Positions 1 through 64,000 of a stretch of 64,000 bases of DNA are shown here, piece after piece. The notes beneath the pieces were generated by a model. The model did no database searches and was not told the DNA's origin. It worked only from the letters and a program-made list of their open reading frames with translations. Both the position numbers and the translations under genes were made by a program. Numbering within the stretch: position 1 is the stretch's first letter; every line of letters starts with the position of its first letter. Location of the stretch: positions 28,444 to 92,443 of the forward strand of contig CAINLR010000083.1 in the NCBI GenBank assembly GCA_903850425.1, given 5' to 3'. Source of the DNA: an uncultured Verrucomicrobia subdivision 3 bacterium (GTDB lineage: Bacteria; Verrucomicrobiota; Verrucomicrobiia; Limisphaerales; UBA11358).

Positions 1-1919
1 AGATTGACCTGGGCCGGGACGTTGGTGGCATTCAGTTGCAGCGCCTGCTCGAAACGAATCCGGGCCGCCGGCCAGCGGCCTTGTTGCTGTAGTTCAACGC
101 CCCAACTGTTGAGCGCGAGCGAATACCATCCCGCCAGCAGGCGGTCCTGAGAAAGTGGTGCCGGGGTGAAGCCGAGGCGCTCAATTTTTTTGCGCCAGCC
201 CGTCGGCCGCCCAGTGGGAGCGGGCACGAGCGCGGCCAGTTCTCTTTGCCACGCAGCGGTCCAGAAAGTTTCCGTCGCTTCCGTTACGGCGGCAGGCAAT
301 GGCGGATGCTCGGGAGAATTTCTTTCCCATAATTTCATTTCATAAATAGCGCCGGTGGGTTCCAGGTAAAACCGTTCGAAAAAGTCTCCATAGCCGTAAT
401 GGAGATAGCACAAGCGGTTGGTGCGGGCGATTTGCACCAACAGCCGCAACATTTCCGCCCGCGTGAGTTCGTGCCGGGTTTCATCGGTCAGCCAGCCCAG
501 GGGCCGCTGGCGCTCCAATTCGGCACGGTAGGCCACCGTCGGCAGAGCGTGGGTGTCCACGGCCAGCCAGTCCACCCGGTTGCGGTGTTGTGCGAGGGCC
601 GCCTGAAAAACCTGCAGTTTCGCCGGTTGCTCACTCAGCATCACGCCGCGACCGACGGGCAAGGATGCCACCGCCAGTTCGCCGAAGCATTGCAGCGGAT
701 ACAAATTCAGGCGCAGAATGGCCGGAGCGTTTCTCGCAACCAGAGCAATGCTGATGAGGACAAGACCAGTGGCCGCAGTGGGGACGGCCAATTGCTGCCA
801 CAGTCTGCCGACTCGCGAACGACGCCTCTGATCAACGTGGCCCAATGAAATCAACAAGAGATTACCCGCCAGAAAAGCGGCGCCAAGCGCATTCAAATAA
901 TCAAAGGTCAGGAGCCGCAGCGAATCGCCGAACTGATGTTGAATGATCTGCCGCAGCCCAGCGGTGGGGTCAAATGCCAGCCAAAGACAAGCCAGCAGCA
1001 GCACCGCTCGCAGACTGCGGTAAAGCCAGTTCTGGAAACGGTCCACCTGGGATTTGTTTTTGTTGCCCTCGTCCCGCAACCGCACGAGCAAAGATAGTGT
1101 GGGCACCAAAAAATACAGCGCCACCGCCACCGCAAACAGCCGGTGTGCCACCCAGAGTCGGTAAACCTGCGCGATCTGGCCTTTGGTCTGTTTCAAACTG
1201 ACGAGCCAGGCCTGGCCGAGGCTCCACGGGGAGTGCGAAGCCAAACCATTGACCAGCGGCAGCAGAGCGTAAATTGAAAATCCCACCAACCCCAACCCGG
1301 CCAGTCGCAGACAAGATTTCACTTTGAAGAAACGGAACCCTTGCAGCCAAATCACGCCGCCGATAAACAGCGGCAGCGCCAGCAGCATCAGCCAGTTGTC
1401 GGCCATGCCAAGCCCCCAGACCAACGTCGCCGCATTGAGCCAGCGCGATTCCCGCCGGACGCGATATTCAAGCAGCAGCCACAGCGCCGCCGCCAGCAAA
1501 AATAAATCCAGCATTTCGCCGGTGGCGGCGGTCGCCTCCTGCCAGAAACTAAATTCCATTCCGCACAAGGTGCAGGCGAGCAAGACCGGCAGTGTGCCGA
1601 CGCGACGGGGCAAATTTTCCAACGGCTGGTCCCATGGCAGCAACTGGACTGTGCGAGCCAGCAAAGCCAGCGTCAGAGCGGCGAGGGCGGCAGAAAAAAC
1701 ATTCAGACCCAACGGCACCCAAGCGGCGGGGAACAAATGCAGCGGCAGGGTGAGCAGCCAAAGCAACGGCTGACCCACCATCGGTGTCGAATCCCAACCA
1801 CAAACTTTCGCCGTGAGCGACAAACTGCTCATCGTCACGCCGCGACTTAGAGTGACCGCATATACCACCAATGCACCAAGTGCGACCAAGACGGGAATTT
1901 TTCGGAGACAATTTGCCAT
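1..1919 (-). CDS. DUF2723-like (GT-C fold, TMEM260-related) multi-pass membrane protein with C-terminal TPR; 3' end lies outside the window
   Basis: Translated by hand from ATG at 1919: MANCLRKIPVLVALGALVVYAVTLSRGVTMSSLSLTAKVCGWDSTPMVGQPLLWLLTLP...FWQEATAATGEMLDLFLLA... with many TM helices, ending ...ARIRFEQALQLNATNVPAQVN at the window edge (TPR-like). The frame is open to position 1 and is missing from the ORF track. Confidence 0.7.
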   Translation of the reverse strand, partial: MANCLRKIPVLVALGALVVYAVTLSRGVTMSSLSLTAKVCGWDSTPMVGQPLLWLLTLPLHLFPAAWVPLGLNVFSAALAALTLALLARTVQLLPWDQPLENLPRRVGTLPVLLACTLCGMEFSFWQEATAATGEMLDLFLLAAALWLLLEYRVRRESRWLNAATLVWGLGMADNWLMLLALPLFIGGVIWLQGFRFFKVKSCLRLAGLGLVGFSIYALLPLVNGLASHSPWSLGQAWLVSLKQTKGQIAQVYRLWVAHRLFAVAVALYFLVPTLSLLVRLRDEGNKNKSQVDRFQNWLYRSLRAVLLLACLWLAFDPTAGLRQIIQHQFGDSLRLLTFDYLNALGAAFLAGNLLLISLGHVDQRRRSRVGRLWQQLAVPTAATGLVLISIALVARNAPAILRLNLYPLQCFGELAVASLPVGRGVMLSEQPAKLQVFQAALAQHRNRVDWLAVDTHALPTVAYRAELERQRPLGWLTDETRHELTRAEMLRLLVQIARTNRLCYLHYGYGDFFERFYLEPTGAIYEMKLWERNSPEHPPLPAAVTEATETFWTAAWQRELAALVPAPTGRPTGWRKKIERLGFTPAPLSQDRLLAGWYSLALNSWGVELQQQGRWPAARIRFEQALQLNATNVPAQVN

Positions 1920-2050
1920 TCAACGAATGAATTGTTAGCGACTCATGTATGCCATAAAAATGGATGCGGAGGGTTTCCGCATCCAAGTGTGTCCATTCGA
2001 TCTGGCATTGATGAAAGGCTAATCAAAGGCTTACCCGATAATCGAGCCAA

Positions 2051-2090
2051 AGAAAAACCTCATTCTGTGGAATCACCAACAGAATGAGGT
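2051..2090 (-). terminator. Probable intrinsic terminator downstream of the PEP-CTERM gene
   Basis: Perfect 12-bp inverted repeat ACCTCATTCTGT (2057-2068) / ACAGAATGAGGT (2079-2090), followed on the minus strand by a T-rich tract. Confidence 0.6.
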
Positions 2091-2120
2091 CATGCTTCCT
2101 ACCGGAAAATTCGGTGGCAA

Positions 2121-2759
2121 TCAGCGTTTATTTCGCAACCGCAAGAGAAAAGGCAGCGAGGCCAAACTCAGCAATCCAAACTGAATCGCACTCGGTTCCG
2201 GCACAACGTCCGATCGAAAACTCACGGTAAGGGGAGCCGCCACATCACCGACAAACTGGGCCGGCAAGAATGCATTGACCGATTGGAAATAGCCACTTTC
2301 AGTAATCGAAATACCGCCAAAAAGCGCGCCCAAGGCAGGTGTCCCGCTCAAGTTGTCACTTCTGAAAGAAAAATTGATGGTCATGTTATTTGGGTCGAGG
2401 ACGGTCGGCTGCCGGCCGCTCAGAACAATGCTCAATGTATCACTAAGTCCGCCGCCTTCGTAGGCCGGATCAAAAATGTTAAAATTGAAGACCTGCACCT
2501 GGCCATTGGCAAAGGGGGTGGTTGCGATCCATTCGCCGAAAACATCGGCGCTCCCGAATGCCGTGGCGGTTTCATTGGCGACAGTAGCAGAAAAGTTGTT
2601 CGTGGCAAACCCAAGCGCCCTGACCGCCAAAGCGTTGGCCTCTTCATTCAGCTGATTCGTGGGGAAGAGAAAATTATACTCATCAACCTGAATGGACTGA
2701 GCAAATGCGCCACTTGAACTAAGGAAACCGGCGGTAAGCATGACTGCGGATAAGCGCAC
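2121..2759 (-). CDS. PEP-CTERM sorting-domain protein (exosortase substrate)
   Basis: N-terminal signal peptide (...SSSGAFA|Q). C-terminal VPEPS + hydrophobic helix + basic tail (RLRNKR). Start codon is ambiguous (see findings). Confidence 0.9.
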   Translation of the reverse strand: MRLSAVMLTAGFLSSSGAFAQSIQVDEYNFLFPTNQLNEEANALAVRALGFATNNFSATVANETATAFGSADVFGEWIATTPFANGQVQVFNFNIFDPAYEGGGLSDTLSIVLSGRQPTVLDPNNMTINFSFRSDNLSGTPALGALFGGISITESGYFQSVNAFLPAQFVGDVAAPLTVSFRSDVVPEPSAIQFGLLSLASLPFLLRLRNKR

Positions 2760-2959
2760 AAATTTATTTTACATAGCTGGTTTTTAATTGGGTTTTTAGC
2801 TTCGCTTTTGAGACTGACTATTTCTAGCAAAAAACAGGGCGTTGAGGCAACCAAAATCTTCATAAATCTCTAAGAATAATCGGAGCAGCACTCCGCCCCA
2901 TGGTAAGCGGCACCGGTTTACCAACAAGCTGAGCGCGCTGTTGGCGGGACCGCACGGAC

Positions 2960-2990
2960 AAAAAAAGAGCCCGGACACTACTCCGGGCTC
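2960..2990 (-). terminator. Intrinsic terminator downstream of coaE and the long minus-strand gene run
   Basis: GAGCCCGGA/TCCGGGCTC 9-bp stem followed by T7 on the minus strand. Confidence 0.75.
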
Positions 2991-3108
2991 CTAAAACAAC
3001 ACTTAAATTCTTGCGTTGAGGTTGCACTGCCCTCAACGCAATCAGATTAACACATCGGGCGATTCTGGCTTGTCACCAGTTGTGGTTACAAAATGGGGAC
3101 AAGCTCGC

Positions 3109-3693
3109 TCAAATACGTTGGAGGACCTTTTCGATCTGGCGCTCGTGAATCTCCGGGTTGCCTTCGGTCCAGATCACATAATCAGCGCGGGAAATTTTTT
3201 TCTCGACCGCCCATTGGGCAGCGATGCGCTGCTGGATTTGCTCCCGGCTCCAACCGCGGCCAGCCAGTCGCTCACGCTGGGCGGCGGGAGAACAGGCCAC
3301 ACAAATGATTCTCTCAAAATACGCCGCCGCCTGCGTTTCAAACAGCAGCGGAATGACCACGCAGCCGAGCGGACAATTTTCCGCGCGCCACGCGGCCACT
3401 TGCGCGAGCCAACCGGCTTGGATGCGCGGATGAAGAATGGCTTCGAGTTGCTGGCGGGCGACCGGGTCGGCAAAGACGCGACTGGCCAGGGCGGCGCGGT
3501 TCAATTCGCCGGCGGTAAGAATCATTTCAGCGCCGAAGGTGTTGGCGATTTCCGTCAACGCCGGCTGGCCGGGTTGGACAAGTCGCCGGGCGAGGTCATC
3601 CGTATCCACCACCCGCACTCCGTGAGACAAAAGAAAACCGGCGGCGGTGGATTTGCCCATCCCCACGCCGCCGGTCAAACCGCAGAGTTTCAT
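3109..3693 (-). CDS. coaE: Dephospho-CoA kinase
   Basis: MKLCGLTGGVGMGKST P-loop, DTDDLAR, R..L...VF.D...R..LE.ILHP.I, IPLLFE motifs. Start moved to ATG 3693. Confidence 0.95.
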   Translation of the reverse strand: MKLCGLTGGVGMGKSTAAGFLLSHGVRVVDTDDLARRLVQPGQPALTEIANTFGAEMILTAGELNRAALASRVFADPVARQQLEAILHPRIQAGWLAQVAAWRAENCPLGCVVIPLLFETQAAAYFERIICVACSPAAQRERLAGRGWSREQIQQRIAAQWAVEKKISRADYVIWTEGNPEIHERQIEKVLQRI

Positions 3694-3698
3694 TCCGT

Positions 3699-6185
3699 TC
3701 ACGGACCAACCAAAGTCCGATAAAACCGCATTGGGAAGTTGGTGGAGTCGTAGCTGGTGAACGTGAATGGAATCAAATTCGTGGCGACCGGAACCCAAGG
3801 GCCGGTGACGAGATTGGTGGACGCCTGAACGATGGCGGATTGGCCCGCAGCACCCGTCACCGCCAACTGAAACGCGTGCGTGGCGGGATTATAGCTGGGC
3901 GTCAACGTCGGCGGCGTGATGATGCTGGAAACCAGCAGCGTGGCGATGCCATTATCATCATCCGGGTTCGGGTCACTGGTGGTGGCAGCAACACTCGCGT
4001 CATTGGTGAAGGTGCCGATGGCGTTGGCCAGAAAACTCAACGTCAGTTTCGCGCCGGTATTGATGGACAGATTACCCACCGACCAAGTCAGCACCGAACC
4101 GCTGATGGTGACGGAGCCAGCCGTGGCGTTAGAGGAAACCAGCGTCAGACCGGTGGGGGGCAGATTATCGCTGACCAGCACGTTGGTGGTGGAAGAAGGG
4201 CCGTAGTTGGTAACGGCCAGACTGACCGTCCAAAAGGTATTCGTGGCAATGGACGCACTGGCCGGCGTGACATAAAGCTGGTTGTCCGCCGCATAGCCCA
4301 CGGGATTGGCCGTGGTGAGATTGAGGAACCAGCCGTTGGAGATAATACCTGTATTGATGGCTGAATCATCTTGCACAAACAAGAACCAAGGACCATTGGG
4401 GTTGCCGCCATTCAAGGTGGCGAGCGTGGTGCCGTAAGGCGGACGGGGAGCCGAAACAACGACGACCGGCGGGACCGGGAGTGTGAGGTAGTTAATCAAA
4501 TTGGTGCCTTTGGGCGAGCCAAGACCAGTGGCAAGGTCATAACCCGGGACGGCAAAATAGTTGGTCGGACTGCCCGGCCAGGTATTGTCGCCGAGAACCA
4601 CATCGTTGAAAACAGTCGTGTAATTGGCGCTCCTGGCGAGATTGTAAATCGCCGGATTCAAAAATCCAATCGGCGGCCGGTTGCTGATGGCGGCCTGCTG
4701 GTTCACCAGCGCCATGAAGCCTGCCCAGAGCGGCGCGGCTGCACTAGTGCCGCCGCTCGCACCCGCCTGACCGTTTTCGGAAATGAGATATATTTCCGTG
4801 GCAGGCATGGCCACATCTGGAAAATTGCGACCAGTGGCGAATCCGTGGTTGGTAGTGGTTGCGAAGCCCTGCTGCCAAGCCGGCGCACCATAGATAAAGC
4901 TGACGCCGCCGCCACTGCCCCAGTCACCGCCTTGGCCGTTGTTGGGCGTGCGATCGTTCCAGACGGATTCCGAAACGAAATTCCCCGCCGAGTCCGTGGT
5001 CAACTTGGTGCCACCAACACTGGTAAGGTAAGCGTTAGCGCAAATGGCAAAGCCGCTATTTGGGCTGTCTGGTTGTCCTACCAACATAGCGTCGCTGTCT
5101 CCGGATGATTGGAAGAAACTCTGACCTTGCACAGCCATCTGCTGCAAAAGCTGGTTGATCGTCGCACTTGGCGCCCCCAAACTCCAAGAGCAACTCACTT
5201 GTTTGGCGGCATTGTCCGACGCAATCTGGCTCAGCACGACAACCGCGCGAAAAAAGGCTGGGTTTTCCTCATAGACGAGCAATTGGCTCAATCCAGGCGC
5301 CATTGAATTAGCCATTTCGATGTCCAGTTCAACTTCGCCTTCGCCACCAGTCATCGTCGGATTGCCATCAAATCCATCCAGCAAAATGTTGGTGATCGAA
5401 AGCGTGGGCAAGCCGGCCAACTGCTCATACGCCGCAATGTCGCTGGGAAAATAGCCGTCAAACTGGACCAAGGCGATCTTCTGGCCCGTGCCAGTCAGCG
5501 TCGTCCCGGGCACATAGGCTTTGCGAAAATCATAACCAATGAAACTGCCATCCGGAGCCGAACCCCCGACAAACGATTTTCCAGCCGGGGACTGCGCAGT
5601 CTTGGAACTCGGCTTGATAAAGGAATGCGGCTGAAAATAACTGCTCAAACCGCTGATATCCTGCACCGGCAAGCCCATCGGCACAGAAGGCTCGGTGTCC
5701 GGCGAGAAAAACAGGCGGCTCTCAGTGGGATGTTGATAGTTCTTTAGCGTAATCCCGAACGCGCGTTCCACGTCGGAAACCGCCCCGGTGATTTCAACCA
5801 CCATCCGGTTGGCGTGCGTGCGTGTCACGGTCAGTCCGTTTGCATTCGCAAAGTTGATCACCGCCTGTAGGTCGTTGGTCGTTGGCCCAAACTGTTCGGT
5901 GAACTGTTCGGTCGTCAGATATTGCCGGTAATTCGGACTGGCTGGATCAGTGATCTGCGACATGAGCAAATCCAGCCCTGCCTGGTTGCGCGTCGGCAAG
6001 CCGATGGCTAGGTGCAGGGCAGTCGCCGGGTCCAACGGACTGGTGGCGGTCAAAGTGCTCACCACCGCCGGCACATGTCCCGACAAGGTGGTGCGGCCAA
6101 CGACGGCCGCTGCCGAGCGACTGGCGAAGCCAGCCACCGCGATCAATCCGACGCCAACTAGCAATAAAGTCTTCCTCATATTCAT
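3699..6185 (-). CDS. Secreted S53 (sedolisin/kumamolisin) peptidase: signal peptide, pro-kumamolisin domain, catalytic domain, C-terminal half of a P-domain, DUF11-like domain, 'RFYR' tail domain
   Basis: Prodomain (L.L.I.L..RN...L......DP.SPNY.QYLT.EQF...FGPT), E-xxx-D (EGEVELD), SGD oxyanion motif, GGTSAAAPLWAG nucleophile, GYDLATGLGSP Ca site. Confidence 0.9.
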   Translation of the reverse strand: MNMRKTLLLVGVGLIAVAGFASRSAAAVVGRTTLSGHVPAVVSTLTATSPLDPATALHLAIGLPTRNQAGLDLLMSQITDPASPNYRQYLTTEQFTEQFGPTTNDLQAVINFANANGLTVTRTHANRMVVEITGAVSDVERAFGITLKNYQHPTESRLFFSPDTEPSVPMGLPVQDISGLSSYFQPHSFIKPSSKTAQSPAGKSFVGGSAPDGSFIGYDFRKAYVPGTTLTGTGQKIALVQFDGYFPSDIAAYEQLAGLPTLSITNILLDGFDGNPTMTGGEGEVELDIEMANSMAPGLSQLLVYEENPAFFRAVVVLSQIASDNAAKQVSCSWSLGAPSATINQLLQQMAVQGQSFFQSSGDSDAMLVGQPDSPNSGFAICANAYLTSVGGTKLTTDSAGNFVSESVWNDRTPNNGQGGDWGSGGGVSFIYGAPAWQQGFATTTNHGFATGRNFPDVAMPATEIYLISENGQAGASGGTSAAAPLWAGFMALVNQQAAISNRPPIGFLNPAIYNLARSANYTTVFNDVVLGDNTWPGSPTNYFAVPGYDLATGLGSPKGTNLINYLTLPVPPVVVVSAPRPPYGTTLATLNGGNPNGPWFLFVQDDSAINTGIISNGWFLNLTTANPVGYAADNQLYVTPASASIATNTFWTVSLAVTNYGPSSTTNVLVSDNLPPTGLTLVSSNATAGSVTISGSVLTWSVGNLSINTGAKLTLSFLANAIGTFTNDASVAATTSDPNPDDDNGIATLLVSSIITPPTLTPSYNPATHAFQLAVTGAAGQSAIVQASTNLVTGPWVPVATNLIPFTFTSYDSTNFPMRFYRTLVGP

Positions 6186-6202
6186 CTCTCAATTTTTTGT
6201 CA

Positions 6203-9200
6203 TCACGGGAAACTCTTGACCGGCAGATTTCCGGATGGCTTGTTCGTGCCGCTAATAATCTGGCCCGCCGTCGGCAGATTGGTCGCCGCCGCATCGTCAA
6301 AGGTCAAAGTGACATGGCTGACGGTGAACGTGCCGCCGGCATTGGCCATGATCAAGGTGTTTGATCCGTTCGGACCCACCACGAGTGCGCCAATATCCGC
6401 CGGCGCCGTGTGCGATAGGTTGGTCAGCGTGACCGTGGCCTTGACCAGGGAGCCGCCCACGCCACTCACATTGATCAGCGCCGGATACGGCGTGGCGTTG
6501 GTGTTGTCGTTGATGATAATCGCATTGGTGTTGGCAAATTTCTTCGTCCAAGTGCCGAGCGTGAAACCAAAGATCGCCGTGCCAATGTTGTTCGCGCCGT
6601 CCTGCAGCTTGAAGGTGGCGGCGATCTGCTGGTTGTTGGTGCCGCTGGCGGTAAAGGTGAAGGGACGGGAAACGGAGTGGCCTGCATACACCAGCGTGCC
6701 ATAATTCGCCGTCACCGGGTTGATCGGCGTCACGCCGTTGGTGGCCAGCAACGTGGCGTTAAGATTGTTGACATTCGTGCCGCCCGCGTCGCGCAGGCCG
6801 AACAGGACGGTCACCGTCTCGTTGGGATCAATGATGCCATTGGCCGCACCGGCATTGGTCTCGGAGAGTAATTGCGCCCCGGCGGCAATCACATAGCTGC
6901 CTGTATTGTCGTGGATGGTCAGCTTGGCCGCCGACGGCGAGAGCAGGACGCCATTCACGGCGTTGTTCAATTCCAGCAACACGGTCAGGTCCGGCTGCAC
7001 GGTGGTGGTGGCAATGATTGGCACACTGAAGGTGGCCACGGTCTGGCCGTTGGTGAAGACCAGCGTGCCGTTGGTCGCCACAAAGTTAAGCCCGCTGATC
7101 GCCGTGCCATTGGTGGCGACGAAATCCACCGTGGAGGTCGTGTTGGTGAAATCGGAGCGATAGACGGAGATCAACGCCGCGCCGCCGGTCTTGAGGACCG
7201 TGTAATTCGCGCCGGAGAAGCGGATGCCAGAATTGCTGTCAATGATCGTCACCGTCTGCACCGTGGGCGGGACGAGCCGGCCCGTGCCCGTTGGGTTGGA
7301 GAGACTGACGGTGAAGACATGGTTGCCACTCACGGCGCCGTTATTGATGATGGGCACGGTGAACGTCTGGGTGCTCACGCCATTGCTGAAGATCAAGGTG
7401 CCGCTGGTGGTGACATAGTCCGCACCGGCCGTGGCATGATTGGTCGCTGCGCCGTCGGCGGTGTTGTAGGTGACGGCGACCGGCTCGACGTTGGTGTTGG
7501 AACAAACCACGGTGACCACCAAGTTACCCGCGTTCTTAAGCACGGAAACACTGTTGGTAGTGAAGCTCAAACCCGCATCGTTGTCCTGCAAAATCACGGT
7601 GGTGATGCTCGGATTGCCCAATTGCACGCCGGGGGTGGGATTGGACAGGCCGACGGTGAACTGCAAATCGCCCGTCGCATTGGTGCTGTAAAGCAGCGGC
7701 ACCAGGATAACGGACTGGGAAGCCCCGTCGTTGAAGGTCAACGTCCCGCTGCTGGCGACGAAGTTGACGCCGGCCACCGCCGAACCATTGGTGGTGGAAT
7801 AGTTGATGGTGGTGGTGCCCACCGTGTTGTTGTAACGCAGCACATTGAGGGTGGCAAAGGGCAGCGTTTCATTGAAGGTATTGGTCGCCAAGGAGAACAC
7901 GATGCCGACGTTGGTGTTCAGAATCGTCACCGTGGCGTTGGACGGATTGAAGATCGAGGTGCCCAGCGATGCGTTGGTCAACTGCACAAAGAAGTAGGAG
8001 GTGGGTTCCACGGTGGCAGTGTTCAGCACTTGAACCTGGAAGGTCTTGACCATTTCCCCGTCCGCGAAGGACAACACGCCGTTGGTGGAAAAGTATTTCG
8101 CTCCGGCGACGGCTGTGCCATTGGCCGTGGCATAACCCACCGACACGATGCCCGCCGCGCCGTTGGTGCGCAGCACGGTCACCGTGAGGTTGGTCGAGCC
8201 GATGCCGCCCCCTTCGCTCACCACATAGTTCGTGGCCGAGAGTTCAAATGATCCCTTGGACTGCGTGCGATCCAGAATGGTCAGCAGCGCATTGGACGGG
8301 TTATTCATCATGGACCCGGTGGCATTGGTCAACTGGAGGGAGACCGTGCGGTCACCGTCGGAGATGCCATTGATGATGGGGACCATCACCGTCTGCACCG
8401 CCGAACCCGGCGCGAACGTGATCACTCCGTTGGTCACCGGCTGATAGTCCACGCCAACGACCGCCGTGCCATTGGAAGTGGTGTTGAACACCACCGTCGA
8501 AGTGCCATAGGTGGCCCCCGAGCGATTGATCGTGATCGGCGCATAGCCGTCCGGCACATTCGCCCCATACTTGGTGACCAAATAAGTGGCCGCCGAGAAA
8601 CTGATCGCGCTGTCAACATTGGTGATGGTCAGCAACGCCGTGGGTTGGTTGCCTCGCTCGCCCGGGGCCACTGGCGTCAAGGCCAGATTCACCGTCAAAT
8701 CGCCGTTGACGACCAAGTCATCCTGCACCGGGATGACAATGGTCCGCTGCACCTCGCCGGCGGCAAACACCAAGTTGGTCAGGACCGTGAAGTAGTTGGT
8801 CACGCTGGCGTGATCCGTATCCGCCTTGGCGGTGCCATCCGTGGTGGCGAAGGCGACATAGATATTACCCAAGCCGTTCGCGTTCGTGCCGCTGGTGCCG
8901 CCGGTGCGGTTCACCGTGATGAGGGCGTTGGTGCCATTCTCATTCGCGCCATAGTTGGCCGAAGAAAATTCAAACTCCCCGGAACCGCCGATGGAGCCGC
9001 CGTAGATGCGGGCCAGGTGCTCGTGCGACTCGCCGAAGTAGTGGGTAAAGCCGCCGCCAATGATGATCTTCTCGTTCGGCACATTGGTGGGATAACCCGT
9101 GATGGTGGCTTCTTGCACCACTACTGCGCCCACAAAGCTATCCGCGCCCACGCCGAAGTTAATCGTCGGGTCCACCGTGCCATCAGGATTCAAACGCGTG

Positions 9201-12200
9201 ATCCGGTTGCGGGTGACGCCGCTACAATGGGTGAACAACCCGCCCACTACTATCCGGCTGTCCGTCTGCACCGCAATGCTCAACACGGCGGCATCGGCAC
9301 CCAAGCCAGGATTAAAGGTGGTATCCGTCGAGCCATTCGCACTGTTCAAGCGGGCGATATGATTGAAGTAGGGGTTGCCATTGACACTGGTGAAGAGACC
9401 GCCGAGCAAAATCTGGCCGTCCAATTGGATTGTAATGGCGCGGACGGAATCATTGGCCGTCGCGTTGGTGAAGGTCAGGTCCACGGAACCATTCGCATTC
9501 AACCGCGCCACATGGTTGGCCGGAATGCCGTTCACCGCCGTAAAGTCGCCGCCGATCAGCAGCTTGCCGTCGCTTTGAACGGCCAGCGCATAGACCGTGC
9601 TGTTGGCACCCAGGCCACCGACATTGAACGTGGTGTCGGGCGTGCCGTCGTCATTCAAGCGGCCGATGCCGTTGACAATTTCGCCGTTGAGCAACGTGAA
9701 GTCGCCCGCAGCCAGAATCTTTCGATCGCTGCCAACAAAGGTTTCCGCCACGGCATACACCGGGTTGTCCGCGCCGGAACCCGGATTAAACAAACTGTCG
9801 AGTGAACCGTCATGATTCAGGCGGGCGATGCGGTTCATCACCACGCTGTTCAGGTTGGTGAAGTAGCCGCCCACGAGAATGCGCCCATCCGACTGGATGG
9901 CGATGGCCCGCACGGAACCATCCGCGCCCATGGTCGTAATCGGCAGGGAGAACGCCGCATCCAGCCCGCCATTCGCGTCCAGGCGCGCGAGGTGTTGACG
10001 GCGGACCCCGTTGGCCATCGTGAAATCACCACCCACCAACAACTGGTTGTCCGGCTGCAAGGCCAGGGCAAACACGGCGTCGTTGAAACCGGCAAAGTCA
10101 TTGTAAGTGACATCGGGCGAACCGGGCGTTTCATTCACGCCCTGCGGATCGCTCAACGTGGTATTGATAATGTTGAGCACGGCATTGCTCGGATTGCCCT
10201 GCGCATTCCACGGCGTGGCATTGCCCACGACCACGGCGTTGCTCAAAGAGAGATTCAAGGCGACCAGGCCATTGCTCGCTCCGGCCGCGATCGGCACGTT
10301 GAAATACTTGGTGACTTCCCCGTTGGTGAAGGTAAGCAAACCGGCGCTCGTGGTGTAGTTGACACCCGCCAGGGCCGTGTTGTCCACCGTGGTATAATTC
10401 ACCGCCACCGTGCCGGCATTACCACCGGAGCGCACGACCGGGATCAGTGCGAATCCGCCGTATTTCTTCACCGAGTAGGCCGCGCTGCTAAATTCCACCG
10501 TGCCGGGGAAGTCCGCGTTGACGATGTTCAAAACCGTATTGGTGCCGCCAAAGCCCAGCACCACGGCATTATTCGTGACTGAATTCAATACTCCGTTGGT
10601 CAGGCGCAGGTTCACAGTCAGATCCGGCGTGAACACGCCATCGTGCTTGACGGGGATGGACACGAACTTGGTGACGACTTCCCCGTTGGCCCAACTGATA
10701 TTAGTAGAGGTGCCGACATAGTTCAGTCCATTGGTGGCCGTGCCGTCGCTGGTGATCACCGTCACGCTCAGACTGCCTTGAGCCTGGCCGAGGCGGCTGA
10801 TGCCAATCAGCGCCGTCCCGTCGGTTTCATTGACGTTGTTGGTGCCTGACACGAAGCCAAGGTGGCCGTTTTTCCCATTGTTGTTGACGATGGTCAGCAC
10901 CGCATTGGTCAGGCCGAGCGTAGCTCCGCCCGCTGGTGTATAGATCCACAGATTGACCGTCTTGTCCGGCTGGGCGGTTGTGCCTTTGATTATCGGAATG
11001 GTAAACGTCTTGATGCTGTCGCTGTTCTGGAACGTCAGCGTGCCAGTCGCGTTGGTGTAGTCTATGCCATTAGTGGCGGAACCGTTGACGGTCACATAAC
11101 TCACCTGCACCACGCCGCCGGTGAAGTTGGTGCGAGTGATGGTGATGGTGGCGACGCCGCCATTCTGATTCACCACATACGTCGGCGCACTAAAGCTGAG
11201 GACACCCGGCTTGTAATTGTCGTCAATGATCGTCATCGCCGATGCATCCTGCCAGCCCAGCGCCGGTTCCAAGGGAATCTTTTCACCGCCGAGCAAGAAG
11301 CTCGATCCATCCGGTTTCGACACCGCCAGATTGGCGTTCTTATTGCCAGAGATATTGGTGGTGTTATTTATGTTAAGGTAAACATAAGGACTATTATTTG
11401 GCGGTAACCTGGTCGGAAGGGTCCGGTAGTTCGGACCATCGAAGGCCGGACTTATCATCCATTCATAGGACGGGCTTGCAGACCATAGAGTCGGCCAGAT
11501 CGGCGCCGTATAAACCGGCTGAATTGCGAAGTCATCCCCAGTGGCGATGCCTGGTCCGGGAGCCGCCGTGTTTGTGGAGAAAGTAACTGAAGCCGGCCCC
11601 AAGTTACCGTTGGTGCGCACCAGCGACACAAACAAGGTGCCGGCACTCTTGTCCACCGTGTATTTGTTGTAGGAAAGCGACATGTTGCCGGGGCCAGGCG
11701 TGCCGCCGCCGATCAGCCGCGCCACGTTGCTGCGCGGATGAATGTCTTTACGCGTAGACCCGCCGCCCACCCGGAGGAAGCCCCCGCCAATGATCACGTT
11801 CGTGGTGCCCGGTTCCACCGCAATGGCGTTCACAAAATTGCGGTGATTGCCTTGCGGATACAGCGCGGTATTCACCGCGTCCGGATTGTGATAGTGCGGA
11901 ATCAAGCCAGCAAACTGGTTATAGTAAGTATCCATGAAGCTGGTGTCCAAACTGCCATAGTCGAACAACCGCGCAATGCCCAGACGCCGGGTCTGGTTGT
12001 AAGTCGTGAAGTCGCCACCGATCAGTATCGTGCCATCCGGTTGCAAGGTGATGGCGGTGACCGAATCCGCTACAAACGTCACCGGATTGAAAGTGCCGGT
12101 GCCCGGATTGAAACTCGGATCCACCGAGCCATCTGCATTCAGGCGCAGGAGGCCGTTGTAACTGGCCAGTTCATAATAAGAAATCGCACCGCCGATGAGC

Positions 12201-15200
12201 AGTTTTCCATCATCCTGTAAAGCCATTGCAAAGATCGGATCCGTGAACCCGGTGTCCGCGTTGTAAGTGCCGATGCCGGGGTCAAACGCCGGGTCCACCG
12301 TGCCATCCACATTCAACCGCGCCACGCCGCCGCGCAATATGCCGGCCACATGCTCAAATTCGCCGCCAATGTTGACCCGGCCCAGCGGATCCACCACCAC
12401 AGAGTTCACGGTCGCCGCCACCACTTTTCCGTCCACTACTTTCGTGGGCCCAACGCCTGGATTGAAACTCAGATCCAGCGAACCGTCCGCATTCAACCGC
12501 GCGATGGAGTTGCAATTAGTCCCGTTGACCGACGTGAAATAGCCTGCGATGACCACCTGGCCATTGGTCTGGAGCGACATGGACCAGACCATCGCATTCG
12601 TGCCGCGCACGCCCAGGCCCGTGCCCAGCGTGCCATTCATGAAGGTGCCGTCCACCGAGCCATCCGTATTCAAGCGGGCCACGTGGTAGCGATTCGCCCC
12701 GTTGAAGGAGGTGAATTTACCAGCAATGAGAATTTTTCCATCCGGCTGCACCGCCAGGGCCGCGATGAAATCATTGGCCCCGCTGTTAGGTGCCGCCAGG
12801 AAAGTGGTGTCCTGATAACCATTCGCCAACAGCCGCACAATGCGGTTGTAGGGATTGGAATCAAAGGAGATGAAGCTGCCGGCCACAATGGCTTTGCCAT
12901 CGGGCTGTTCCGCCACGGCATACACCGTGCCACCATTACCCGTCGAACTGCCGCTGACACCGCCATCGGTGCCGGGGTAATTTAAGAAGGGCGGCACTGA
13001 TTCCGACACGACATCCTTGTTCCAGCAACGATCCACCGCGCCAGCAGGCTGCTGGGTGCAGGTGCGATCATCAAATAGTTCCGTCAGGGTGGCATAGTTG
13101 AGCAGACCAACTTCAACTCCGGGCGTCGTTCCACTCGGTTTAGGGAGGGGATTGAACAACTGAATCCACATGTCCGCATTATTCTCGACTAATCCGTTGT
13201 TTAATATCGGAATCGTAATGGATTTTGGATTGTAATCGTAGGCTCCCCACGACAAGGTGCCGGAAACCGGCGTGTAATCGCTATTGGGGTTGGCATAATC
13301 CGACCCAGCCTGCAGCGGGAAGGTGTTGGCCGGTCCAAAACCACCAGTGAACGTCGAAGGTGGATCCCCACCGCCATTCAAGCCCGGAGTTGGGTCCATA
13401 ACATAGTCCACCGTCACTGACGCAGTTGGATCGCCACCGATGCGATAGACACTGATGATCGCGACGCCGCCAGACTCATCCTTGTCCACCCGGAAGGTCG
13501 AACGTTCAAAACAGAACGTGCCGACCGATGCTGGTTGTTTATATGCGGAAGAACTCCCACTATACTGTGAAGCATAGGCGTTGATGCGGCTACTGTGGTC
13601 GCCGCTGATGGTGGGCGTGATCAAATCGGGGGTTTCCAAGTCATCCAACCGAATGTTCTGGAGTTTCACCGTGATCACGCTGGAGATGTAAGGCAGCACG
13701 TTGCCATCGGGGCTACGCACCTGACTCACCGGCACCAAGACGTCTTTACTCATTTCATAGTCATCAAAGAACAACGTATTGGAGACGACGCCGAAGGCAC
13801 CCGAAGCCGGGATGATCTGAAGCACCGGAACCGGGAGATAGCGGTAAACACTGGAAGCGGTAATGGTAATATTGCTGTTGGCATCCACCGAGTTGGTCAC
13901 ACCGAGCGAGAAGGTGCCAATGGGCGGCAGGTTAGTGGGCACTGGATCGAGGATGCCCAAGCCGGAACTAAAGCTGTTGTAGTTGGCGGCGTTGTTGCTG
14001 CTGGACCAGACAAAGTTGGTGCGGCCCAGCGACGACGTCGTGTAGAGTAATTGGTTCGTGATCAGCGCGCCGTTGGTGTAATACGAATTGGTGAGATTCA
14101 GAAAACTCACCACGAAGTTGGTCCGAAAGTAATTGGTGTAAAGCTGCGCCCCACCCAGGAGAAGCGAGGAGATGAAGGTATTGGAGCCGTAAAAATTAGT
14201 CACCGCTTCATGCACCCACAGATTGGTATAGTTACCATAAACGACTGAGTTATTGGTAAAACTCGTGCCGTTCCCACCCCCCGATCCGTATATATCATTC
14301 GTGGTCGCGTAGCTAAAGATGTTGTTGAGCGTGATATTGGTCGCGACCCCCGCAATCCGGTTCGTGACTCCGGTGAAATAATTGGTGAACGCCGGGAACT
14401 TGGTCGGGATCGGCGTGAGCGCGCCTTGCACCAAAGGAAAGGTCGTTCCGTAGAGCGTGTTGGAGGATATCTGGCCGTAGATAGTGGTAACAAAATTGGT
14501 GAGTGCCCCCCACACAGGATAGGTGACGTAGTTGCCATAAATAAACGACTGGAAATAGTTAGTATAGACGATGAAGTTCTCCGAAGTATTGGTCGTGGAA
14601 GTCACTCCGTTCGTGTCGGTAAAGGTAATGGACACATTCGTGCCATAGTAATTGGTCAGAAAGGTGTTGGTATAGGTCTCATTGACGGTATAGAAATCCA
14701 CCAGCACCCGGCCGCTGGACCCATTCGTGCGCGTGACCGTTACCCGCGCCCCGAGCACACTTTGACTGACAGTGCCCCCGTCCTGACTGATCGGCGCGCT
14801 GGAATCCAAATCGCTGACATAATAGGCGGCCGAAGTGAAGGTAAAGTCGCCCGAACGGATCGTCGGTGGGACAACTGTAGCCATGGTCCAATTCAGCAAA
14901 AAGTTACCGGTCGGAGGCGTCGCCCCCGCCCAACCTTCCACACAAAAATAATAGGTTGTGCCGGCGACCGCCGTGAACGTCAAAACACTCTGCGGTGCAT
15001 TGCCACCCGCAATGTCATCATCATTGACAGCCAAATTGGTCAAACTCCCACCACACAGGCCATTGGTGGTGGTCCAAACCGACAGCACCGTGTCAAAATC
15101 GCTACCCAGAGTATCCAAGGTTACGGTGCCGCTATCCGTGGCGGTCCAAGCATACCAGACGGAATTGGTGACGGAATCTGGTCCGTAGGTCGGATCTATC

Positions 15201-15433
15201 AGACTATTGGTCTCGCACGGCGCTTCCAAGGTGGAGCCCACGTTGCTGCCATTGGTCGTTCCCGACGCGCCAGTGATGATCGTGGCGCTGGCAAAGTTAT
15301 CGTTGACCGGCTGCGCCTGGGCGAGGCTGGCCACCAGTCCGATGCCCGCCACCAAGGCCAGCTTCACGCTGCCGGCAGTGAACACACGCCCGGCCAACGG
15401 CAGGCTCGCAAGTATATTTAGAATCGTTTTCAC
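6203..15433 (-). CDS. Giant (3076 aa) secreted adhesin-like protein: PPC-like N-terminal domain, about 12 Calx-beta repeats, two delta-60 (beta-propeller) repeat clusters, ending in half a P-domain
   Basis: Signal peptide ...SLAQA|QPVNDNF. Repeated F....Y.V...G...V.V.R..G..G...V.Y.T..GTA..G..Y....GTL.F..GE units. Repeated A.A.QPDGKILI.G.F...NG......ARLN.DGS.D..F units. Confidence 0.9.
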   Translation of the reverse strand: MKTILNILASLPLAGRVFTAGSVKLALVAGIGLVASLAQAQPVNDNFASATIITGASGTTNGSNVGSTLEAPCETNSLIDPTYGPDSVTNSVWYAWTATDSGTVTLDTLGSDFDTVLSVWTTTNGLCGGSLTNLAVNDDDIAGGNAPQSVLTFTAVAGTTYYFCVEGWAGATPPTGNFLLNWTMATVVPPTIRSGDFTFTSAAYYVSDLDSSAPISQDGGTVSQSVLGARVTVTRTNGSSGRVLVDFYTVNETYTNTFLTNYYGTNVSITFTDTNGVTSTTNTSENFIVYTNYFQSFIYGNYVTYPVWGALTNFVTTIYGQISSNTLYGTTFPLVQGALTPIPTKFPAFTNYFTGVTNRIAGVATNITLNNIFSYATTNDIYGSGGGNGTSFTNNSVVYGNYTNLWVHEAVTNFYGSNTFISSLLLGGAQLYTNYFRTNFVVSFLNLTNSYYTNGALITNQLLYTTSSLGRTNFVWSSSNNAANYNSFSSGLGILDPVPTNLPPIGTFSLGVTNSVDANSNITITASSVYRYLPVPVLQIIPASGAFGVVSNTLFFDDYEMSKDVLVPVSQVRSPDGNVLPYISSVITVKLQNIRLDDLETPDLITPTISGDHSSRINAYASQYSGSSSAYKQPASVGTFCFERSTFRVDKDESGGVAIISVYRIGGDPTASVTVDYVMDPTPGLNGGGDPPSTFTGGFGPANTFPLQAGSDYANPNSDYTPVSGTLSWGAYDYNPKSITIPILNNGLVENNADMWIQLFNPLPKPSGTTPGVEVGLLNYATLTELFDDRTCTQQPAGAVDRCWNKDVVSESVPPFLNYPGTDGGVSGSSTGNGGTVYAVAEQPDGKAIVAGSFISFDSNPYNRIVRLLANGYQDTTFLAAPNSGANDFIAALAVQPDGKILIAGKFTSFNGANRYHVARLNTDGSVDGTFMNGTLGTGLGVRGTNAMVWSMSLQTNGQVVIAGYFTSVNGTNCNSIARLNADGSLDLSFNPGVGPTKVVDGKVVAATVNSVVVDPLGRVNIGGEFEHVAGILRGGVARLNVDGTVDPAFDPGIGTYNADTGFTDPIFAMALQDDGKLLIGGAISYYELASYNGLLRLNADGSVDPSFNPGTGTFNPVTFVADSVTAITLQPDGTILIGGDFTTYNQTRRLGIARLFDYGSLDTSFMDTYYNQFAGLIPHYHNPDAVNTALYPQGNHRNFVNAIAVEPGTTNVIIGGGFLRVGGGSTRKDIHPRSNVARLIGGGTPGPGNMSLSYNKYTVDKSAGTLFVSLVRTNGNLGPASVTFSTNTAAPGPGIATGDDFAIQPVYTAPIWPTLWSASPSYEWMISPAFDGPNYRTLPTRLPPNNSPYVYLNINNTTNISGNKNANLAVSKPDGSSFLLGGEKIPLEPALGWQDASAMTIIDDNYKPGVLSFSAPTYVVNQNGGVATITITRTNFTGGVVQVSYVTVNGSATNGIDYTNATGTLTFQNSDSIKTFTIPIIKGTTAQPDKTVNLWIYTPAGGATLGLTNAVLTIVNNNGKNGHLGFVSGTNNVNETDGTALIGISRLGQAQGSLSVTVITSDGTATNGLNYVGTSTNISWANGEVVTKFVSIPVKHDGVFTPDLTVNLRLTNGVLNSVTNNAVVLGFGGTNTVLNIVNADFPGTVEFSSAAYSVKKYGGFALIPVVRSGGNAGTVAVNYTTVDNTALAGVNYTTSAGLLTFTNGEVTKYFNVPIAAGASNGLVALNLSLSNAVVVGNATPWNAQGNPSNAVLNIINTTLSDPQGVNETPGSPDVTYNDFAGFNDAVFALALQPDNQLLVGGDFTMANGVRRQHLARLDANGGLDAAFSLPITTMGADGSVRAIAIQSDGRILVGGYFTNLNSVVMNRIARLNHDGSLDSLFNPGSGADNPVYAVAETFVGSDRKILAAGDFTLLNGEIVNGIGRLNDDGTPDTTFNVGGLGANSTVYALAVQSDGKLLIGGDFTAVNGIPANHVARLNANGSVDLTFTNATANDSVRAITIQLDGQILLGGLFTSVNGNPYFNHIARLNSANGSTDTTFNPGLGADAAVLSIAVQTDSRIVVGGLFTHCSGVTRNRITRLNPDGTVDPTINFGVGADSFVGAVVVQEATITGYPTNVPNEKIIIGGGFTHYFGESHEHLARIYGGSIGGSGEFEFSSANYGANENGTNALITVNRTGGTSGTNANGLGNIYVAFATTDGTAKADTDHASVTNYFTVLTNLVFAAGEVQRTIVIPVQDDLVVNGDLTVNLALTPVAPGERGNQPTALLTITNVDSAISFSAATYLVTKYGANVPDGYAPITINRSGATYGTSTVVFNTTSNGTAVVGVDYQPVTNGVITFAPGSAVQTVMVPIINGISDGDRTVSLQLTNATGSMMNNPSNALLTILDRTQSKGSFELSATNYVVSEGGGIGSTNLTVTVLRTNGAAGIVSVGYATANGTAVAGAKYFSTNGVLSFADGEMVKTFQVQVLNTATVEPTSYFFVQLTNASLGTSIFNPSNATVTILNTNVGIVFSLATNTFNETLPFATLNVLRYNNTVGTTTINYSTTNGSAVAGVNFVASSGTLTFNDGASQSVILVPLLYSTNATGDLQFTVGLSNPTPGVQLGNPSITTVILQDNDAGLSFTTNSVSVLKNAGNLVVTVVCSNTNVEPVAVTYNTADGAATNHATAGADYVTTSGTLIFSNGVSTQTFTVPIINNGAVSGNHVFTVSLSNPTGTGRLVPPTVQTVTIIDSNSGIRFSGANYTVLKTGGAALISVYRSDFTNTTSTVDFVATNGTAISGLNFVATNGTLVFTNGQTVATFSVPIIATTTVQPDLTVLLELNNAVNGVLLSPSAAKLTIHDNTGSYVIAAGAQLLSETNAGAANGIIDPNETVTVLFGLRDAGGTNVNNLNATLLATNGVTPINPVTANYGTLVYAGHSVSRPFTFTASGTNNQQIAATFKLQDGANNIGTAIFGFTLGTWTKKFANTNAIIINDNTNATPYPALINVSGVGGSLVKATVTLTNLSHTAPADIGALVVGPNGSNTLIMANAGGTFTVSHVTLTFDDAAATNLPTAGQIISGTNKPSGNLPVKSFP

Positions 15434-15501
15434 AACATTTCTCCAGTTGCCCGCAACGTCACGCTGACGCAGGCTTTTGTTTCAAAAAATCTCATAACGG
15501 C

Positions 15502-18500
15502 TTAGAAGGGATACGTCAACCAGGGCACCACACTCACCCGGTAAAAGCGCTGGCCCGTAAAACTCACCGGGTCAGAAAAGGTCACCGCCGCGGGCGCCGA
15601 CGGATACGGCAGCAGCGAAGGAAAGTTCGTCAACACGGTCCAACTCGACGACAGCAGGTTGGTCTTGAACCAGACATAGTTGGTCGCGTTGGGAATCGTG
15701 GTCCATTGCAGTTGGGCCGTCAGCGGCGGCACCTTGGTAAAGGTCAGCGAAAATGCAATCTGACTCTGCAGGAAGAAGGGTGAGCTGGTGTCTTCCGAGT
15801 TCACGATGCCGTCGCCATCCGAGTCAATGTCGGAGCTTTGCGCCAGGGCGGCATTGACGGTGATGGTCTCACCCGACGGATAAGTGATGTTGGTGGAGCT
15901 ATAAGTGCCGGCATAAGTGGACACCCAGCGAAGATGGTCGTTATTACCATGGTTCAGCTTCTCTGCGATACTCGATCCATTCATCATGGCCTGCGCATAG
16001 TAGATCACCAGATTGTTGCTGAAGATCAGGGAGGTAGGATTGAATTGGTTGGCCAGGGTGCCGTTGGTGGCGTTATCCAAAAGCTGGAGATTATCCACAT
16101 AAATGGCATTGGTCACGCCCGCGCCGCCGGTGCCGGCAAAGTAGAAGCCCGTGTGCGGGGCCGGTCCCTGCGCGTCCAACAGCAACTGGCCGATGGCCGC
16201 GTTGTTGGTGAAACCTTGGGGGGAGTAGCCGCGATCCTGCCCGGCCCAGGTATGGGTGATCAGCGTGCCGCTGGGAGCGACAGAATAAATCGTGGTGTTG
16301 AGCAAATCGCCTTTGACGGGCTTGATGGGCAAGACCAATCCGGCCGCCGAGGTGAAACCGCCACCGCTGCCCGCCGTGGCGGAACCGAGGCTCCAAAAGT
16401 TGCCACTGAAAAAGTCCTGGTTGGGCCAGCCGAAGTTGAACGTGAACGGCATGTGATCGGTTAGCAGATTCGTGGCGTTGAGCGTGATAGATTTGCCCAC
16501 CGACAACGAGGTGGCCGCGATCGTGATCTTGTCGCTGGTGCTGCTAAACGCACCATTGGCACTGATGGTGCCGCCCGACAAGGTCGCGGTCTGTCCGGCC
16601 AGCGTGAAGGAACCGCCGCCGGAATAGAAGCTGCCGCTGTTCTCGAAATTATTGGCCACAATCGCGGTGCCGTTCCCGTTGATGATCGAGCCGGTGTTCA
16701 CGAAGGACAGGTAAGGCAAGGCCGCGCTGCCGAATTTGGTTAGGTTCATCGTGCTGATGGCGCCATCGTTGGTGAGGCAGCGCACCTTCGGCACACAGGT
16801 CGCCCAGAACATATTTGCCGTGAGCAGATTCAAGGTGCCCGACGGCGAGAGCGCGCCTTCACCGTTGGCGGTAATGGTCAGGTTGGTGCAGTTCAATGAA
16901 AGTGTATGGTAAACACTCAACGCATCGCTGATGACCACATTATTCGTCGCGTAGAGCACCACATCCTGCTGATACGACGGGGTCGTGGGTTCAAGCTGAC
17001 TCCCCACAATGACCACCCGGTAATCCAGCGTGATGCCGGAGTTGGTATCTGTATAAAACCAGCGGGTATTCCAAGCCTGCACTTCGCCGTTCCAGAACGG
17101 AGTGGACGATAGCAATAGATTGGTCAGCGTCATGCTCTGGTTGGTTTTGCCGAGATAGAGGTCGGCATAGGGCGCGGTAATTTCGGATTGGCCGTCGTAA
17201 TCAAAATTATTGGTGCTCTTGAGCAACACATAGTTCATGCCCGACATGCGGGTGAGCGTAAGGTTCAACTCTTTGTTCGCCGTGAACTCAAACCTTCCGG
17301 GAATGTTCGTCAAGGCGATGGCGTTGGTGGTAATGGTGGTGGCAATCAACTGGGCATCCATGTAGGAATAGATGTTGGTGTTGACGGGAAAATTTGCCGG
17401 AAAGGGCTGACCTGAATTAAAAATTGCCGGAAAGCTGCTCGGGACAGGCGTGCCCAAAGCGAGCGGCGAGGCGGTTTCCTGGAAAGTATAGTTGTTCGGC
17501 ACCCCCGAAACATATTTCAAAATGTTGGTGCTGGAACCTTGGATATAGTCGTTCGAAAGATAGAGATAGTTCGTGGCCATCGACCCGGTCACCGGATCAA
17601 GATAAGCGCCAATCCATTCAATCGTGGTAAATCCATTAAGACCCAGTCCACCACCACCCGTGTTATGATAGACATTGTAAGGCACATTGGTATTGCTGTT
17701 CTGGATGAACACCATGCGAATGACCCAGTTCGTCGGGTTACTCTTATCATCGACTGAAAAATACGACTTCGAGTTGTAAAGGGACAACTGAAAGAGGTTG
17801 CCCTTCATGATGCCGGACGTGGCTGTAGTGGCCGTCAGATCCTGATCCGGATACCAGTTGTTCGTGCTCGTGCCCGTCTCGCCAACGGCATAGATGTTGA
17901 CGGTGTTGGTCTGCCCTATGAAATTCACGAAGGAATTCTGCATCGAAAAATTGCCGGTGGTGAAATCCAGGTTTTCACCAATGAACCGCCCCAGACCATC
18001 CGAGCCGACGGTAATGGTGCCGGTATTGACGATGTTGGTGGCGTTGACATAAATGCCGCCGTAACCGCCGTAATAGACGCCGTTGATCAAACCCAGTTGT
18101 TGGTTGAGGAAAATGGAATTGAGGCCGCTGCCACAATTGATGTTGGCCGTGTTGTAAAAATTGCCCGCCTCGGCATGACCGCTGGTCTGCGTGTCAAACC
18201 GGAAGCCGGTGGAACTGAGCATCTCGCCATTGTTGGTGAAGTTCCGGGTATAGTGCCAGCCCGAGTAGAGACTGTTAATCCAACTTTGTGAAAGCACACC
18301 AGAAAAGTCCCAGCTAAAGGTGCCGCCGGCATCGTTGACAAAGTTGGTGGCGTTGATCGGCTGGAGCGTGTTCACCGGCAAGGTGGTGGTGTCCAGAAAG
18401 TCGCTGTTGTAAAAGGTGTCGTCAACGGCTTGGGCCGGCCCGGCGCACAAACACATCACGGCGGCGAGCGGCACGAACTTCAGCCACCGGCTCGGGCGAT

Positions 18501-18525
18501 TCAATGAGGGGAAAAGTGAGTCCAT
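15502..18525 (-). CDS. Large secreted Thr/Asn-rich protein of unknown function with a DSDGDG Ca-binding loop and an 'RFYR' C-terminal domain
   Basis: Signal peptide ...AGPAQA|V, DIDSDGDGIVNSED motif, C-terminus ...KTNLLSSSWTVLTN...VTFSDP...QRFYRV. Confidence 0.75.
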   Translation of the reverse strand: MDSLFPSLNRPSRWLKFVPLAAVMCLCAGPAQAVDDTFYNSDFLDTTTLPVNTLQPINATNFVNDAGGTFSWDFSGVLSQSWINSLYSGWHYTRNFTNNGEMLSSTGFRFDTQTSGHAEAGNFYNTANINCGSGLNSIFLNQQLGLINGVYYGGYGGIYVNATNIVNTGTITVGSDGLGRFIGENLDFTTGNFSMQNSFVNFIGQTNTVNIYAVGETGTSTNNWYPDQDLTATTATSGIMKGNLFQLSLYNSKSYFSVDDKSNPTNWVIRMVFIQNSNTNVPYNVYHNTGGGGLGLNGFTTIEWIGAYLDPVTGSMATNYLYLSNDYIQGSSTNILKYVSGVPNNYTFQETASPLALGTPVPSSFPAIFNSGQPFPANFPVNTNIYSYMDAQLIATTITTNAIALTNIPGRFEFTANKELNLTLTRMSGMNYVLLKSTNNFDYDGQSEITAPYADLYLGKTNQSMTLTNLLLSSTPFWNGEVQAWNTRWFYTDTNSGITLDYRVVIVGSQLEPTTPSYQQDVVLYATNNVVISDALSVYHTLSLNCTNLTITANGEGALSPSGTLNLLTANMFWATCVPKVRCLTNDGAISTMNLTKFGSAALPYLSFVNTGSIINGNGTAIVANNFENSGSFYSGGGSFTLAGQTATLSGGTISANGAFSSTSDKITIAATSLSVGKSITLNATNLLTDHMPFTFNFGWPNQDFFSGNFWSLGSATAGSGGGFTSAAGLVLPIKPVKGDLLNTTIYSVAPSGTLITHTWAGQDRGYSPQGFTNNAAIGQLLLDAQGPAPHTGFYFAGTGGAGVTNAIYVDNLQLLDNATNGTLANQFNPTSLIFSNNLVIYYAQAMMNGSSIAEKLNHGNNDHLRWVSTYAGTYSSTNITYPSGETITVNAALAQSSDIDSDGDGIVNSEDTSSPFFLQSQIAFSLTFTKVPPLTAQLQWTTIPNATNYVWFKTNLLSSSWTVLTNFPSLLPYPSAPAAVTFSDPVSFTGQRFYRVSVVPWLTYPF

Positions 18526-18529
18526 AACT

Positions 18530-21500
18530 TCAGTGGATGATTAGCGAGTAGTTCAAGTTGACGGCCCGGTTGGCACTGTCCGTAACCTGCAGGGATAAGG
18601 TGAACGTGCCGGCCACCGAGGGCGTCCCCGACAACGTCGCCGTGTTGGTGTTAAAGTTCAAGCCCGGCACCAAGGTGGAGATACCCGGCATGGCCCAAGT
18701 GTAGGGCGACTGACCGCCCGTGGCGGTAAAGGTCACCGCGCCATACGGAGCGCCAACATAGCCGTCCGCGACCGCCGCCGGCGTGACTTGAATGAACAAC
18801 TGGTTCACCATATTCGCCAGGCTGGTGCCGTTGGGATACACGACTGGGTCATTCGTGGACCCGTCAAAGGAACCCCAAGCCCAGACCGGTATCTGGGTGC
18901 TCTCATTCAAGAATGAGTTGGTCGTCAGGGTAAACTGATTCAAGCTGCCATTCTCATAAACGGTGCCCACTTTATCATAAGTGAAAACCGTGCGGGGAAT
19001 GATTGTCCCCGGCCCGGAAAGACCCGGTCCGGCAGTGCTCGTGTCGAACTGGATGCCGCGCCCAACGCCGCCGGCACCAATTTGTGGACTGTTGGGGGAT
19101 GCCGTATCCCGCGCTTGCAGCAAAATGTCCGGCGCAGTGACGATCCGCTGATAATACTCCGTGATCGGCTGGCTGTTCGTGATCTTGACCATGGCGTAGG
19201 TATTCGTGATGGGCACGAAGAACTGACCCAGCAAGGAGTCAAAATTCGCCCGGACAAACTCGACGTGCTCAATGCCCTGACGCAAGGCCGAGGGCGCGGC
19301 CACCGTGTCGCAGGTGGCCAGTTGCACGACAAAGGTGGTGTTGGTGTCGCGATAGGTCGAGGTCTCGGAGTAGTTCTGCCCCAAATTGACTACGCCGGCC
19401 AGATTGGTAGAACTAAAGGTGTTGGTGGTGGTGACCACTGAGACCACCTGGGTGGACAAGATGCGAAAGTCGCAGAATGCCGGCGGCACCACATAGAATT
19501 CCCCGCCGATATGCGCGGGATAGACGTTGGTGGAAACAATGTTGGTCAGCGTGCCCACCAAGCCGTTGGTCCAGATGGCCAGATTGGTGGTGACCACGGT
19601 GATCGGGGCATTCGTGTAGTATTGATTAATAACGATTCCGCCAAAGTTGTAAGTATATTGCGAGACGATGTTGGTGGTGTAGTTGGTGCTAAAGGCCAGA
19701 GCCGGCTCGCAAACGCCCGGGCGAAGCGAGTAGAGATAATTGGTGTAAGACAAATACCAGAGATAAGAGAATTGCAAATTCTGATTGCCGGGCGCATTAA
19801 CGAAGTTGTTGGTGAATACGATATTGGTCGGGTAGATATAATTCGTCAGGAGCGGCGTAATCTGATAGCCGCACCAAGTGCTGGGAACGATGTAGAAGTC
19901 GCCACTGGGCAGGTTGGTGTAGAACTGTGTCTGCGTAACGTTGGTGGTCAGTGCCTCCGGCGAACCGCCCGGCGTGGCAAAGATGTTCGTGGCGAAGGAA
20001 GTCACCAAGGAGTTGCTGTAATAGTGATTGGTGACGACATTTAAGAACTCGTAGTCGTATTTTCGAACAATATTCGTTTCGTAATTGTTCGCAAAATAAA
20101 TCACCGGTTCGCAAATTCCGGGATAAACCGCGTAGTTGTAATTGGTATAGATGTCGTAGGTGTTCTGCGACAAGCCGTAGGCGTTGCCGCCCGTGAGATT
20201 GTTGGTTCCCGTGACACCATTGGTATTATATCCAGGGTAAATGATGACGTTGGTCAAGCCGGTCAGATATGGTGGTGACCCCAACGGTAGCGCCCTGATC
20301 AGATCAAAACCGCACCAGTTGGTGGGAATCAGGAAAAAGTCGCCAGAAATCATGTTGGTCTTGTAAGTAACCGTGTTGGTTCTGGCGACGAATGGACTGC
20401 CGTAGGGGGCACCGATCAGGTTGGTGATCCAGATGCTTTGCACCGTGACGAATCGGTTGGTGTAAAAGTGGTTGGTAAACACGTTTCCAAAGGTGTATTT
20501 CCAGGTGGTGACCCATTGAGGCTGGTAGGAATCTACTACGGTAACCAGTTTGGGGGCTCCTTGATAAGGAGCTCCAGTCAGGTTGGTCAGATAGCTGATA
20601 TAGTTGGTCACCCAAATGTAATCAACAGAAGTGTTCGTCCGAAGAATTTGAAGACCCGGATAAAACGCCAGCAAGGTGGCCGGATCGTTGGTCCGCGCCC
20701 GATCCACAAAGGTGGCCAAGTCCAAAGTCGAGATGAACGTGGGCGGCTGAGTAGTATCGTAGTTGATCACGGTCGGCCCCGGCTGGTTGGTGAAGAAATA
20801 AATGTTCGTTAGATAAGTGACTTGTGGCAGGCTGCCGGAAATGAGATTGGAATATACCGGCAACACCGATAGGTTGGTATAATAAGGAACCACATTGGTG
20901 GTGATTTCGACCGCAAGGAAATTGGTCTTCACCGGGCCCAGCATCAACCCCGGATAGAACCCAATGAGAGTGGCGGGATCTATGTAGGGAGCAAACACCA
21001 GCAACGGGGTCAGCGGGAAGGTGGAGAGCACGTTAGGCGGGTCGCCATATTGAACGGGGGACCAGTTCGTGAACGGCACAATACCATTGCTCGCATAGAC
21101 CGTTGCACCGTTGGCATAGGGAGGCAGAGTATTGGTGTAAGGTCCGGGCAAATTCGTAAAGTAGGCCGTGATGTTCGTGAACACGCGGTTGACGTAGTTC
21201 GTCGCCACCGAATTGATGGTCAGGCCGGGATAATTGGTCTGCAAGGTTGCCGGGTCGTTCGTTACGGATTGCGACAACAACAGGGCGATCGGCAGCGTCG
21301 TGAACAGCGACGGGGCCTGCACGTTGGTGGTCACCAGCAAGGAACCGGACGGCGCGGTCGCCTCGAAATTGATGTTGTTGGAGTTCAGCAAAAACCTCAA
21401 GCCGCCCACATCATCCCGCGTCAACCCGGTGTAAAAACCACCCGGCAGCACCGCGGCATTGGCGACGGCCGTAAAGGTGCTCGCAAACGGGTCCGGCGAG

Positions 21501-22159
21501 AAGGGCACGGTGACGGCCTGGGGCGGAATAGGGGTATTGCAACCTTCAGTAATGGAAAACGTGTAGAGCGTGCCGTTGATATACGGTGAATACTGAACTT
21601 GGGTTAACGGAGAGTCCTGAATGTCGTAATTCCGCTGAACCACCAGATAAAGGACATCGTCCGGACATTTTGCGCCGGGAAATGGCGTGGTCCAGCGGTC
21701 ATGCAAAGTCCAAACGTAACGGTCTGGCTCGGCCAGCCCCATCTGTTCAACCAGCAGGCCCAGCGTGGTTGATTTCAAATCGGTCAGGCCCAAAGCCGCG
21801 GCGGTATAATTGAACTGTTGGGACTCATAAGGAAATTCGGACAAATCCTTGCTGTAACTGGAAACCTTGCCAATGCTGTTCATGACGGCGAAAGCCGAGT
21901 CAATGTTCGTCATGCCGGCCAGGCCGAAGTAACCCAGAAAGGTGGAATCAGCGGCGTAATACATCACCGGCGTCACCCGGCGATACTCTTCGCTGATATT
22001 TTTGGGGGCCATGATGTCGCCCGGGAGGTTGTAACCGATGGTCGTGACTTGCCATCCGTCACCGCCAATGCTCGGGCCGCCAGTTGAATATCCCCAAGCG
22101 GTTGGGAGCGTCAATAGCAACGCGCCGACCCCGAAAAATGTTTTAATCAGTTTCCGCAT
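18530..22159 (-). CDS. Large secreted TN-rich protein: degenerate matrixin-like N-domain, internal repeats, C-terminal putative-Ig (He_PIG-like) domain
   Basis: Start moved to ATG 22159 (MRKLIKTFFGVGALLLTLPTAWG|). C-terminal ATGGQSPYTW...PGLNFNT.TATLSGTPSVAGTF is typical of putative-Ig domains. Confidence 0.75.
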   Translation of the reverse strand: MRKLIKTFFGVGALLLTLPTAWGYSTGGPSIGGDGWQVTTIGYNLPGDIMAPKNISEEYRRVTPVMYYAADSTFLGYFGLAGMTNIDSAFAVMNSIGKVSSYSKDLSEFPYESQQFNYTAAALGLTDLKSTTLGLLVEQMGLAEPDRYVWTLHDRWTTPFPGAKCPDDVLYLVVQRNYDIQDSPLTQVQYSPYINGTLYTFSITEGCNTPIPPQAVTVPFSPDPFASTFTAVANAAVLPGGFYTGLTRDDVGGLRFLLNSNNINFEATAPSGSLLVTTNVQAPSLFTTLPIALLLSQSVTNDPATLQTNYPGLTINSVATNYVNRVFTNITAYFTNLPGPYTNTLPPYANGATVYASNGIVPFTNWSPVQYGDPPNVLSTFPLTPLLVFAPYIDPATLIGFYPGLMLGPVKTNFLAVEITTNVVPYYTNLSVLPVYSNLISGSLPQVTYLTNIYFFTNQPGPTVINYDTTQPPTFISTLDLATFVDRARTNDPATLLAFYPGLQILRTNTSVDYIWVTNYISYLTNLTGAPYQGAPKLVTVVDSYQPQWVTTWKYTFGNVFTNHFYTNRFVTVQSIWITNLIGAPYGSPFVARTNTVTYKTNMISGDFFLIPTNWCGFDLIRALPLGSPPYLTGLTNVIIYPGYNTNGVTGTNNLTGGNAYGLSQNTYDIYTNYNYAVYPGICEPVIYFANNYETNIVRKYDYEFLNVVTNHYYSNSLVTSFATNIFATPGGSPEALTTNVTQTQFYTNLPSGDFYIVPSTWCGYQITPLLTNYIYPTNIVFTNNFVNAPGNQNLQFSYLWYLSYTNYLYSLRPGVCEPALAFSTNYTTNIVSQYTYNFGGIVINQYYTNAPITVVTTNLAIWTNGLVGTLTNIVSTNVYPAHIGGEFYVVPPAFCDFRILSTQVVSVVTTTNTFSSTNLAGVVNLGQNYSETSTYRDTNTTFVVQLATCDTVAAPSALRQGIEHVEFVRANFDSLLGQFFVPITNTYAMVKITNSQPITEYYQRIVTAPDILLQARDTASPNSPQIGAGGVGRGIQFDTSTAGPGLSGPGTIIPRTVFTYDKVGTVYENGSLNQFTLTTNSFLNESTQIPVWAWGSFDGSTNDPVVYPNGTSLANMVNQLFIQVTPAAVADGYVGAPYGAVTFTATGGQSPYTWAMPGISTLVPGLNFNTNTATLSGTPSVAGTFTLSLQVTDSANRAVNLNYSLIIH

Positions 22160-22169
22160 ACAAAATTTA

Positions 22170-24254
22170 TTAACGTAAGAGCTGCACTCGGTAGAGACCG
22201 ACGGCACTGCCACCCACATAGATTGAATCCGTAGTGCCCGCCGCATAGCGCGGCGAACCCAGATTGCTCCACCCGCCCAAACTCGTCATCACCTGCAACT
22301 GATAGATGGCACCCGGTTGGGTATTCCAACTCAGGAACAAGCCCTGGGCCGTCCTGGATAATTGCATCTTCAACCACGTGCTGGCATCCAGCGGGTTGCC
22401 GCCGCTTACAAAAACGTTCAGCAAGGTGGCCGAATTACCGGCCTGCAGCGGCGTGCTGGCGGACGGCCAGTAAGCGGTGTTGTAACTGCCATTGTAATAA
22501 CCGCCGAAGAACTGGGCCATCCATTCATAGGGAATCCCGCCCCAGTTGGGTCCACGCCAAGTGGTCCAACTGGTGGCCGGGGAAATTGGCGCGCGCCGGC
22601 CATCGGTCAACAGATAGTCCACTTGAAACGAATGGGTGCTGTTTGTGGTAAGGCCCTGGGCGGCGGTCATCGTCCATTGATTGCTCGCCGTCAAACCGGT
22701 CGGCACCGCCGCGCCGTCCACATAGACTTCGTAATTGGAGATCGAAAGGCCGAGGACCGGCGCCCAGGTGACGACGAGCCGGGGCTGATAGACATTGCTG
22801 ACCATAACAAACGGAGCCCACACCGAGGGTGCCGGCATCGCCTGCAAAATTGCGGAGGCGTTGACATAGCGCTGGGCGAGCACGTCAAAATTGTTGGGCA
22901 GACCGGTGAAGCTGGACCAGAATACCAAAAACTGATTGGCCCCGTCGGAAGCGACCACGGGTTGCATCTGCTGGCTGATGGTGGTGGTGTTGACCCGCAG
23001 TTCACTGCCGACCAGCGCGCCGTTGTTATGCACAAACTGGGCATAGACGCCTTCCCGCGATCCATCCTGCGCGAGACTGGTCCAAGTCACTAAATAGTCC
23101 AGAGCCAACGCACTGATGCGCGGGGCATATTGATCGCCATAGGTATGCGTGTTTACCAGAAACACCGTCCCGCCCGTCCCGCCGCTGCTGTAGGCACGCC
23201 CATAAACATCCAGGCTGTTGGTGCCGTTGTCCGTGTCCCGCGCGGTCCAGACAAAGCAATAACTGCCATCAGTCGCCACCGCCACGGCGGGCAGCGAACT
23301 CGGCTTGTTGTTCGCACTTACTAAAAACTCTGCAGCGGCCGCCGTCCCACTCGCGGTGAAGGTCCGGGCATAAATGTCCACGCTCGGAGCGAGCACGCTC
23401 GCGGAATTGACGATAACGCCGTTGGTCCCCGCCAATTGGCGCTGCTGTTCGGACACCCAGCCGACCACAAAACCACCGTTGGCCAGCGGCGCAATCGTCG
23501 GCGTGCGCTGATTGAATTTGGTGAATTGGTTCACCAAAAATTCGCCGCCGATTTTCTGGCCGGCCGGCGAGAGGATCTGCGCGTAAACATCCTGCATTGA
23601 ATTAGACCCCGCTTGATTATTGCTGGACCAGACGACGACCAGATTGCTGTTATTCAAAACGCACACCGCCGGGTTGATCTGAAAGCTATTCGTCGCGGTG
23701 CTCACGAGGATATCCGCCGTGAGAAACGTGTTGGTCGGCGTCAGCAAACGGGCGAAGATATGCTGGTAGCCGAGCTGGCCACCCTGCCAGACGAAAGCCG
23801 CACCACCATTTTTCAACAGCGCCACGCGGGCATTTTCCTGACTGCCCGCTCCTTGTTGATTCACCCGGAACGGGCTCAAGGTGCCGGACAAAGTGCTGTC
23901 CAACCGGCGGGCGCTCACGCCCCAATTGGTGCCGTCGGTGATGTTGTCCTGCCACACCACGAAACCGCCGGTGGTCGAGATCGCCGCATCGGGCAGCATT
24001 TGATCGCCAGGCAGCGAGCCGATGACGGCGTATTCGGTGCCGTTGGGGTTGTAGTAATTGGTCTGCGCGACGACAACGGAAGACAATCCGGCCAGCACCG
24101 AGCCAGCAAGGGCGATAGATTTTGAAACGCGCGCGGTGTTGAGCATCATTGGACGACGATATGGTAAACCAGCGCGGCGGCTTTGTCCAAAATTCACTTT
24201 GGTAAAACCAGCCGTCGCCATGTTGTTAATCCAGCTTCGCAAATTCATTTTCAA
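22170..24254 (-). CDS. Secreted protein with 'F.VN.......Q..P.VA.L..GGFVVVW' repeats, an FN3-like domain and an 'LYRV' C-terminal domain
   Basis: About 5 repeats (e.g. EFLVNQFTKFNQRTPTIAPLANGGFVVGW). LVVTW......SNYEVYVDG is FN3-like. Start uncertain (TTG 24254, ATG 24248 or later). Confidence 0.75.
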   Translation of the reverse strand: MKMNLRSWINNMATAGFTKVNFGQSRRAGLPYRRPMMLNTARVSKSIALAGSVLAGLSSVVVAQTNYYNPNGTEYAVIGSLPGDQMLPDAAISTTGGFVVWQDNITDGTNWGVSARRLDSTLSGTLSPFRVNQQGAGSQENARVALLKNGGAAFVWQGGQLGYQHIFARLLTPTNTFLTADILVSTATNSFQINPAVCVLNNSNLVVVWSSNNQAGSNSMQDVYAQILSPAGQKIGGEFLVNQFTKFNQRTPTIAPLANGGFVVGWVSEQQRQLAGTNGVIVNSASVLAPSVDIYARTFTASGTAAAAEFLVSANNKPSSLPAVAVATDGSYCFVWTARDTDNGTNSLDVYGRAYSSGGTGGTVFLVNTHTYGDQYAPRISALALDYLVTWTSLAQDGSREGVYAQFVHNNGALVGSELRVNTTTISQQMQPVVASDGANQFLVFWSSFTGLPNNFDVLAQRYVNASAILQAMPAPSVWAPFVMVSNVYQPRLVVTWAPVLGLSISNYEVYVDGAAVPTGLTASNQWTMTAAQGLTTNSTHSFQVDYLLTDGRRAPISPATSWTTWRGPNWGGIPYEWMAQFFGGYYNGSYNTAYWPSASTPLQAGNSATLLNVFVSGGNPLDASTWLKMQLSRTAQGLFLSWNTQPGAIYQLQVMTSLGGWSNLGSPRYAAGTTDSIYVGGSAVGLYRVQLLR

Positions 24255-25132
24255 ATCAACTCCGACTGCCGCTCACGGCATTGTTCTTCCAGCGCCGCCG
24301 CCAGACCTTTGAAACCCCAGCCGGCAAACAGGCCGCGCAATATATTTCGGTCCGGCGACTTCGGTTTCAGTTTCTCCGGCACCCATTCACAGGGCACTTC
24401 GTGCAGTCGCACGAGGGCCAGATTCCGACGCACATTCTCCGCCGCGCCGAGCAAGGCCGTCCGCAAGCGTTCGGATTTCACTTCAGCCAGCCGCGCCAAC
24501 AAAATTTCCACAGAACCAAACTGGTTCAACAATTCAGCCGCCGTCTTGGGCCCGATGCCGGCCACGCCGGGGATGTTATCCACCGCGTCACCCATCAACG
24601 CCAGCCAGTCGGCCACCTGCTCGGGCTCAACCCCCGCTTTCGCGTGGACTTGTGCGCGCGTCCAAACCGCGCCTGTCTTGTCGTTCGGATTCAACAAACC
24701 AATTTGATCCGAAACCAACTGCATAAAATCTTTATCCGCACTGGCAATGACCACCGGCCAGCCGTCTGCCGCCGCGCGCCGCGCCAGACAGGCGATGTAA
24801 TCATCCGCCTCGATCCCGTCGCCGCAAAATTCGGCCATACCCGCCGCCGCCAGATACTTTCCGATCTCGTCAAACTGCGGCCGCAAGTCGTCCGGCATTT
24901 CCGGCCGCTGCGCCTTGTAGGCCGGCAAAGCGGCCATCCGGGCCGCGCTCAAACCGCCATCCCAAACCACGATCAGGTGCGTCGGCTCCAAGGCCGCGCG
25001 CATTTTCTCGAGCATTTTTACAAAACCAAATATGGCATTCGTCGGCTGGCCGGAAGGCGAACGCAACTCGCGGATGGCGTGAAAGGCACGGTAGGCGTAG
25101 GCGTGTCCGTCAACAATCAGCAGCCGGTTCAC
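24251..25132 (-). CDS. Stand-alone 5'-3' exonuclease / flap endonuclease (PolA N-terminal-like)
   Basis: LLIVDGHAYAYRAF, TNAIFGF, YKAQR..MPDDL, EADD.I..LA, SADKDF.QL, GDAVDNIPGV.GIGPKTA (H3TH). No polymerase domain follows. Confidence 0.92.
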   Translation of the reverse strand: MNRLLIVDGHAYAYRAFHAIRELRSPSGQPTNAIFGFVKMLEKMRAALEPTHLIVVWDGGLSAARMAALPAYKAQRPEMPDDLRPQFDEIGKYLAAAGMAEFCGDGIEADDYIACLARRAAADGWPVVIASADKDFMQLVSDQIGLLNPNDKTGAVWTRAQVHAKAGVEPEQVADWLALMGDAVDNIPGVAGIGPKTAAELLNQFGSVEILLARLAEVKSERLRTALLGAAENVRRNLALVRLHEVPCEWVPEKLKPKSPDRNILRGLFAGWGFKGLAAALEEQCRERQSELI

Positions 25133-25797
25133 GGCTTCACTGCCAGGGCCGCCGCGCTGACTTTCTGCGAACCAACTTCCTTCACCACGCCATTGCCTTC
25201 CGACTGCTCGGGCGTGGTGGACTGCGCAAACGGCATTTCGTCGGGGGAATGCACGCGGTTGCCGGCCGGATCCACAATCGTCGCCGTGACAAAGATCATC
25301 AGGTTTTTCTTGACCGCGTGCTTGCTCTGGCTGCGGAACAAACCGCCCACCAACGGAAGATCACCCAAGACCGGCACCTTGTCCTTGGTGCTTTGCTGTT
25401 GCGAGGAAATCAACCCGCCAATCACCACGGTCTGGCCGTCCCAGACGTTCACCGTGGTCACGACCTGCCGCACTGTGAAGTTCGGCAGAATCGTCGGCAA
25501 CTGCACGACGTTCAGATTGCCGGTGACATTGGGGATATTCGGTGGCGCATCGTAGCCATTAAAATCGGTCATGGACGGAATGAGCGCCATGTTGATGGTG
25601 AATCCGTCGGACAAAACATACGGCACCACATCCAGAATCGGCCCGGTTTCCACGGATTGCGTGGTGGGCGTGATCGCGGAAGTTCCGGGATTGATCTGTT
25701 GGACTTGCGCCTGTAGCGACGGCGCCGCGACCAGACCACCGAGCGCCAGCGCGACGACTGCCGTTAGCCGAAGTTGATTTGCAGAATTGATTTTCAT
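25129..25797 (-). CDS. Secretin, C-terminal part, encoded as a separate gene with its own signal peptide
   Basis: GAGG RBS, then MKINSANQLRLTAVVALALGGLVAAPSLQA|Q, then secretin core strands TQSVETGPILDVVP...DGQTVVIGGL...KVPVLGDLPLVGGLFRS...LMIFVTATIVD. Confidence 0.88.
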   Translation of the reverse strand: MKINSANQLRLTAVVALALGGLVAAPSLQAQVQQINPGTSAITPTTQSVETGPILDVVPYVLSDGFTINMALIPSMTDFNGYDAPPNIPNVTGNLNVVQLPTILPNFTVRQVVTTVNVWDGQTVVIGGLISSQQQSTKDKVPVLGDLPLVGGLFRSQSKHAVKKNLMIFVTATIVDPAGNRVHSPDEMPFAQSTTPEQSEGNGVVKEVGSQKVSAAALAVKP

Positions 25798-25816
25798 GTT
25801 GCCTCGTTTCAAGAAA

Positions 25817-28147
25817 TTATTGGCCGGCACCATTGCCACCGCCATTGACATTGCCCGTTTGTGCCGAACTGCCCTGCTGGAAGTTCAAGCCCGTGATGAT
25901 GGTCACGACCTGAGACGCCCGCATTTGGGTCTGGCGTCCGCTCGTGGTGGTGACTTCAGGTTCCGCCAAGGTTTCAAACCCGGTGCGTTGTTCAAGCGCG
26001 TGCAAGGTCACCTGGAAATTCGGGTCCGTCAAAATGCCCGTGATCGTGCCCAGCGCTGGCGCGGAATTACGCAGACCGCCTGTGAGCAACTGGTCGCCCG
26101 CGGAACCAGGGATTAGATTGGCGGCGGTATTGCCGGGAAACGCCCCCAGCGGATTGGCGGCCGAAGTGGGCACGTTAAGCGAGGGTGAACTGCCACCGGT
26201 GCCGACCACCTGGCCACCCATGTTAAACTGCCCCATGGACCAGTTGAAACCCAAAGCCTTGTCATCGGTTTGTTGCACTTCAATGAAGCGTGACTTGATA
26301 TGGACCTGTGGCGCGACTTCGTTCAACATCGCAATGGCCCGCTCAATGGTGTCCAAATCCTGCTCCGTTGCTTTGACGAGGAGTTTGCCCAACCGGTCAT
26401 TAAAGAAAACAGACTTGCCGGGCGGGTTTTGCAAATTCACACCCAGCGCGGTGAAGAACGACCGAGCCAACTCACTGGGCGTCGCGGCCGAGGTCTGCGT
26501 GGTAATATAATTTATTCCACCTTGGTTTTGACCTTGACCACCTTGACCACCGCCACCACCGGTTCCACCACCAACTCCCCCCGCAGCACCGCCGTTCAAG
26601 ATGCTGCCGCCACCTTGCCCGCCACTACCGCCGCCGCCGCCGCCGCCGCCGCTTTGGCCTTGGTTACGAAGCTGTCCGCCACCGGCAAAGGGATTCACCA
26701 CCCCAACCACGGCGCCGCTGCTTTGACCGTTTTGACCACCGCCACCGCCACCGCCACCGCCGCCGCCACCGCCACCGCCACCGCCGCCATTTTGGGAGGA
26801 GCCACCGAAGCTGGTCGCCCCGACACTCTCAAGGCCGGAATAGAACGTGTTCGGATCAACCTTAAATATGCGGGTGAAAAGCTGGGGGGATTCCTCAGCT
26901 TTGGCGGAAAAGACAACGGCAAATTCTTGCACCGAGTATTTGAGCGGGTGATCCGCCACCAGCGTGATGGCATCGAGCACGTCGGCAAGCCGCACATCGG
27001 TCAGGGTGAGCTTGATTTGGACGGCAGCCACATCCACCGCTTCCGGAGCGCTGGCACCTGCGCCGGGCCCAGCGGCCGGCAACCCGGTGGCAGGATCAAT
27101 GGCGGGTGCCGGTGCGCCCCGACCTTCGGTCGCTCCTGGAAAGCCACCGCCCGCACCAAACTGGCCAACCGGTGCGGCCACTGGCTGCCCTGACTTGTCG
27201 GCATTTGGATTGATGATAAAATTAATGCCCTTGCGATCCACATCCCGCAGTTTGGATTGCTCGGTCAAATTGCGGAGCACTTCGGAGAGCGGCAGGCCTT
27301 CGTAGGCAATATTGTCCAGATGAATGCGGTCCAACTTGGCGATGATCGCCTGCCGGCCGGGCCCGGTCCAAACCTGATTGTTGGTGGCGTAGGGGTTGTT
27401 GAACTTGGGCAAATTAGCCCCGGAAACAGGCGCAATCCACTGCTTTTCAACATTCGCCATGCGATCCTGCGTGTCCACGGTATGCTGGGAGGTTTCCCGG
27501 ACAAATTTGGCCTGCTTGATGAGGTTGAGATAATAATAGGCACCGGTATTGTCGGGATCCAAGCGAATGGCTTGGGCCAGTTTGGCCTCGGCTTCTTCAA
27601 GCTTGCCCATTTCATAAAACAGTTTGCCGTCCTGCACGAGCGTCCCGGCTTCCGTTTTTTGCGCGTTAATTTGCGGCACCTGTTCCACGACCGCGAGACT
27701 GGGATACCGGCCCTTGTTGACAGCCAGCATCTGATCATTCTGCGCCTTGAAGGCGAGGGCAGCCGGATTTTTCGGGTCTGCTTTGAGCACCTGCGCGACT
27801 TGGGTGTTGGCTTCGCGCAAATCACCCCGGCTCTGGGCGTCGCGGGCTAGCGCCAAGCGGGTGGCGGCCAAACCGGCTTTGGCCTGCGCGGTCTCCACCG
27901 CGATGCCGGAGCCGATCTGTTCGGCTAACGCGCAGCATTCCTGGTAAAGTTTGGCGGCGGCGACCGTGTCGCCTTTCTGCGCGGCGGCTTGCGCCTCGGC
28001 CAGTTTTCCGCGGAGCACGACCGTGTAGGATTGGCGCAACACGGCTTCGTTGACCGCCAGCGCGGCAGAATTATCTTGCGCAGTCAGGATGCTGGGCGAC
28101 ACCAGCACGGCGGCAAGTCCGAGTGAAAAGAGAGCGGCTTTGGTCAT
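25817..28147 (-). CDS. Secretin (PilQ/GspD, Amuc_1098-like), N-terminal part: signal peptide, TPR, N-domains with a Gly-rich loop, first half of the secretin core
   Basis: TPR (GKLFYEMGKLEEAEAKLAQAIRLDPDN), N3 domain (FNDRLGKLLVKATEQDLDTIE), PQVHIKSRFIEV, TLAEPEVTTTSGRQ. Stops before the GxxLxVxP strand. Confidence 0.88.
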   Translation of the reverse strand: MTKAALFSLGLAAVLVSPSILTAQDNSAALAVNEAVLRQSYTVVLRGKLAEAQAAAQKGDTVAAAKLYQECCALAEQIGSGIAVETAQAKAGLAATRLALARDAQSRGDLREANTQVAQVLKADPKNPAALAFKAQNDQMLAVNKGRYPSLAVVEQVPQINAQKTEAGTLVQDGKLFYEMGKLEEAEAKLAQAIRLDPDNTGAYYYLNLIKQAKFVRETSQHTVDTQDRMANVEKQWIAPVSGANLPKFNNPYATNNQVWTGPGRQAIIAKLDRIHLDNIAYEGLPLSEVLRNLTEQSKLRDVDRKGINFIINPNADKSGQPVAAPVGQFGAGGGFPGATEGRGAPAPAIDPATGLPAAGPGAGASAPEAVDVAAVQIKLTLTDVRLADVLDAITLVADHPLKYSVQEFAVVFSAKAEESPQLFTRIFKVDPNTFYSGLESVGATSFGGSSQNGGGGGGGGGGGGGGGGGGQNGQSSGAVVGVVNPFAGGGQLRNQGQSGGGGGGGGSGGQGGGSILNGGAAGGVGGGTGGGGGQGGQGQNQGGINYITTQTSAATPSELARSFFTALGVNLQNPPGKSVFFNDRLGKLLVKATEQDLDTIERAIAMLNEVAPQVHIKSRFIEVQQTDDKALGFNWSMGQFNMGGQVVGTGGSSPSLNVPTSAANPLGAFPGNTAANLIPGSAGDQLLTGGLRNSAPALGTITGILTDPNFQVTLHALEQRTGFETLAEPEVTTTSGRQTQMRASQVVTIITGLNFQQGSSAQTGNVNGGGNGAGQ
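26540..26790. repeat. Low-complexity (GGC/GGT)n tracts encoding poly-Gly in the secretin
   Basis: Long CCGCCA/CCGCCG triplet runs translating to GGGGGGGGGGGGGGGG and GGQG motifs. Confidence 0.85.
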
Positions 28148-28201
28148 GGCAAATTCAGGTTCGTCTGGAATGGGCGCGGTTCAATTTAAAGATGTTAGCG
28201 T

Positions 28202-28996
28202 TCAGGGTGTAAATGGCAAAGGAGTTTTTTTCTGATTCGACTGATCGGCCAGAATTAATTCATTCTGGCTGACCTCCGCAACGATGTAGTCGGTCCCGTA
28301 AAAGGCAACCTTATCACCCGCCCGCCGGGCATGGAAAACTCTTTTTTCCGGATCGTAACGAAAATCCGCCGTGTAAGCATCCACCCGGCGATAGGGTCTT
28401 TCTTTCGACACCGTCGCCTTCTCGCCCGTGTCCACCAGTTTGACCACCAAGGCATCGGGATTATCCGGCGGACCTTTGATTTCGACCAGCGCGAAGGTGT
28501 CATTCGGTTTGTCGCCCGCCGAAACAAAGCGTTGCTGCTTGTGACGTTTGGCGGGTGTTTTTTCCGCCTGCTTCTCGACGCCAAAAACATAGCGTGCCCC
28601 CAGCTCGTTGGTGGTTACGTTGTCCAGCGTCAGGATCAAATAAAGCGGCGTGATGTTGGTGACCACCACGGCCTTGACACCAACCGCGTTGCCACTGTGC
28701 AGTTTGATCGGACCGTCCGGACCCTTTTGCCATTCCACCGGATTGAAGACTTTGTTGCCGGTTTCCAGATCCAAGGTGTAGCCGGACTTCAGCCGGGCGA
28801 TGGCGCTGCTCGGCACGCTCAAATCAAGATTGGTCAAGGGCTGAACGTGGGGATTATTGATATACTGGTCCCGCAGATCTTTCATCTTCTGGCTTTCCGA
28901 CGCGATGAAGAACGGCAGGAACACCAGGGCACCAACCAACCCCGCCAGCACCAGGCCGAGCAAGATCTTTTCGTAATGTTTTTTGAGAAAGTCCAT
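28202..28996 (-). CDS. Amuc_1099-like pilus-cluster protein with an N-terminal membrane anchor
   Basis: MDFLKKHYEKILLGLVLAGL N-terminus. Lies between the PilO-like gene and the secretin, as in the Akkermansia Amuc_1098-1101 cluster. Confidence 0.6.
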   Translation of the reverse strand: MDFLKKHYEKILLGLVLAGLVGALVFLPFFIASESQKMKDLRDQYINNPHVQPLTNLDLSVPSSAIARLKSGYTLDLETGNKVFNPVEWQKGPDGPIKLHSGNAVGVKAVVVTNITPLYLILTLDNVTTNELGARYVFGVEKQAEKTPAKRHKQQRFVSAGDKPNDTFALVEIKGPPDNPDALVVKLVDTGEKATVSKERPYRRVDAYTADFRYDPEKRVFHARRAGDKVAFYGTDYIVAEVSQNELILADQSNQKKTPLPFTP

Positions 28997-28997
28997 C

Positions 28998-29951
28998 TTA
29001 GCTTTTCGGCGACAGTTTCACGAACTCCACTTCCAGCGTGACCCGGAGCAATTGCTCCTTCAAAATTGTCTGCAATCCCCCCTTGCTGGAGGCGGGCGGC
29101 GCAACCTGGGCGGCTGGCGGCGGAAATTCGCCACGCCCGTAACGGTCGGGTATCCCCGTTCGCATGGGCGGCATGGCCACGGGAGACTCGTCGGTCGGCA
29201 GCGCGCCGGCGGCACCGGCGGGCTGGACATTGATGGACTTCACAATAAACGCATGGGGGGCGGTGGCAAAACCCGTCAGCACGCGCGCGAGTTCCGGCGT
29301 GAAGCAACGCAGCGTGATAACGTAAGGGGTCACTACCGCCAGATCATTCGTGATCGGATGGGTGTCCAGATAATCCGTGGCCGGCCCGGTGGCGTCGTCG
29401 TCTGAAACGCGCACGCGCTGAATGCTGTCGAGCGAGTTGATCCGGGAGGCAAAGAGAATTTCGTTGATGGCGTTGACTTCACCCAACTGAATGGCCAACG
29501 GCTCCAGACTGCCGCCGGCAAATTTCATCAACGTTCTCTGGGCGGTGAAGGAAAAATCATACTTCGGTGGCAAGACCACCCCGGCGCTCTCAGCCGCATG
29601 TTGCAAATGATCCACCGTCACCCGCAAGGCACCGGCATACGCCGCACTCGTTACCGGCCCATTGGCGGGAATCGCCGGAATCGGCTTGAAATGTTCGCCC
29701 GCTTGCTGAATCCACGCGCTCACCTGCTTTTCCTGATCCTTGGCAATCTGGGTGTTATTGATCTTGTCATTGCCCGGGGCCGGCTTCCGCCCCGCGATAT
29801 CTTTTAGGGTGGTGTAATATTCATTCAGCTTGTCGAACGCCACAGAGTTGCGCGTCCAGCCCTTGAAAATATAGAAGCCTGCCCCGCCCAGCAGCGCGAG
29901 CGCCAGCGCCCCGCCGACGACAAAGAATAAATTGCGTTTGATCCAGGCCAT
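28998..29951 (-). CDS. Amuc_1100-like (PilO-like) pilus assembly protein
   Basis: N-terminal TM helix and coiled coil; F.FSF...R; I..I.R.; C-terminal F..AP.AFIVK...V...L.V.L.VEFV; synteny with pilM. Confidence 0.7.
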   Translation of the reverse strand: MAWIKRNLFFVVGGALALALLGGAGFYIFKGWTRNSVAFDKLNEYYTTLKDIAGRKPAPGNDKINNTQIAKDQEKQVSAWIQQAGEHFKPIPAIPANGPVTSAAYAGALRVTVDHLQHAAESAGVVLPPKYDFSFTAQRTLMKFAGGSLEPLAIQLGEVNAINEILFASRINSLDSIQRVRVSDDDATGPATDYLDTHPITNDLAVVTPYVITLRCFTPELARVLTGFATAPHAFIVKSINVQPAGAAGALPTDESPVAMPPMRTGIPDRYGRGEFPPPAAQVAPPASSKGGLQTILKEQLLRVTLEVEFVKLSPKS

Positions 29952-29952
29952 A

Positions 29953-31827
29953 TCAAAAACTGGGCAGGTTGGTCGGTGCCACGTTCAACGTGAAGGTGAA
30001 AGTGCCGGTGGCGTCATCAGCCACAATGCTGCCAACCAGCGACGTGGCTTTGGGGTCAACGAACGGCGAGTTTTTGATTTCACTTTCCACGGCGAACGCG
30101 ATGGCGCTATTGGCGGCCGCATCCACGCTCGTGAGACTCACGGCGCGGCAAATCATCGTAATCATATTGGTGTTCCCCTCCTGCCCGGGAGTCGCCGCCG
30201 CCGTTTCCACTGGCGGCGGAGGAGGACTTTCACCCCGACCGTAACGGTTCGGAACGTCACCGCGACCCCGCATGCCGGGCGGAAATTCACCCATTACGGT
30301 GGGGGCCGGTGTTAATGCAGTTGCAACGGATGCCCCACCCAAGCTTGCATTGGCGATCATCTGTTCAATCCAGATGCCCGCCTCGACGTTCGGTTTTTGG
30401 GCCGAGAGTTTCTTCTTGATGCCGTCTTCGGAGCGCAGCAGCGCGCGGCGCATGTCTGCGACAAAATCGCCCCAATAAAATCGCTGCTGCATCCAGACGG
30501 TAATCAGGTCCGCGTCCTTCCGCGCTTTCTGCAATTTGGCGTAGGCCTTCTTGAAATTTTCGGATTTGTTATTGGCGGCCTGCACCAGCGGGTCCAGGTT
30601 GGCCACTTCCTGCTCCTTGTTGACCGCCAGTTTCTGGAACAAAAAACCGATCGCAAACAGCACCAGCACCAGACTGAAAACGGTCGCCACCAAGTAAGGT
30701 TTCTTCTGGTTGAAGGACTGCCAGCGCAACGTGCTCTCCGGCATCAAATTCATTTCCACCGGGCAGTTCGCCAAGTTGCGCAGGCCGAGGCCGACGACTT
30801 CGCCCAAGCCGTGCGCCACGCGCGACAATTCTTCCAGATTCACCGACGGATCAATCTGCACGTTGCGGAACGGATTGAAATATTCCACCGGCACCTGGAG
30901 TTTTTCCGCAAAAAACTGCGCCGTATAAGGCATGATGGACGCGCCGCCGGAAAGAAACAGGCGTTGCGGGGCCGAACCGCCCTGCTGGCCGCGATAAAAC
31001 TGCATCGTCTGGTTGACCTGGATGTGCAGCTTGGTCATGAACTGGCGCGCGATCTTGGAAATCGCCGCCTGATGCACGTTGTCCGGCTCTTCATACGCGC
31101 CGCCGAGACTCACAAAACCCTCGGCAATCTTGATCTTCTCCGCGTCGTCAAATTTCAATTTCGCCTCGTTCGCAAAATCCTGCGTGATGGCGTTGGCGCC
31201 CAGATTAATGCTGCGCGAAAAAACTTTTCCCTTTTCAAAGAACAGCAGGTTGCTCGTCTTGGCGCCGATGTCCAGCAGCATGGTGCAGTCAGCCTCGAGA
31301 TCGCCATAATTATATTTAAAGGCATTGCACAACGCGGCGGGCGAGGCGTCGCACAATTGCAGCTTCAGCTTCGCCTGATCGGCCATGCGGAACAGCCCCT
31401 CGACGATTTCCGACTTGATGGCGACGAGCAGCACTTCCAGTTCGCCGCTGGCGGCGGAACCGAGAATCTGATAATCCCACACGACTTCCGACAGCGGGAA
31501 CGGCACGTTTTGCTGCGCCTCGTATTGGATGATCTGGCCGACCTTGGCGGCATCCACCGGCGGGAGTTTGACAAACTTGGAAAAAACGTGGAAGCCCGGA
31601 GCGCAGACATTGACGCTGGTGGCCTTGAATTTTTTTTCGGCGAGAATTTCCTGCAGCGCGGCCAGAATGGTTTTTTCCCGCGTCGCCTCCTGCGCACCCT
31701 CCAGGCCGAGCGACTTGATGACAAAGTTCTTGAGCAACAATCCGCCCGCCTCATTGATTTCAAACTCGGCGAGCTTGAGGCTGCCAGCTCCGAAATCAAT
31801 GGTCAGAAATGACTTGGTGTTCAACAT
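29953..31827 (-). CDS. pilM: Type IV pilus assembly PilM (actin-like) fused to a PilN-like domain (Amuc_1101-like)
   Basis: IDFGAGSLKLAEF, EAQQNVPFPLSEVVWDY, LLDIGAKTSN, LSGGAS, C-terminal EMNLMP motif, then a TM helix and PilN-like region. Confidence 0.9.
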   Translation of the reverse strand: MLNTKSFLTIDFGAGSLKLAEFEINEAGGLLLKNFVIKSLGLEGAQEATREKTILAALQEILAEKKFKATSVNVCAPGFHVFSKFVKLPPVDAAKVGQIIQYEAQQNVPFPLSEVVWDYQILGSAASGELEVLLVAIKSEIVEGLFRMADQAKLKLQLCDASPAALCNAFKYNYGDLEADCTMLLDIGAKTSNLLFFEKGKVFSRSINLGANAITQDFANEAKLKFDDAEKIKIAEGFVSLGGAYEEPDNVHQAAISKIARQFMTKLHIQVNQTMQFYRGQQGGSAPQRLFLSGGASIMPYTAQFFAEKLQVPVEYFNPFRNVQIDPSVNLEELSRVAHGLGEVVGLGLRNLANCPVEMNLMPESTLRWQSFNQKKPYLVATVFSLVLVLFAIGFLFQKLAVNKEQEVANLDPLVQAANNKSENFKKAYAKLQKARKDADLITVWMQQRFYWGDFVADMRRALLRSEDGIKKKLSAQKPNVEAGIWIEQMIANASLGGASVATALTPAPTVMGEFPPGMRGRGDVPNRYGRGESPPPPPVETAAATPGQEGNTNMITMICRAVSLTSVDAAANSAIAFAVESEIKNSPFVDPKATSLVGSIVADDATGTFTFTLNVAPTNLPSF

Positions 31828-31991
31828 GCGATTTACTTCTTGCCGCCCGCACAGCCGATTTTTTCAAATCTGGCAAAGGGCAGGGCTTTGATTAAGGCAA
31901 ATCTTCGCACGGGTCAAACACAAATCAAAAAAATAATGCGTCGCGCGTCAAAAAACTTGCGTCGCGTCGAGCCCTTTGGCTTCATCCTGCC

Positions 31992-32291
31992 GTGCCGACT
32001 CCTGCCTCCCCCACCGCCCGCTGCCGGATGACCGTGCTCTATGCCGGCCGTGTGCAGGGCGTCGGCTTTCGCTACACCACCAAAACCGTCGCCACCGGTT
32101 TTGAACTCACCGGCACCGTCCGCAATCTGCCCGACGGCCGGGTCGAATTAATCGCCGAAGGCCTGCGCACGGAGCTTGACGCGTTTCGCGCCGCCCTCCA
32201 CGATGCAGGTCTTGCTGGATTTATCCGCGACGAGCAGATAAGTTGGGGCAACGCAAAAAACGAATTTCGCGGTTTTGAAATCGTTCGCTAG
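31992..32291 (+). CDS. acyP: Acylphosphatase
   Basis: GRVQGVGFRY...A....LTGTVRNLPDGRVE signature. Start may be ATG 32028. Confidence 0.93.
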   Translation: MPTPASPTARCRMTVLYAGRVQGVGFRYTTKTVATGFELTGTVRNLPDGRVELIAEGLRTELDAFRAALHDAGLAGFIRDEQISWGNAKNEFRGFEIVR

Positions 32292-32295
32292 TGAA

Positions 32296-33018
32296 ATGAA
32301 ATACGCCATCATCGCCGACATACACGGAAACTTGGAAGCCTTCCAAGTTGTCCTCGAGGACATCCGCACGCAGCGCGCCGACCAGATCGTGTGCCTGGGC
32401 GACGTCGTCGGTTACAACGCCAACCCCAAAGAGTGTCTCCAGATCGTGCGCGACCTGAACCTGCCCTGCGTGAAGGGCAACCACGATGAATACTGTTCCA
32501 GCGAAGACCATCTCGAAGGCTTCAACCCGCACGCGGCCGACGCCGTCCACTGGACCCGCAACCAGCTCAACGCCGAAGAAAAACAGTGGCTGCGCGACCT
32601 GAAATACTCCCGCCTGGTGGGCAACTTCACCATCGTTCACGCCACCCTCGACGCGCCCGACCGCTGGGGCTATGTTTTTGACAAGCTCGCCGCCGCCGCC
32701 AGTTTTCCGTATCAGAACACGCAGGTTTGTTTTTTCGGCCACACCCATGTGCCCGTGGCGTTCATGCGCGACACCGTGGTGCGCGGCGGCACTTATTCCA
32801 AATTCAAAGTGGACGCCTCGAAAAAATATTTCATCAACGTCGGGGCCGTCGGCCAGCCGCGCGACAACAATCCCAAGTGCGGCTACGTCATTTATGACAC
32901 GACCGCCGCGACGATTGAAATCCGGCGCCTGGAATACGACATCGCGGCCGCGCAGCGAAAAATCCTGGCCGCCGGCCTCCCGGAACGGCTCGCCGAACGG
33001 CTGGCTTACGGAAGATAA
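32296..33018 (+). CDS. Metallophosphoesterase (calcineurin-like)
   Basis: DIHGN, GDVVGY, GNHD, GHTHVP, NVGAVGQPRD motifs. Confidence 0.92.
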   Translation: MKYAIIADIHGNLEAFQVVLEDIRTQRADQIVCLGDVVGYNANPKECLQIVRDLNLPCVKGNHDEYCSSEDHLEGFNPHAADAVHWTRNQLNAEEKQWLRDLKYSRLVGNFTIVHATLDAPDRWGYVFDKLAAAASFPYQNTQVCFFGHTHVPVAFMRDTVVRGGTYSKFKVDASKKYFINVGAVGQPRDNNPKCGYVIYDTTAATIEIRRLEYDIAAAQRKILAAGLPERLAERLAYGR

Positions 33019-33110
33019 AATGATGAAGGTTGAATGCTGAAGGATGAATTCCCGAAGTAGCGCGCTTTTCCGGCCAGCTTTCATCCTGCTTAATTCAGCC
33101 GTCATCATTT
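33018..33110. repeat. Imperfect 31-bp inverted repeat built from GATGAA-type units, filling the intergenic space
   Basis: Left arm 33018-33048 versus reverse complement of 33080-33110: 25/31 matches by manual alignment. Confidence 0.65.
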
Positions 33111-34122
33111 GAAAATTCTCATCCTCAAACCCAGTTCGCTCGGCGACGTGATCCAAGCGTTGCCCGTGCTGCGTTTGTTGAAACTGCATTATCCCGGTAG
33201 CGAAATTTTCTGGTGGATTGATTCGGCGCTGGCCCCGCTGCTGACCGGTGATCCCGACCTCGCGGGCGTCGTCCTTTTTGAGCGCAAACGCTGGGGCAAA
33301 CCACGGCACTGGCCGGAGATGTTTCGCAGCCTCCACTGGCTGCGCGCCCAAGAATTCGATCTGGTCATTGATCTCCAATGCCTCGCGCGCAGTGCGCTGT
33401 TCGCCTGGCTGGCGCGCGGAAAGTTTCTCGCCGGCCTCGACGAAGTCCGCGAAGGCGCGCGCGGTTTTTATGATTTTGCCGCGCCGCGCAAAACTTATCA
33501 CACCCACGCCGTGGACTGGTATCTCTCCGTCCTGCCGCCGCTCGGCGTGCCGGTGCATCACCATTTCGCCTGGCTGCCCGAACGGCCCAAAATCGCCGCC
33601 GCCGTGAACGCCAAATGGCCGGTGAAGTCCTCCCGCTGGATTGCGCTCCAACCCGGGGCCCGCTGGCTCAATAAACGGTGGCCGGTGGAACATTTTTCCG
33701 AACTCGTCCGCCAACTCGGCAAACGATTTCCAACCGCGCGCGTTGCCATCGTCGGCGGCCAGGACGACGCGTTGCTGGGCGACATCATTTCGAGCGCCGA
33801 CCCGGCGCGGTGTTTGAACCTGTGCGGCCGGACGTCATTGCTGGAGATGGTTGAGTGGCTCCGTGGTTGCGAAGTGCTGGTTACGAATGACACCGGCCCG
33901 ATGCACGTCGCCGCCGCGCTCGGCAAACCAGTGGTCGCCCTGTTCGGCCCGACCGAGCCGCGCCGCACGGGGCCGTATGGTCAGTTGGAAAATGTTTTAC
34001 GGCTGCCCCTGCCCTGCGCCCCCTGCCTGAAATCGGTATGTCACGTCCCCGACATGGAGGAATGCCTGCGCGCCATTTCGCCGGCGACCGTGGTGGACCG
34101 GGTGGCGCAAAGATTTTCCTAA
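33109..34122 (+). CDS. GT9 family glycosyltransferase (LPS heptosyltransferase-like)
   Basis: KILILKPSSLGDV, PGARWLNKRWP, NDTGPMHVAAALG...VALFGPT. Confidence 0.9.
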   Translation: MKILILKPSSLGDVIQALPVLRLLKLHYPGSEIFWWIDSALAPLLTGDPDLAGVVLFERKRWGKPRHWPEMFRSLHWLRAQEFDLVIDLQCLARSALFAWLARGKFLAGLDEVREGARGFYDFAAPRKTYHTHAVDWYLSVLPPLGVPVHHHFAWLPERPKIAAAVNAKWPVKSSRWIALQPGARWLNKRWPVEHFSELVRQLGKRFPTARVAIVGGQDDALLGDIISSADPARCLNLCGRTSLLEMVEWLRGCEVLVTNDTGPMHVAAALGKPVVALFGPTEPRRTGPYGQLENVLRLPLPCAPCLKSVCHVPDMEECLRAISPATVVDRVAQRFS

Positions 34123-34248
34123 AGCGTTCGGCGGGATGACCGAAGGTAAGGGGAAATGATCTCGTCAGCGGCCAACGATTGTTGTGAGCTACCTTCCACC
34201 GGGAAGGCGGGCTTTACTTGCCACACCGCCTCGACCGTCAGCCCCGCC

Positions 34249-35472
34249 ATGACCCAACCGCCGGCCGCCAAGACCCGAATCTTGTTCGTGGATGATGAGG
34301 CCTCGATGCTGCGCGTGCTGAAGATGGGCATGCGGCCGATGGCGAATGAATGGGATCTGCAATTTGCCGAAAGCGGCGAGGAAGCGCTGGCGTTCTGCGA
34401 CCAGCAGCCCTTCGATGTCGTGGTCACCGACATGCGCATGGGCGGCATGAACGGCGCGCAATTATTGAATCAGGTCATGCGCCGGCATCCGCAAACCGTG
34501 CGCATTGTCCTTTCGGGCTACGCGGACTTGAGCGAGGTGGTCAGTTGCGTGGGCTTGACGCACCAATTTCTCACCAAGCCGTGCAGTTTGGAGGATTTGA
34601 AGAACTGCCTGAAACGCGTCACCGGCATCAAACATCAGCTCGGCCATGAAAAATTGCGCGAATTGACCGGCGGCCTCGTCAATCTGCCCAGCCTGCCGAA
34701 ACTGTATCTGGAAATCGCCGACGCGCTCCAGTCACCCCTGGCCTCGACCGAACGCATCGCTGAGATTGCCTCCAAAGACCCCGCGCTCTCGGCCAAGCTG
34801 CTGCAACTCTCCAACTCCGCTTTTTTTGGCTTCAGCCGACGCGTCTTCTCCGTGGCCGAGGCTGTGCAACTCCTCGGCTCAGGCGTGATCCAATCGCTCG
34901 CCCTGACCGTGCCGCTCTTCAGCGCGTTCGATCCGCAAAAATGCCCCGGTTTTCAACTGGAAGAAATTTGGGAGCACTCTGCCGCCACGGGGGCACTCGC
35001 CTGCCGCATTTACAGCCATCACCTGGACGATTCACACCTCGCCGAACAAGCGTTCGCCGCCGGCGTGCTGCACGATATCGGCAAATTGATCCTCGCCGAC
35101 AAGTTATCTGGCCAATACGCGGACATCCTCGCGGAAGCCCACGCGACCCGGCGGCCGCTGCGTGAAGTGGAGCGCCAACACCTCGGGACTTCCCACGCCG
35201 AAGTCGGCGCGTATCTGCTCGCCTTGTGGGGGTTGCCCGTGCCACTCGTCGAAGCGGTCGCCTGCCATCATCATCCGCGCCGCTGCGGCAACCCCAGCCT
35301 CTGCCTCTCCGGCGTCATTCACATCGCCGATGCCCTGCAGCATTCCCTCGGCACCCAACCCGATGCCATTCCCAGCCCCGTGGATGTTGACTATCTTAAA
35401 TTCATCGGCATGGAGGCCGACTACGAAATCTGGCGGCACGAACATCTGCAGAAATTCCACGAATCCGTTTGA
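34249..35472 (+). CDS. Response regulator with receiver and HDOD domains
   Basis: ILFVDDE...DVVVTDMRM receiver; LPSLP...DPALSAKLLQLSNS...LHDIGKLIL HDOD. Start moved to ATG 34249. Confidence 0.9.
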   Translation: MTQPPAAKTRILFVDDEASMLRVLKMGMRPMANEWDLQFAESGEEALAFCDQQPFDVVVTDMRMGGMNGAQLLNQVMRRHPQTVRIVLSGYADLSEVVSCVGLTHQFLTKPCSLEDLKNCLKRVTGIKHQLGHEKLRELTGGLVNLPSLPKLYLEIADALQSPLASTERIAEIASKDPALSAKLLQLSNSAFFGFSRRVFSVAEAVQLLGSGVIQSLALTVPLFSAFDPQKCPGFQLEEIWEHSAATGALACRIYSHHLDDSHLAEQAFAAGVLHDIGKLILADKLSGQYADILAEAHATRRPLREVERQHLGTSHAEVGAYLLALWGLPVPLVEAVACHHHPRRCGNPSLCLSGVIHIADALQHSLGTQPDAIPSPVDVDYLKFIGMEADYEIWRHEHLQKFHESV

Positions 35473-35503
35473 CGCCCGTCCCGCCGCGCCGCACTTTTCA
35501 AAA

Positions 35504-36202
35504 ATGAAATTTGCCGCCGCCTGCTTTATTAAACTCCTTCTTTGCGCCGGACTGCTTGGCCCGGCGCTGGCTTCGGTTGGCATGGCCCAGGAAGATGCTA
35601 CCGCTTATCCGCCCCCGCATTCCCGCGAACTGTCCGTGCCGCTGTTCAACGGCCGGGATTTTTCCGGCTTCACCTTTTGCACGAAGGACAATGCCGACCC
35701 CTTGAAAACCTGGAGCGTCACCAACGGCGTCATTCACTGCACCGGCACGCCCATCGGCTACCTCCGCACTACGTCGAGCTACAGCAATTATTTTCTCACC
35801 GTCGAATGGCGTTTCGTCAAGGTCACGCCCAAGGCCGACAACAGCGGCATCCTCGTCCACCTGCAATTGCCCGATAAAGTCTGGCCGCAATGCGTGCAAG
35901 TCCAAGGCAAGCACACGCGGCAGGGCGATTTGTTTTTGATGGCCGGGGCCGAGTCAAAGGAGCATGAAGGCAAGGACGCCAACACGCCGATTCCGCTGCG
36001 CGGCGAATCCATGGAGAAACCCGTCGGCGAATGGAACAAGGCGGAAACCATCTGCATCCACAACCAAGTCGAGTCTTTCATCAACGGCAAGTTCGTCAAC
36101 GAAGTGACCGAATGCACGCTCAACGACGGCTTCATCGGCATCCAGAGCGAAGGCGGCGAAATTGAAATTCGCGCGATCTACTACTCGCCGCTGAAATATT
36201 GA
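35504..36202 (+). CDS. DUF1080 (3-keto-disaccharide hydrolase-like) secreted protein
   Basis: Signal peptide; LFNGRDFSGF, W.V.NGVI, Y.NY.L.VEW, NSGI, GEWN, GFIGIQSEG. Confidence 0.88.
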   Translation: MKFAAACFIKLLLCAGLLGPALASVGMAQEDATAYPPPHSRELSVPLFNGRDFSGFTFCTKDNADPLKTWSVTNGVIHCTGTPIGYLRTTSSYSNYFLTVEWRFVKVTPKADNSGILVHLQLPDKVWPQCVQVQGKHTRQGDLFLMAGAESKEHEGKDANTPIPLRGESMEKPVGEWNKAETICIHNQVESFINGKFVNEVTECTLNDGFIGIQSEGGEIEIRAIYYSPLKY

Positions 36203-36206
36203 TTGA

Positions 36207-36275
36207 TAGCCGCCGACATGAGGAGGCTCATATTTTTCCCACTATTTGAAGTGAGTCTCCTCACGTCGGCTGCCA
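36207..36275. repeat. REP-like inverted repeat between convergent genes (possible bidirectional terminator)
   Basis: TAGCCGCCGACATGAGGAGGCTCA (36207-36230) versus TGAGTCTCCTCACGTCGGCTGCCA (36252-36275): 20/24 complementary. Confidence 0.7.
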
Positions 36276-36283
36276 TAAAGCGC

Positions 36284-37693
36284 TCACCTCGCCAGCCTTT
36301 TTTCCACCCACGCCTTCGCCTCGTCCGGCGTTGTTAATTCATCCGCCAGTTGCAACTCGCGGATTTCCGCCAGCAACGCGCCGAGTTCCCTGCCCGGCTT
36401 CAGGCCGAGCTGGATCAAATCAGTGCCGGTCAGCAGCGGCGGACGGATGCTCGGCTGCTGTTCCAACTCCGCCGCCTGCTCGATCAAAAAATGGTAATGC
36501 GCCAGATCACAGAAGGAGCCAAGGCAGTCGAGCCGGTGCAGTGCCATTTCTAGGGAAAATGTTTCCCGCATCAGCAGGCGCCGCAGCGTCGCCTTGCGCA
36601 TCTGCTTCACGTCCTTGAACTGCATGTGATGCCGCACCGCCGCCACGATTTCTTCCATCTGTTTGTTGGGAAAACGCAGCCGCTGCAAAATATTTTCCGC
36701 CATGTCCGCGCCCACTTTTTCGTGACCGTAAAAATGGATCTTGCCCGTCGCCGGATCGCGCTCCGCCGTCACCGGCTTGGCGATATCGTGCAACAACACC
36801 GCCCACGGCAACGACTCGCTGGCACCCGCCGGCATTTTTTCCAGCATCAGGCGAATGTGATTGAACACGCTGCCTTCGGGGTGAAAATCCGGCGACTGCT
36901 CGCACCCGATCGTGGCCGAGAGTTCGGGCAAGACGTGCGCCATCAGTCCGCTGTCGCGCAATAGCACCAAGCCACGCGCGGCCGGCGAATAATTTGCCGG
37001 TGGGTCCGCCTTCACCCCAACCCTCTCTCCGGGAGAGAGGGCCGGGGTGAGGACGGACGTTCCACTCAACGGCGGACTGAATAATTTTATCAACTCATCC
37101 CGCACGCGCTCGGCGCTGATAAGCTTGATTTTCGGCGCGAGCTTCTGAACCGCAGCGAACGTTGCCGGTTCGATTTCAAAATTCAACTGCGCCGCGAAAC
37201 GCACCGCCCGCAGCATCCGCAGATGATCTTCGCCAAACCGTTCCTCCGGCGTGCCGATGGTGCGGATGATTTTCGCGCGCAGGTCTTTTTCGCCGCCCAC
37301 CCAGTCGTGGATTTCTTGCGTGAGCGGATCGTAAAAAAGTCCGTTCACCGTGAAATCGCGGCGCGATGCATCCGCCTCGGCGTTGGCGAAAATAATTTTT
37401 TCCGGGCGACGGCCATCCTGGTAATCCGCCTCGGCGCGGAACGTGGCCACCTGGAATTGCTGGCTGCCTTCGACCACAATGATGACGCCGAATTTTTTGC
37501 CGACGGGAATGGTTTTGCGGAATAGCTTTTCGACCTGATCCGGCTTGGCGTCGGTGGCGATGTCATAATCCAGCGGTTCGCGGCCCAGCAAGAAATCGCG
37601 CACGCAGCCACCCACCCAAAACGCGGCGAAGCCCGCCGCTTGCAGGCGCGCGACAATGTCCCTGGCGATGGCTCTGGGCACAGCGGGCGGCAT
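36284..37693 (-). CDS. CCA tRNA nucleotidyltransferase / poly(A) polymerase family with HD domain
   Basis: VGGCVRD.LLG..P.DYDIAT, DA.RRDFTVN, EDHLRMLRAVRF, LLHDIAKP, F.GHE..GA. Confidence 0.93.
   Translation of the reverse strand: MPPAVPRAIARDIVARLQAAGFAAFWVGGCVRDFLLGREPLDYDIATDAKPDQVEKLFRKTIPVGKKFGVIIVVEGSQQFQVATFRAEADYQDGRRPEKIIFANAEADASRRDFTVNGLFYDPLTQEIHDWVGGEKDLRAKIIRTIGTPEERFGEDHLRMLRAVRFAAQLNFEIEPATFAAVQKLAPKIKLISAERVRDELIKLFSPPLSGTSVLTPALSPGERVGVKADPPANYSPAARGLVLLRDSGLMAHVLPELSATIGCEQSPDFHPEGSVFNHIRLMLEKMPAGASESLPWAVLLHDIAKPVTAERDPATGKIHFYGHEKVGADMAENILQRLRFPNKQMEEIVAAVRHHMQFKDVKQMRKATLRRLLMRETFSLEMALHRLDCLGSFCDLAHYHFLIEQAAELEQQPSIRPPLLTGTDLIQLGLKPGRELGALLAEIRELQLADELTTPDEAKAWVEKRLAR
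37012..37050. repeat. Palindromic CCCTCTC...GAGAGGG element inserted in frame in the nucleotidyltransferase gene
   Basis: TCACCCC-AA-CCCTCTCTCC-G-GGAGAGAGGG-CC-GGGGTGA hairpin, read in frame as LTPALSPGERVGVK. Confidence 0.75.
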
Positions 37694-37724
37694 CTTCGAT
37701 TCAACCTTTATTCATTGGGATTAT

Positions 37725-37755
37725 TTGGAGCGGGCGAAGGGAATCGAACCCTCGT
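37725..37755 (-). repeat. att duplication: 3' 31 bp of tRNA-Gly
   Basis: TTGGAGCGGGCGAAGGGAATCGAACCCTCGT is identical to 54021-54051. Confidence 0.95.
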
Positions 37756-37828
37756 TTCCATTCCGGCAGGCGAACACCCATAAAACCCTTTATTATCAGC
37801 ACATAAGAACCTTGTTGACATAGCCTAC

Positions 37829-37851
37829 TGTTAGCATTATTGTTAGCAGTG
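37829..37851 (+). promoter_or_regulatory. Probable integrase arm-type binding sites (left end)
   Basis: Tandem TGTTAGCA (37829-37836) and TTGTTAGCAGTG (37840-37851); the 12-mer recurs at 53936-53947. Confidence 0.6.
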
Positions 37852-37853
37852 TT

Positions 37854-38990
37854 ATGGCAAGCGTTCATAAACGACCGGCTTCAAAATACTGGCACGCGGC
37901 TTTCCGCACTTCCGATGGCCGACTGGTTCTCCGCTCCACCAAATGCCAGGACCGTTCCAAGGCGCTCGCCGCCGCGTTTGAATACGAGCGCGCCGCCAAG
38001 CTCGCGGGGGCGGGCAATCTCGTCGAGGCGCAGGCGCGCAAAATCGTGGCGGACATCATGGAACGGGCTGGCGGAGAAGAAACGCTTCGCGCGCCGACCA
38101 TCAAATACTACTTCGATCAATGGCTGGCGACGAAAAAAGTCCGCAAAGCCGTTTCCACCAATGCTCGTTATGATGGCGCGGTGCAGAACTTCTACGCCTC
38201 GCTGGGCGAACGGGTAAACAAGCCACTCACCTCGTTGACGTCGCACGACGTGGAGCGCTTCATGACAGCCCGGACGGATGAGAACCTCTCCTCATCAACC
38301 GTGGTTTTGAGCGTCAAAGTCATTCGCACCGCTCTGAATCACGCGCGGCGGCAAGGCATGATTCCGACGAATCCGGCCGAAGCCGTGGAACTCCCCAAAG
38401 TGAAGAGTGTTGAGCGCGGCACGTTCACGCCGGAAGAAGTGAAGATTCTCGTGGATACTGCGAAGGACGATTGGAAAACGCTGATACTGCTTGCCTATTA
38501 CACAGGCGCGCGACTTTCCGACTGTTGTCGGATGGCTTGGGCGGATGCGAGTTTGAGCGGCGGAACACTTACCTACACGCAAGCAAAGACAGGCGAGAAA
38601 ATCACCGTGCCACTGCATAGCGAATTGCTGGCGCACTTGGAAGCACTGGCCGGCACCGATAAGCCGGAAGTGTTCATCATGCCACGCATGGCTGGATTGA
38701 AGCCCGGCGGGCGCAATGGACTTTCGCAGACCTTCAAACGCCTCATGCGGAAGGCGGGTCTGGATTTACAGGCGGTGAAAAGCGCGGGCGTGCGACAACT
38801 CTCGCGGCGCACGTTTCATGCGTTACGGCACAGCTTCACCAGCGCGCTGGCGAACCAAGGTGTCAGTGCGGAAGTGCGGATGAAACTCACGGGCCACAAA
38901 ACGGAATCCATCCACCGCGGCTACACCCATCATGAGCTGGAAAAACTCCGCGCCGCCGTGGAGAAACTTCCATCCCTCAATTCAAAATGA
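37854..38990 (+). CDS. Tyrosine recombinase/integrase
   Basis: Catalytic set intact: YTGARLSD (R), TFHALRHSF (HxxR), LTGHK (H), GYTH (Y); N-terminal arm-binding and core-binding regions. Confidence 0.95.
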   Translation: MASVHKRPASKYWHAAFRTSDGRLVLRSTKCQDRSKALAAAFEYERAAKLAGAGNLVEAQARKIVADIMERAGGEETLRAPTIKYYFDQWLATKKVRKAVSTNARYDGAVQNFYASLGERVNKPLTSLTSHDVERFMTARTDENLSSSTVVLSVKVIRTALNHARRQGMIPTNPAEAVELPKVKSVERGTFTPEEVKILVDTAKDDWKTLILLAYYTGARLSDCCRMAWADASLSGGTLTYTQAKTGEKITVPLHSELLAHLEALAGTDKPEVFIMPRMAGLKPGGRNGLSQTFKRLMRKAGLDLQAVKSAGVRQLSRRTFHALRHSFTSALANQGVSAEVRMKLTGHKTESIHRGYTHHELEKLRAAVEKLPSLNSK

Positions 38991-39607
38991 AAAGAAACCC
39001 GCTCGCAGAAGCTTTGTCAGGCATCTGCCCTCCTATTCAACCCGATAGCTGCCCAAAGGTTGAACAACTTACTATGATCGCCGCAACCTTGGTGAGGAAT
39101 ACAAAAGAGGAAACGCCAGATGAATTGGCTGATCGGGCGATGAAACTATGGTTGGCAGCGCGGAAACGAATTTATATTGCAGATAAGGAAGCCGAATTAA
39201 GAAAGCAAGATAACGATTTGCGATTAAGTTCTTTTCGTTGGCCCGCAGAAGCCGACACATTCTTTCCGACCGATGACTATCCAGTAACACGCGACATGTT
39301 TTTGCGGAGAATGCTACCGAAATACAAGAGCCGCACCTGGGACTTGGCGCGGCTTGCAAAATCCTTTGTGCGAGATGTTCTATGCGAAAAGAATGAAGTG
39401 CAGCCATCAAAGGACGAGATTGACGAGCTTTACGGCGGTTGGGCTCCTTGCAAAAATGCGGATCGTGTTGCTGGCGGTCACGGGCATGTCTCCGGCCGTG
39501 CTCACCGAGACCGTTTGGGGTCTATCGCATCCGAAGGCTGGCAGCGACGACGAACCAATCATTCCGCACCGCATCGTTGTGGTAACCACCACCGTCGGGC
39601 GGCGTGA
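38987..39607 (+). CDS. Hypothetical protein coupled to the integrase; C-terminus probably lost (reads into the next gene out of frame)
   Basis: ATGA-type overlap with the integrase stop. The last ~50 codons overlap the CARF gene and are its alternate frame. Confidence 0.45.
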   Translation: MKRNPLAEALSGICPPIQPDSCPKVEQLTMIAATLVRNTKEETPDELADRAMKLWLAARKRIYIADKEAELRKQDNDLRLSSFRWPAEADTFFPTDDYPVTRDMFLRRMLPKYKSRTWDLARLAKSFVRDVLCEKNEVQPSKDEIDELYGGWAPCKNADRVAGGHGHVSGRAHRDRLGSIASEGWQRRRTNHSAPHRCGNHHRRAA

Positions 39608-40619
39608 AATTGAGGGCAGCTTATTCGCGCCACGTCCAGATTTTGCCGGGCTTTCCGCATGGGCTGCGCTGCGGGCGGCACTGGCTGCCGAAGGTCACGA
39701 TCTGAACGGCCGCCTTCGTTTCGGCACCACGCCAGATGACGTGCGCGTGTTCACCACCACGGATCGCGCCACGGGGCGCACGGCCGAGATGGATGACATC
39801 CGCACGCCCGCCGACAACGAAGCAGCGGCCACGTTCATCCTGGAACAGGTGCGCGGCTTGGTTGAGGATCCCGACAAGACGGTCATTGCCTCACTGGCCG
39901 GCGGTCGGAAAACTATGGGGGCATTGCTTTACGCCTGCTTCACCCTGCTCGGCCGGGATACCGACCGGCTCACCCATGTGCTGGTGACCGAACCATTCGA
40001 CCAGTGCCGTGACTTCTTTTTCCCCACGCAGCCGGGCGGAGCGCTGACGCACCGCGATGGTTCCACGCGGCAACCAACCGACGCTGCCATCGTATTGGCA
40101 GATGTTCCGTTCGTGCCGCTGCGTAATCTTTTCCGCCGCGAACTCGGACGTTCGGCCGGCGGCTTTCTGCGACTCATCGAATCCTGTCGTGCCGGCGTGC
40201 GGGAGCGCGTCAGTGATTCCATGCGTTTGACCATAGAGCGGGGGCGACCAGAAATCGAAATCAACGGCTCCCGACTCCGAATGGCCCCCCGCGAACACCT
40301 GTTGCTGCTGTTCTTGGCCAATCGAACCAAGAATGGCGAACCCCCTTTTGCCATGCAGAAAGACGCCCTGGATGCGCTCAATGACTTTCGAGAATCTCTG
40401 CGGGCCGAGGCCCCGACCCGTGATTGGTCGGATTGGCGCCTCACCGACAGCTTGAAATCTCCGATCGCGGACGATCAGGACATCCGCCGCGCCCTCTCCA
40501 GCCTGCGCGAAAAGATTCTTGCGCTCGGCGGTGACGCAGCGGCACTGGCGGCTTGCCTCCCGGAACGCGGGCGGTTCTCTCTGGATCTGCCTGCTCCACT
40601 CCTTTTCCTCAAGCCCTGA
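39456..40619 (+). CDS. CRISPR-associated CARF protein of the NE0113 family with a C-terminal wHTH-like domain
   Basis: RIVLLAVTGMSPAVLTETVWGL, DIRT..DNE, SLAGGRKTMG, DRLTHVLV.EPF are NE0113-family motifs. Start moved to ATG 39456. Confidence 0.85.
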   Translation: MRIVLLAVTGMSPAVLTETVWGLSHPKAGSDDEPIIPHRIVVVTTTVGRREIEGSLFAPRPDFAGLSAWAALRAALAAEGHDLNGRLRFGTTPDDVRVFTTTDRATGRTAEMDDIRTPADNEAAATFILEQVRGLVEDPDKTVIASLAGGRKTMGALLYACFTLLGRDTDRLTHVLVTEPFDQCRDFFFPTQPGGALTHRDGSTRQPTDAAIVLADVPFVPLRNLFRRELGRSAGGFLRLIESCRAGVRERVSDSMRLTIERGRPEIEINGSRLRMAPREHLLLLFLANRTKNGEPPFAMQKDALDALNDFRESLRAEAPTRDWSDWRLTDSLKSPIADDQDIRRALSSLREKILALGGDAAALAACLPERGRFSLDLPAPLLFLKP

Positions 40620-40722
40620 CCCACGTCACTGGACGTCCGAGTTACTACGCGACGAAGCGCCGGCGGCTAGACTGTGCTCGTGAATAGAATACGAGTTACA
40701 AATTGAAAGACGAAAACACGCC

Positions 40723-41754
40723 ATGCCCACCGCCTGCATCAATCAACCCGACTGCCGCGTTCACCTCAAGAGCGAGCGGCTTGAAATTTTCGGCCGTAAC
40801 GAGCAGACGCAGCGCGAGGGCGTGTTGCGTGAGATTCCGTTGCGCGACCTGGAGCGGCTCATCGTCACCGAGTCGGTGCAGATCACGTCCGCCGCGATGG
40901 CCGCCCTGTTGCGGGCCAATATCCCCGTATGTTATCTCGGCTGGAATGGCCGGTTCCTCGGCGGCTTTCTCCCCGCCACCAATCAGCATGGGCTGGCTCG
41001 CCTGCATCAGTATGAGCGCACGCGCGACTCGGCGTTTGGCCTGACCATCGCCGGACGCATCATCGCCGCCAAGCTCTACAACCAACGCCGCATCCTCCAA
41101 CGCCTGCAAGCCAGCCGCCGGAACGAGGAAACTGAGGTGGCCAGGACGCCAATCCAAGGCGCGCTGGACTGGCTCGATGCCTTGTTCGCCCCGTTGAGCC
41201 GTAGCGCTGGGCTAGACGAGTTGCGCGGTTACGAGGGCGCGGCCACCGCCCGGTATTTTCAAGCCTGGGCCAGCTTTCTACCCGCGGACTTCCCTTTCGA
41301 ACGCCGCAGCACGCGCCCGCCGCTAAACCCGGTAAACGCCTGCATCTCTTTTGGAGCCACGTTAATCTACCACGAAACCGTCGCCTTCTGCCACGCTCAC
41401 GGACTGGACCCCGCCCTCGGTTTGCTGCACGCCACCGAAGATGGCCGCTGGTCTCTAGCGCTGGACCTGATGGAACCTTTCCGCCCCGTTCTGGTCGAGG
41501 CGCTGGCGCTGGATCTATTCAGTCACCAAATCCTGAAAGCCGAGTCTTTCGAGGCGCGTGAAGGCGGTGTTTATCTCAGCGAACCCGGCCGCAAAAAGTT
41601 TTTTCTCCAATACGAGCGACGGATGGAACGGCAGTTTCTCTCGGAAGCCGCGGCGCATCGCACCACCTTGCGCCAGCAGTTGGAACAGCAAGCTGTATTG
41701 TTCAAGGCGGCCCTGGAGCAATCAGATCGGTTCCAACCTTTCCTGATGAACTGA
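40723..41754 (+). CDS. cas1: CRISPR-associated endonuclease Cas1
   Basis: LRGYEG.A...YF, R..RPP..PVNA..SFG, GLDP..G.LH, SLALDLMEPFRP. Confidence 0.96.
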   Translation: MPTACINQPDCRVHLKSERLEIFGRNEQTQREGVLREIPLRDLERLIVTESVQITSAAMAALLRANIPVCYLGWNGRFLGGFLPATNQHGLARLHQYERTRDSAFGLTIAGRIIAAKLYNQRRILQRLQASRRNEETEVARTPIQGALDWLDALFAPLSRSAGLDELRGYEGAATARYFQAWASFLPADFPFERRSTRPPLNPVNACISFGATLIYHETVAFCHAHGLDPALGLLHATEDGRWSLALDLMEPFRPVLVEALALDLFSHQILKAESFEAREGGVYLSEPGRKKFFLQYERRMERQFLSEAAAHRTTLRQQLEQQAVLFKAALEQSDRFQPFLMN

Positions 41755-41757
41755 CTT

Positions 41758-42102
41758 ATGGATGATTGGTGGCAACAAGCCTTCCCGCTGGTGCCCTATC
41801 AAAAGAAACCGCCCGGAGAAACCGAGATGTTAATACTGGTGGCCTACGACATTGCCGATCCAAAGCGCCTGGCCCGGGTGGCCAGTATTTGCGAGGACTA
41901 TGGCGTAAGGGTGCAATACAGCATCTTCGAGTGCCGGCTGGACGAGGATCACTTCACTGACTTTTGGCTCAAACTGCTCGAGGAAATCGAGGTGCAGGAG
42001 GATCGGGTGGTAGCCTATAAGATTGACGCACGATCCGCCAAGGAAACGTTGACCGCGGGCACGATGGTCTGCTCAGAGAAAGTCCTGTGCTATCTGGTAT
42101 GA
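41758..42102 (+). CDS. cas2: CRISPR-associated protein Cas2
   Basis: LVAYDIAD.KRL.RV...C..YG.RVQYSIFEC. Confidence 0.96.
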   Translation: MDDWWQQAFPLVPYQKKPPGETEMLILVAYDIADPKRLARVASICEDYGVRVQYSIFECRLDEDHFTDFWLKLLEEIEVQEDRVVAYKIDARSAKETLTAGTMVCSEKVLCYLV

Positions 42103-42321
42103 AGCGCCATTCTTCCAGCTGCCATCGTGTCAGGTCGGGAACCCAGCGACCGCAAAAAGTCGGGTCTGCTGACCTGAAACGAAACTGGCGTATCGACAGA
42201 CGCTTTGGCATTACTTTGGTTGCGTCGGGAAGCGCTGATCCGCGCCATTCGTGGCCGGAGGAGGTGGTCCCGACCTGGAAGTCCCTTAAAGCTTTGACTG
42301 GCAATCAGTTTAGGAGCCAGC
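42103..42321 (+). promoter_or_regulatory. CRISPR leader
   Basis: Non-coding segment between cas2 and the first repeat. Confidence 0.65.
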
Positions 42322-42736
42322 GCAGCCGATGGGCTGAATGCCGAAAGGCAATGGAGACCTTGTCGCTGGCGCTATTGATCGCGCGCAACACCAAAGGCAG
42401 CCGATGGGCTGAATGCCGAAAGGCAATGGAGACACGGTCGCGGAAAGTTTGACGGCAGCTTGCTTGATAGCGCAGCCGATGGGCTGAATGCCGAAAGGCA
42501 ATGGAGACGGTGGGCCTGCAATCGCCATAGTCGAGCCTCGTGGTTGGCAGCCGATGGGCTGAATGCCGAAAGGCAATGGAGACATGCCCATCGTGAGTTC
42601 TGGAGCGAACAAGCGAGCGAACAGGCAGCCGATGGGCTGAATGCCGAAAGGCAATGGAGACAAAGCCAGCCGCTTTCAAATCAACGAAAGCGCGAGCTTG
42701 CAGCCGATGGGCTGAATGCCGAAAGGCAATGGAGAC
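42322..42736 (+). CRISPR. CRISPR array: 6 identical 37-bp repeats, 5 complete spacers (38, 38, 38, 41, 38 bp) and a truncated 6th spacer
   Basis: Repeat GCAGCCGATGGGCTGAATGCCGAAAGGCAATGGAGAC starts at 42322, 42397, 42472, 42547, 42625 and 42700. Orientation inferred from the leader position and the ...ATGGAGAC 3' end. Confidence 0.97.
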
Positions 42737-42767
42737 TCCGGCACAAGCCAGAATCCCGGCACACGGT

Positions 42768-42956
42768 AAGCGCCTTGCCGATGAGCGCGTCCGCGTGGCC
42801 CTGCACCTTAAGCCAGGCGCGCAAATACTTTGGTTCGATGTTGCGGTTGCCTTCGCGCACTTCCCAGTTGCCGAGATAACCGTAGCCCAGCGTCTCGCGG
42901 AACAGCTTCACCACCCGCTGCTGCGTCTTGCGTTCTTTTTGGCCTATATTGTCCAT
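42768..42956 (-). pseudogene. hsdR: Type I restriction subunit HsdR, 5' stub (~63 codons) truncated against the CRISPR array
   Basis: MDNIGQKERKTQQRVVKLFRETLGYGYLGNWEVREGNRNIE..LRAWL..QGHADALIGKAL resembles an HsdR N-terminus; the frame then reads antisense CRISPR spacer/repeat. Confidence 0.8.
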
Positions 42957-42957
42957 A

Positions 42958-43512
42958 TTATCTTTGGGTCGCCATTTTTCCCATGATTGGCGCACAGGCT
43001 TTTGCAAAGTCCAGAAGTTGTTGTGAAACCTCATCAAGAAACTCGTCATCCTTGTGCATTCGCCACAGCACCTTAGGCTCACGCCAATCAGCAGCAGGCG
43101 AGTGCATTTCCACCATCGCCTCCCACCATGCCATTGAACGGGCGGATGGAAAGCGCTCCTGAACAGCGGCCAATAATTCCGGGTAAAACTCTCTTTTCCT
43201 GATCATATCCTCGTCCCGCCACAACCCAAAAACCATCTTCTGGCCATATTTTACGCACTCCAAACTGACGGAATACCCTTCCGGCCAACTTGGTTTCCAC
43301 ACGAAGAATTTACCATATGCATCAGTGAAAAAAGTGTTATAAGGCTCAAGCTGCCACCCCTTTAATTTCTTACCCATTTCCGCACCTAGCCTATCCAGGA
43401 AGGCTGAGACAATTTGTCCTCTAACTATCGGCCACGCCTCGCCGACGGCGCCGGCGATACCTAGGTTGCGCTCATTCTTTAGGATGTAATCGTGAATGGA
43501 TTCACTTTTCAT
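42958..43512 (-). CDS. Hypothetical protein, probable partner or C-terminal domain of the upstream PD-(D/E)XK nuclease
   Basis: Overlaps the upstream gene's stop; aromatic-rich W.P.W and WWE motifs; no catalytic motif seen. Confidence 0.55.
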   Translation of the reverse strand: MKSESIHDYILKNERNLGIAGAVGEAWPIVRGQIVSAFLDRLGAEMGKKLKGWQLEPYNTFFTDAYGKFFVWKPSWPEGYSVSLECVKYGQKMVFGLWRDEDMIRKREFYPELLAAVQERFPSARSMAWWEAMVEMHSPAADWREPKVLWRMHKDDEFLDEVSQQLLDFAKACAPIMGKMATQR

Positions 43513-44332
43513 AATCTTTAGTCTCCGAGCTGTAAATTGGTTCGCGCTGATATTCGGCTTCGATATACGCCATGAGGTCGGACAGGAAAGCGTTAATCCT
43601 TTGCGCAGCGCACTGTTGGCGGCAACTATCTAGCCACTGCCGCAGTTCGTCATGGTAGCTCCAACAGTGCAGCTTGCCACTGGCCGTGAGCGTTGCTATT
43701 TCCGACTGACTGACGGACTCCGGCGGTCGGCCATTCGGTGACAAGTAAATCAATGCCGCCTGGATGGAACCGCTTCGCGTGCAATGGTGAAGGTGTTCCA
43801 AATAATCTTTCACCTGATCCAGTTGTTCGGCGGAATCAATTTTGTTTTCGATGGCCAGCACCGTCCCGGCCTCGACCAAAATGTCCATGCGGCGGCGGCT
43901 ATTGAGGATTCTGTCCGTCGAAGCCTCACGCCGCACGCTGGCGTGCCGGGTTTGCTGCCCGGTCGCCTCCAGACCCAGTTGAATCAACATCAGGCGCAGG
44001 AACAAGTTGCCCTGACCGTGGGTGCCCTTCGGGTTGAGCAAGAAGGCCAGCACGTCAGACAGCCGGTTTTCGTCCGGCTCGATGAAATGAAAGACGTTGA
44101 AGCCGCTGGCCAGCTTTTTGTCGAGGCGGAGCCGTGACTTTTCAGACGCGGCGAGGCTGTGGCCGACGACACGGAAAAAGCTATCCAGTTGAATCCGGTT
44201 GACAGCATCGGCGGGGGCTTGCTCAACTCGATCCAGGCGGGAGCTGACATCGGCGAAGAACTGTTCCAGCGCGGCCCGGTTCACGGTTTGGGGCGGCGAG
44301 CCACGAGTGACTTTGCCGTTGGTGGTCCTCAA
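43502..44332 (-). CDS. PD-(D/E)XK nuclease (PDDEXK_4-like)
   Basis: ENRLSDVLAFLLNP.GTHGQG.LFL..., RRMDILV...IENKI.S.EQ.DQ..DY. Start probably TTG 44332, overlapping the DUF1643 stop. Confidence 0.82.
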   Translation of the reverse strand: MRTTNGKVTRGSPPQTVNRAALEQFFADVSSRLDRVEQAPADAVNRIQLDSFFRVVGHSLAASEKSRLRLDKKLASGFNVFHFIEPDENRLSDVLAFLLNPKGTHGQGNLFLRLMLIQLGLEATGQQTRHASVRREASTDRILNSRRRMDILVEAGTVLAIENKIDSAEQLDQVKDYLEHLHHCTRSGSIQAALIYLSPNGRPPESVSQSEIATLTASGKLHCWSYHDELRQWLDSCRQQCAAQRINAFLSDLMAYIEAEYQREPIYSSETKDYEK

Positions 44333-44883
44333 CGCCGTGCTCCTTTGTAGGGTTTCGGAAGAAGGTCGCCCGGTAGGTAGAGCGGGTGAACTGGCGTGAT
44401 GCCGTCTTTGGCTAATCTCAGGCAGCACAGCCCACCGTGATGATGTAGTGCGTTGGCAACGGCTTGGCCGCGCTCTTTCAGTTGTTTCGGGGGTGCGCCA
44501 TAAGCAAGCACAACGGTTTTGGCTCGACGCGCCATGCTCTCAATAGATTTGTCATTCTCTGGCCCGACGGGGTCATCAACGCCCAGTAGTCTGGTTTTGT
44601 CCGTGGCGCGGTAGGCGTGGACATTCCCGATCAGTTGGCCGCCGTAGCCCCAGGCGCGGGCAAAATTTCCGGTTTTACGCAACGTGGGATCACTGTAATC
44701 CAAACAGGCCACGCTGGGATTCATGAGAATCCACAGGACCAGCGGCTTGCTCTGATCCCAAATCTCGGCCAACTCGTAACGGTATTGGCCGCATTCTGAA
44801 AATCGGGCTGTGACGACGGAATCGGCGGGCCAAGCGGGGCGAGATTTACCACCAGGATCGTGTTTCGCGCTGGATGTGCTCAT
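44329..44883 (-). CDS. DUF1643 family protein
   Basis: A.FS.CG.YRY.L...W, LMNPS.A....DPT.RK...FAR.WGYG.....N..AYRATD, HPLYLP. An upstream in-frame ATG at 44982 adds a degenerate hsdS-tail sequence. Confidence 0.88.
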   Translation of the reverse strand: MSTSSAKHDPGGKSRPAWPADSVVTARFSECGQYRYELAEIWDQSKPLVLWILMNPSVACLDYSDPTLRKTGNFARAWGYGGQLIGNVHAYRATDKTRLLGVDDPVGPENDKSIESMARRAKTVVLAYGAPPKQLKERGQAVANALHHHGGLCCLRLAKDGITPVHPLYLPGDLLPKPYKGARR

Positions 44884-44920
44884 GGATTGGTGCATTGGGG
44901 TCTGGCCGACCGCGTCCATG

Positions 44921-44970
44921 CCCGCCAGCAATTCCTGCATGAAGCCCGGCGTGCGGGTGTGCGGCTTGGC
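44921..44970 (-). repeat. Degenerate 4th copy of the hsdS 3' end
   Basis: Reads RAAKPHTRTPGFMQELLAG versus HsdS RRAKTRALKQGMMQELLTG; includes the identical 15-mer ATGCAGGAATTGCTG. Confidence 0.65.
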
Positions 44971-44978
44971 GGCTCTGC

Positions 44979-46370
44979 TCATACGGTTTTGCTCCGGCTT
45001 GCGATTACCTTCAGCCTGGTTTTCCCCACAACGGTCAGGCGATATTGCTGGAGACGGCTGCTGGGTTTTTCCGGCAAGGTCATTTCAACCAAGCCTCCTT
45101 CGAGGGCCGGACGCAGATAGTTGGCCCGGAATGTTGGACGGTGTTTCAGCCCCAGCCGCTTCTGAATTTCGGACGGGGCCAATGACCGACCACCCACCAC
45201 GATGATCAGCATCTCGACTGGGTCGGCGACTGGGTCGGCGACTGGGTCGGTTGGCGTGCCCTTCGGGACCGCCGGATAGGCGAACTCCACCCACAGCCCG
45301 GCTGGCTCGTAGCGCAGCACGGGCACTGGCGTCCCGGCGGCGCGACACGCCTCCATGATCCGTTCGATCCCGCGTCCCCATGACTCGATCATGCCCGCCC
45401 GGAAGAAGGCGTTGGCCACATCGGGGTTGAACGGGTGCGAAGGATGTTTGCCCTTCAATTTGGCCACGGTCCAGGCAGGCGGCAGCTCCCCCGGATTCCA
45501 CAGCATCAGCTTGTCCGCATAGACGCTGATCTGGATGGGTGCCCCGGCGGAATAATCCTTGTGGATGACGGCGTTGAGCAGCGCCTCGCGCAGCGCGGCC
45601 TCGGGCACCGGGAACGTCTCAAACCGCTGGAGTCCCTGATAGGTCAACCCCGCCTTGAGATACTTCGTCAGCAGCAGGTCCATCGTCTTTTCCACCTGCG
45701 CGAAGAGGTCGCCATGAATCTCGTCGTGATACAGCAAATCCGTGTTCGTGCGGAAGAAGCCAATCTTCACAAACGCCGCCGTGACGAACCGCTCGGGATC
45801 GGGATGAAACAGCAGCACCGCCGCGCGCTTGAGGTGGGCGGCATCCCGCAGCCGCAGCTTTTCAATCAGGCCGGGCGCGGATTCCCGGAGGATCGCGGAA
45901 TCCAGCCGCTGACTCTGCCGCGCCAGTTTGCGGAAGCGGTCAATGGCCGCTTTGGACAAATCCTTGACCGCCACCTGTGGCACCGGCACGCCGTCCCAGT
46001 GCTTGCCCTGTTTGCGCAGGAGAAACTTGTCCAGCGCCGCGCCCTTCAACTCCTGCTTGGTGCTGCCGCTGCGGAGATGATACTCGCCCTTGTAGCTCAC
46101 GGGATACGGATAAGGCTCCACCACGATTTCCAGATATTCCTTGCCGGCTTCCTCGCGCAAGTTCACGCCCACCATGATGCCGAGAATGTCTCGCACCTTG
46201 TTGGGAATATCTTCCATGAGCCGCGCCGAGTCCGGCACGCCGACGACCACGCCCCGGTCGTTCCGGCCAATGTGCAGGACGCCGCCCTCGGCATTGGCAA
46301 AGCCGCAAATCCAGCGCAGATACTCGTCGCGCCACGACTCCTTCCACTCGATCTGTTGGTTCTCTTTCAT
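44979..46370 (-). CDS. Schlafen/AlbA_2 DNA-binding domain + HATPase_c_4 + C-terminal wHTH protein
   Basis: ENQQIEWKESW...ICGFANAEGG.L.IG.ND.G.VVG; ALREALLNAV.HKDY; NP.VANAF...G.IE.WG.G; C-terminal PS...Q.YRLT. Confidence 0.88.
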   Translation of the reverse strand: MKENQQIEWKESWRDEYLRWICGFANAEGGVLHIGRNDRGVVVGVPDSARLMEDIPNKVRDILGIMVGVNLREEAGKEYLEIVVEPYPYPVSYKGEYHLRSGSTKQELKGAALDKFLLRKQGKHWDGVPVPQVAVKDLSKAAIDRFRKLARQSQRLDSAILRESAPGLIEKLRLRDAAHLKRAAVLLFHPDPERFVTAAFVKIGFFRTNTDLLYHDEIHGDLFAQVEKTMDLLLTKYLKAGLTYQGLQRFETFPVPEAALREALLNAVIHKDYSAGAPIQISVYADKLMLWNPGELPPAWTVAKLKGKHPSHPFNPDVANAFFRAGMIESWGRGIERIMEACRAAGTPVPVLRYEPAGLWVEFAYPAVPKGTPTDPVADPVADPVEMLIIVVGGRSLAPSEIQKRLGLKHRPTFRANYLRPALEGGLVEMTLPEKPSSRLQQYRLTVVGKTRLKVIASRSKTV

Positions 46371-46402
46371 ACGAGGCGGGTTCGCCCGGTCAGCAATTCC
46401 TG
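46367..46402 (-). repeat. 3rd copy of the hsdS 3' end (QELLTGRTRLV*)
   Basis: CAGGAATTGCTGACCGGGCGAACCCGCCTCGTATGA; its TGA overlaps the ATG of the AlbA_2 gene. Confidence 0.88.
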
Positions 46403-47113
46403 TTATTTCACCGGCGACCTAAAGGCAAGTGCCACGAGTATCTTCACATTGTTCGATTGCGGCACCGGTAACAATGGCACCACAGCATCAATATATGGGT
46501 TTACGAAACCCGCGAAATGGTCGGCAATCTCGTTTTTGAACAACTCCTCATGGCGATATATCCGTTTTCTCTGCTTCAGATATTCGTGGATTTTTTCATA
46601 CTGGTTCTCGATTTCATAGTCCACGTCATCTTCCAAATCATCCTCGTAGGTTTGATAGACGACGGACCGTGCGTGCGCTATTCCGTTGCGAAAATTAAAA
46701 AGAAGCCTTACACCGTCAATCAACGGTTTGTTATCTAACGCTTCTTCAAGTGGCCTTCCAAGCGTCAAAGTAAACAATTCAGGAAAATCTTTGAATGTCG
46801 CCCTTGAAACCTTTTTAAGAAAAGCGTGGTCTAATCTGCCCTCGAACGTGTCGTGAGGGGCAAATCTACTTCCAATGATAAATGAATTGAGGCACTCCAC
46901 TAGAAAACCTTCAAGACATGCAGCGGAAAGCAGAACTATGGTTGCGTTGATGCCGCGATTTCTTTCATGGAACTCGATCCGTTCGGCCTGAGTTTTTACC
47001 TTGTTGCGATCCTGTTGCAACCATTTGACCATTGAAGGAAAGGTCGTCCAAATGGCTGTCTCGTTATAAGAGGTTACTTTCTTATGTGAGGCGTCTGGCT
47101 TTTTTGCGGTCAT
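46403..47113 (-). CDS. HEPN-like protein (putative RNase toxin/defence effector), AT-rich
   Basis: Helical A.I.L.SAA.LEGF... region and an R-x4-H motif (FRNGIAH). Confidence 0.6.
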   Translation of the reverse strand: MTAKKPDASHKKVTSYNETAIWTTFPSMVKWLQQDRNKVKTQAERIEFHERNRGINATIVLLSAACLEGFLVECLNSFIIGSRFAPHDTFEGRLDHAFLKKVSRATFKDFPELFTLTLGRPLEEALDNKPLIDGVRLLFNFRNGIAHARSVVYQTYEDDLEDDVDYEIENQYEKIHEYLKQRKRIYRHEELFKNEIADHFAGFVNPYIDAVVPLLPVPQSNNVKILVALAFRSPVK

Positions 47114-47116
47114 AAT

Positions 47117-47221
47117 TTAGATCAACCGTGTTCTTCCAGTCAGCAATTCCTGCATCATGCTCTGCTTGAGGGCGCGGGTCTTGGCGCGGCGCTGCTCCAA
47201 CGCCGCCAGCTCCATCCCCAT
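47117..47221 (-). CDS. 34-aa mini-ORF formed by the 2nd copy of the hsdS 3' end (MGMELAALEQRRAKTRALKQSMMQELLTGRTRLI)
   Basis: 47139-47213 is 74/75 identical to 47963-48037 in hsdS. ATG at 47221/47215; stop 3 nt before the HEPN ATG. Confidence 0.6.
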   Translation of the reverse strand: MGMELAALEQRRAKTRALKQSMMQELLTGRTRLI

Positions 47222-47269
47222 ATACAAACTTTGTTTTGTTTTAGAATAAAAGATGTGCATGGCAAGTAA

Positions 47270-47944
47270 TCATAAATGCGAAAGTTTGTTTCGATAGGCG
47301 TCCAAGTTGGGGATTTTTGCTGGAGTATGCTTTTGCAAATTCTCTAACGTGGTCAGCACGAAAAGCACAACAAAATGGGTGTCTAAATCGTTCGTTGTCT
47401 GATTTAGTTCGCCAGTCGTTGCCAGCATGGCTCCGTGGGTAAAATTGCAATATGTCCGATAAACTACTTCATAAAGCGGTAACATCTTCGCTTCTATGGC
47501 TGCATCTCGGGTAGTTACCTTCTTCTCCTGAAACGGGTAATTTGGATCAAAACTTAGAAATAACTGCCTGTAATCGCTAAGAGCTTTAGCTACGTCCGCT
47601 GGCATTGTTGGTTGGAGGCGGGGAAGTTTCTTCTCCTCCATCAATTCCGAGTAAAGTTTGCGGAACAGGAATCCTTGCTTTTGCATCACGGCACAGGCCG
47701 AGAGCAGCGCTTCCAAGATCGGGCGCACTAAAAGCTTCGAAGCCTCGATCATCTTCGATCGTCGCAGGACTATGAAACCGCCAGCCGCCTGGTTTACCGA
47801 GACAGCGGCCCACACCAAATACCTAGCCTCAAGGGTTTTTACGGATTTGATTTCAACAGAATTGATTGCGTCCGAGAGGATGCTTTGAAGCTCGCATAGC
47901 AATTCCAAAAATTTCATTTCCTTCGAGGAGTTTATTGTGCTCAT
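47270..47944 (-). CDS. Hypothetical AT-rich protein, DUF5677-like
   Basis: A..L.R...E and Y..VY...C..THG patterns; ATG overlaps the hsdS stop (ATGA). Confidence 0.5.
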   Translation of the reverse strand: MSTINSSKEMKFLELLCELQSILSDAINSVEIKSVKTLEARYLVWAAVSVNQAAGGFIVLRRSKMIEASKLLVRPILEALLSACAVMQKQGFLFRKLYSELMEEKKLPRLQPTMPADVAKALSDYRQLFLSFDPNYPFQEKKVTTRDAAIEAKMLPLYEVVYRTYCNFTHGAMLATTGELNQTTNDLDTHFVVLFVLTTLENLQKHTPAKIPNLDAYRNKLSHL

Positions 47945-49098
47945 ACCAGTCTGATCCTCCCGGTCAGCAATTCCTGCATCATGCCCTGCTTGAGGGCGCG
48001 GGTCTTGGCGCGGCGCTGCTCCAACGCCGCCAGCTCCGCGTCCATGTCCGTCAGCACCTCGGCGATGGCGGTTTGTTCGGCGATGGTAGCCCAGCTAATC
48101 TTGAGAGGCATTAAATCAACGGCGTGAATATGCGGCTGCGCTCCGCCAGTTTGAGCCTTGTAAATCTTTTCTTGGTTTAGCAGAAGCTGGAAATAAACAA
48201 ACTCGACGGAGTAACCGCTACCCTCGCTGATCGTTGAGCAATCCGAAGCGAAGATGGGTGTATCAAAGAACGCTACATAACCTGCGCTCGCACCAGACGC
48301 ACTCACCGTGATCGTCTTTCCAGTGCGATTCGGCTTATTGTGGAAGTAGGCCGGTTTCATACCGCCAGCAATTACAGGAACAGGCCCGTCAATCGCGTCC
48401 TTTTCTGTGATGAGCTGTCCTTTCGTGATCTTAACCACGTCGCCCAGCCGCTTCGACTCCCACTCGCCGTGGAAGCCGGGGAGGCGGGTTTGGCCGGTGA
48501 GGAGCTGCTGCATGGCGGCCTGTTTGAGGTCGCGCTTCTTGGCGATGAGCTGGTCCAGCGCGCCGAGCAGCGCATCCACATCGCTCAACGCCCCCGCGAT
48601 GGCGCGTTGTTCTGGAAGCGGCGGCAATGGAAGTTCCAGCGCCTTGAAGAAAGGAAGCCCAATCGTCTTTATCGTATTACCGACCCCAATGCGCTCGAAC
48701 TCGGTTTTCTGTGACTGAAGCCAGTAATAGAGGAAGTGATTGCTCAAGCGCGGGCCACATTGCCAAGCTATGAAGTGTTGGCTCACCGCCATCACATCTC
48801 CTGTGATCGCGCTTTTTCCGAGTCTTGAGCCATCCCGTGATAAAACCACGGTCCCGGCTGGATATTCGACCGTCGAAGAATTTGCAACCCCAGCCGGTGT
48901 TATGTGTTCCGAAGTATCTGAAATAAAGAGATTATCAAGATCGTCTGAATCCTTCAAAGAGAGCCACTTGATTTGGCCGTTCCAATAATTAGGATTAGCC
49001 TTATCTGGTGTGTGGCCGCTGCCTCGCTTTGCCACGGAGTCCAGTAAAGCAGCATTCCACGCTGGGTGGGCTGCATCCGCGTTCGCCTTATCCCTCAT
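47941..49098 (-). CDS. hsdS: Type I R-M specificity subunit
   Basis: Two TRDs separated by PLPPLPEQRAIA..LSDVDALL..LDQLIAKKRDLKQAAMQQLLTG; C-terminal EQTAIAEVL.DMD.EL..LE....K...LKQGMMQELLTG. ATGA overlap with hsdM. Confidence 0.95.
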   Translation of the reverse strand: MRDKANADAAHPAWNAALLDSVAKRGSGHTPDKANPNYWNGQIKWLSLKDSDDLDNLFISDTSEHITPAGVANSSTVEYPAGTVVLSRDGSRLGKSAITGDVMAVSQHFIAWQCGPRLSNHFLYYWLQSQKTEFERIGVGNTIKTIGLPFFKALELPLPPLPEQRAIAGALSDVDALLGALDQLIAKKRDLKQAAMQQLLTGQTRLPGFHGEWESKRLGDVVKITKGQLITEKDAIDGPVPVIAGGMKPAYFHNKPNRTGKTITVSASGASAGYVAFFDTPIFASDCSTISEGSGYSVEFVYFQLLLNQEKIYKAQTGGAQPHIHAVDLMPLKISWATIAEQTAIAEVLTDMDAELAALEQRRAKTRALKQGMMQELLTGRIRLV

Positions 49099-51554
49099 CT
49101 CCATAACGCTCCCATTTTCTTGAGGTGTTCGTCCACGCGGGCGGCGAGCGTCGCCGCTTCGCCGGTGAACTGCGGCAGAGGGGTGGCATAGCGTTCGGCC
49201 AGTTGGCGGATGCGCCCGGTAAGCGTCTGCGACACGCGATCCAGTTCGCCCTGCACGGCGGCGGCAATCGTGGCCAGCCATTTATCATCCACCACGAGCG
49301 TCTTGATGTCGTCCTCGGTCAGCTTGCCATACTGCGCCGCGACCTTGAGCAGCAACGCTTCCTGCGCGTCGTTGACCTTCGCGCTGGTCGCGGCTGCTTT
49401 TTCGGCGAGGGCGAGGTAGTCGTTCAGCACCTTGCGCTCGTCCGCCGCGTCGGCGTCGCCCTTGATGTCTTTCAGCCGCGCCGCGACGGATGCCTTGGTG
49501 AGCTTGTCTTTGTCGTTCTTGGCCGCTTCCAGCAAGGCGTCCTCGCCGCCGTGTTCTTCGGCCATCTCTTCCAATGCCTGCTCGCTGGCTGCAACTTCGG
49601 CTTCCAGTTTCTCAATGGCTGCCTGCTCGGCGGCAAAGTAGCGCGCGATGACCAGCGCGGTCGGGATCAACTCGGCTTTATACTTCATTTTGCCGACGGT
49701 GAAATCGGGCTTCTCCTTCGTTTTCTTTTCCTTGTCCTCGATGATGAGCCGGGGCTTGGCGGCTTCGCGCCAGCCGTCGCTGACGATCATGTAAACGTCG
49801 TCCTGCATGGTTTCGGCCCAGTAGTCCATGAGGTGTTGATACACGTCGTAGGCGTCGAGTAGCCGGGCTTTCTCAAACGTGGCCAGCAAATCTTCGGAGA
49901 GTGTTTCGATGAGCGCCTTGGGCTTGCCGCCTTTGGCTATGCCTTTCAAACGCGGGACGTTGGCGGCTTTCCATTTCGCAAACAGTTTCGTGGCGGACTC
50001 GTTGTAAGCGGTGAACTCGGCATGTCCGAAGATGGCGGCTTTGACTTCGCCGATGGGCACGCGGAGCTGGGTGTAGCCGGGGCGGTCGGCTTTTTTGAAC
50101 AGCGTGGCGCGCACGGCGGGGAACACCTGCCAGAAGTTTTCCAACGCATCAATGTCGCGGTTCGGGATGCCGCCGCGCAGGTGGCCGTCAATGTCCTGCA
50201 AATCCTCCGGCTCGGTGCTGTCAATGTAGCGCGGGAGGTTGAGGTTGAAATCGTTCTTCGCGTCGCTGATTTCCGTGAGCGACACCATGCGCGAGTAGCG
50301 GGGGATTTCCGCCAGCCGCGTGAAGGCGTCCACGATCTTGTGAATGTCCTGCGCGCGGAGGCGGTTCTTGTTGCCGTCTTTGATGAACGCCTTGGAGGCA
50401 TCAACCATGAAGATGCCCTTGCGGGCGCTGGCGTTTTCCTTGTCCAGCACGATGATGCACGCCGGGATGCCCGTGCCGTAAAACAGATTCGCCGGCAGGC
50501 CGATGATGGCCTTGATGTAACCGCGCGACACGATCTCGCGGCGGATGGCCGCCTCCGCGCCGCCCCGGAACAGCACGCCATGCGGCAGAATGACCGCACC
50601 TTTGCCGCTGCTTTTGAGAGAGGCGAGGATGTGCAGCAGGAAAGCGTAGTCGCCATTCTTCTGCGGCGGGATGCCAAAGGCGAAGCGTTTGAACAGGTCG
50701 TTGGCCGGGTCGAAGCCGTTGCTCCACGCCTTGGTGGAAAATGGCGGATTGGCGACGGCGAAATCGAACGTCTTGAGCGCGCCGGTCTTGGCGTCCTTGA
50801 AGTGCGGCGTGGACAGCGTGTTGTCCTGCCAGATTTCCGCCGTGGGGCAATCGTGCAGGATCATGTTCATCCGCGCGAGCGCCTTGGTGGCGTTGTCCAT
50901 TTCCTGCCCGTAAAGCGCGAGGTCGTGGCCGGTCGCGCCCTTGGCTTCGTCGTGCGCCTTGAGCAGCAGCGAGCCGGAGCCGCACGTCGGATCGTAAATG
51001 GTCTGGCCCGCGCTGGTCGCGCTGCCGATGCCGATGACGCGCGCCATGATGCGCGAGACTTCCGCCGGGGTGTAAAACTGGCCTTTGCTCTTGCCGGACT
51101 CGGTGGCGAAGTGCCGCATCAGATATTCGTAGGCGTCGCCCAGCAGGTCGTCGCCCTCGGCGCGATTCTGGCCGAAGTCCAATTCCTGAAAGATGCTGAC
51201 CAGTTTGGTCAACCGCGCCACCATGTCCTGACCCTTGCCGAGCTTGTCGGCGTCGTTGAAGTCGGCCACGTCAATCACACCCTTGAGGTCGTTTGCCTCG
51301 GCGAGCCGGGCGATGATCTTGTTGATCTTGTCGCCAATCTCCTTGTCGCCCTTGAGCGCCACCATGTCCGCAAAACTTCCGCCCGTGGGCACGTCGAGCA
51401 GATAACCCTTCTGGCTCGCGGCCTTGTCCGACACATATTTCATGAACAGCAGGACGAGGACGTAATCCTTGTATTGCGAGGCGTCCATGCCGCCGCGCAG
51501 TTCGTCGCACGATTGCCAGAGGGAGGAATACAATTCTGATTTTTTGATGGGCAT
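49095..51554 (-). CDS. hsdM: Type I R-M methyltransferase subunit (long form)
   Basis: LW.SCDELRGGMDASQYKDY, GQFYTP.EVS, DPTCGSGSLL, ANPPF, GVLFRG. Confidence 0.97.
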   Translation of the reverse strand: MPIKKSELYSSLWQSCDELRGGMDASQYKDYVLVLLFMKYVSDKAASQKGYLLDVPTGGSFADMVALKGDKEIGDKINKIIARLAEANDLKGVIDVADFNDADKLGKGQDMVARLTKLVSIFQELDFGQNRAEGDDLLGDAYEYLMRHFATESGKSKGQFYTPAEVSRIMARVIGIGSATSAGQTIYDPTCGSGSLLLKAHDEAKGATGHDLALYGQEMDNATKALARMNMILHDCPTAEIWQDNTLSTPHFKDAKTGALKTFDFAVANPPFSTKAWSNGFDPANDLFKRFAFGIPPQKNGDYAFLLHILASLKSSGKGAVILPHGVLFRGGAEAAIRREIVSRGYIKAIIGLPANLFYGTGIPACIIVLDKENASARKGIFMVDASKAFIKDGNKNRLRAQDIHKIVDAFTRLAEIPRYSRMVSLTEISDAKNDFNLNLPRYIDSTEPEDLQDIDGHLRGGIPNRDIDALENFWQVFPAVRATLFKKADRPGYTQLRVPIGEVKAAIFGHAEFTAYNESATKLFAKWKAANVPRLKGIAKGGKPKALIETLSEDLLATFEKARLLDAYDVYQHLMDYWAETMQDDVYMIVSDGWREAAKPRLIIEDKEKKTKEKPDFTVGKMKYKAELIPTALVIARYFAAEQAAIEKLEAEVAASEQALEEMAEEHGGEDALLEAAKNDKDKLTKASVAARLKDIKGDADAADERKVLNDYLALAEKAAATSAKVNDAQEALLLKVAAQYGKLTEDDIKTLVVDDKWLATIAAAVQGELDRVSQTLTGRIRQLAERYATPLPQFTGEAATLAARVDEHLKKMGALWR

Positions 51555-51557
51555 GGG

Positions 51558-52514
51558 TCAGGATAAATTTGGCCAGAGTTGATGCAGGCGATGATTCAAT
51601 TGAGCGTCGCGCAACAGCGTAAGATTGGACTTCGGGCGTAGCAAGGCTGCGGCGTGGCCCAATGTCTTGCGCACCTGTGGGAGCGTTTTTCGGCGAAGCA
51701 CCTTGGGCGTTTCCAAGAAGATGATGGAACTGCGGTTGCCCTTACTGCTCGTGTAGTTCTTGATGTAAAGCACGCGCTCCGGCGGCGAGACCATGAAGCG
51801 ACGGGGCGTTTCCTTTAGCACCTGCACCACGAGGTCGCCAGATTTCACCCGACGGGCAAAGACCGCGCCCGTCCATGAGAAATTCTCGACCTCGAAACGC
51901 CGTGGCGATAAAAGCCGACGACGGGCAATCGGCCGGCCCTGATGCTCGGCGAACGCAGCCTCTATGTCTCGTTCGCTCCTGGAAAGTTGCACAACCCAAG
52001 TTCGCGCGTGACCTGGGGCGAGCTTTGCGGCCTTACGGGTCTTACGAGCGCCGCCAACGATCTTTGGCGGACGGTAAATCTTCGCCATCTGCTGCGCATA
52101 TTCCAGGGTGACGTGTTCTCCCAGCAGTGATTCAACAAACTTGGCCGACTGCCGCGCCAGCGCCGGGTGGGTGCCATGCACGACCGCCTCGACCAACGTG
52201 TTGGCGGAGGATTGGGAGACATTGGTGGAGCCAACAAAGACGGATGCACCAACGACAAACACTTTGGCGTGCAAATTAGTGACCGAGTGGACTTCGACCC
52301 CGCGCCGCAGCAGCACCAGCACCTCGCTGGGGCAAACGTGCCCCGCCTGCACTGAGCCTTCGCTAAAATCAATCACCAGCACGCTGCCAGCGCGCAGCGG
52401 CAGGAGTTTGCTGGCCGACCGCCCGAAGTAAGCGACCGCGACGCGACATTTGCCCGGCGATTTCCGCACGGCGCGCGTGATGGCTTTCCAAGGTTCGTCG
52501 GTCAGCAGTTTCAT
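51558..52514 (-). CDS. Phospholipase-D-family (HKD) nuclease-like protein
   Basis: VAVAYFG, NLHAKVFV......VGSTNVS motif; located 3 nt upstream of hsdM. Confidence 0.75.
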   Translation of the reverse strand: MKLLTDEPWKAITRAVRKSPGKCRVAVAYFGRSASKLLPLRAGSVLVIDFSEGSVQAGHVCPSEVLVLLRRGVEVHSVTNLHAKVFVVGASVFVGSTNVSQSSANTLVEAVVHGTHPALARQSAKFVESLLGEHVTLEYAQQMAKIYRPPKIVGGARKTRKAAKLAPGHARTWVVQLSRSERDIEAAFAEHQGRPIARRRLLSPRRFEVENFSWTGAVFARRVKSGDLVVQVLKETPRRFMVSPPERVLYIKNYTSSKGNRSSIIFLETPKVLRRKTLPQVRKTLGHAAALLRPKSNLTLLRDAQLNHRLHQLWPNLS

Positions 52515-52515
52515 G

Positions 52516-53430
52516 CTATGGCAAGCTGTGCTGTTTGAAAAATTTCACGATGCTCGCCGCCGCACCGGCGGGGAATAGGTGCGGGCCGGGATGGATGAGC
52601 GTGACCACGGGGGCATCCAGTTTTGACGGATACAGCGTGCAATACTTCTCGCCCTCCCACGGCTGTCCATCGCCGCATTGATTCAGTTTCCTCAACGCGG
52701 CCATCGTCTGCTGCTGCCACTCGAATTTGACCAGCGTGTCGTTCGTGCCGGCAACATGCAGGACGGGTTTGGCGCTGAGTTGCGACCGGGTTCTGGCGGC
52801 GGCCGCCGCAGAAGGAGCGAACGCAGCGAACAGTTTGCCACGCGCCGCCCAGAGCAAATAAGTGAAGCCGCCACCGTTGGAATGGCCGGTGGCGTAAATC
52901 CGGTTGGCGTCCACCTTGTAATCCTGGTGAAGGCTGGCGAGGACCGCGTCGAAAAACTTTAGATCGCGGTCGCCCTGGTTGCCGACATCGGACTGCCAGC
53001 CCGGTTTCTTGCCGTCGGGATCAGTGAGGCGGCCAGGCGTGTTGAGTCCCTGCATGTAAACGACAATCGCCTCCGGCCAGTGGGTATGAAAGCTGAACAT
53101 GCGCGCGGCGTTCTGCATGGAGCCGCCATGCCCGTGAAAGGCGAACACCACCGGCGCGGCATTTGTGCGGGCCGAGGGCGGGGCGTAAACGAGCGCCTCG
53201 CGGACGACGCCATCCACGGTCCACTGCCGGCGCGCGAGCATATCGGCGGCGCGCGCGGCGCCGACGGTCAACAGGGCGACGAGGCAAAAGCAGATCAGGC
53301 GGATGGCGGGCCTGGAGTTTTTTTGGAAGTTGCGGCCAGAGTTGGCGCGGGACTGGGCGGCCACAGCGCAGCAGCTTTTTTCAAGCGCGGCATTGTCGGC
53401 GCATGGTTCCATTGGAGCGACCCAGAGCAT
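52516..53430 (-). CDS. Secreted alpha/beta-hydrolase (PHB-depolymerase/LpqC-like esterase); start uncertain
   Basis: R.ALVYAP...PVVFAFHG.GG, D..FFDA.L, YATGHSNGG nucleophile motif, HVAG..D..V. Confidence 0.85.
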   Translation of the reverse strand: MLWVAPMEPCADNAALEKSCCAVAAQSRANSGRNFQKNSRPAIRLICFCLVALLTVGAARAADMLARRQWTVDGVVREALVYAPPSARTNAAPVVFAFHGHGGSMQNAARMFSFHTHWPEAIVVYMQGLNTPGRLTDPDGKKPGWQSDVGNQGDRDLKFFDAVLASLHQDYKVDANRIYATGHSNGGGFTYLLWAARGKLFAAFAPSAAAAARTRSQLSAKPVLHVAGTNDTLVKFEWQQQTMAALRKLNQCGDGQPWEGEKYCTLYPSKLDAPVVTLIHPGPHLFPAGAAASIVKFFKQHSLP

Positions 53431-53935
53431 AATTAATTATTCCCGTGTGCTGTGCGCGGAAGATTATTTCAAATTGTTCCAAACGCAAATACGAAAGAGG
53501 CTGCCTGCTCGATGGACGCGCGGCGGCATCTGAAGGGCGCACGGGAAAAGGCGGCGGATGGACTTGCAAACATTTCTGAGTCGCCGCATGGTGTTCGTGT
53601 GAACTGGAAGCCGGGTTTGTTGGGCTCCAAATCCCAAACGGAAGCGCGGCATCCAATTGCAGGCGACACGACGAACAAGAATGAAAACCGACTACCCGCC
53701 AACTGGTCCGCGCCGCCGCAGTGAATATTTTGCCGATGGCAGTGCCCTGGTAGCGGTCGAAGGGGGAGGCATCCTGTTGATTGAGAGCCAGCCCCAATAC
53801 AAAACTCCCCAACTAAAAGGCAAACGAGTGAAGCCAAATCGCCGAAACCAGCCGCACGTGCTGGCCGCGCGGAACAATAAATTTTCTCAAAATCCCCATA
53901 AACAACAGCCGTAAACGTAGCCGAAATAAGTGGAC

Positions 53936-53960
53936 TTGTTAGCAGTGGACGTTAGCAGTG
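53936..53960 (+). promoter_or_regulatory. Probable integrase arm-type binding sites (right end)
   Basis: TTGTTAGCAGTG (53936-53947) and GTTAGCAGTG (53951-53960) match the left-end motifs. Confidence 0.6.
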
Positions 53961-54021
53961 AGGCGTTTTGAATCCGACTAAAACCGTTAACGACCTTGTT
54001 ACCATTGTCTAAAAACGATAT

Positions 54022-54095
54022 TGGAGCGGGCGAAGGGAATCGAACCCTCGTGTGCAGTTTGGAAAACTGCCGTTCTACCATTGAACTACGCCCGC
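54022..54095 (-). tRNA. tRNA-Gly(TCC)
   Basis: GCGGGCGTAGTTCAATGGTAGAACGGCAGTTTTCCAAACTGCACACGAGGGTTCGATTCCCTTCGCCCGCTCCA: cloverleaf with anticodon TCC and encoded CCA. Confidence 0.97.
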
Positions 54096-54129
54096 CTCAC
54101 GCGGTGGCGCGCTGGCTTGTAGCAGGCAA

Positions 54130-54157
54130 ATCATAACGTCCGCCCTTGTCTTGTCAA
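54130..54157 (-). promoter_or_regulatory. Sigma70-type promoter for tRNA-Gly
   Basis: TTGACA-N16-TATGAT on the minus strand, ~35 nt upstream of the tRNA. Confidence 0.7.
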
Positions 54158-54227
54158 CCCGCCGGCGATAATCCAACGGATAAAAAACATTAACCTCAGG
54201 CCCGGGCGGTGCGTCTCACCGCCTGAT

Positions 54228-54980
54228 ATGAGCGGCCCAAAAAACACCTCCGGTCGTCCGCCTCGGGCGTTCACCTTGATTGAACTGCTGGTGGTCATTG
54301 CCATCATCGCCATTCTGGCGGCGATGTTGCTGCCGGCTTTGGCCAAGGCCAAGGAAACCGCCAAACGCATTGCTTGCAACAACAACCTGCGCCAGCTCGG
54401 CATGGCCATGCGGATGTATGTGGATGACAACCAGGGCACCTTGCCGCCGCACACCACCGCCGCCCGCTGGCCGAACAAGTTTTATGATTATTACGGGAAA
54501 AACGTGAAAGTCCTGCTCTGTCCGACCGAAATCACCAACACCCCCTCCACGATTGGCCCGTCGAACAATGTGGCGGACGCTGCGTGGCGCAGCTATTTCA
54601 TCAACGGCTGGAACGACTATTTTTACGACAAGCTCGGCGAGGCGGATTTCATCAGCCTTTATATGACCGGGCAATGCCAGACCGGCCTCAAGGAAAACGC
54701 GATCGTGCATCCCAGCGACACGATTTTGCTGGGCGAAAAAATTTCAGAACGCGGGGACTTTTACATGGATATGAGGGCGAGAGCTGGTTTTGGCGATGAC
54801 TTTTCCGCCTACGCCCAAGACCGGCACTCCAGCCGTGGCGAAGGCTCCGGCTCTGGCGGCGCTAATAATACCTACGCCGACGGCAGCACGCGCTACAGTA
54901 AATATGGCAAGTGTTTGGACCCGCTAAACCTCTGGGCCGTCAGCGACGCAAACCGGATCGGCTACGCCTTCCAATACTGA
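54228..54980 (+). CDS. Prepilin-type N-terminal cleavage/methylation protein (DUF1559 / H-X-DG type)
   Basis: [30 protein letters not shown]...C.NNLRQLG; C-terminal RH......GGAN..YADG. Confidence 0.9.
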
Positions 54981-55020
54981 CGCACTTGCGCCAGTCCGCC
55001 GCTGTGGCTAAACTCGCGCG

Positions 55021-56397
55021 ATGAATTCGCTGCTGCTCGCCGGCGGTCACGTGGTTGATCCCGCCAATCATTTTGATGCCATTGCCGATGTGCTCATCGT
55101 GGATGGAAAAATCTCCGCCATCGGGTCCAACCTTTCCGCTCCCGTCGGGCTCGAACGCTGGGACGCAACCGGAAAAATTGTCTGCCCGGGCTTGATTGAT
55201 CTGCACGTCCACTTCCGCGAACCCGGCCAGACCGCCAAGGAAAATATCGCCAGCGGCACGGCGGCGGCGGCGCGCGGTGGCTTCACATCTGTCGTGTGCA
55301 TGCCCAACACGGCGCCGGCCATTGACAGCGCGGGCACTGTGGCGCTGATTCACGAACGCGCCCGGGAACAGGGCATCGTGAATGTCTTTGTCACCGGCGC
55401 GATCACCAAAAATATTGCCGGTGAAGAACTCGCGCCCATTGGTTCGCTCAAGAAGGCGGGGGTCGTGGCCATTACGGACGACGGCCATTGCGTGCAGAAC
55501 CACGACCTCATGCGCCGGGCGTGCGAATACGCCAAGATGTTTGACCTGCCCATTTTCGATCACTGCCAGGATTATTCCCTCGTGACGGACGGCGTGATGC
55601 ACGAAGGCTATTGGAATCTGGCGCTCGGTTTGCGTGGCTGGCCCGCTGCTGGCGAGGAGATGATTGTGGCGCGGAATATTTTGCTGGCAGAGCTGACCGG
55701 TGCAAAAATCCACTGCCAGCACTTGAGCGCGGCGGGCAGCGTCGCCCTGCTCCGCGAGGCGAAGAAGCGGGGGGTGTCCATTTCCGGCGAGGCGTGTCCG
55801 CATCATTTCACGTTGACGGACGCGGCCATTGCCGGCAGCGAGAAATTCTGGAAGGCCGATGGCCAAATGCTCCCCACGGCGCAGGCGGACGATCGCCCGG
55901 CTTGGCCAAATTATGACACGAATTTCAAAATGAATCCGCCGCTGCGTTCCGCCAAAGATCGCGAGGCGATTCTCGAGGGTCTGACCGATGGCACCATTGA
56001 CATTTTGTGCAGCGACCACGCGCCGCACTGCGATTACGAGAAGGAAGTTGAGTTCGACTACGCGCCGTTCGGCATCACCGGTCTCGAAACCGAACTGGCG
56101 CTCTCGCTGATGCAGCTCGTCCACACGAAACGGATTTCGCTCGCGGACCTGCTTGCGAAATTCACCGTCAACCCGGCGCGTTTGCTGAACTTAAATAAAG
56201 GCACCTTGAGCGTCGGCGCTGACGCGGACGTGACGGTCTTTGATCCGGCCGAGGAATGGATTTTCAACCGCGAGGATTCCGCGAGCAAATCAAAGAACAA
56301 TCCATTCTTCGGCTGGAAACTCCAAGGCAAGGTGGCGGCCACGATTGTCGGCGGTAAAAAAGTCTGGTCTGAACAAAATGAACTGGTTAGCGTCTAA
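55021..56397 (+). CDS. pyrC: Dihydroorotase (multifunctional-complex type)
   Basis: PGLIDLHVHFREPG, AAARGGFT.V..MPNT, KMNPPLR, SDHAPH, APFGI.GLET. Confidence 0.93.
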   Translation: MNSLLLAGGHVVDPANHFDAIADVLIVDGKISAIGSNLSAPVGLERWDATGKIVCPGLIDLHVHFREPGQTAKENIASGTAAAARGGFTSVVCMPNTAPAIDSAGTVALIHERAREQGIVNVFVTGAITKNIAGEELAPIGSLKKAGVVAITDDGHCVQNHDLMRRACEYAKMFDLPIFDHCQDYSLVTDGVMHEGYWNLALGLRGWPAAGEEMIVARNILLAELTGAKIHCQHLSAAGSVALLREAKKRGVSISGEACPHHFTLTDAAIAGSEKFWKADGQMLPTAQADDRPAWPNYDTNFKMNPPLRSAKDREAILEGLTDGTIDILCSDHAPHCDYEKEVEFDYAPFGITGLETELALSLMQLVHTKRISLADLLAKFTVNPARLLNLNKGTLSVGADADVTVFDPAEEWIFNREDSASKSKNNPFFGWKLQGKVAATIVGGKKVWSEQNELVSV

Positions 56398-56419
56398 ATT
56401 CTGCTCGAACAAATACATT

Positions 56420-56863
56420 ATGAAGAAAACATTGATAACCTTACTGGCTGCCACGCTGTTTTGGCAGGTGAACGCGGCGGAATCCATCTGGCTCACGGAC
56501 CTGCCCAAGGCCGAGGCCCTGGCGAAGGCCGAAAACAAAATCGTGCTGCTGGATTTCACCGGCTCCGACTGGTGCGGCTGGTGCATCAAGTTCAAAAAGG
56601 AAGCCCTCGACACCGCCGAGTTTCAAGCCTACGCCGCGAAGAATGTCGTGCTGGTGGAACTGGATTATCCTCGCAAAATAGCCCAGAGCGCCGATTTAAA
56701 GCAGGCCAACGCCGCGCTGAAAGCCAAATATAAAATTGAGGGCTTCCCCACGCTCGTCGTGCTGGACAAAAACGGCAAGGAAATCGGGCGGCAAGGCGGC
56801 TACGAGGAAGGTGGCGCCAAGGCGTTCATCGCCAAGCTGGAAAAATTCAAGAACGCGAAATAA
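56420..56863 (+). CDS. Secreted thioredoxin-family protein
   Basis: Signal peptide, LLDFTGSDWCGWC, GFPT.VVLD..GKEI. Start moved to ATG 56420. Confidence 0.9.
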   Translation: MKKTLITLLAATLFWQVNAAESIWLTDLPKAEALAKAENKIVLLDFTGSDWCGWCIKFKKEALDTAEFQAYAAKNVVLVELDYPRKIAQSADLKQANAALKAKYKIEGFPTLVVLDKNGKEIGRQGGYEEGGAKAFIAKLEKFKNAK

Positions 56864-57019
56864 GCGACCGTGGCGGGGCGTGCGATTGATAGCCCGCCGT
56901 GCGCCTAGCAAACATCCCACCGCCTGACACAGCGTCCGGCGGTGGCTTGCTGCCAGCGCGAACTGCCGACTGCGCTCCAAGCCCACTGTTTTGCGGCCAC
57001 GGCACAGTCGCGCAAACAA

Positions 57020-57358
57020 TCAGGCCTTCTTCACGAAACAGGCTTTCAGCGCGATCGCCATGCCGTCCATCTTGCAGTCAATCTCGTGGTCGCCATCCAC
57101 CAGGCGAATGGGTTTGGATTTCGAGCCGCCTTTGAGCACCTGCGACCCGCCGCCCAATTTCAAATCCTTGATCAAGACCACGCAATCGCCGTCTGCCAGC
57201 ACATTGCCGTGGGCGTCCTTGACGACGCGCGGGCCGGCGGGCGCCTCCGCTTCGGGGGCGCGTTCCCACTCGTGGCCGCAGGTGACGCATTCATAGCGTT
57301 CGGCGTGTTCCAGAATCTCGGGCATTTCGCACATCGGACAAGCGGCAGGTTTGCTCAT
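57020..57358 (-). CDS. phnA: PhnA/YjdM zinc-ribbon protein
   Basis: CP.C........Y.C..CGHEW, VKDA.GN.L.DGD.V.LIKDLK. Confidence 0.9.
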   Translation of the reverse strand: MSKPAACPMCEMPEILEHAERYECVTCGHEWERAPEAEAPAGPRVVKDAHGNVLADGDCVVLIKDLKLGGGSQVLKGGSKSKPIRLVDGDHEIDCKMDGMAIALKACFVKKA

Positions 57359-57529
57359 AAAGCGACAGCTTAACCCTTTTCTATGACGTGAATCAACCGC
57401 GCACTTGGGGTCGGGAAAGCGGATCGCGTCATCGCACCGGCGCAGTCACGGAAGCATTGCGAGGCCGTAGCGGTCAGAAGAATAAAATCGCTGCTCGCGC
57501 GCCGGACATTCAACTGACAAGCTACAAAC

Positions 57530-57676
57530 ATGCAAAAACCAAATTATCAGTTTGAGAAACGGCGCAAGGAAATGGACAAAAAAGCCAAGAAGGAAGAGAA
57601 GCGCCGGTTAAAGCTCGCGTCCGCCCTGTCAACCGCTGCCATTGCGGAGCCGTCCGCTCCGGTTGAGTCCAACTGA
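57530..57676 (+). CDS. Small basic protein (48 aa), not in the ORF track
   Basis: MQKPNYQFEKRRKEMDKKAKKEEKRRLK...; resembles the small 'PNY.FEKR..E..KK.KKEEK' family. Confidence 0.65.
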   Translation: MQKPNYQFEKRRKEMDKKAKKEEKRRLKLASALSTAAIAEPSAPVESN

Positions 57677-57721
57677 AGCCAGACGCTCGCAGGCATGGTC
57701 TCGCGAGTTTTAACCTCGCTT

Positions 57722-58504
57722 TCAGATTTGTGAGGCACCGGTGCGCTTGAGCATGACTTTGATCATGCCGATCATGTTGTCTTTGTATTGCGGGTCCGCC
57801 TGCAATTGTTTCCAGATTGGCGCGGCCCCGAAGCCGGACCAGTGTTTCTTGTGCTCATCCGCAGTTTCGCCGCACGTCATATAAGTGAGGCAAGGCATAT
57901 TGGCACCGATCAAGGTGCGGCCATAAAACACCGGGGCCAGCCCGACTTCCTTCATCACCGTGATTTCACCGCTCTCGAACATTTTGATCTTGTTCAAGCC
58001 CACGCCTTCGCTCGGGCTTTTGTAAGTGCGCAGTTCAAAAATAGTCGCCTGCTGGCCGGGCGCCACGAGGTGCTTCATGCCGTCAAACGCCACGAGGAAG
58101 GAGCTTTCGATGCGGTCGTAAGCGGGATTCGATTTCGGCGCGCTCAGGAATTCGGCGGCGGCTTTTTGGTAATCCGCGTCGGCCGCGAGCTTCGCCGGAA
58201 TCGCGGCGAAAACCTCCACCGAGTCGCACGGGATGAGCACATAGACTTTGTTCGTCGCGGAAGCCTCCATTTCGGTAAAGACGCCGACGGGTTTAATGCC
58301 CATGCGGTTGTAGGCCGGAACCGCCGCGTTCTGCCAATAGTCATTGATACGCTGCTGCTGCGCTTCCGATTGGGTGGTGTAAACCCGCAGTTCATAATAT
58401 TGGGGTTTGGCGGCGTCGGCCGCCGCGCTGCGGGTTGGCGTGCCCAGCACGGCGGTCAGGGCGGCGAGGACAACCAGGCAATGGGTAAAGATGCGGGGAA
58501 TCAT
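57722..58504 (-). CDS. NIPSNAP family protein (two domains) with signal peptide
   Basis: YYELRVY...; IFELRTY.S......KIKMF..GEI......GL.PVFYG....G..MP.LTYM. Confidence 0.85.
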   Translation of the reverse strand: MIPRIFTHCLVVLAALTAVLGTPTRSAAADAAKPQYYELRVYTTQSEAQQQRINDYWQNAAVPAYNRMGIKPVGVFTEMEASATNKVYVLIPCDSVEVFAAIPAKLAADADYQKAAAEFLSAPKSNPAYDRIESSFLVAFDGMKHLVAPGQQATIFELRTYKSPSEGVGLNKIKMFESGEITVMKEVGLAPVFYGRTLIGANMPCLTYMTCGETADEHKKHWSGFGAAPIWKQLQADPQYKDNMIGMIKVMLKRTGASQI

Positions 58505-58576
58505 AAAGGTGTTGGATGTGAATTCAGATGTGGTTCAATTTTTGAGGTTACACCCATCGGCGACACGGGGTCACGT

Positions 58577-59098
58577 TTATATTCCGCGCTGACGGGGCGC
58601 CGCAGCCGGTGGCGCACTGCCCGCGCGCCGGGCGAGCAATCGCTGAAAACGGGCGCGGTTGTAGCGCAGCGCAAGGATGCAGGGAAAATTTACCGCCAGC
58701 GCCACGGCGGCGTTCACCAGCACGCCCCACCACGGATTCCAGAGGCAGAACAGTGGCAACGTGAACAGCGCGAGCCAGTGGACGACTTCGCCGCGCCAGG
58801 TTTCGCGCAGAAATCGCTCCAAATAATCCGGCGAAGCGTCGTGCAGCCGGGCCTTCGCAAAGCCGCCGCGAAACAGGCGGGAGGCATCCGGCAGCCGATC
58901 TTTCCAATGCTTGATGCCGCAGACGCGCTCGTAGAACCGCCCGCCGCGCTCCCATTTTTTTGGGCGCGCGAAAGCGCTGTGATAATTGAACCGGCGCGCC
59001 GCGAGTTGCGTGAACGACCACGCCAGTCCGAACTGGATCACCAGCCAGGCGATGAAGTTGAGCGCAATGACCCACGCGATGGACAGTTCAATCAGCAC
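58577..59098 (-). CDS. crtO: Glycosyl-4,4'-diaponeurosporenoate acyltransferase (CrtO-like)
   Basis: WE..G..Y.....IK.WKD.LPD, F..ET.RGE..HW, N.P.I...RYNR.R. Confidence 0.85.
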   Translation of the reverse strand: MLIELSIAWVIALNFIAWLVIQFGLAWSFTQLAARRFNYHSAFARPKKWERGGRFYERVCGIKHWKDRLPDASRLFRGGFAKARLHDASPDYLERFLRETWRGEVVHWLALFTLPLFCLWNPWWGVLVNAAVALAVNFPCILALRYNRARFQRLLARRAGSAPPAAAPRQRGI

Positions 59099-60173
59099 GA
59101 ATGTCGCGTCCTTTCCAACTCACCGTTTTGCCCGAGCGAAAAACGGAACGGGTGAACACGGCAAAGAAAAACAAAATCAGCGCGGGATAAAAAATGGCGA
59201 TGCTCCAATGGAACGTCCCCGCGCGCCGCAGCAGCCAGGCCAATTGCGCGATGCAAAGTCCGTAGAGCGTCAACCATTGCAGGGGAGCGCCGCCGATCAC
59301 CACTCCGATGGGCGCAAAAAAAAGTCCGCCCAGCCACGCAATAATGAGCAGCAACAGGAGCAGTGGCGTCTGACCGGCGCCGGAAGCGAAGCCTTTCGTC
59401 CAGCCTTCAACGAGTTGACGCCAGCCGGCCGGATACATGCGAAACGAAAACACTCCGCGCCCGCTGCGGCAATGCAGCGGCACGTTCGCGGTGCGCAACT
59501 GTTTCGCAAGCCAGAAGTTTTCGAGGATGCGGCCTTTCACGGCTTCATGGCCGCCGACCCGCTGGTAGGCCACGCGTTCAATCAGTAGAAACTGGCCGAG
59601 CAGCCCCCGCTGCGGATACCGGTCGCCGAGCAGCGTAAACGCGCCCGTGCCGGCCAGCATCACCAAGTTGAAGACCGCAGAGAACTGCTCGTGAAAAGCG
59701 CGGACGACATGATACGGCGCGACGGAGAGCGTGCCGCCGCCAGCAGCTTGGAACTCGGCGAGCACGCGGGCCAGTCCCTCCGGCTCGAACCAAGTGTCGG
59801 CATCGAGGAATAATAATTGTTGCCCGGTTGCGGCCTGCGCGCCTTGCTGGCAAGCCCAGGTCTTGCCGCGCCAATCTTTGGGCAGCGGTTGCGAACGGAT
59901 AACGCGCGCGCCGTTTTCGCGCGCGACCGCGGCGGTGCGATCCGTGGAGGCGTCGTCCACGACGATGATTTCCTGCGGCCGCAGAGATTGGGTCGCGAGC
60001 GAGCGCAACAGTTTGGGCAGATTGGCTTCCTCGTTCCGCGCGGGAATGATAATGGTAAGGTTTTCGGCGGAGACAGATTCACCCACCGCCGCAGGGACAC
60101 ATTGACGGAGACGGCCCAGAACCAGGAAGCCGGCCGACCATTGCGCGAGCGTGACCAGAAGCAAAATCATCAC
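59088..60173 (-). CDS. crtQ: GT2 glycosyltransferase (CrtQ-like carotenoid glycosyltransferase)
   Basis: IIIPARNEE.NL, VVDD.S.D.T, W.GK..AC..GA, LLFLDAD, FRMYP.G...L.EGWTK; carotenoid-cluster context. Confidence 0.8.
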   Translation of the reverse strand: MMILLLVTLAQWSAGFLVLGRLRQCVPAAVGESVSAENLTIIIPARNEEANLPKLLRSLATQSLRPQEIIVVDDASTDRTAAVARENGARVIRSQPLPKDWRGKTWACQQGAQAATGQQLLFLDADTWFEPEGLARVLAEFQAAGGGTLSVAPYHVVRAFHEQFSAVFNLVMLAGTGAFTLLGDRYPQRGLLGQFLLIERVAYQRVGGHEAVKGRILENFWLAKQLRTANVPLHCRSGRGVFSFRMYPAGWRQLVEGWTKGFASGAGQTPLLLLLLIIAWLGGLFFAPIGVVIGGAPLQWLTLYGLCIAQLAWLLRRAGTFHWSIAIFYPALILFFFAVFTRSVFRSGKTVSWKGRDIRAD

Positions 60174-61648
60174 CGGTCCCACGCCACGATTTTTTTGGCG
60201 ACGTTCTGCCCGCACAACACGACCATCGGCATGCCGCCGCCGGGATTCACCGAGCCGCCGACGAAGAACAGGTTCGGGTAGAGCGTGCTTTGCTTCGGCG
60301 CTTTGAATGCGAGATTTTTCCAGCGGTCGCTGATGACGCCGTAGATGGAACCTTTGTTGGAGTTGTATTGCTTGCGGATGTCCAGCGGCGTCCAGACGTG
60401 CTCGAAGACGACGTGTTTCCGCAAATCTTTCAACCCCATCCGTTCCAACTTGTCGAGAATGCGCTCTTTGAGTTTCAAATAATCTTCGCGGGTCAGCGGA
60501 TGCGCGTCGTCAATGTAAGGAATGTGCGGGAGAATTTTGAGACAGTCGCAGCCCGCCGGCGCAACGGTCGGGTCGGTCTTGGACGCGGCGACGAGATAAA
60601 TGGTCGGGTCGTCGGGCAATTCATGTTTCTCAAAGACCTTGGCAAAATGTTCTTTCTGGTGGCCGCTAAAAAAAAAGTTGTGATGCGCCAGTTGCGGATA
60701 TTGACAGTCAAGGCCGAGGTCAATCACCAACCCAGAGCAGGCAGGTTCGAGTTTCTTTTCCAGCGACGCGATGAACTTTTTGTCCTCGCGCAGCAGCTTC
60801 TCGTAAGCGGGAATCACTTCCATGTTCGACACGATGATGTCGGCGGCGTGAAAGATTCCGTTCGCCACGAGGCCGGTGACGCGCCCGTTCTCCCGGCGGA
60901 CGTCGCTGACCTCGGCATTGAGGTTGACCTTGATGCCGAGTTCGTCCATGAGCCGCTTCAAGCCGCGCGCGATGTGGTAAAGCCCGCCGTCCACATACCA
61001 GAGGTCGTAGCGGAACTGGATGGTGGGCATGGCGTTCATGAACGCCGGCGCGCGATACGCGGACGAGCCGACGTATTTGATGAAGAAGTCAAAGATGTCG
61101 CGGAAGTAGCGCGTCTCCAGATGCGCCGCCACGCCTTGGTGCATCGTGCGAAACAGGTCGAACTGGAAAAACTTCCAGAGTCCGTAGTGCTTGGCGAAAC
61201 CGCGCCAGTTGTCCAAGCCCTGTTCAAAGTAGCCGTCGTTCGTGAGGTCGTAGAGCTTGGCGGAATATTTAAGAAACCGTTCGATGTTTTCCGGTGGTTC
61301 ACCGACCTTGCGCGCTTCGGCGGCCATTTTGTCCGGTTCGGGATACAAATCCAGCCGGACACCGTCCTCGAAAAAATTCCGCCAGTGCGGGCGCAGCGGG
61401 CGGATGGAAAAATAATCGGACATTTTCTTCCCGCTGCGCTCAAACAAGCGCTCGAAGATGTGCGGCAGCGTGAGGATGGACGGACCGAGGTCAAACGTGT
61501 AACCCTGATCCTTCAGCACGTTGAGCTTGCCGCCGATCTGCGCGTTCTTCTCAAAGATCTCGACGTCGTAGCCGGCTTGCTTCAGCGAGATGGCGGCGGA
61601 CAATCCGCCCAAGCCCGCGCCGATGACGATGATTTTTTTGCTGCTCAT
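60170..61648 (-). CDS. crtP: 4,4'-diapolycopene oxygenase (CrtP/CrtNb, phytoene desaturase family)
   Basis: IGAGLGGLSAAISL, FDLGPSILTLPHIF, HWRNFFEDG, FIKYVGSS, YPQLAHHNFF, GGSVNPGGGMPMV resemble Methylomonas CrtNb as I recall it. Confidence 0.8.
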   Translation of the reverse strand: MSSKKIIVIGAGLGGLSAAISLKQAGYDVEIFEKNAQIGGKLNVLKDQGYTFDLGPSILTLPHIFERLFERSGKKMSDYFSIRPLRPHWRNFFEDGVRLDLYPEPDKMAAEARKVGEPPENIERFLKYSAKLYDLTNDGYFEQGLDNWRGFAKHYGLWKFFQFDLFRTMHQGVAAHLETRYFRDIFDFFIKYVGSSAYRAPAFMNAMPTIQFRYDLWYVDGGLYHIARGLKRLMDELGIKVNLNAEVSDVRRENGRVTGLVANGIFHAADIIVSNMEVIPAYEKLLREDKKFIASLEKKLEPACSGLVIDLGLDCQYPQLAHHNFFFSGHQKEHFAKVFEKHELPDDPTIYLVAASKTDPTVAPAGCDCLKILPHIPYIDDAHPLTREDYLKLKERILDKLERMGLKDLRKHVVFEHVWTPLDIRKQYNSNKGSIYGVISDRWKNLAFKAPKQSTLYPNLFFVGGSVNPGGGMPMVVLCGQNVAKKIVAWDR

Positions 61649-62421
61649 TTTTCTTTTTTGGTGACGCGCTGGAGACCGACCTGCGCCAGCCCGTCTTGCG
61701 GGTGCATGGCCAGCGCCTTGCGGAAATAAACTTCCGCCTCCGCCCGCTGCCCCAGTTTTTCGTAGGAGGAACCGATGAAGGTCAGGCAACTGTCGTGGCC
61801 CCAGCGCGGTTCCAGCGCGGCCGCCGGTGTTTTGGCTTCGGCCTCAAAAAGCTTTTCCGCCGCGAGCAGGTTCGTCAGCGCCTCGCGCCGGGACGCATTT
61901 CGCAACGCGGTGTAAAACTGGCTCATGCCCAGCAGATATTGCACCCGGGGATTGTTGGCGCCAGTGGCCAGCGCCAGCTTGAGTTCCCGTTGCACGCGGG
62001 GACCGAGCCAGGCCGCGCGCAGAACATTGTCGCTGATCTTCATGCCATAAAGTGTGCCCAGCAAGGCGTGGCTTTCCGCATGGCTGCCGTCCAGTTTTAC
62101 CGCCTGCGTGAAGGCGTCCACCGCTGCGTCGAGCGCGGCCTTGCTAGCGGGTTTGTTCGTGGGGCTCGCCGGACGTCCGAGCAATTCCAGCAACCGGTGA
62201 AACTCGGCTGTGCCCAGCCAATAATAATTCGTCACCGTGGCTGAAGAGTTGGTGCAGGCGCGCTGAAAAAGGTTCACCGCCGTGGTAAAGCGGGCACCAT
62301 CCCAGTCTCGATAGGCGTTGGTGAATTCCACGATGCCCGTCCCGGTGAGTTTGTCCGCGTCCGAATTCGCGTGCACTCTGGGCGAGGCCAGCACCAGCAG
62401 GATGGCTAAAACACGAATCAT
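61645..62421 (-). CDS. Secreted TPR-containing protein
   Basis: Signal peptide (...SPRVHA|), TPR-like helices (AESHALLGTLYG, AEVYFRKALAMHP). Start moved to ~62421. Confidence 0.7.
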   Translation of the reverse strand: MIRVLAILLVLASPRVHANSDADKLTGTGIVEFTNAYRDWDGARFTTAVNLFQRACTNSSATVTNYYWLGTAEFHRLLELLGRPASPTNKPASKAALDAAVDAFTQAVKLDGSHAESHALLGTLYGMKISDNVLRAAWLGPRVQRELKLALATGANNPRVQYLLGMSQFYTALRNASRREALTNLLAAEKLFEAEAKTPAAALEPRWGHDSCLTFIGSSYEKLGQRAEAEVYFRKALAMHPQDGLAQVGLQRVTKKEK

Positions 62422-62467
62422 CACTTGACGAAGTATTGACAGGCAGGACAACGTAGCCAAGTCATTT

Positions 62468-63853
62468 ATGATTTCAGCGGACACCGTTCATCGCCAGCGC
62501 GCCTTTTTTGAAACGGGCGCGACGGGTGCGCTGGACTTCCGTCGGGCGCAACTCCAAAAATTTTCCGCCGCGCTGGAGCGGCATGAAGCCAGTTTGCTGG
62601 CCGCGCTGCAAGCCGACCTGCACAAATCTCCGTGCCAAGGTTACACGACGGAACTCGGCCTGGTGCAGGCGGAACTCCGCCACGCCCTGAAAAATCTCCG
62701 GCGCTGGACCGCCATCACGCGCCGGGCAACGCCCTGGTTTGTCGCGCCGGCGCGCGGCTGGACACAGTCCGAACCGTTCGGCGTGGCGCTCGTCCTCGGC
62801 CCGTGGAATTATCCGGTGCAACTGCTGCTCACGCCGCTGGTGAGCGCCCTCGCGGCGGGCAATTGCGCCGTGCTCAAACCGTCCGAACTCGCGCCGCGCA
62901 CGGCCGAAGCGATCACCGCGATGGTGGCGGAAACGTTCGCGCCGGAGTTGATTTCCGTGGTGAACGGCGGCGCGGATGCGGCGACGGCGTTGCTGAACGA
63001 GCGGTTTGATAAAATTTTTTTCACCGGCAGCACGCGCGTGGGCCGGGTGGTGATGGCGGCGGCGGCCAACCATCTGACGCCGGTGACGCTGGAACTGGGC
63101 GGCAAATGTCCGGCCATCGTGTGTGCCGACGCGGCCATCGAGCAGGCGGCGAGGCGCATCGCCTGGGGGAAATTCATGAACGCCGGGCAGACGTGCGTCG
63201 CGCCGGATTTCGTGTTGGTGGAACGCGGAGTGCGCGCGGCATTCGTGGCGGCGTTGAAAAAGTCATTGCGCGAATTTTACGCCGAGGACCCGAGCCGCAG
63301 CCCGGATTACGGACGTATCGTGAACGCGCGGCATTTTGACCGGCTCGTGAATTACTTGCGCGACGGCAAAATCATTCACGGCGGCGAACACGATGCGAAC
63401 GATTTGTTTCTCGCGCCGACCATTCTGACGGACGTGTCGCCGGAGTCGCCGGTGATGCAGGAGGAAATTTTCGGGCCAATCCTGCCCGTGTTGGAGTATG
63501 ACCGGCTGGACGATGCGCTCGCACTTCTTTTGTGCGGACGACCGGTGCCGTTGGCCTTGTATGTGTTCACGAACGATCGCGCGACGGAAGCAAAAGTGCT
63601 GGCCGAGGCGCGTTCCGGCGGCGTGTGCGTGAACGACGTGGTGGCGCACATGATCGGCACCGGGCTGCCGTTCGGCGGCTTGGGCGAGAGCGGCCTGGGC
63701 GCATATCACGGTCGCGCGGGGTTCGAGGCGTTCTCGCATCAACGGGCCGTGTTGCGCCGGGCGACGTGGCTGGACACGCCGTTCCGCTATCCGCCGCAAA
63801 CGCTTTCGCTGGCTGGTTTGAAGCGCGCGTTGAACTTTCTGCTGCGCGGCTGA
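62468..63853 (+). CDS. Aldehyde dehydrogenase (probable 4,4'-diapolycopenedial oxidase, Ald/CrtNc-like)
   Basis: PWNYP, KPSE.AP, FFTGS..VG, LELGGK.P, NAGQTCVAPD, EEIFGPILP, PFGG.G.SG.G.YHG; lies between crt genes. Confidence 0.9.
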   Translation: MISADTVHRQRAFFETGATGALDFRRAQLQKFSAALERHEASLLAALQADLHKSPCQGYTTELGLVQAELRHALKNLRRWTAITRRATPWFVAPARGWTQSEPFGVALVLGPWNYPVQLLLTPLVSALAAGNCAVLKPSELAPRTAEAITAMVAETFAPELISVVNGGADAATALLNERFDKIFFTGSTRVGRVVMAAAANHLTPVTLELGGKCPAIVCADAAIEQAARRIAWGKFMNAGQTCVAPDFVLVERGVRAAFVAALKKSLREFYAEDPSRSPDYGRIVNARHFDRLVNYLRDGKIIHGGEHDANDLFLAPTILTDVSPESPVMQEEIFGPILPVLEYDRLDDALALLLCGRPVPLALYVFTNDRATEAKVLAEARSGGVCVNDVVAHMIGTGLPFGGLGESGLGAYHGRAGFEAFSHQRAVLRRATWLDTPFRYPPQTLSLAGLKRALNFLLRG

Positions 63854-63890
63854 ACTTGCCGTGGCTGTGGATTTCAACTAATAAATGGAG

Positions 63891-64000
63891 ATGTCGCGTC
63901 GCGTAATTATCATCGGAGCCGGGCCGGGCGGTTTGGCCTCGGCCATGTTGCTAGCCAAGGCGGGGGCGGAGGTCACCATTCTGGAAAAGCAACCGCGCGT
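63891..64000 (+). CDS. crtN: Phytoene desaturase family protein (probable CrtN), 5' part only
   Basis: MSRRVIIIGAGPGGLASAMLLAKAGAEVTILEKQPR: FAD-binding GxGxGG motif; runs off the window. Confidence 0.7.
   Translation, partial: MSRRVIIIGAGPGGLASAMLLAKAGAEVTILEKQPR

Follow-up and report, generated by a model that had tools for sequence, protein, structure and literature searches.

Regulator and adaptation genes of a Verrucomicrobial type III-B CRISPR-Cas locus as cargo of a tRNA-Gly integrative island: a probable stranded fragment

Introduction

Csa3a and Csa3b of the Sulfolobales, as well as the Csa3 protein of Thermus, are transcription factors of the CARF-wHTH type; they bind cA4, and adaptation and cas genes are under their control (PMC8699464, PMC8844856, PMC7480081). 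NE0113 proteins, too, were predicted to regulate transcription (Makarova et al., 2014, PMC4012209). Further CARF proteins are the Crn1 ring nucleases, among them Sso2081, Sis0455 and the long form Sis0811, which comprises a CARF plus an HTH domain (PMC9638899), and Cad1, a CARF-adenosine deaminase whose CARF domain falls into the CARF5 clade (PMC12669630). Parts of CRISPR systems are also found on mobile genetic elements (MGEs), for example type IV systems on plasmids, CASTs and mini-arrays of phages, where functions missing from the cargo are needed in trans (PMC11656645).

The locus described here resembles these MGE-borne cases in being a partial system carried as cargo. However, the usual cases keep an effector or an array without adaptation genes, whereas this locus keeps adaptation genes, a regulator and an array without an effector. 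It lies in a stretch of 64,000 nucleotides (the window) from a lake Verrucomicrobium MAG (6.89 Mb in 197 contigs, 96% complete, 3.7% contamination), for which a first-pass annotation had proposed an adaptation-only CRISPR module with an orphan CARF-wHTH protein on a mobile island. We compared this module with about 160 related loci of Verrucomicrobiota and searched the whole assembly for its missing partners.

Results and Discussion

The module is island cargo. The CARF gene, cas1, cas2, the leader and the array are all present between positions 39456 and 42736 of the window, with six identical repeats and without cas6, cas10, cas3 or cas4, just as first annotated. Together they are cargo of a 16.3-kb tRNA-Gly integrative island. 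Its left boundary is attL (37725-37760), a displaced copy of the tRNA-Gly 3' end, which forms a 36-nt direct repeat, 94% identical to the copy at 54021-54056 (attR) at a distance of 16,296 nt; the latter belongs to the right boundary, a tRNA-Gly(TCC) detected by ARAGORN on the reverse strand (54022-54095). A tyrosine integrase is encoded at 37854-38990 on the forward strand (PF00589, E 5.5e-25, plus a SAM-like N-domain). With an integrase and direct repeats of which one is a tRNA 3' end, the element is a tRNA-integrating island, which bears out the annotated island as an integrative one. Integrase homologs with 65% identity occur in G022 and G011 together with other cargo, and in two genus relatives they begin with the same tRNA 3'-end fragment. 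Genus relatives that lack the island show synteny at the CCA gene and the left flank; in them the right flank does not adjoin the tRNA, and no clean empty integration site was seen. The remaining cargo consists of defence genes, without anti-defence genes. Between integrase and CARF gene, a putative gene of 206 aa (38987-39607, forward strand) overlaps the CARF start by 152 nt at its 3' end; it had neither a Pfam or NCBIfam match nor a tblastn match in all 160 related loci.

All adaptation components are intact. On the forward strand, cas1 (40723-41754; PF01867, E 3e-84) is followed by cas2 (41758-42102; PF09827, E 1e-20). Cas1, which is up to 76% identical to its relatives, keeps 67 of the 67 columns conserved among 41 of them, including E171, H236, D248 and E251, and Cas2 keeps all 31 of its conserved columns, including D31. 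The leader (42103-42321, forward strand, 219 nt) retains the position-specific motifs common to 37 related leaders, namely TCCCGACCTGG about 50 nt upstream, CTT/CCTT, CAAT and TTA-A. It leads into a forward-strand array (42322-42736) of six identical 37-nt repeats, starting at 42322, 42397, 42472, 42547, 42625 and 42700, with five spacers of 38, 38, 38, 41 and 38 nt. The repeat RNA is predicted to form two consecutive hairpins with an 8-nt tail behind them (-14.8 kcal/mol, z -3.5). Its clade-conserved 3' half, GCCGAAAGGCAATGGAGAC, is identical to the clade consensus, as is the handle; throughout the phylum, about 40 arrays show hardly any change in the 3' hairpin and the 8-nt handle (GCCGAAAGGCA-ATGGAGAC) but differ in the 5' half. 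The perfect conservation seen in all three proteins, in the leader and in the repeats would equally be expected under selection, a point against regarding the module as a stranded fragment. The first-pass annotation took the identical repeats as a sign of recent activity, which they do not establish: the array end carries no degenerate trailer repeat, the last repeat is perfect as well, and this is compatible with a cut-off array as much as with a young one. The proposed search for spacer targets gave no match in any sequence set searched.

Related loci reveal what the module is a part of. In relatives, the type III-B gene order is Cmr2-Cmr3-Cmr4-Cmr5-Cmr6-Cmr1, followed by variable CARF effectors (a TIGR02710 CARF protein, a Card1/Can2-like protein, or a Cad1-like protein plus NUDIX), the NE0113 CARF gene, cas1, cas2 and the array. 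Immediately 3' of the CARF gene, cas1 is found in 79 of 110 related loci. Among the informative loci, defined as those with at least 8 kb upstream (n = 79), 72 contain at least three cmr families, in agreement with the annotated association of NE0113 CARFs with type III systems. The closest partial relative (L059, 84% identical) has cmr genes upstream. Judged by their sequences, the CARF protein, Cas1, repeat and leader of the window belong to this Verrucomicrobial type III-B clade, with which the module shares the CARF protein, Cas1, Cas2, leader motifs and repeat 3' half. In contrast to these loci, neither the window's locus nor the assembly has Cmr1-6 or any of the cOA-activated effectors, and the integrase occupies the place held elsewhere by the cmr genes. 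Three options had been offered in the first-pass annotation, a remnant, a supplier of spacers in trans and a mobile ring nuclease or regulator; since the module corresponds to the 3' half of a conserved type III-B locus, the remnant is the best of them.

The effector search covered the whole assembly of 6.89 Mb. By HMM, neither Cmr2, Csm1, RAMP proteins nor Cas6 gave a match. This includes TIGR02577 and TIGR02578 for Cas10/Cmr2, and PF03787, together with family-specific tblastn, for the RAMP subunits Cmr1, Cmr3, Cmr4 and Cmr6 and the small subunit Cmr5. Likewise, tblastn with every Cmr1-6 and CARF-effector ORF of 80 genome loci returned no match in the assembly, and no SMODS cyclase was found in the genome. 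The same Cmr2 HMM detects the Cmr2 of the clade in other genomes with up to 234 bits. The search for Cas10, Cas6 and the repeat had been suggested at the outset, and it leaves the module adaptation-only and its CARF protein without a partner in the genome. The absence of cas6 is normal for this clade, as five genomes in which the loci are full and the arrays large have no cas6 either.

These results bear on the possibility that the locus is split but working, with the Cmr module on unassembled or unbinned DNA and the island supplying adaptation, regulation and crRNAs in trans. CRISPR regions are frequently lost during assembly or binning, and the MAG, although 96% complete, is fragmented into 197 contigs, so that a Cmr locus could be absent from the data. 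Besides, all parts in the window are intact, and there are precedents for such an arrangement: in G041, G042 and G043 no cmr gene is closer than 4-10 kb to the CARF-cas1-cas2-array unit, and Cmr2 is on a different contig, and among cmr-less CARF-cas1 loci of other genomes, Cmr2 is found on another contig in three of five. However, four HMM searches and the family-specific tblastn recovered not even a cmr fragment, the repeat is confined to contig C83 within the whole assembly, and type III-B is rare in the genus, with Cmr2 in two of 100 sampled members. We thus regard a split locus as rather unlikely.

Use of the island's crRNAs by other CRISPR systems of the same genome is extremely improbable. 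Three other cas loci with arrays do exist, a type I-C-like locus on contig C12, which harbours the cas3 and cas4 genes of the genome, and Cas9 systems on C28 and C176. Their repeats are, however, unrelated to the island repeat in both sequence and structure, and their Cas1 proteins are only about 31-33% identical to the island Cas1. In addition, crRNA processing by Cas5c and tracrRNA-dependent processing are repeat-specific. With no type III effector found and unrelated repeats in the other arrays, the suggested role as a supplier of spacers to a chromosomal effector does not hold for this assembly.

The CARF protein (39456-40619, forward strand, 387 aa) is a full-length member of the NE0113 family with 190.7 bits against TIGR02584 (curated cut-off 80.65) and 93.4 bits against PF09623 (cut-off 23; E 2e-26). 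TIGR02584 carries the NCBIfam name 'ring nuclease Csm6'. The family has more than 1000 full-length homologs, nearly all in Verrucomicrobiota, and a literature and structure search found neither a solved structure nor a published assay for any TIGR02584/PF09623 member. The window's copy is 72-79% identical to its relatives and keeps all family-invariant residues, including S12, R151 and K152; its peers mostly stand beside type III genes, while this copy sits on an integrative island in a genome without a type III effector. It comprises a CARF domain (residues 1-235) and an OmpR/PhoB-type winged helix (residues 253-387), and no Pfam domain besides CARF, nor an enzymatic effector domain, was detected in it.

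In an AlphaFold2 model (pLDDT 89), the CARF domain adopts a Rossmann-like fold. It matches best the CARF domain of Cad1 (9c68, Z 14.4, rmsd 3.3, 160 aligned residues, 21% identity), followed by Sso2081 (7ygh, Z 13.1), and also Csm6, Can2 and Card1. Cad1-like genes are found in the same loci of relatives as well, but the window's protein lacks a deaminase domain and instead has a predicted DNA-binding output domain. The modelled winged helix aligns to more than 20 solved DNA-binding domains of OmpR/PhoB response regulators (Z 7-9), led by GlnR (8.9), CadC (8.3), VanR (8.2) and VicR (8.2). The CARF domain is predicted to bind cOA, to which the invariant S12 and R151-K152 point indirectly through their motif positions. 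The protein appears to be an analogue of the Csa3 type, with a CARF domain, a C-terminal winged helix, adjoining adaptation genes and a candidate operator near cas1. However, the Csa3 structure 6wxq aligns only via the CARF domain (residues 2-219, Z 10.2), the DNA-binding domain of the window's protein matches the response-regulator type, and Csa3 accompanies type I-A systems in archaea whereas the family studied here accompanies type III-B in bacteria.

The candidate operator (40622-40638, forward strand) consists of the tandem half-sites CACGTCA-CTG-GACGTCC with a 10-bp period, another difference to Csa3, and is located 3 nt past the CARF stop codon and 85 nt ahead of the cas1 ATG. Among related loci, 46 of 144 have the tandem motif close to the CARF stop and 36 of 155 have it upstream of the CARF gene; it is about 13-fold enriched beside this gene, with a background of 0.025 per 265 nt. 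The window retains the copy past the stop codon. The CARF protein would probably bind there, although the GACGTC half-site is palindromic and two copies could thus form a hairpin rather than a protein site. A promoter scan, which may not suit this phylum, detected no sigma-70-like promoter. The fusion of CARF and winged helix, with the tandem GACGTC site flanking the gene, suggests that the protein senses cOA and regulates transcription of the adaptation genes.

Given this architecture, a counter-defence role, with the CARF protein working as a ring nuclease or cOA sponge to dampen type III signalling of the host to the island's benefit, is very unlikely, although it had been put forward for this locus. 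Anti-CRISPR ring nucleases are known from viruses, Crn1 structures rank near the top of the fold matches, and S12 and R151-K152 stand at the motif positions of the catalytic S11 and R105-K106 of Crn1 (PMC9638899), an assignment made by motif position and without residue-level superposition. Like Crn1, the protein has a Ser after strand 1, and its CARF-HTH architecture resembles the long form, yet it is much larger and has a different C-terminal domain. Moreover, Card1 has the same residues but does not cleave cA4, so they are insufficient for this activity. Further arguments against a dampening role are that no Cas10 was found in the host to signal, that the island's other cargo is defence, and that complete type III-B loci constantly include the same protein on the host side. 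Finally, the OmpR/PhoB-type winged helix and the conserved flanking DNA site speak for a transcription factor rather than for a mobile ring nuclease.

The repeat structure and the island raise a further scenario, in which the island is a portable, self-regulating memory and adaptation unit: in type III-B hosts, the resident Cmr complex would use the island's crRNAs, while in the present host the unit is idle. Because the 3' hairpin and handle are nearly invariant across the phylum, foreign Cmr complexes should accept such crRNAs. The integrase family carries variable cargo in relatives, and reliance of MGE-borne CRISPR parts on host components has been described (PMC11656645). However, none of the other cmr-less loci with at least 8 kb upstream has a homolog of the island integrase, their few annotated neighbours not being mobile-element genes; spacer targets were not found, a single instance is known, and movement of the island between type III-B hosts is without support. 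We therefore consider this scenario improbable.

We favour, as the probable explanation, that the module is the intact, recently transferred and stranded regulator-plus-adaptation half of a Verrucomicrobial type III-B locus. CARF-wHTH gene, cas1, cas2, leader and leader-proximal repeats would represent its 3' half. In a complete system, a Cmr complex that meets target RNA would make cyclic oligoadenylate, which would be bound by the CARF domain of the NE0113 protein. The winged helix, placed on tandem GACGTC sites flanking its own gene, would then alter transcription of the CARF gene and of cas1-cas2, so that spacer acquisition would be coupled to ongoing infection, much like under Csa3 regulators in Sulfolobales; the CARF protein may cleave the signal as well. 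In the present host, transcription of the array and perhaps spacer acquisition would be the most that the module can achieve, with no interference. We infer both the direction of this regulation and the present inactivity. As neither a ligand source nor a complex using the crRNAs was found, the module is most likely a stranded fragment that travels with the other defence genes of the island. Acquisition by transfer is the most likely origin, given the rarity of Cmr2 in the genus and the absence of the island beside the conserved CCA gene in relatives.

Taken together, the parts of this module are individually known, while their arrangement is uncommon. If the island did serve resident Cmr complexes after all, it would protect itself and its host or target rival elements, and both immune memory and the capacity for acquiring it would pass between hosts independently of the effector. 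Such an element would invert the arrangement of type IV and CAST systems, in which effectors are carried and adaptation is borrowed.

Composition and integrity of the module

In the module region, four plus-strand features are tightly packed. The NE0113-type CARF gene (39456-40619; 387 aa; PF09623 Cas_NE0113, E 2e-26; TIGR02584, 190.7 bits at a cut-off of 80.65) is followed by cas1 (40723-41754; PF01867, E 3e-84) and cas2 (41758-42102; PF09827, E 1e-20), while a 219-nt leader separates cas2 from an array of six identical 37-nt repeats, GCAGCCGATGGGCTGAATGCCGAAAGGCAATGGAGAC, and five spacers of 38, 38, 38, 41 and 38 nt, all on the plus strand. The first-pass annotation had listed a CARF gene, cas1, cas2, a leader and six identical repeats, and this list proved correct, coordinates included. 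The repeat RNA folds into two hairpins followed by the unpaired 8-nt tail AUGGAGAC (-14.8 kcal/mol, z -3.5). After the sixth repeat copy no degenerate trailer repeat was found.

Of the 67 Cas1 columns conserved to at least 93% in 41 relatives, none is lost, E171, H236, D248 and E251 included, and Cas2 keeps 31/31 conserved columns, D31 among them. Every invariant alignment column is kept in the CARF protein as well. Judged from these alignments, none of the three proteins shows decay. A sigma-70 promoter scan, which is uninformative for this phylum, found no promoter.

Between the integrase gene and the module lies an ORF of 206 aa (38987-39607). It directly follows the integrase, has no detectable relatives, and its last 50 codons overlap the start of the CARF gene out of frame. 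It could be an island gene, for example for an excision factor, or no gene at all; a remnant of a relative's gene was rejected, given that no similarity exists in the 160 related loci, which hold homologs of the CARF gene.

The tRNA-Gly island

The module resides on an integrative element with a tyrosine integrase (37854-38990). The only tRNA gene of the window, tRNA-Gly(TCC), is located at 54022-54095 on the minus strand, and its terminal 35-36 nt are repeated at 37725-37760 with 94% identity. A repeated tRNA 3' end together with an integrase usually marks an element that has integrated at that end of the gene. Since this repeat marks both boundaries, the island extends from about 37725 to 54056 (16.3 kb). 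Its other genes are of defence type and lie on the minus strand: they encode a PD-(D/E)XK protein, DUF1643, a Schlafen/AlbA_2-ATPase, a HEPN protein, DUF5677, HsdS and HsdM, a PLD-like protein and a hydrolase. While hsdS and hsdM are present, no hsdR was seen, and the PLD-like gene comes after hsdM. The 3' conserved region of hsdS is copied after each inserted defence gene (44921-48571), with copies at 44921-44971, 46367-46402 and 47133-47213, the last being 96% identical to 47957-48037.

With 57.5%, the G+C content of the island equals that of the genome (58.1%). Relatives in the genus retain the left flank and the adjacent gene for the CCA-adding enzyme, but the island is not found beside them. 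No clean empty site (attB) was recovered in these relatives, because they keep the CCA gene without a tRNA-Gly nearby. Two relatives carry integrases 65% identical to that of the window, with the same tRNA fragment at the start and different cargo. Among the 160 related loci no homolog of the integrase was detected, nor did the annotated genes upstream of four loci without type III-B effector genes (cmr-less loci) include an integrase or transposase. Recurrent carriage of the module on mobile elements was thus not seen in this set.

Relation to type III-B loci

Full-length homologs of the CARF protein number more than 1000, and the named ones belong almost exclusively to Verrucomicrobiota (55-79% identity). 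The closest metagenomic homologs are 75-79% identical. Species genomes and metagenomes contributed 80 loci each to the comparison, in which ORFs were clustered and recurrent clusters annotated. With an alignment as query, the metagenome relatives among the matches listed reached at most 60% identity and included short fragments; the metagenome scan with the single CARF protein gave no match.

The canonical gene order starts with Cas10/Cmr2, Cmr3, Cmr4, Cmr5, Cmr6 and Cmr1. Variable effectors of the cyclic oligoadenylate (cOA) type follow, namely a TIGR02710 CARF protein, Card1/Can2-like CARF nucleases and a Cad1-like CARF-adenosine deaminase that has a NUDIX partner, and then the NE0113 CARF gene, cas1, cas2 and the array. 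Where 8 kb or more precede the CARF gene, 72/79 loci contain at least three cmr families; where the downstream sequence suffices, cas1 follows the CARF gene immediately in 79 of 110 loci. In about 40 related arrays the 5' half of the repeat is variable, while the 3' half, GCCGAAAGGCA(A/T/C)TGG(A/T)GAC, is common to them and matched exactly by the window repeat. Position-specific motifs in the final 70 nt of the leader are retained as well. By gene order, common repeat half and leader motifs, what is present in the window is thus the 3' end of a type III-B locus. On this comparison, the locus was cut upstream of the CARF gene, at its border with the effector genes, and the integrase and the 206-aa ORF are now situated there; a second, downstream cut may lie inside the array. 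Cmr2 occurs in only 2/100 sampled genomes of the genus, so type III-B is sporadic there, which fits acquisition of the module by transfer.

Some related loci show further peculiarities. The Cad1-like protein (~635 aa) regularly precedes a protein of ~210 aa with a weak NUDIX match, a recurrent pair located at L049:6054-8590 and in the c14/c17 cluster loci L039, L057, L065 and L095. An HNH endonuclease gene (275 aa) separates the CARF gene from cas1 in one relative (L022:11361-12188), and in L033 and L026, too, an additional ORF occupies this position.

Effector genes in the remainder of the genome

The assembly comprises 6.89 Mb in 197 contigs (completeness 96%, contamination 3.7%). The first-pass annotation had proposed a genome-wide check for Cas10, Cas6 and the same repeat. 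HMM searches of the assembled DNA found no Cmr2, Csm1, RAMP protein or Cas6, and neither did tblastn (E 1e-4) with all Cmr1-6, Card1/Can2-like, TIGR02710 and Cad1-like ORFs of the 80 genome loci return any match, while the 37-nt repeat is present at this array only. Since the Cmr2 model recognises the clade's Cmr2 in other genomes (up to 234 bits), the negative is meaningful for assembled DNA. A SMODS or CBASS-type cyclase as alternative source of ligand is likewise absent from the genome.

The best-supported reading is that one half of a type III-B system was transferred here recently and, though fully intact, is stranded. A cOA-sensing transcription factor would then stand in a genome that offers no source of its ligand, next to an adaptation unit and an array whose crRNAs no complex can use. 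First among the rival readings is an effector locus that exists and was missed by the metagenome-assembled genome. Only two other loci (L074 and L078) show CARF, cas1, cas2 and array without cmr genes for at least 8 kb, and both genomes hold Cmr2 on another contig. An unassembled or unbinned effector locus is therefore the main caveat to the term orphan.

Use of the array by other CRISPR systems of the same genome appears unlikely. A type I-C-like system (contig C12, its array continuing on C41) and two Cas9 systems (C28; C176, its array continuing on C81) are present, and this use was rejected because their repeats are unrelated to the 37-nt repeat of the module. C12 and C41 carry the same 37-nt type I-C-like repeat at their contig ends, and the C81 repeat is the reverse complement of that at the C176 Cas9 locus; by these repeats, both pairs are probably joined through their arrays.

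Spacers and crRNA processing

The first-pass annotation had also suggested searching viral and plasmid databases with the spacers, and here 0/5 found a target. The best hit in INPHARED phages and PLSDB plasmids had E 0.4, and exact 24-25-mers of each spacer had 0 matches in IMG/VR, where exact words miss mismatched targets. Against the own genome (blastn-short) only chance matches of 12-20 nt appeared, and against the 160 related loci none. Conversely, none of 1661 spacers from relatives' arrays targets this genome or the island.

The absence of Cas6 says little, because a PF01881 match is also absent from five genomes whose loci are full and whose arrays have 48-109 repeats. Cas6-less examples among related loci L017-L096 are L019, L020, L026, L032 and L065. 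The clade appears to maintain large arrays without recognisable Cas6, which raises the question by which route crRNAs are produced. As read from the repeats, the invariant GCC-GAAA-GGC hairpin with its 8-nt tail implies a dedicated processing activity, for which a divergent Cas6, a Cmr subunit or a host RNase could be candidates. The phylum-wide conservation of the crRNA handle lends some plausibility to a rival reading, less likely than a missed effector locus, in which the module would be a portable memory cartridge working in hosts with a resident Cmr complex.

The CARF protein and a candidate operator

Pfam detected no second domain in the CARF protein, and a profile search of PDB sequences gave only marginal matches to the ArlR DNA-binding domain (E ~0.8) and no solved structure for the NE0113 family. 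An AlphaFold2 model built from a 27-sequence alignment had a mean pLDDT of 89. Residues 1-235 form a CARF domain with Cad1 CARF (9c68) as top match (Z 14.4, rmsd 3.3, 160 residues), followed by the ring nuclease Sso2081 (Z 13.1), Csm6, Can2, Csa3, with which the modelled CARF fold is shared (Z 10.2), and Card1. In the model, residues 253-387 match more than 20 OmpR/PhoB-family DNA-binding domains, each time over the whole domain; among them are GlnR (Z 8.9), CadC (8.3), VanR and VicR (both 8.2).

Family-invariant residues include S12 (TGMSP, after strand 1) and R151-K152 (AGGRKTM). By motif position they correspond to S11 and R105-K106 of Crn1 enzymes, where these residues serve in binding and cleavage of cA4; Card1 shares them, yet does not cleave (PMC9638899). 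Thus, from its residues, the CARF protein likely binds a cOA ligand, and it may also cleave it. An island-borne ring nuclease acting against the host fits poorly, because this host lacks type III signalling and because the protein, which has a DNA-binding domain, is constantly present on the host side.

NE0113 and Csa3 proteins have been predicted as transcription regulators (Makarova et al., 2014; PMC4012209), and in Sulfolobales, Csa3a and Csa3b have been shown to regulate adaptation genes and to bind cA4 or an analogue of it (PMC8699464, PMC7480081). In the window, CACGTCA-CTG-GACGTCC (40622-40638) stands directly 3' of the CARF stop codon and 85 nt before the cas1 start. Tandem repeats spaced by about 10 bp are the usual binding sites of OmpR/PhoB domains. 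Across related loci the consensus is (G/C)ACGTCC-N3-GACGTC(C/T). Relative to 0.025 per 265 nt in the remainder of the same loci, it is enriched ~13-fold around the CARF stop (-15 to +250 nt, 46/144 loci) and ~8-fold in the 300 nt that precede the CARF start (36/155 loci). This candidate site fits a factor that would control its own gene and cas1-cas2. Two GACGTC copies could also pair as a hairpin, because GACGTC is itself palindromic; in the variant GACATCC-CCG-GACATCC of locus L062 the direct repeat is kept and the pairing lost.

The motif was also seen inside Cmr3 ORFs (8 matches) and between Cmr3 and Cmr4 (4 matches) of related loci; these copies could be an internal regulatory site or a coincidence of coding sequence. 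In the window, GACGAG-ATT-GACGAG (39414-39430, 9-bp period), some 30 nt ahead of the CARF start codon, resembles the tandem site, but sequence and spacing differ.

Significance

Mobile elements are known that bring CRISPR effectors or arrays and rely on the host for adaptation. The arrangement on this island is the mirror image of that in type IV and CAST systems, and if it is functional, immune memory could travel apart from interference. The parts of the module are members of known families, and neither partial CRISPR loci nor mobile elements with CRISPR parts are without precedent (PMC11656645). Adaptation, regulator and array together on an integrative island, in a genome where no effector was found, were an uncommon combination in the sample examined. 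Our confidence in the rival readings falls from the missed effector locus over the memory cartridge and the anti-host ring nuclease to use by the type I-C or II systems, and the likeliest answer for this locus is the mundane one, a stranded fragment.

The more solid product is the comparative work, and the family-level result may be of greater use than the locus itself. It describes a large family of more than 1000 members that combine CARF with an OmpR-type winged helix. In type III-B loci of Verrucomicrobiota their genes have a fixed place, after those for the effectors and before cas1, and are accompanied by a candidate operator. This family would provide a directly testable model of cOA-controlled spacer acquisition in bacteria.

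What the first reader, a model, noticed from the sequence alone, without database searches (positions are those of the whole stretch)
44921..49098. Integron-like stack of defence cargo genes, each headed by its own copy of the hsdS 3' end
Seen: the hsdS C-terminal coding sequence occurs four times in the same orientation. (1) The true end, 47941-48037 (QELLTGRIRLV*). (2) A copy whose 47139-47213 block is 74/75 identical and ends ...RTRLI* at 47117. (3) A 36-bp copy at 46367-46402 (QELLTGRTRLV*). (4) A degenerate copy at 44921-44970 (RAAK...GFMQELLAG). Each sits directly in front of a different cargo gene (DUF5677-like, HEPN, AlbA_2-ATPase, DUF1643). Two keep an ATGA stop/start overlap and one a 3-nt gap. 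The terminal codons differ between copies, so they look like tails from different hsdS donors rather than one local duplication. Divergence generally increases away from hsdS. Established: type I R-M loci are hotspots for defence genes. Inference: 'hsdS tail + gene' units enter by single crossover at the conserved hsdS C-terminus, stack like cassettes, and inherit expression by translational coupling. I know of no description of this as a system.
Basis: partly seen in the sequence, partly recalled or inferred. Interest (0 to 1): 0.88.

Follow-up and report, generated by a model that had tools for sequence, protein, structure and literature searches.

The report
Leftover hsdS gene ends between stacked defence genes
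Inside a broken restriction-modification operon, three leftover copies of the end of the specificity gene (hsdS) each sit in front of a different imported defence-type gene; related genomes show the same scars, which suggests how extra defence genes get stacked inside these operons.

Summary
The last 36-138 nt of hsdS (the C-terminal conserved helix, CR2) occur four times in direct orientation on the minus strand. The copies are the real end (47941-48078) and three orphans (47117-47213, 46367-46402, 44921-44976). Each orphan lies just upstream of a different cargo gene. The operon is hsdM-hsdS-[six cargo genes]-hsdR', and hsdR is cut to about 63 codons at a CRISPR array.

The pattern is not unique to this genome. 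An HMM of CR2 found 44 orphan tails across about 220 related loci from several phyla. All the orphans I mapped lie on the hsdS strand, and the opposite strand gave no hit above noise. The same cargo families follow intact tails elsewhere: AlbA_2 in 10 loci, nearly all with the same ATGA overlap, and HEPN behind an intact "...RTRLI*" hsdS.

Orphans keep their 3' end and lose the 5' end to varying degrees. Four loci show hsdR-5'::hsdS-3' chimeric junctions with different breakpoints.

My best reading is that these are recombination scars. Segments running from CR2 through the cargo were repeatedly joined in front of a resident tail, then reshuffled by homologous recombination in CR2 and trimmed. 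The "integron-like" label is only an analogy: there is no integrase, no attC-like structure and no evidence of circles. Embedded defence genes are known; I found no paper describing this scar architecture.

The parts
49095..51554 (-). hsdM (819 aa), type I methyltransferase of the 810-aa family
   Evidence: Pfam N6_Mtase 3.3e-102 and HsdM_N. PADLOC MTase_I PDLC03027, full length.
47941..49103 (-). hsdS, intact, with two TRDs. The central conserved region CR1 is 48475-48612. The C-terminal conserved region CR2 (tail copy 1) is 47941-48078 and ends ...QELLTGRIRLV*.
   Evidence: Pfam Methylase_S 8e-36, two stretches. Tail HMM 77.0 bits for CR2 and 37.8 for CR1.
47270..47944 (-). Cargo 1: DUF5677-family gene (224 aa). 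Its ATG overlaps the hsdS stop (ATGA). GC is 46%, against 61% for hsdM.
   Evidence: Pfam DUF5677 1.7e-08, above cut-off. GC values.
47214..47269 (-). AT-rich spacer 'S' between the DUF5677 stop and orphan 2. Its origin is unknown. About 45 nt of it are homologous to the spacer in front of the orphan tail of L089, where it follows a HEPN gene instead.
   Evidence: Alignment A1, blastn-short. No significant match to HsdR N-termini.
47117..47213 (-). Orphan tail 2: nearly full CR2 (HMM positions 2-35). The 75-nt 'A' part is 74/75 identical to the real tail. The 22-nt 'B' part is 11/22 identical and ends ...RTRLI*, 3 nt before the HEPN ATG.
46403..47113 (-). Cargo 2: HEPN-like (RiboL-PSP-type) gene, 236 aa, GC 45%.
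   Evidence: Pfam HEPN_RiboL-PSP 3.3e-05, below cut-off. Thirty-one homologues were found. The closest with usable context (74% identity) lies directly behind an intact hsdS in L089/L090.
46367..46402 (-). Orphan tail 3: the last 11 codons plus stop (QELLTGRTRLV*). It abuts the HEPN stop codon, and its stop overlaps the AlbA_2 ATG (ATGA).
   Evidence: 23.3 bits; 30/36.
44979..46370 (-). Cargo 3: AlbA_2 (Schlafen-type) + HATPase_c_4 + Fic-like_C wHTH protein, 463 aa, GC 62%.
   Evidence: Pfam. Homologues follow an hsdS tail in 14 loci, nearly all with the -4 overlap; examples are L027 (intact hsdS, 66% identity) and L095 (full orphan).
44921..44976 (-). Orphan tail 4: degenerate (RAAK...GFMQELLAG). 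It starts at the AlbA_2 stop (GTATGAGCAG...) and has lost its 3' end.
   Evidence: 40/51 nt identity. HMM 8.1 bits, marginal. A DUF1643 homologue lies behind an hsdS-like tail in L008.
44329..44883 (-). Cargo 4: DUF1643 gene. The probable true start is ATG 44883; the longest ORF runs to 44982.
   Evidence: Pfam DUF1643 2.4e-36. Homologue starts seen in L003.
43502..44428 (-). Cargo 5: PD-(D/E)XK nuclease (PDDEXK_4; PADLOC candidate PDC-S26). No tail copy in front of it.
42958..43512 (-). Cargo 6: 184-aa ORF with no family match.
   Evidence: no hits.
42768..42956 (-). hsdR stub: the first ~63 codons (MDNIGQKERKTQQRVVKLFRETLGYGYLGN...), cut off next to the last repeat of the CRISPR array (42305-42760).
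   Evidence: 89% nt identity to the hsdR start of L001. Full hsdR (TIGR00348) matches are found only on other contigs of the genome.

Best explanation
The three extra hsdS ends are recombination scars left by successive additions of defence cargo to one type I R-M operon.

Ground state of this family: the order is hsdM-hsdS-hsdR, and the hsdS stop overlaps the next start (ATGA). The last ~25 nt of hsdS, whose ...T-G-R codons often read GGGAGG, serve as the ribosome-binding region of whatever gene follows.

The variable cargo lies between two conserved flanks. These are the C-terminal conserved helix of hsdS (CR2, about 135 nt) and the first ~70 nt of hsdR.

Step 1 (birth; inferred from junctions seen in other loci). 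A segment from another allele of the operon is joined in front of the resident tail by an illegitimate or microhomology join. The segment starts in or upstream of CR2 and carries its own tail end, its cargo, and sometimes the first codons of hsdR. This leaves hsdS-cargoA-[stub::orphan CR2]-cargoB-hsdR.

Step 2 (inferred). The orphan CR2 is now an internal homology site. Its upstream part ('A') is invariant within the genus. Homologous recombination in 'A' reassorts what lies downstream, because the tail's last codons ('B') travel with the next gene. Slots can therefore be refilled or multiplied.

Step 3 (shown by the size series). Orphans are trimmed from the 5' side and keep their 3' end. The 3' end is the only part still useful, because it gives the stop/RBS context for the next gene.

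In this window the process ran at least three times, with the newest unit nearest hsdS. Cargo came from compositionally different sources (45-46% vs 62% GC). The operon later lost hsdR to a CRISPR-array junction, so the methyltransferase and cargo remain while restriction is dead.
For: - The repeats are real and above chance.
- The stack is covered by separate per-run contigs.
- The same architecture occurs elsewhere. In an unselected sample of genomes carrying this hsdM family, 4 of 57 loci have an orphan, none on the opposite strand and none upstream of hsdM.
- Across all loci examined there are 44 orphans and 145 intact tails. These include stacks of three (L094) and two (L143, L205).
- Where context is available, orphans lie between hsdS and hsdR (L013, L052, L067, L083, L095, L110, L164, L189).
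- Cargo families found behind orphans are found behind intact tails in other loci. AlbA_2: 10 intact and 3 orphan. HEPN, the L001-type gene and a NucS-like gene show the same split.
- Ground state: hsdR follows hsdS directly with an overlap in about 25 loci.
- The A part is 75/75 identical between the window and the same-genus loci L001 and L002, while the B part is 79% and 62% identical.
- Orphan 5' ends are scattered over HMM positions 1-25, while nearly all orphans (window copy 4 excepted) keep the 3' end and stop.
- hsdR'::CR2 chimeras with different breakpoints occur in L104, L143 (two copies), L164 and L186.
- The same spacer-orphan junction occurs in the window (after DUF5677, before HEPN) and in L089 (after HEPN, before a 271-aa gene).
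- An SD-like motif lies 5-18 nt upstream of the overlapping start in 52 of 77 intact tails.
- GC differs between cargo genes.
Against: - No event was observed directly. There is no isogenic empty-site/filled-site pair.
- The one deletion-type joint is not diagnostic.
- The window's own junctions do not contain a recognisable hsdR stub. Spacer S has no significant similarity to HsdR N-termini, and the 7-nt 'ATGAGCA' in front of orphan 4 is too short to judge.
- The 75/75 identity of the A part is not beyond what hsdM shows: runs of 21-28 identical codons at 84% synonymous identity. It therefore does not prove ongoing exchange at CR2.
- That all orphan 5' ends fall inside or at the edge of CR2 could partly reflect how I searched; longer hsdS remnants would be classed differently.
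- Orphans also occur with no type I gene within several kb (L100, L126, L208). These need an extra step, either loss of the operon or movement of the unit.
Confidence: 0.7

Rival explanations
1. Integrase-less cassette system in the strict sense. Recombination between two tail copies excises a circle [tail + cargo]. The circle re-enters any hsdS tail by a single RecA-dependent crossover, so units are gained and lost one at a time like integron cassettes.
For: - Direct repeats of 75-135 nt flank single cargo genes.
- The same orphan junction is found next to different neighbours.
- Contigs joining hsdS directly to orphan 2's B part and HEPN, skipping the 824-nt DUF5677 unit, exist in two runs.
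- Circular intermediates guided by direct repeats are documented at the pneumococcal tvr hsdS locus, partly without its recombinase (PMC6265443).
Against: - The skip contigs contain no k-mer that the full form lacks, because the 52-nt exact repeat is longer than the assembler's word. The true junctions are simply uncovered in those low-depth runs.
- No 'goes back' (circle) joint was reported.
- The model cannot create the first duplicated tail.
- hsdR'::CR2 chimeras with different breakpoints show that at least some orphans arose by illegitimate joins, not by crossover in the tail.
- No recombinase lies in the stack, and the tails show no attC-like fold (z-scores 0.2, 0.5, -0.3).
Confidence: 0.2
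2. Decayed spare hsdS genes: the locus once held several complete or half hsdS genes (a multi-hsdS, phase-variable type I system), and the orphans are what is left after their TRDs were deleted.
For: Multi-hsdS loci with truncated hsdS copies are common in phase-variable systems (papers listed). Some orphans elsewhere are full-length CR2 preceded by the last ~10 codons of a TRD (L143).
Against: - All copies are direct, not inverted.
- No TRD sequence accompanies any orphan in the window.
- No invertase or recombinase lies in the operon.
- Each orphan is tightly joined to a non-hsdS gene whose homologues follow intact hsdS genes elsewhere.
- Some orphans are fused to hsdR starts, which spare hsdS genes would not explain.
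Confidence: 0.04
3. Functional elements: the orphans are kept because they do something themselves. For example, the 47-aa ORF of orphan 2 (47117-47260) could encode a free CR2 helix that modulates assembly of the M2S methyltransferase, or the orphans could be cis-acting RNA signals.
For: The ORF (MHI.YS... + CR2) is open and of the same length in the window and in L089. Orphans almost always keep their stop and its context.
Against: - Eight of the 15 spacer codons differ between the two loci.
- No SD precedes the ATG.
- Other orphans have no start codon at all (orphan 3), or are fused to the preceding ORF (L006).
- There is no excess secondary structure.
- 5' trimming to 11-16 codons is incompatible with a helix-forming peptide.
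Confidence: 0.03
4. Assembly artefact: the metagenome assembler threaded unrelated contigs together through the shared 52-75-nt repeat.
For: The genome is a 197-contig metagenome bin. Depth is only 3-9x in the runs that hold it. A more abundant organism in run X1 shares 45 nt of the A part.
Against: - Single contigs from separate runs cross each junction with 0 mismatches: X1 46790-48000, X2 44436-46503, X4 46346-47461.
- Orphans 3 and 4 are too short or too diverged to mislead an assembler.
- The same architecture appears in many unrelated assemblies, including complete chromosomes in the genome sample.
Confidence: 0.03

Closest known systems
Genetic embedding of defence genes inside type I R-M operons. 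Examples are PrrC in EcoprrI, TgvAB in V. cholerae VPI-2, DarTG2 in EPEC, and 'guilt-by-embedding' (Payne et al. 2024).
   Same: Defence-type genes lie between hsdS and hsdR, on the same strand as the operon (PMC11411939, PMC12255303, 10.1101/2024.01.29.577857). The cargo families seen here are typical of such sites: AlbA_2, HEPN, PDDEXK, Zeta toxin, GmrSD, SIR2.
   Different: Those papers describe what is embedded, not how. The Payne preprint does not contain the words 'recombination', 'hsdS' or 'remnant'. The RptR paper only calls the site 'a potential recombination hotspot'. Orphan hsdS tails marking each cargo boundary are not mentioned.
Insertion with long target duplication (Nobusato et al. 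2000, as cited in Furuta, Abe & Kobayashi 2010, PMC2853133).
   Same: Genes are inserted without any mobility gene and are flanked by direct repeats of >30 to ~400 bp that correspond to a single target sequence in relatives. In that paper's H. influenzae examples the repeat overlaps the 3' end of a gene.
   Different: There the inserted unit is a whole R-M system at scattered chromosomal targets. Here the target is always the same conserved gene end inside an R-M operon. The inserts are non-R-M cargo. Events are nested into stacks, and the duplicated part carries the expression context of the next gene.
Pneumococcal tvr locus (SpnIV): excision-reintegration shuffling of hsdS segments (Kwun et al. 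2018, PMC6265443).
   Same: Direct repeats within and at the end of hsdS fragments guide excision of circles and reintegration. Toxin-antitoxin homologues lie within the locus. Some excision persists without the dedicated recombinase and without recA.
   Different: The tvr locus shuffles TRD-bearing hsdS pieces to change specificity, and it has its own tyrosine recombinase (TvrR). Here no TRDs move, no recombinase lies in the stack, and circles are not shown.
Integron gene cassettes
   Same: A row of promoterless, same-strand genes sits behind one anchor. Each gene is delimited by a recurring sequence, with the newest nearest the anchor.
   Different: There is no IntI, no attI, no attC hairpins and no Pc promoter. 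The recurring sequence is coding DNA of the anchor gene, and recombination would be homologous or illegitimate rather than site-specific.
TRD reassortment by recombination in the conserved regions of hsdS. I know this for lactococcal plasmid hsdS genes and for H. pylori; see also the Xylella preprint 10.1101/2022.09.01.506293 listed.
   Same: The same conserved helices (CR1, CR2) act as crossover sites. Run X4 holds a relative whose sequence diverges from the window exactly at CR1 and CR2 (loose ends at 48458 and 48015).
   Different: Known exchange changes the specificity of hsdS. Here the crossover or junction site serves to change or add what lies downstream of hsdS.
Evolutionary unit spanning '3' end of one ORF + intergenic + 5' end of the next' (Tsuru & Kobayashi 2008, PMC2568036), and orphan toxin/immunity arrays behind rhs/cdiA genes (the latter from my own knowledge).
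   Same: The inherited unit is not the ORF but the junction of two ORFs (abstract shown). In rhs/cdi arrays, displaced gene ends with their partner genes pile up downstream of the full-length gene.
   Different: The gene families differ. In rhs/cdi arrays the displaced piece is itself the functional toxin tip, whereas here the displaced hsdS end has no function as protein.

Membership tests
Type I restriction-modification system | HsdM methyltransferase subunit | tested here: met
   N6_Mtase 3.3e-102, HsdM_N; PADLOC MTase_I, full length.
Type I restriction-modification system | HsdS with two TRDs and two conserved helices | tested here: met
   Methylase_S, two stretches. CR1 and CR2 detected.
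Type I restriction-modification system | HsdR restriction/translocase subunit | tested here: not met
   Only the first ~63 codons remain (42956-42768), ending at the CRISPR array. Full hsdR genes are on other contigs only. The locus is at best a methyltransferase with cargo.
Integron | IntI-type integrase adjacent to the cassette row (attI) | tested here: not met
   The only integrase (37854-38990, + strand) lies at the far end of the tRNA-Gly island, beyond cas genes and a CRISPR array. No recombinase lies between hsdM and the hsdR stub.
Integron | attC sites: imperfect inverted repeats that fold as single-strand hairpins at each cassette end | tested here: not met
   Tails fold no better than shuffles on either strand (z = 0.20, 0.52, -0.30). 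They are direct repeats of coding sequence.
Insertion with long target duplication | Insert flanked by direct repeats >30 bp, with no mobility gene inside | tested here: met
   DUF5677 is flanked by 97-138-nt tail copies. HEPN is flanked by orphans 2 and 3, and AlbA_2 by orphans 3 and 4. No transposase or integrase lies in the stack.
Insertion with long target duplication | A relative with the empty site carries the repeat once | tested here: inconclusive
   L089/L090 have hsdS(...RTRLI*)-HEPN with no DUF5677 unit. This is the arrangement expected before or without that insertion. However, their HEPN is only 74% identical, so they are not an isogenic empty site.
tvr-like excision-reintegration locus | Dedicated recombinase within the hsdS repeat region | tested here: not met
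   No such gene lies between hsdM and the hsdR stub.
tvr-like excision-reintegration locus | Circular intermediates joining repeat n to repeat n+1 | not testable with these tools
   Only Logan contigs are available for the runs, not raw reads. No 'goes back' joint was reported, and the 'skips 824' joint is not diagnostic.
Phase-variable multi-hsdS (inverton) system | Inverted hsdS repeats with TRDs, plus an invertase | tested here: not met
   All copies are direct. The orphans carry no TRD. There is no invertase.

The most novel reading that the evidence does not exclude
The conserved 3' end of hsdS is a general, recombinase-independent docking site for defence genes, working together with the 5' end of hsdR. 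It would operate across bacteria and archaea. Any gene lying between these two flanks in one genome could be copied into, or stacked within, any operon of the same family. It would arrive with a ready-made ribosome-binding context. The orphan tails would be the molecular fossils of that traffic, and also markers for ex-type-I cargo that now sits elsewhere. This would amount to an 'integron without an integrase' that helps to build defence islands.
Probability: 0.25. Interest if true: 0.8.

Novelty: new variant of a known kind. Interest (0 to 1): 0.64.

Why it matters
Embedding of defence genes inside R-M, BREX and similar operons is now used to discover new antiviral systems ('guilt-by-embedding'). 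How the genes get there is not explained in the papers I could read.

Orphan hsdS tails, and the hsdR-start::hsdS-end chimeras seen in relatives, are physical junctions that record the events. They offer four things:
- Exact cargo boundaries.
- A relative order of arrival.
- A way to recognise former type I cargo that now sits outside any R-M operon.
- A concrete, testable mechanism: recombination at two short conserved flanks, with selection keeping the tail's 3' end as the expression adaptor for the next gene.

The window is also an example of an operon whose restriction gene is dead while the methyltransferase and six cargo genes remain open reading frames.

Tried and rejected
1. Is spacer S a decayed hsdR start? 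An HMM of 17 HsdR N-termini scores it -0.4 bits, and shuffled peptides reach up to 6.1. Not supported; S stays unexplained.

2. Is the 75/75 identity of the tail's A part between species evidence for homogenisation at CR2? hsdM of the same pair has 84% identical codons at identical residues, and runs of 21-28 identical codons. The identity is therefore ordinary and I dropped it as evidence.

3. Is the 'skips 824' joint in runs X2 and X3 a DUF5677-less variant? The 52-nt exact repeat exceeds the assembler's word length. The skip path has no unique words, and the true junctions are uncovered in those runs. The joint is not diagnostic.

4. Do the tails have attC-like structure? No.

5. Does the genome hold other tail copies? 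Only this locus matches, with three hits.

6. Does PADLOC recognise the cargo? Only PDDEXK_4 (PDC-S26) and weak AlbA_2 matches to pAgo-associated models. DUF5677, HEPN, DUF1643 and the 184-aa ORF give nothing.

7. HEPN homologues at 60-68% identity (L091-L093) are not in type I loci. The link to hsdS is therefore not obligatory for this family.

8. Literature searches for truncated, partial or remnant hsdS returned only phase-variable systems and pseudogenes, with nothing about cargo boundaries.

Full report
**What is there**

The finding lies on the minus strand of a ~16-kb island. The island is bounded by tRNA-Gly (54022-54095) and a tyrosine integrase (37854-38990). In the direction of transcription the order is as follows:
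- an alpha/beta hydrolase and a PLD-like gene
- hsdM (49095-51554)
- hsdS (47941-49103)
- DUF5677 (47270-47944)
- a HEPN-like gene (46403-47113)
- an AlbA_2/HATPase_c_4/Fic-like_C gene (44979-46370)
- DUF1643 (44329-44883)
- a PDDEXK_4 nuclease (43502-44428)
- a 184-aa ORF (42958-43512)

Directly after the 184-aa ORF come the first ~63 codons of hsdR (42956-42768, MDNIGQKERKTQQRVVKLFRETLGYGYLGN...). They are 89% identical in DNA to the hsdR start of a same-genus locus. They break off next to the last repeat of a six-repeat CRISPR array. Full hsdR genes exist only on other contigs. The unit is therefore one type I operon with six embedded genes and a dead restriction subunit.

My counts are:
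- 74/75 for 47139-47213 against the true tail
- 11/22 for the last 22 nt
- 30/36 for the 36-nt copy
- 40/51 for the degenerate copy

A 35-position HMM of the hsdS C-terminal conserved helix (CR2), built from 63 related genes, gives 77.0, 68.7, 23.3 and 8.1 bits for copies 1-4. The best hit on the opposite strand of 88 loci is 7.8 bits. The stop/start geometry is as described: two ATGA overlaps and one 3-nt gap. The central conserved helix of hsdS (48475-48612) is a further, more distant relative of the same repeat.

Contigs assembled separately from different lake-water metagenome runs of the same study cross each junction without a mismatch: X1 46790-48000, X2 44436-46503, X4 46346-47461. The stack is therefore not the product of one assembly.

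**The pattern is general**

I fetched 80 loci from species-representative genomes using HsdM as the query; they come from many phyla.
- Of 57 loci with an intact hsdS and at least 2 kb downstream, four carry one orphan tail: Lentisphaerae L013, Poribacteria L052 and L083, and Methylobacter L067.
- None of the 57 has an orphan upstream of hsdM or on the other strand.

A pattern search in 401 genomes of the same order found further cases:
- L094 is a contig with three full-length orphans, each followed by different cargo.
- L095 has the order hsdS - IS200/RAYT-like gene - orphan - AlbA_2 - hsdR.
- L096 has an orphan in front of a zeta-toxin pair.

A metagenome scan with a 20-mer of the tail added more than ten further orphan-bearing contigs. 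Across all loci I counted 145 intact tails and 44 orphans. Where context is available, orphans lie between hsdS and hsdR.

**'Tail + next gene' behaves as a unit**

I clustered the first ORF after each tail.
- The commonest is hsdR itself, in about 25 loci, mostly with a -4 overlap. This is the ground state, and the tail's end is the natural ribosome-binding context for whatever follows. An SD-like motif is present in 52 of 77 overlapping cases.
- AlbA_2 homologues follow a tail in 14 loci: 10 behind an intact hsdS, including a Pseudomonas bin at 66% identity, and 3 behind orphans. Nearly all have the same -4 overlap as in the window.
- The closest HEPN homologue with usable context (74% identity, L089/L090) follows an intact hsdS that ends ...RTRLI*. 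That is the ending of the window's orphan 2.
- DUF1643 follows an hsdS-like tail in L008, and sits second in the cargo row of a same-genus locus.
- A 73-aa + Zeta_toxin pair follows an orphan in 6 of 7 loci.
- Same-genus loci carry quite different cargo between the same two flanks.
- Within the window, cargo GC ranges from 45% to 62%.

**Anatomy of the tails**

The upstream 75 nt ('A') of CR2 is identical in the window, L001 and L002. The last 24 nt ('B') are 79% and 62% identical. B therefore varies with the downstream gene, and A is a family constant.

It also means the identity is not evidence for gene conversion. hsdM of the same pair shows comparable runs of identical codons.

Orphans keep their 3' end and stop; window copy 4 is an exception. 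They start at scattered HMM positions, from 1 to 25. The window's orphan 3 looks like an L089-type 'HEPN - spacer - full CR2' that has lost the spacer and 72 nt. The series fits progressive 5' trimming, with retention of the only part that still matters for the next gene.

**How orphans are born**

In L104, L143 (twice), L164 and L186 the orphan is immediately preceded by the first 22-27 codons of hsdR. The breakpoints differ on both sides. These are illegitimate joins between the 5' end of hsdR of one operon copy and the 3' end of hsdS of another. In other words, a whole inter-flank segment [CR2 - cargo - hsdR start] was placed in front of a resident tail.

The window's own junctions are less informative.
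- Orphan 2 is preceded by a 56-nt AT-rich spacer. About 45 nt of that spacer, and its junction with CR2, are homologous to the spacer in L089. There it follows HEPN instead of DUF5677 and precedes a 271-aa gene instead of HEPN. The same orphan unit therefore has different neighbours on both sides in two loci. This argues for later reshuffling by homologous recombination around it.
- The spacer itself is not recognisably hsdR-derived.
- Orphan 4 begins at the AlbA_2 stop in the string GTATGAGCAG. That resembles the canonical hsdS-stop/hsdR-start junction, but it is too short to call.

**What is not shown**

- I found no circle-type joint.
- Two runs contain ~355-nt contigs that join hsdS to orphan 2's B part and HEPN, skipping the 824-nt DUF5677 unit. 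Because the exact repeat (52 nt) is longer than the assembler's word, this path has no unique word. In those low-depth runs the true junctions are simply uncovered. The joint is compatible with a real deletion variant and with a graph artefact alike.
- The tails have no attC-like fold.
- No recombinase lies in the stack.
- The island integrase sits beyond the cas genes and belongs to the tRNA-Gly island.

**Comparison with the literature**

- Embedded defence genes in type I operons are well documented: TgvAB, DarTG2 and the 'guilt-by-embedding' survey. The survey does not discuss mechanism. One paper calls the hsdS-hsdR site a potential recombination hotspot.
- The nearest mechanistic precedents are two. 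One is 'insertion with long target duplication' of R-M genes (PMC2853133). The other is the repeat-guided excision-reintegration of hsdS segments at the pneumococcal tvr locus (PMC6265443).
- My searches for truncated or remnant hsdS returned only phase-variation papers.
- Earlier notes of this scan report the same scars in other genomes, including hsdR-5'/hsdS-3' chimeras. I treat them as leads. My chimeras were found before I read them.

**Verdict**

The tails are scars of different hsdS alleles that delimit stacked cargo, and 'tail + gene' units recur. Entry by single crossover of circles is unproven, and it is not the only or even the best-supported route. I rate this a new variant of known kinds (embedding, long-target-duplication insertion), of moderate to high interest because it makes the embedding mechanism testable.

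Noticed in passing
window 42768-42956 (-) and 42305-42760: hsdR is cut to ~63 codons exactly where the trailer end of a six-repeat CRISPR array begins. The type I system here can methylate but not restrict. Run X3 has a contig that diverges from the window inside the array (loose end at 42700), so the array content varies in the population.
   Followed up: partly
window 39354-42760 (+): A CARF (Cas_NE0113) gene, cas1, cas2 and a CRISPR array lie in the island, but no effector cas genes do.
   Followed up: no
window 44883-44982 (-): The longest DUF1643 ORF (217 aa) starts inside the AlbA_2 stop (ATGA) and reads through orphan tail 4. Homologues start at the equivalent of ATG 44883, so the first 33 codons are probably not part of the protein.
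   Followed up: partly
L096 4981-6285; L107 2847-4200: The same scar principle appears at the hsdM/hsdS boundary. Short copies of the hsdM 3' end plus the hsdS 5' start (...ARVDEHLKKMGAAWK*MEVKPGYKQTEV) are repeated two or three times. They flank a RhuM-like gene, an IS200/RAYT-like gene and REP-like sequence.
   Followed up: partly
L004 5706-6224; L095 894-1412; L096 5200-5646: An IS200/RAYT-like gene (MSSTYLSLHYHLVFGTK...) with GC-rich palindromic repeats (reading ...AATPAGV... in one frame) sits directly behind hsdS in three loci of the same order. In L095 it is the only thing between the intact tail and a full-length orphan. My identification rests on the sequence motif only.
   Followed up: no
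L094 2375-3345; L096, L099, L100, L104, L110, L185: A 73-aa gene followed by a Zeta_toxin-family P-loop gene is preceded by an orphan hsdS tail in six of seven loci, about 39 nt upstream. In L099 and L110 it is the last unit before hsdR.
   Followed up: partly
L100 7003-7071; L126 8905-9003; L208 8973-9041; L007 3298-3390: These orphan tails, each with a following gene, have no hsdM, hsdS or hsdR match within the 3-9 kb of flank that I hold. They are either cargo that left a type I operon or operons that decayed completely.
   Followed up: partly
window 47214-47262 (-) and L089 2612-2664: The AT-rich spacer in front of orphan 2 keeps the same length and an open frame (MHIFYSKTKQSLYMG / MHICYSQIQQRLIVS) in two loci, although 8 of 15 codons differ. 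Its origin is unknown.
   Followed up: partly
window 47971-48015, run X1: A 1180-nt contig at depth 22, about three times the depth of this genome, shares 45 nt of the tail's A part and then diverges upstream. A more abundant organism in the same lake carries an hsdS of the same family with another TRD.
   Followed up: no
window 44979-45010 (-) vs L095, L164: The window's AlbA_2 protein ends ...SRSKTV* on the string GTATGA, like an hsdS tail. Its homologues in L095 and L164 end ...WEVLP* and overlap an hsdR start. The C-terminus of the window's gene may itself be chimeric.
   Followed up: no
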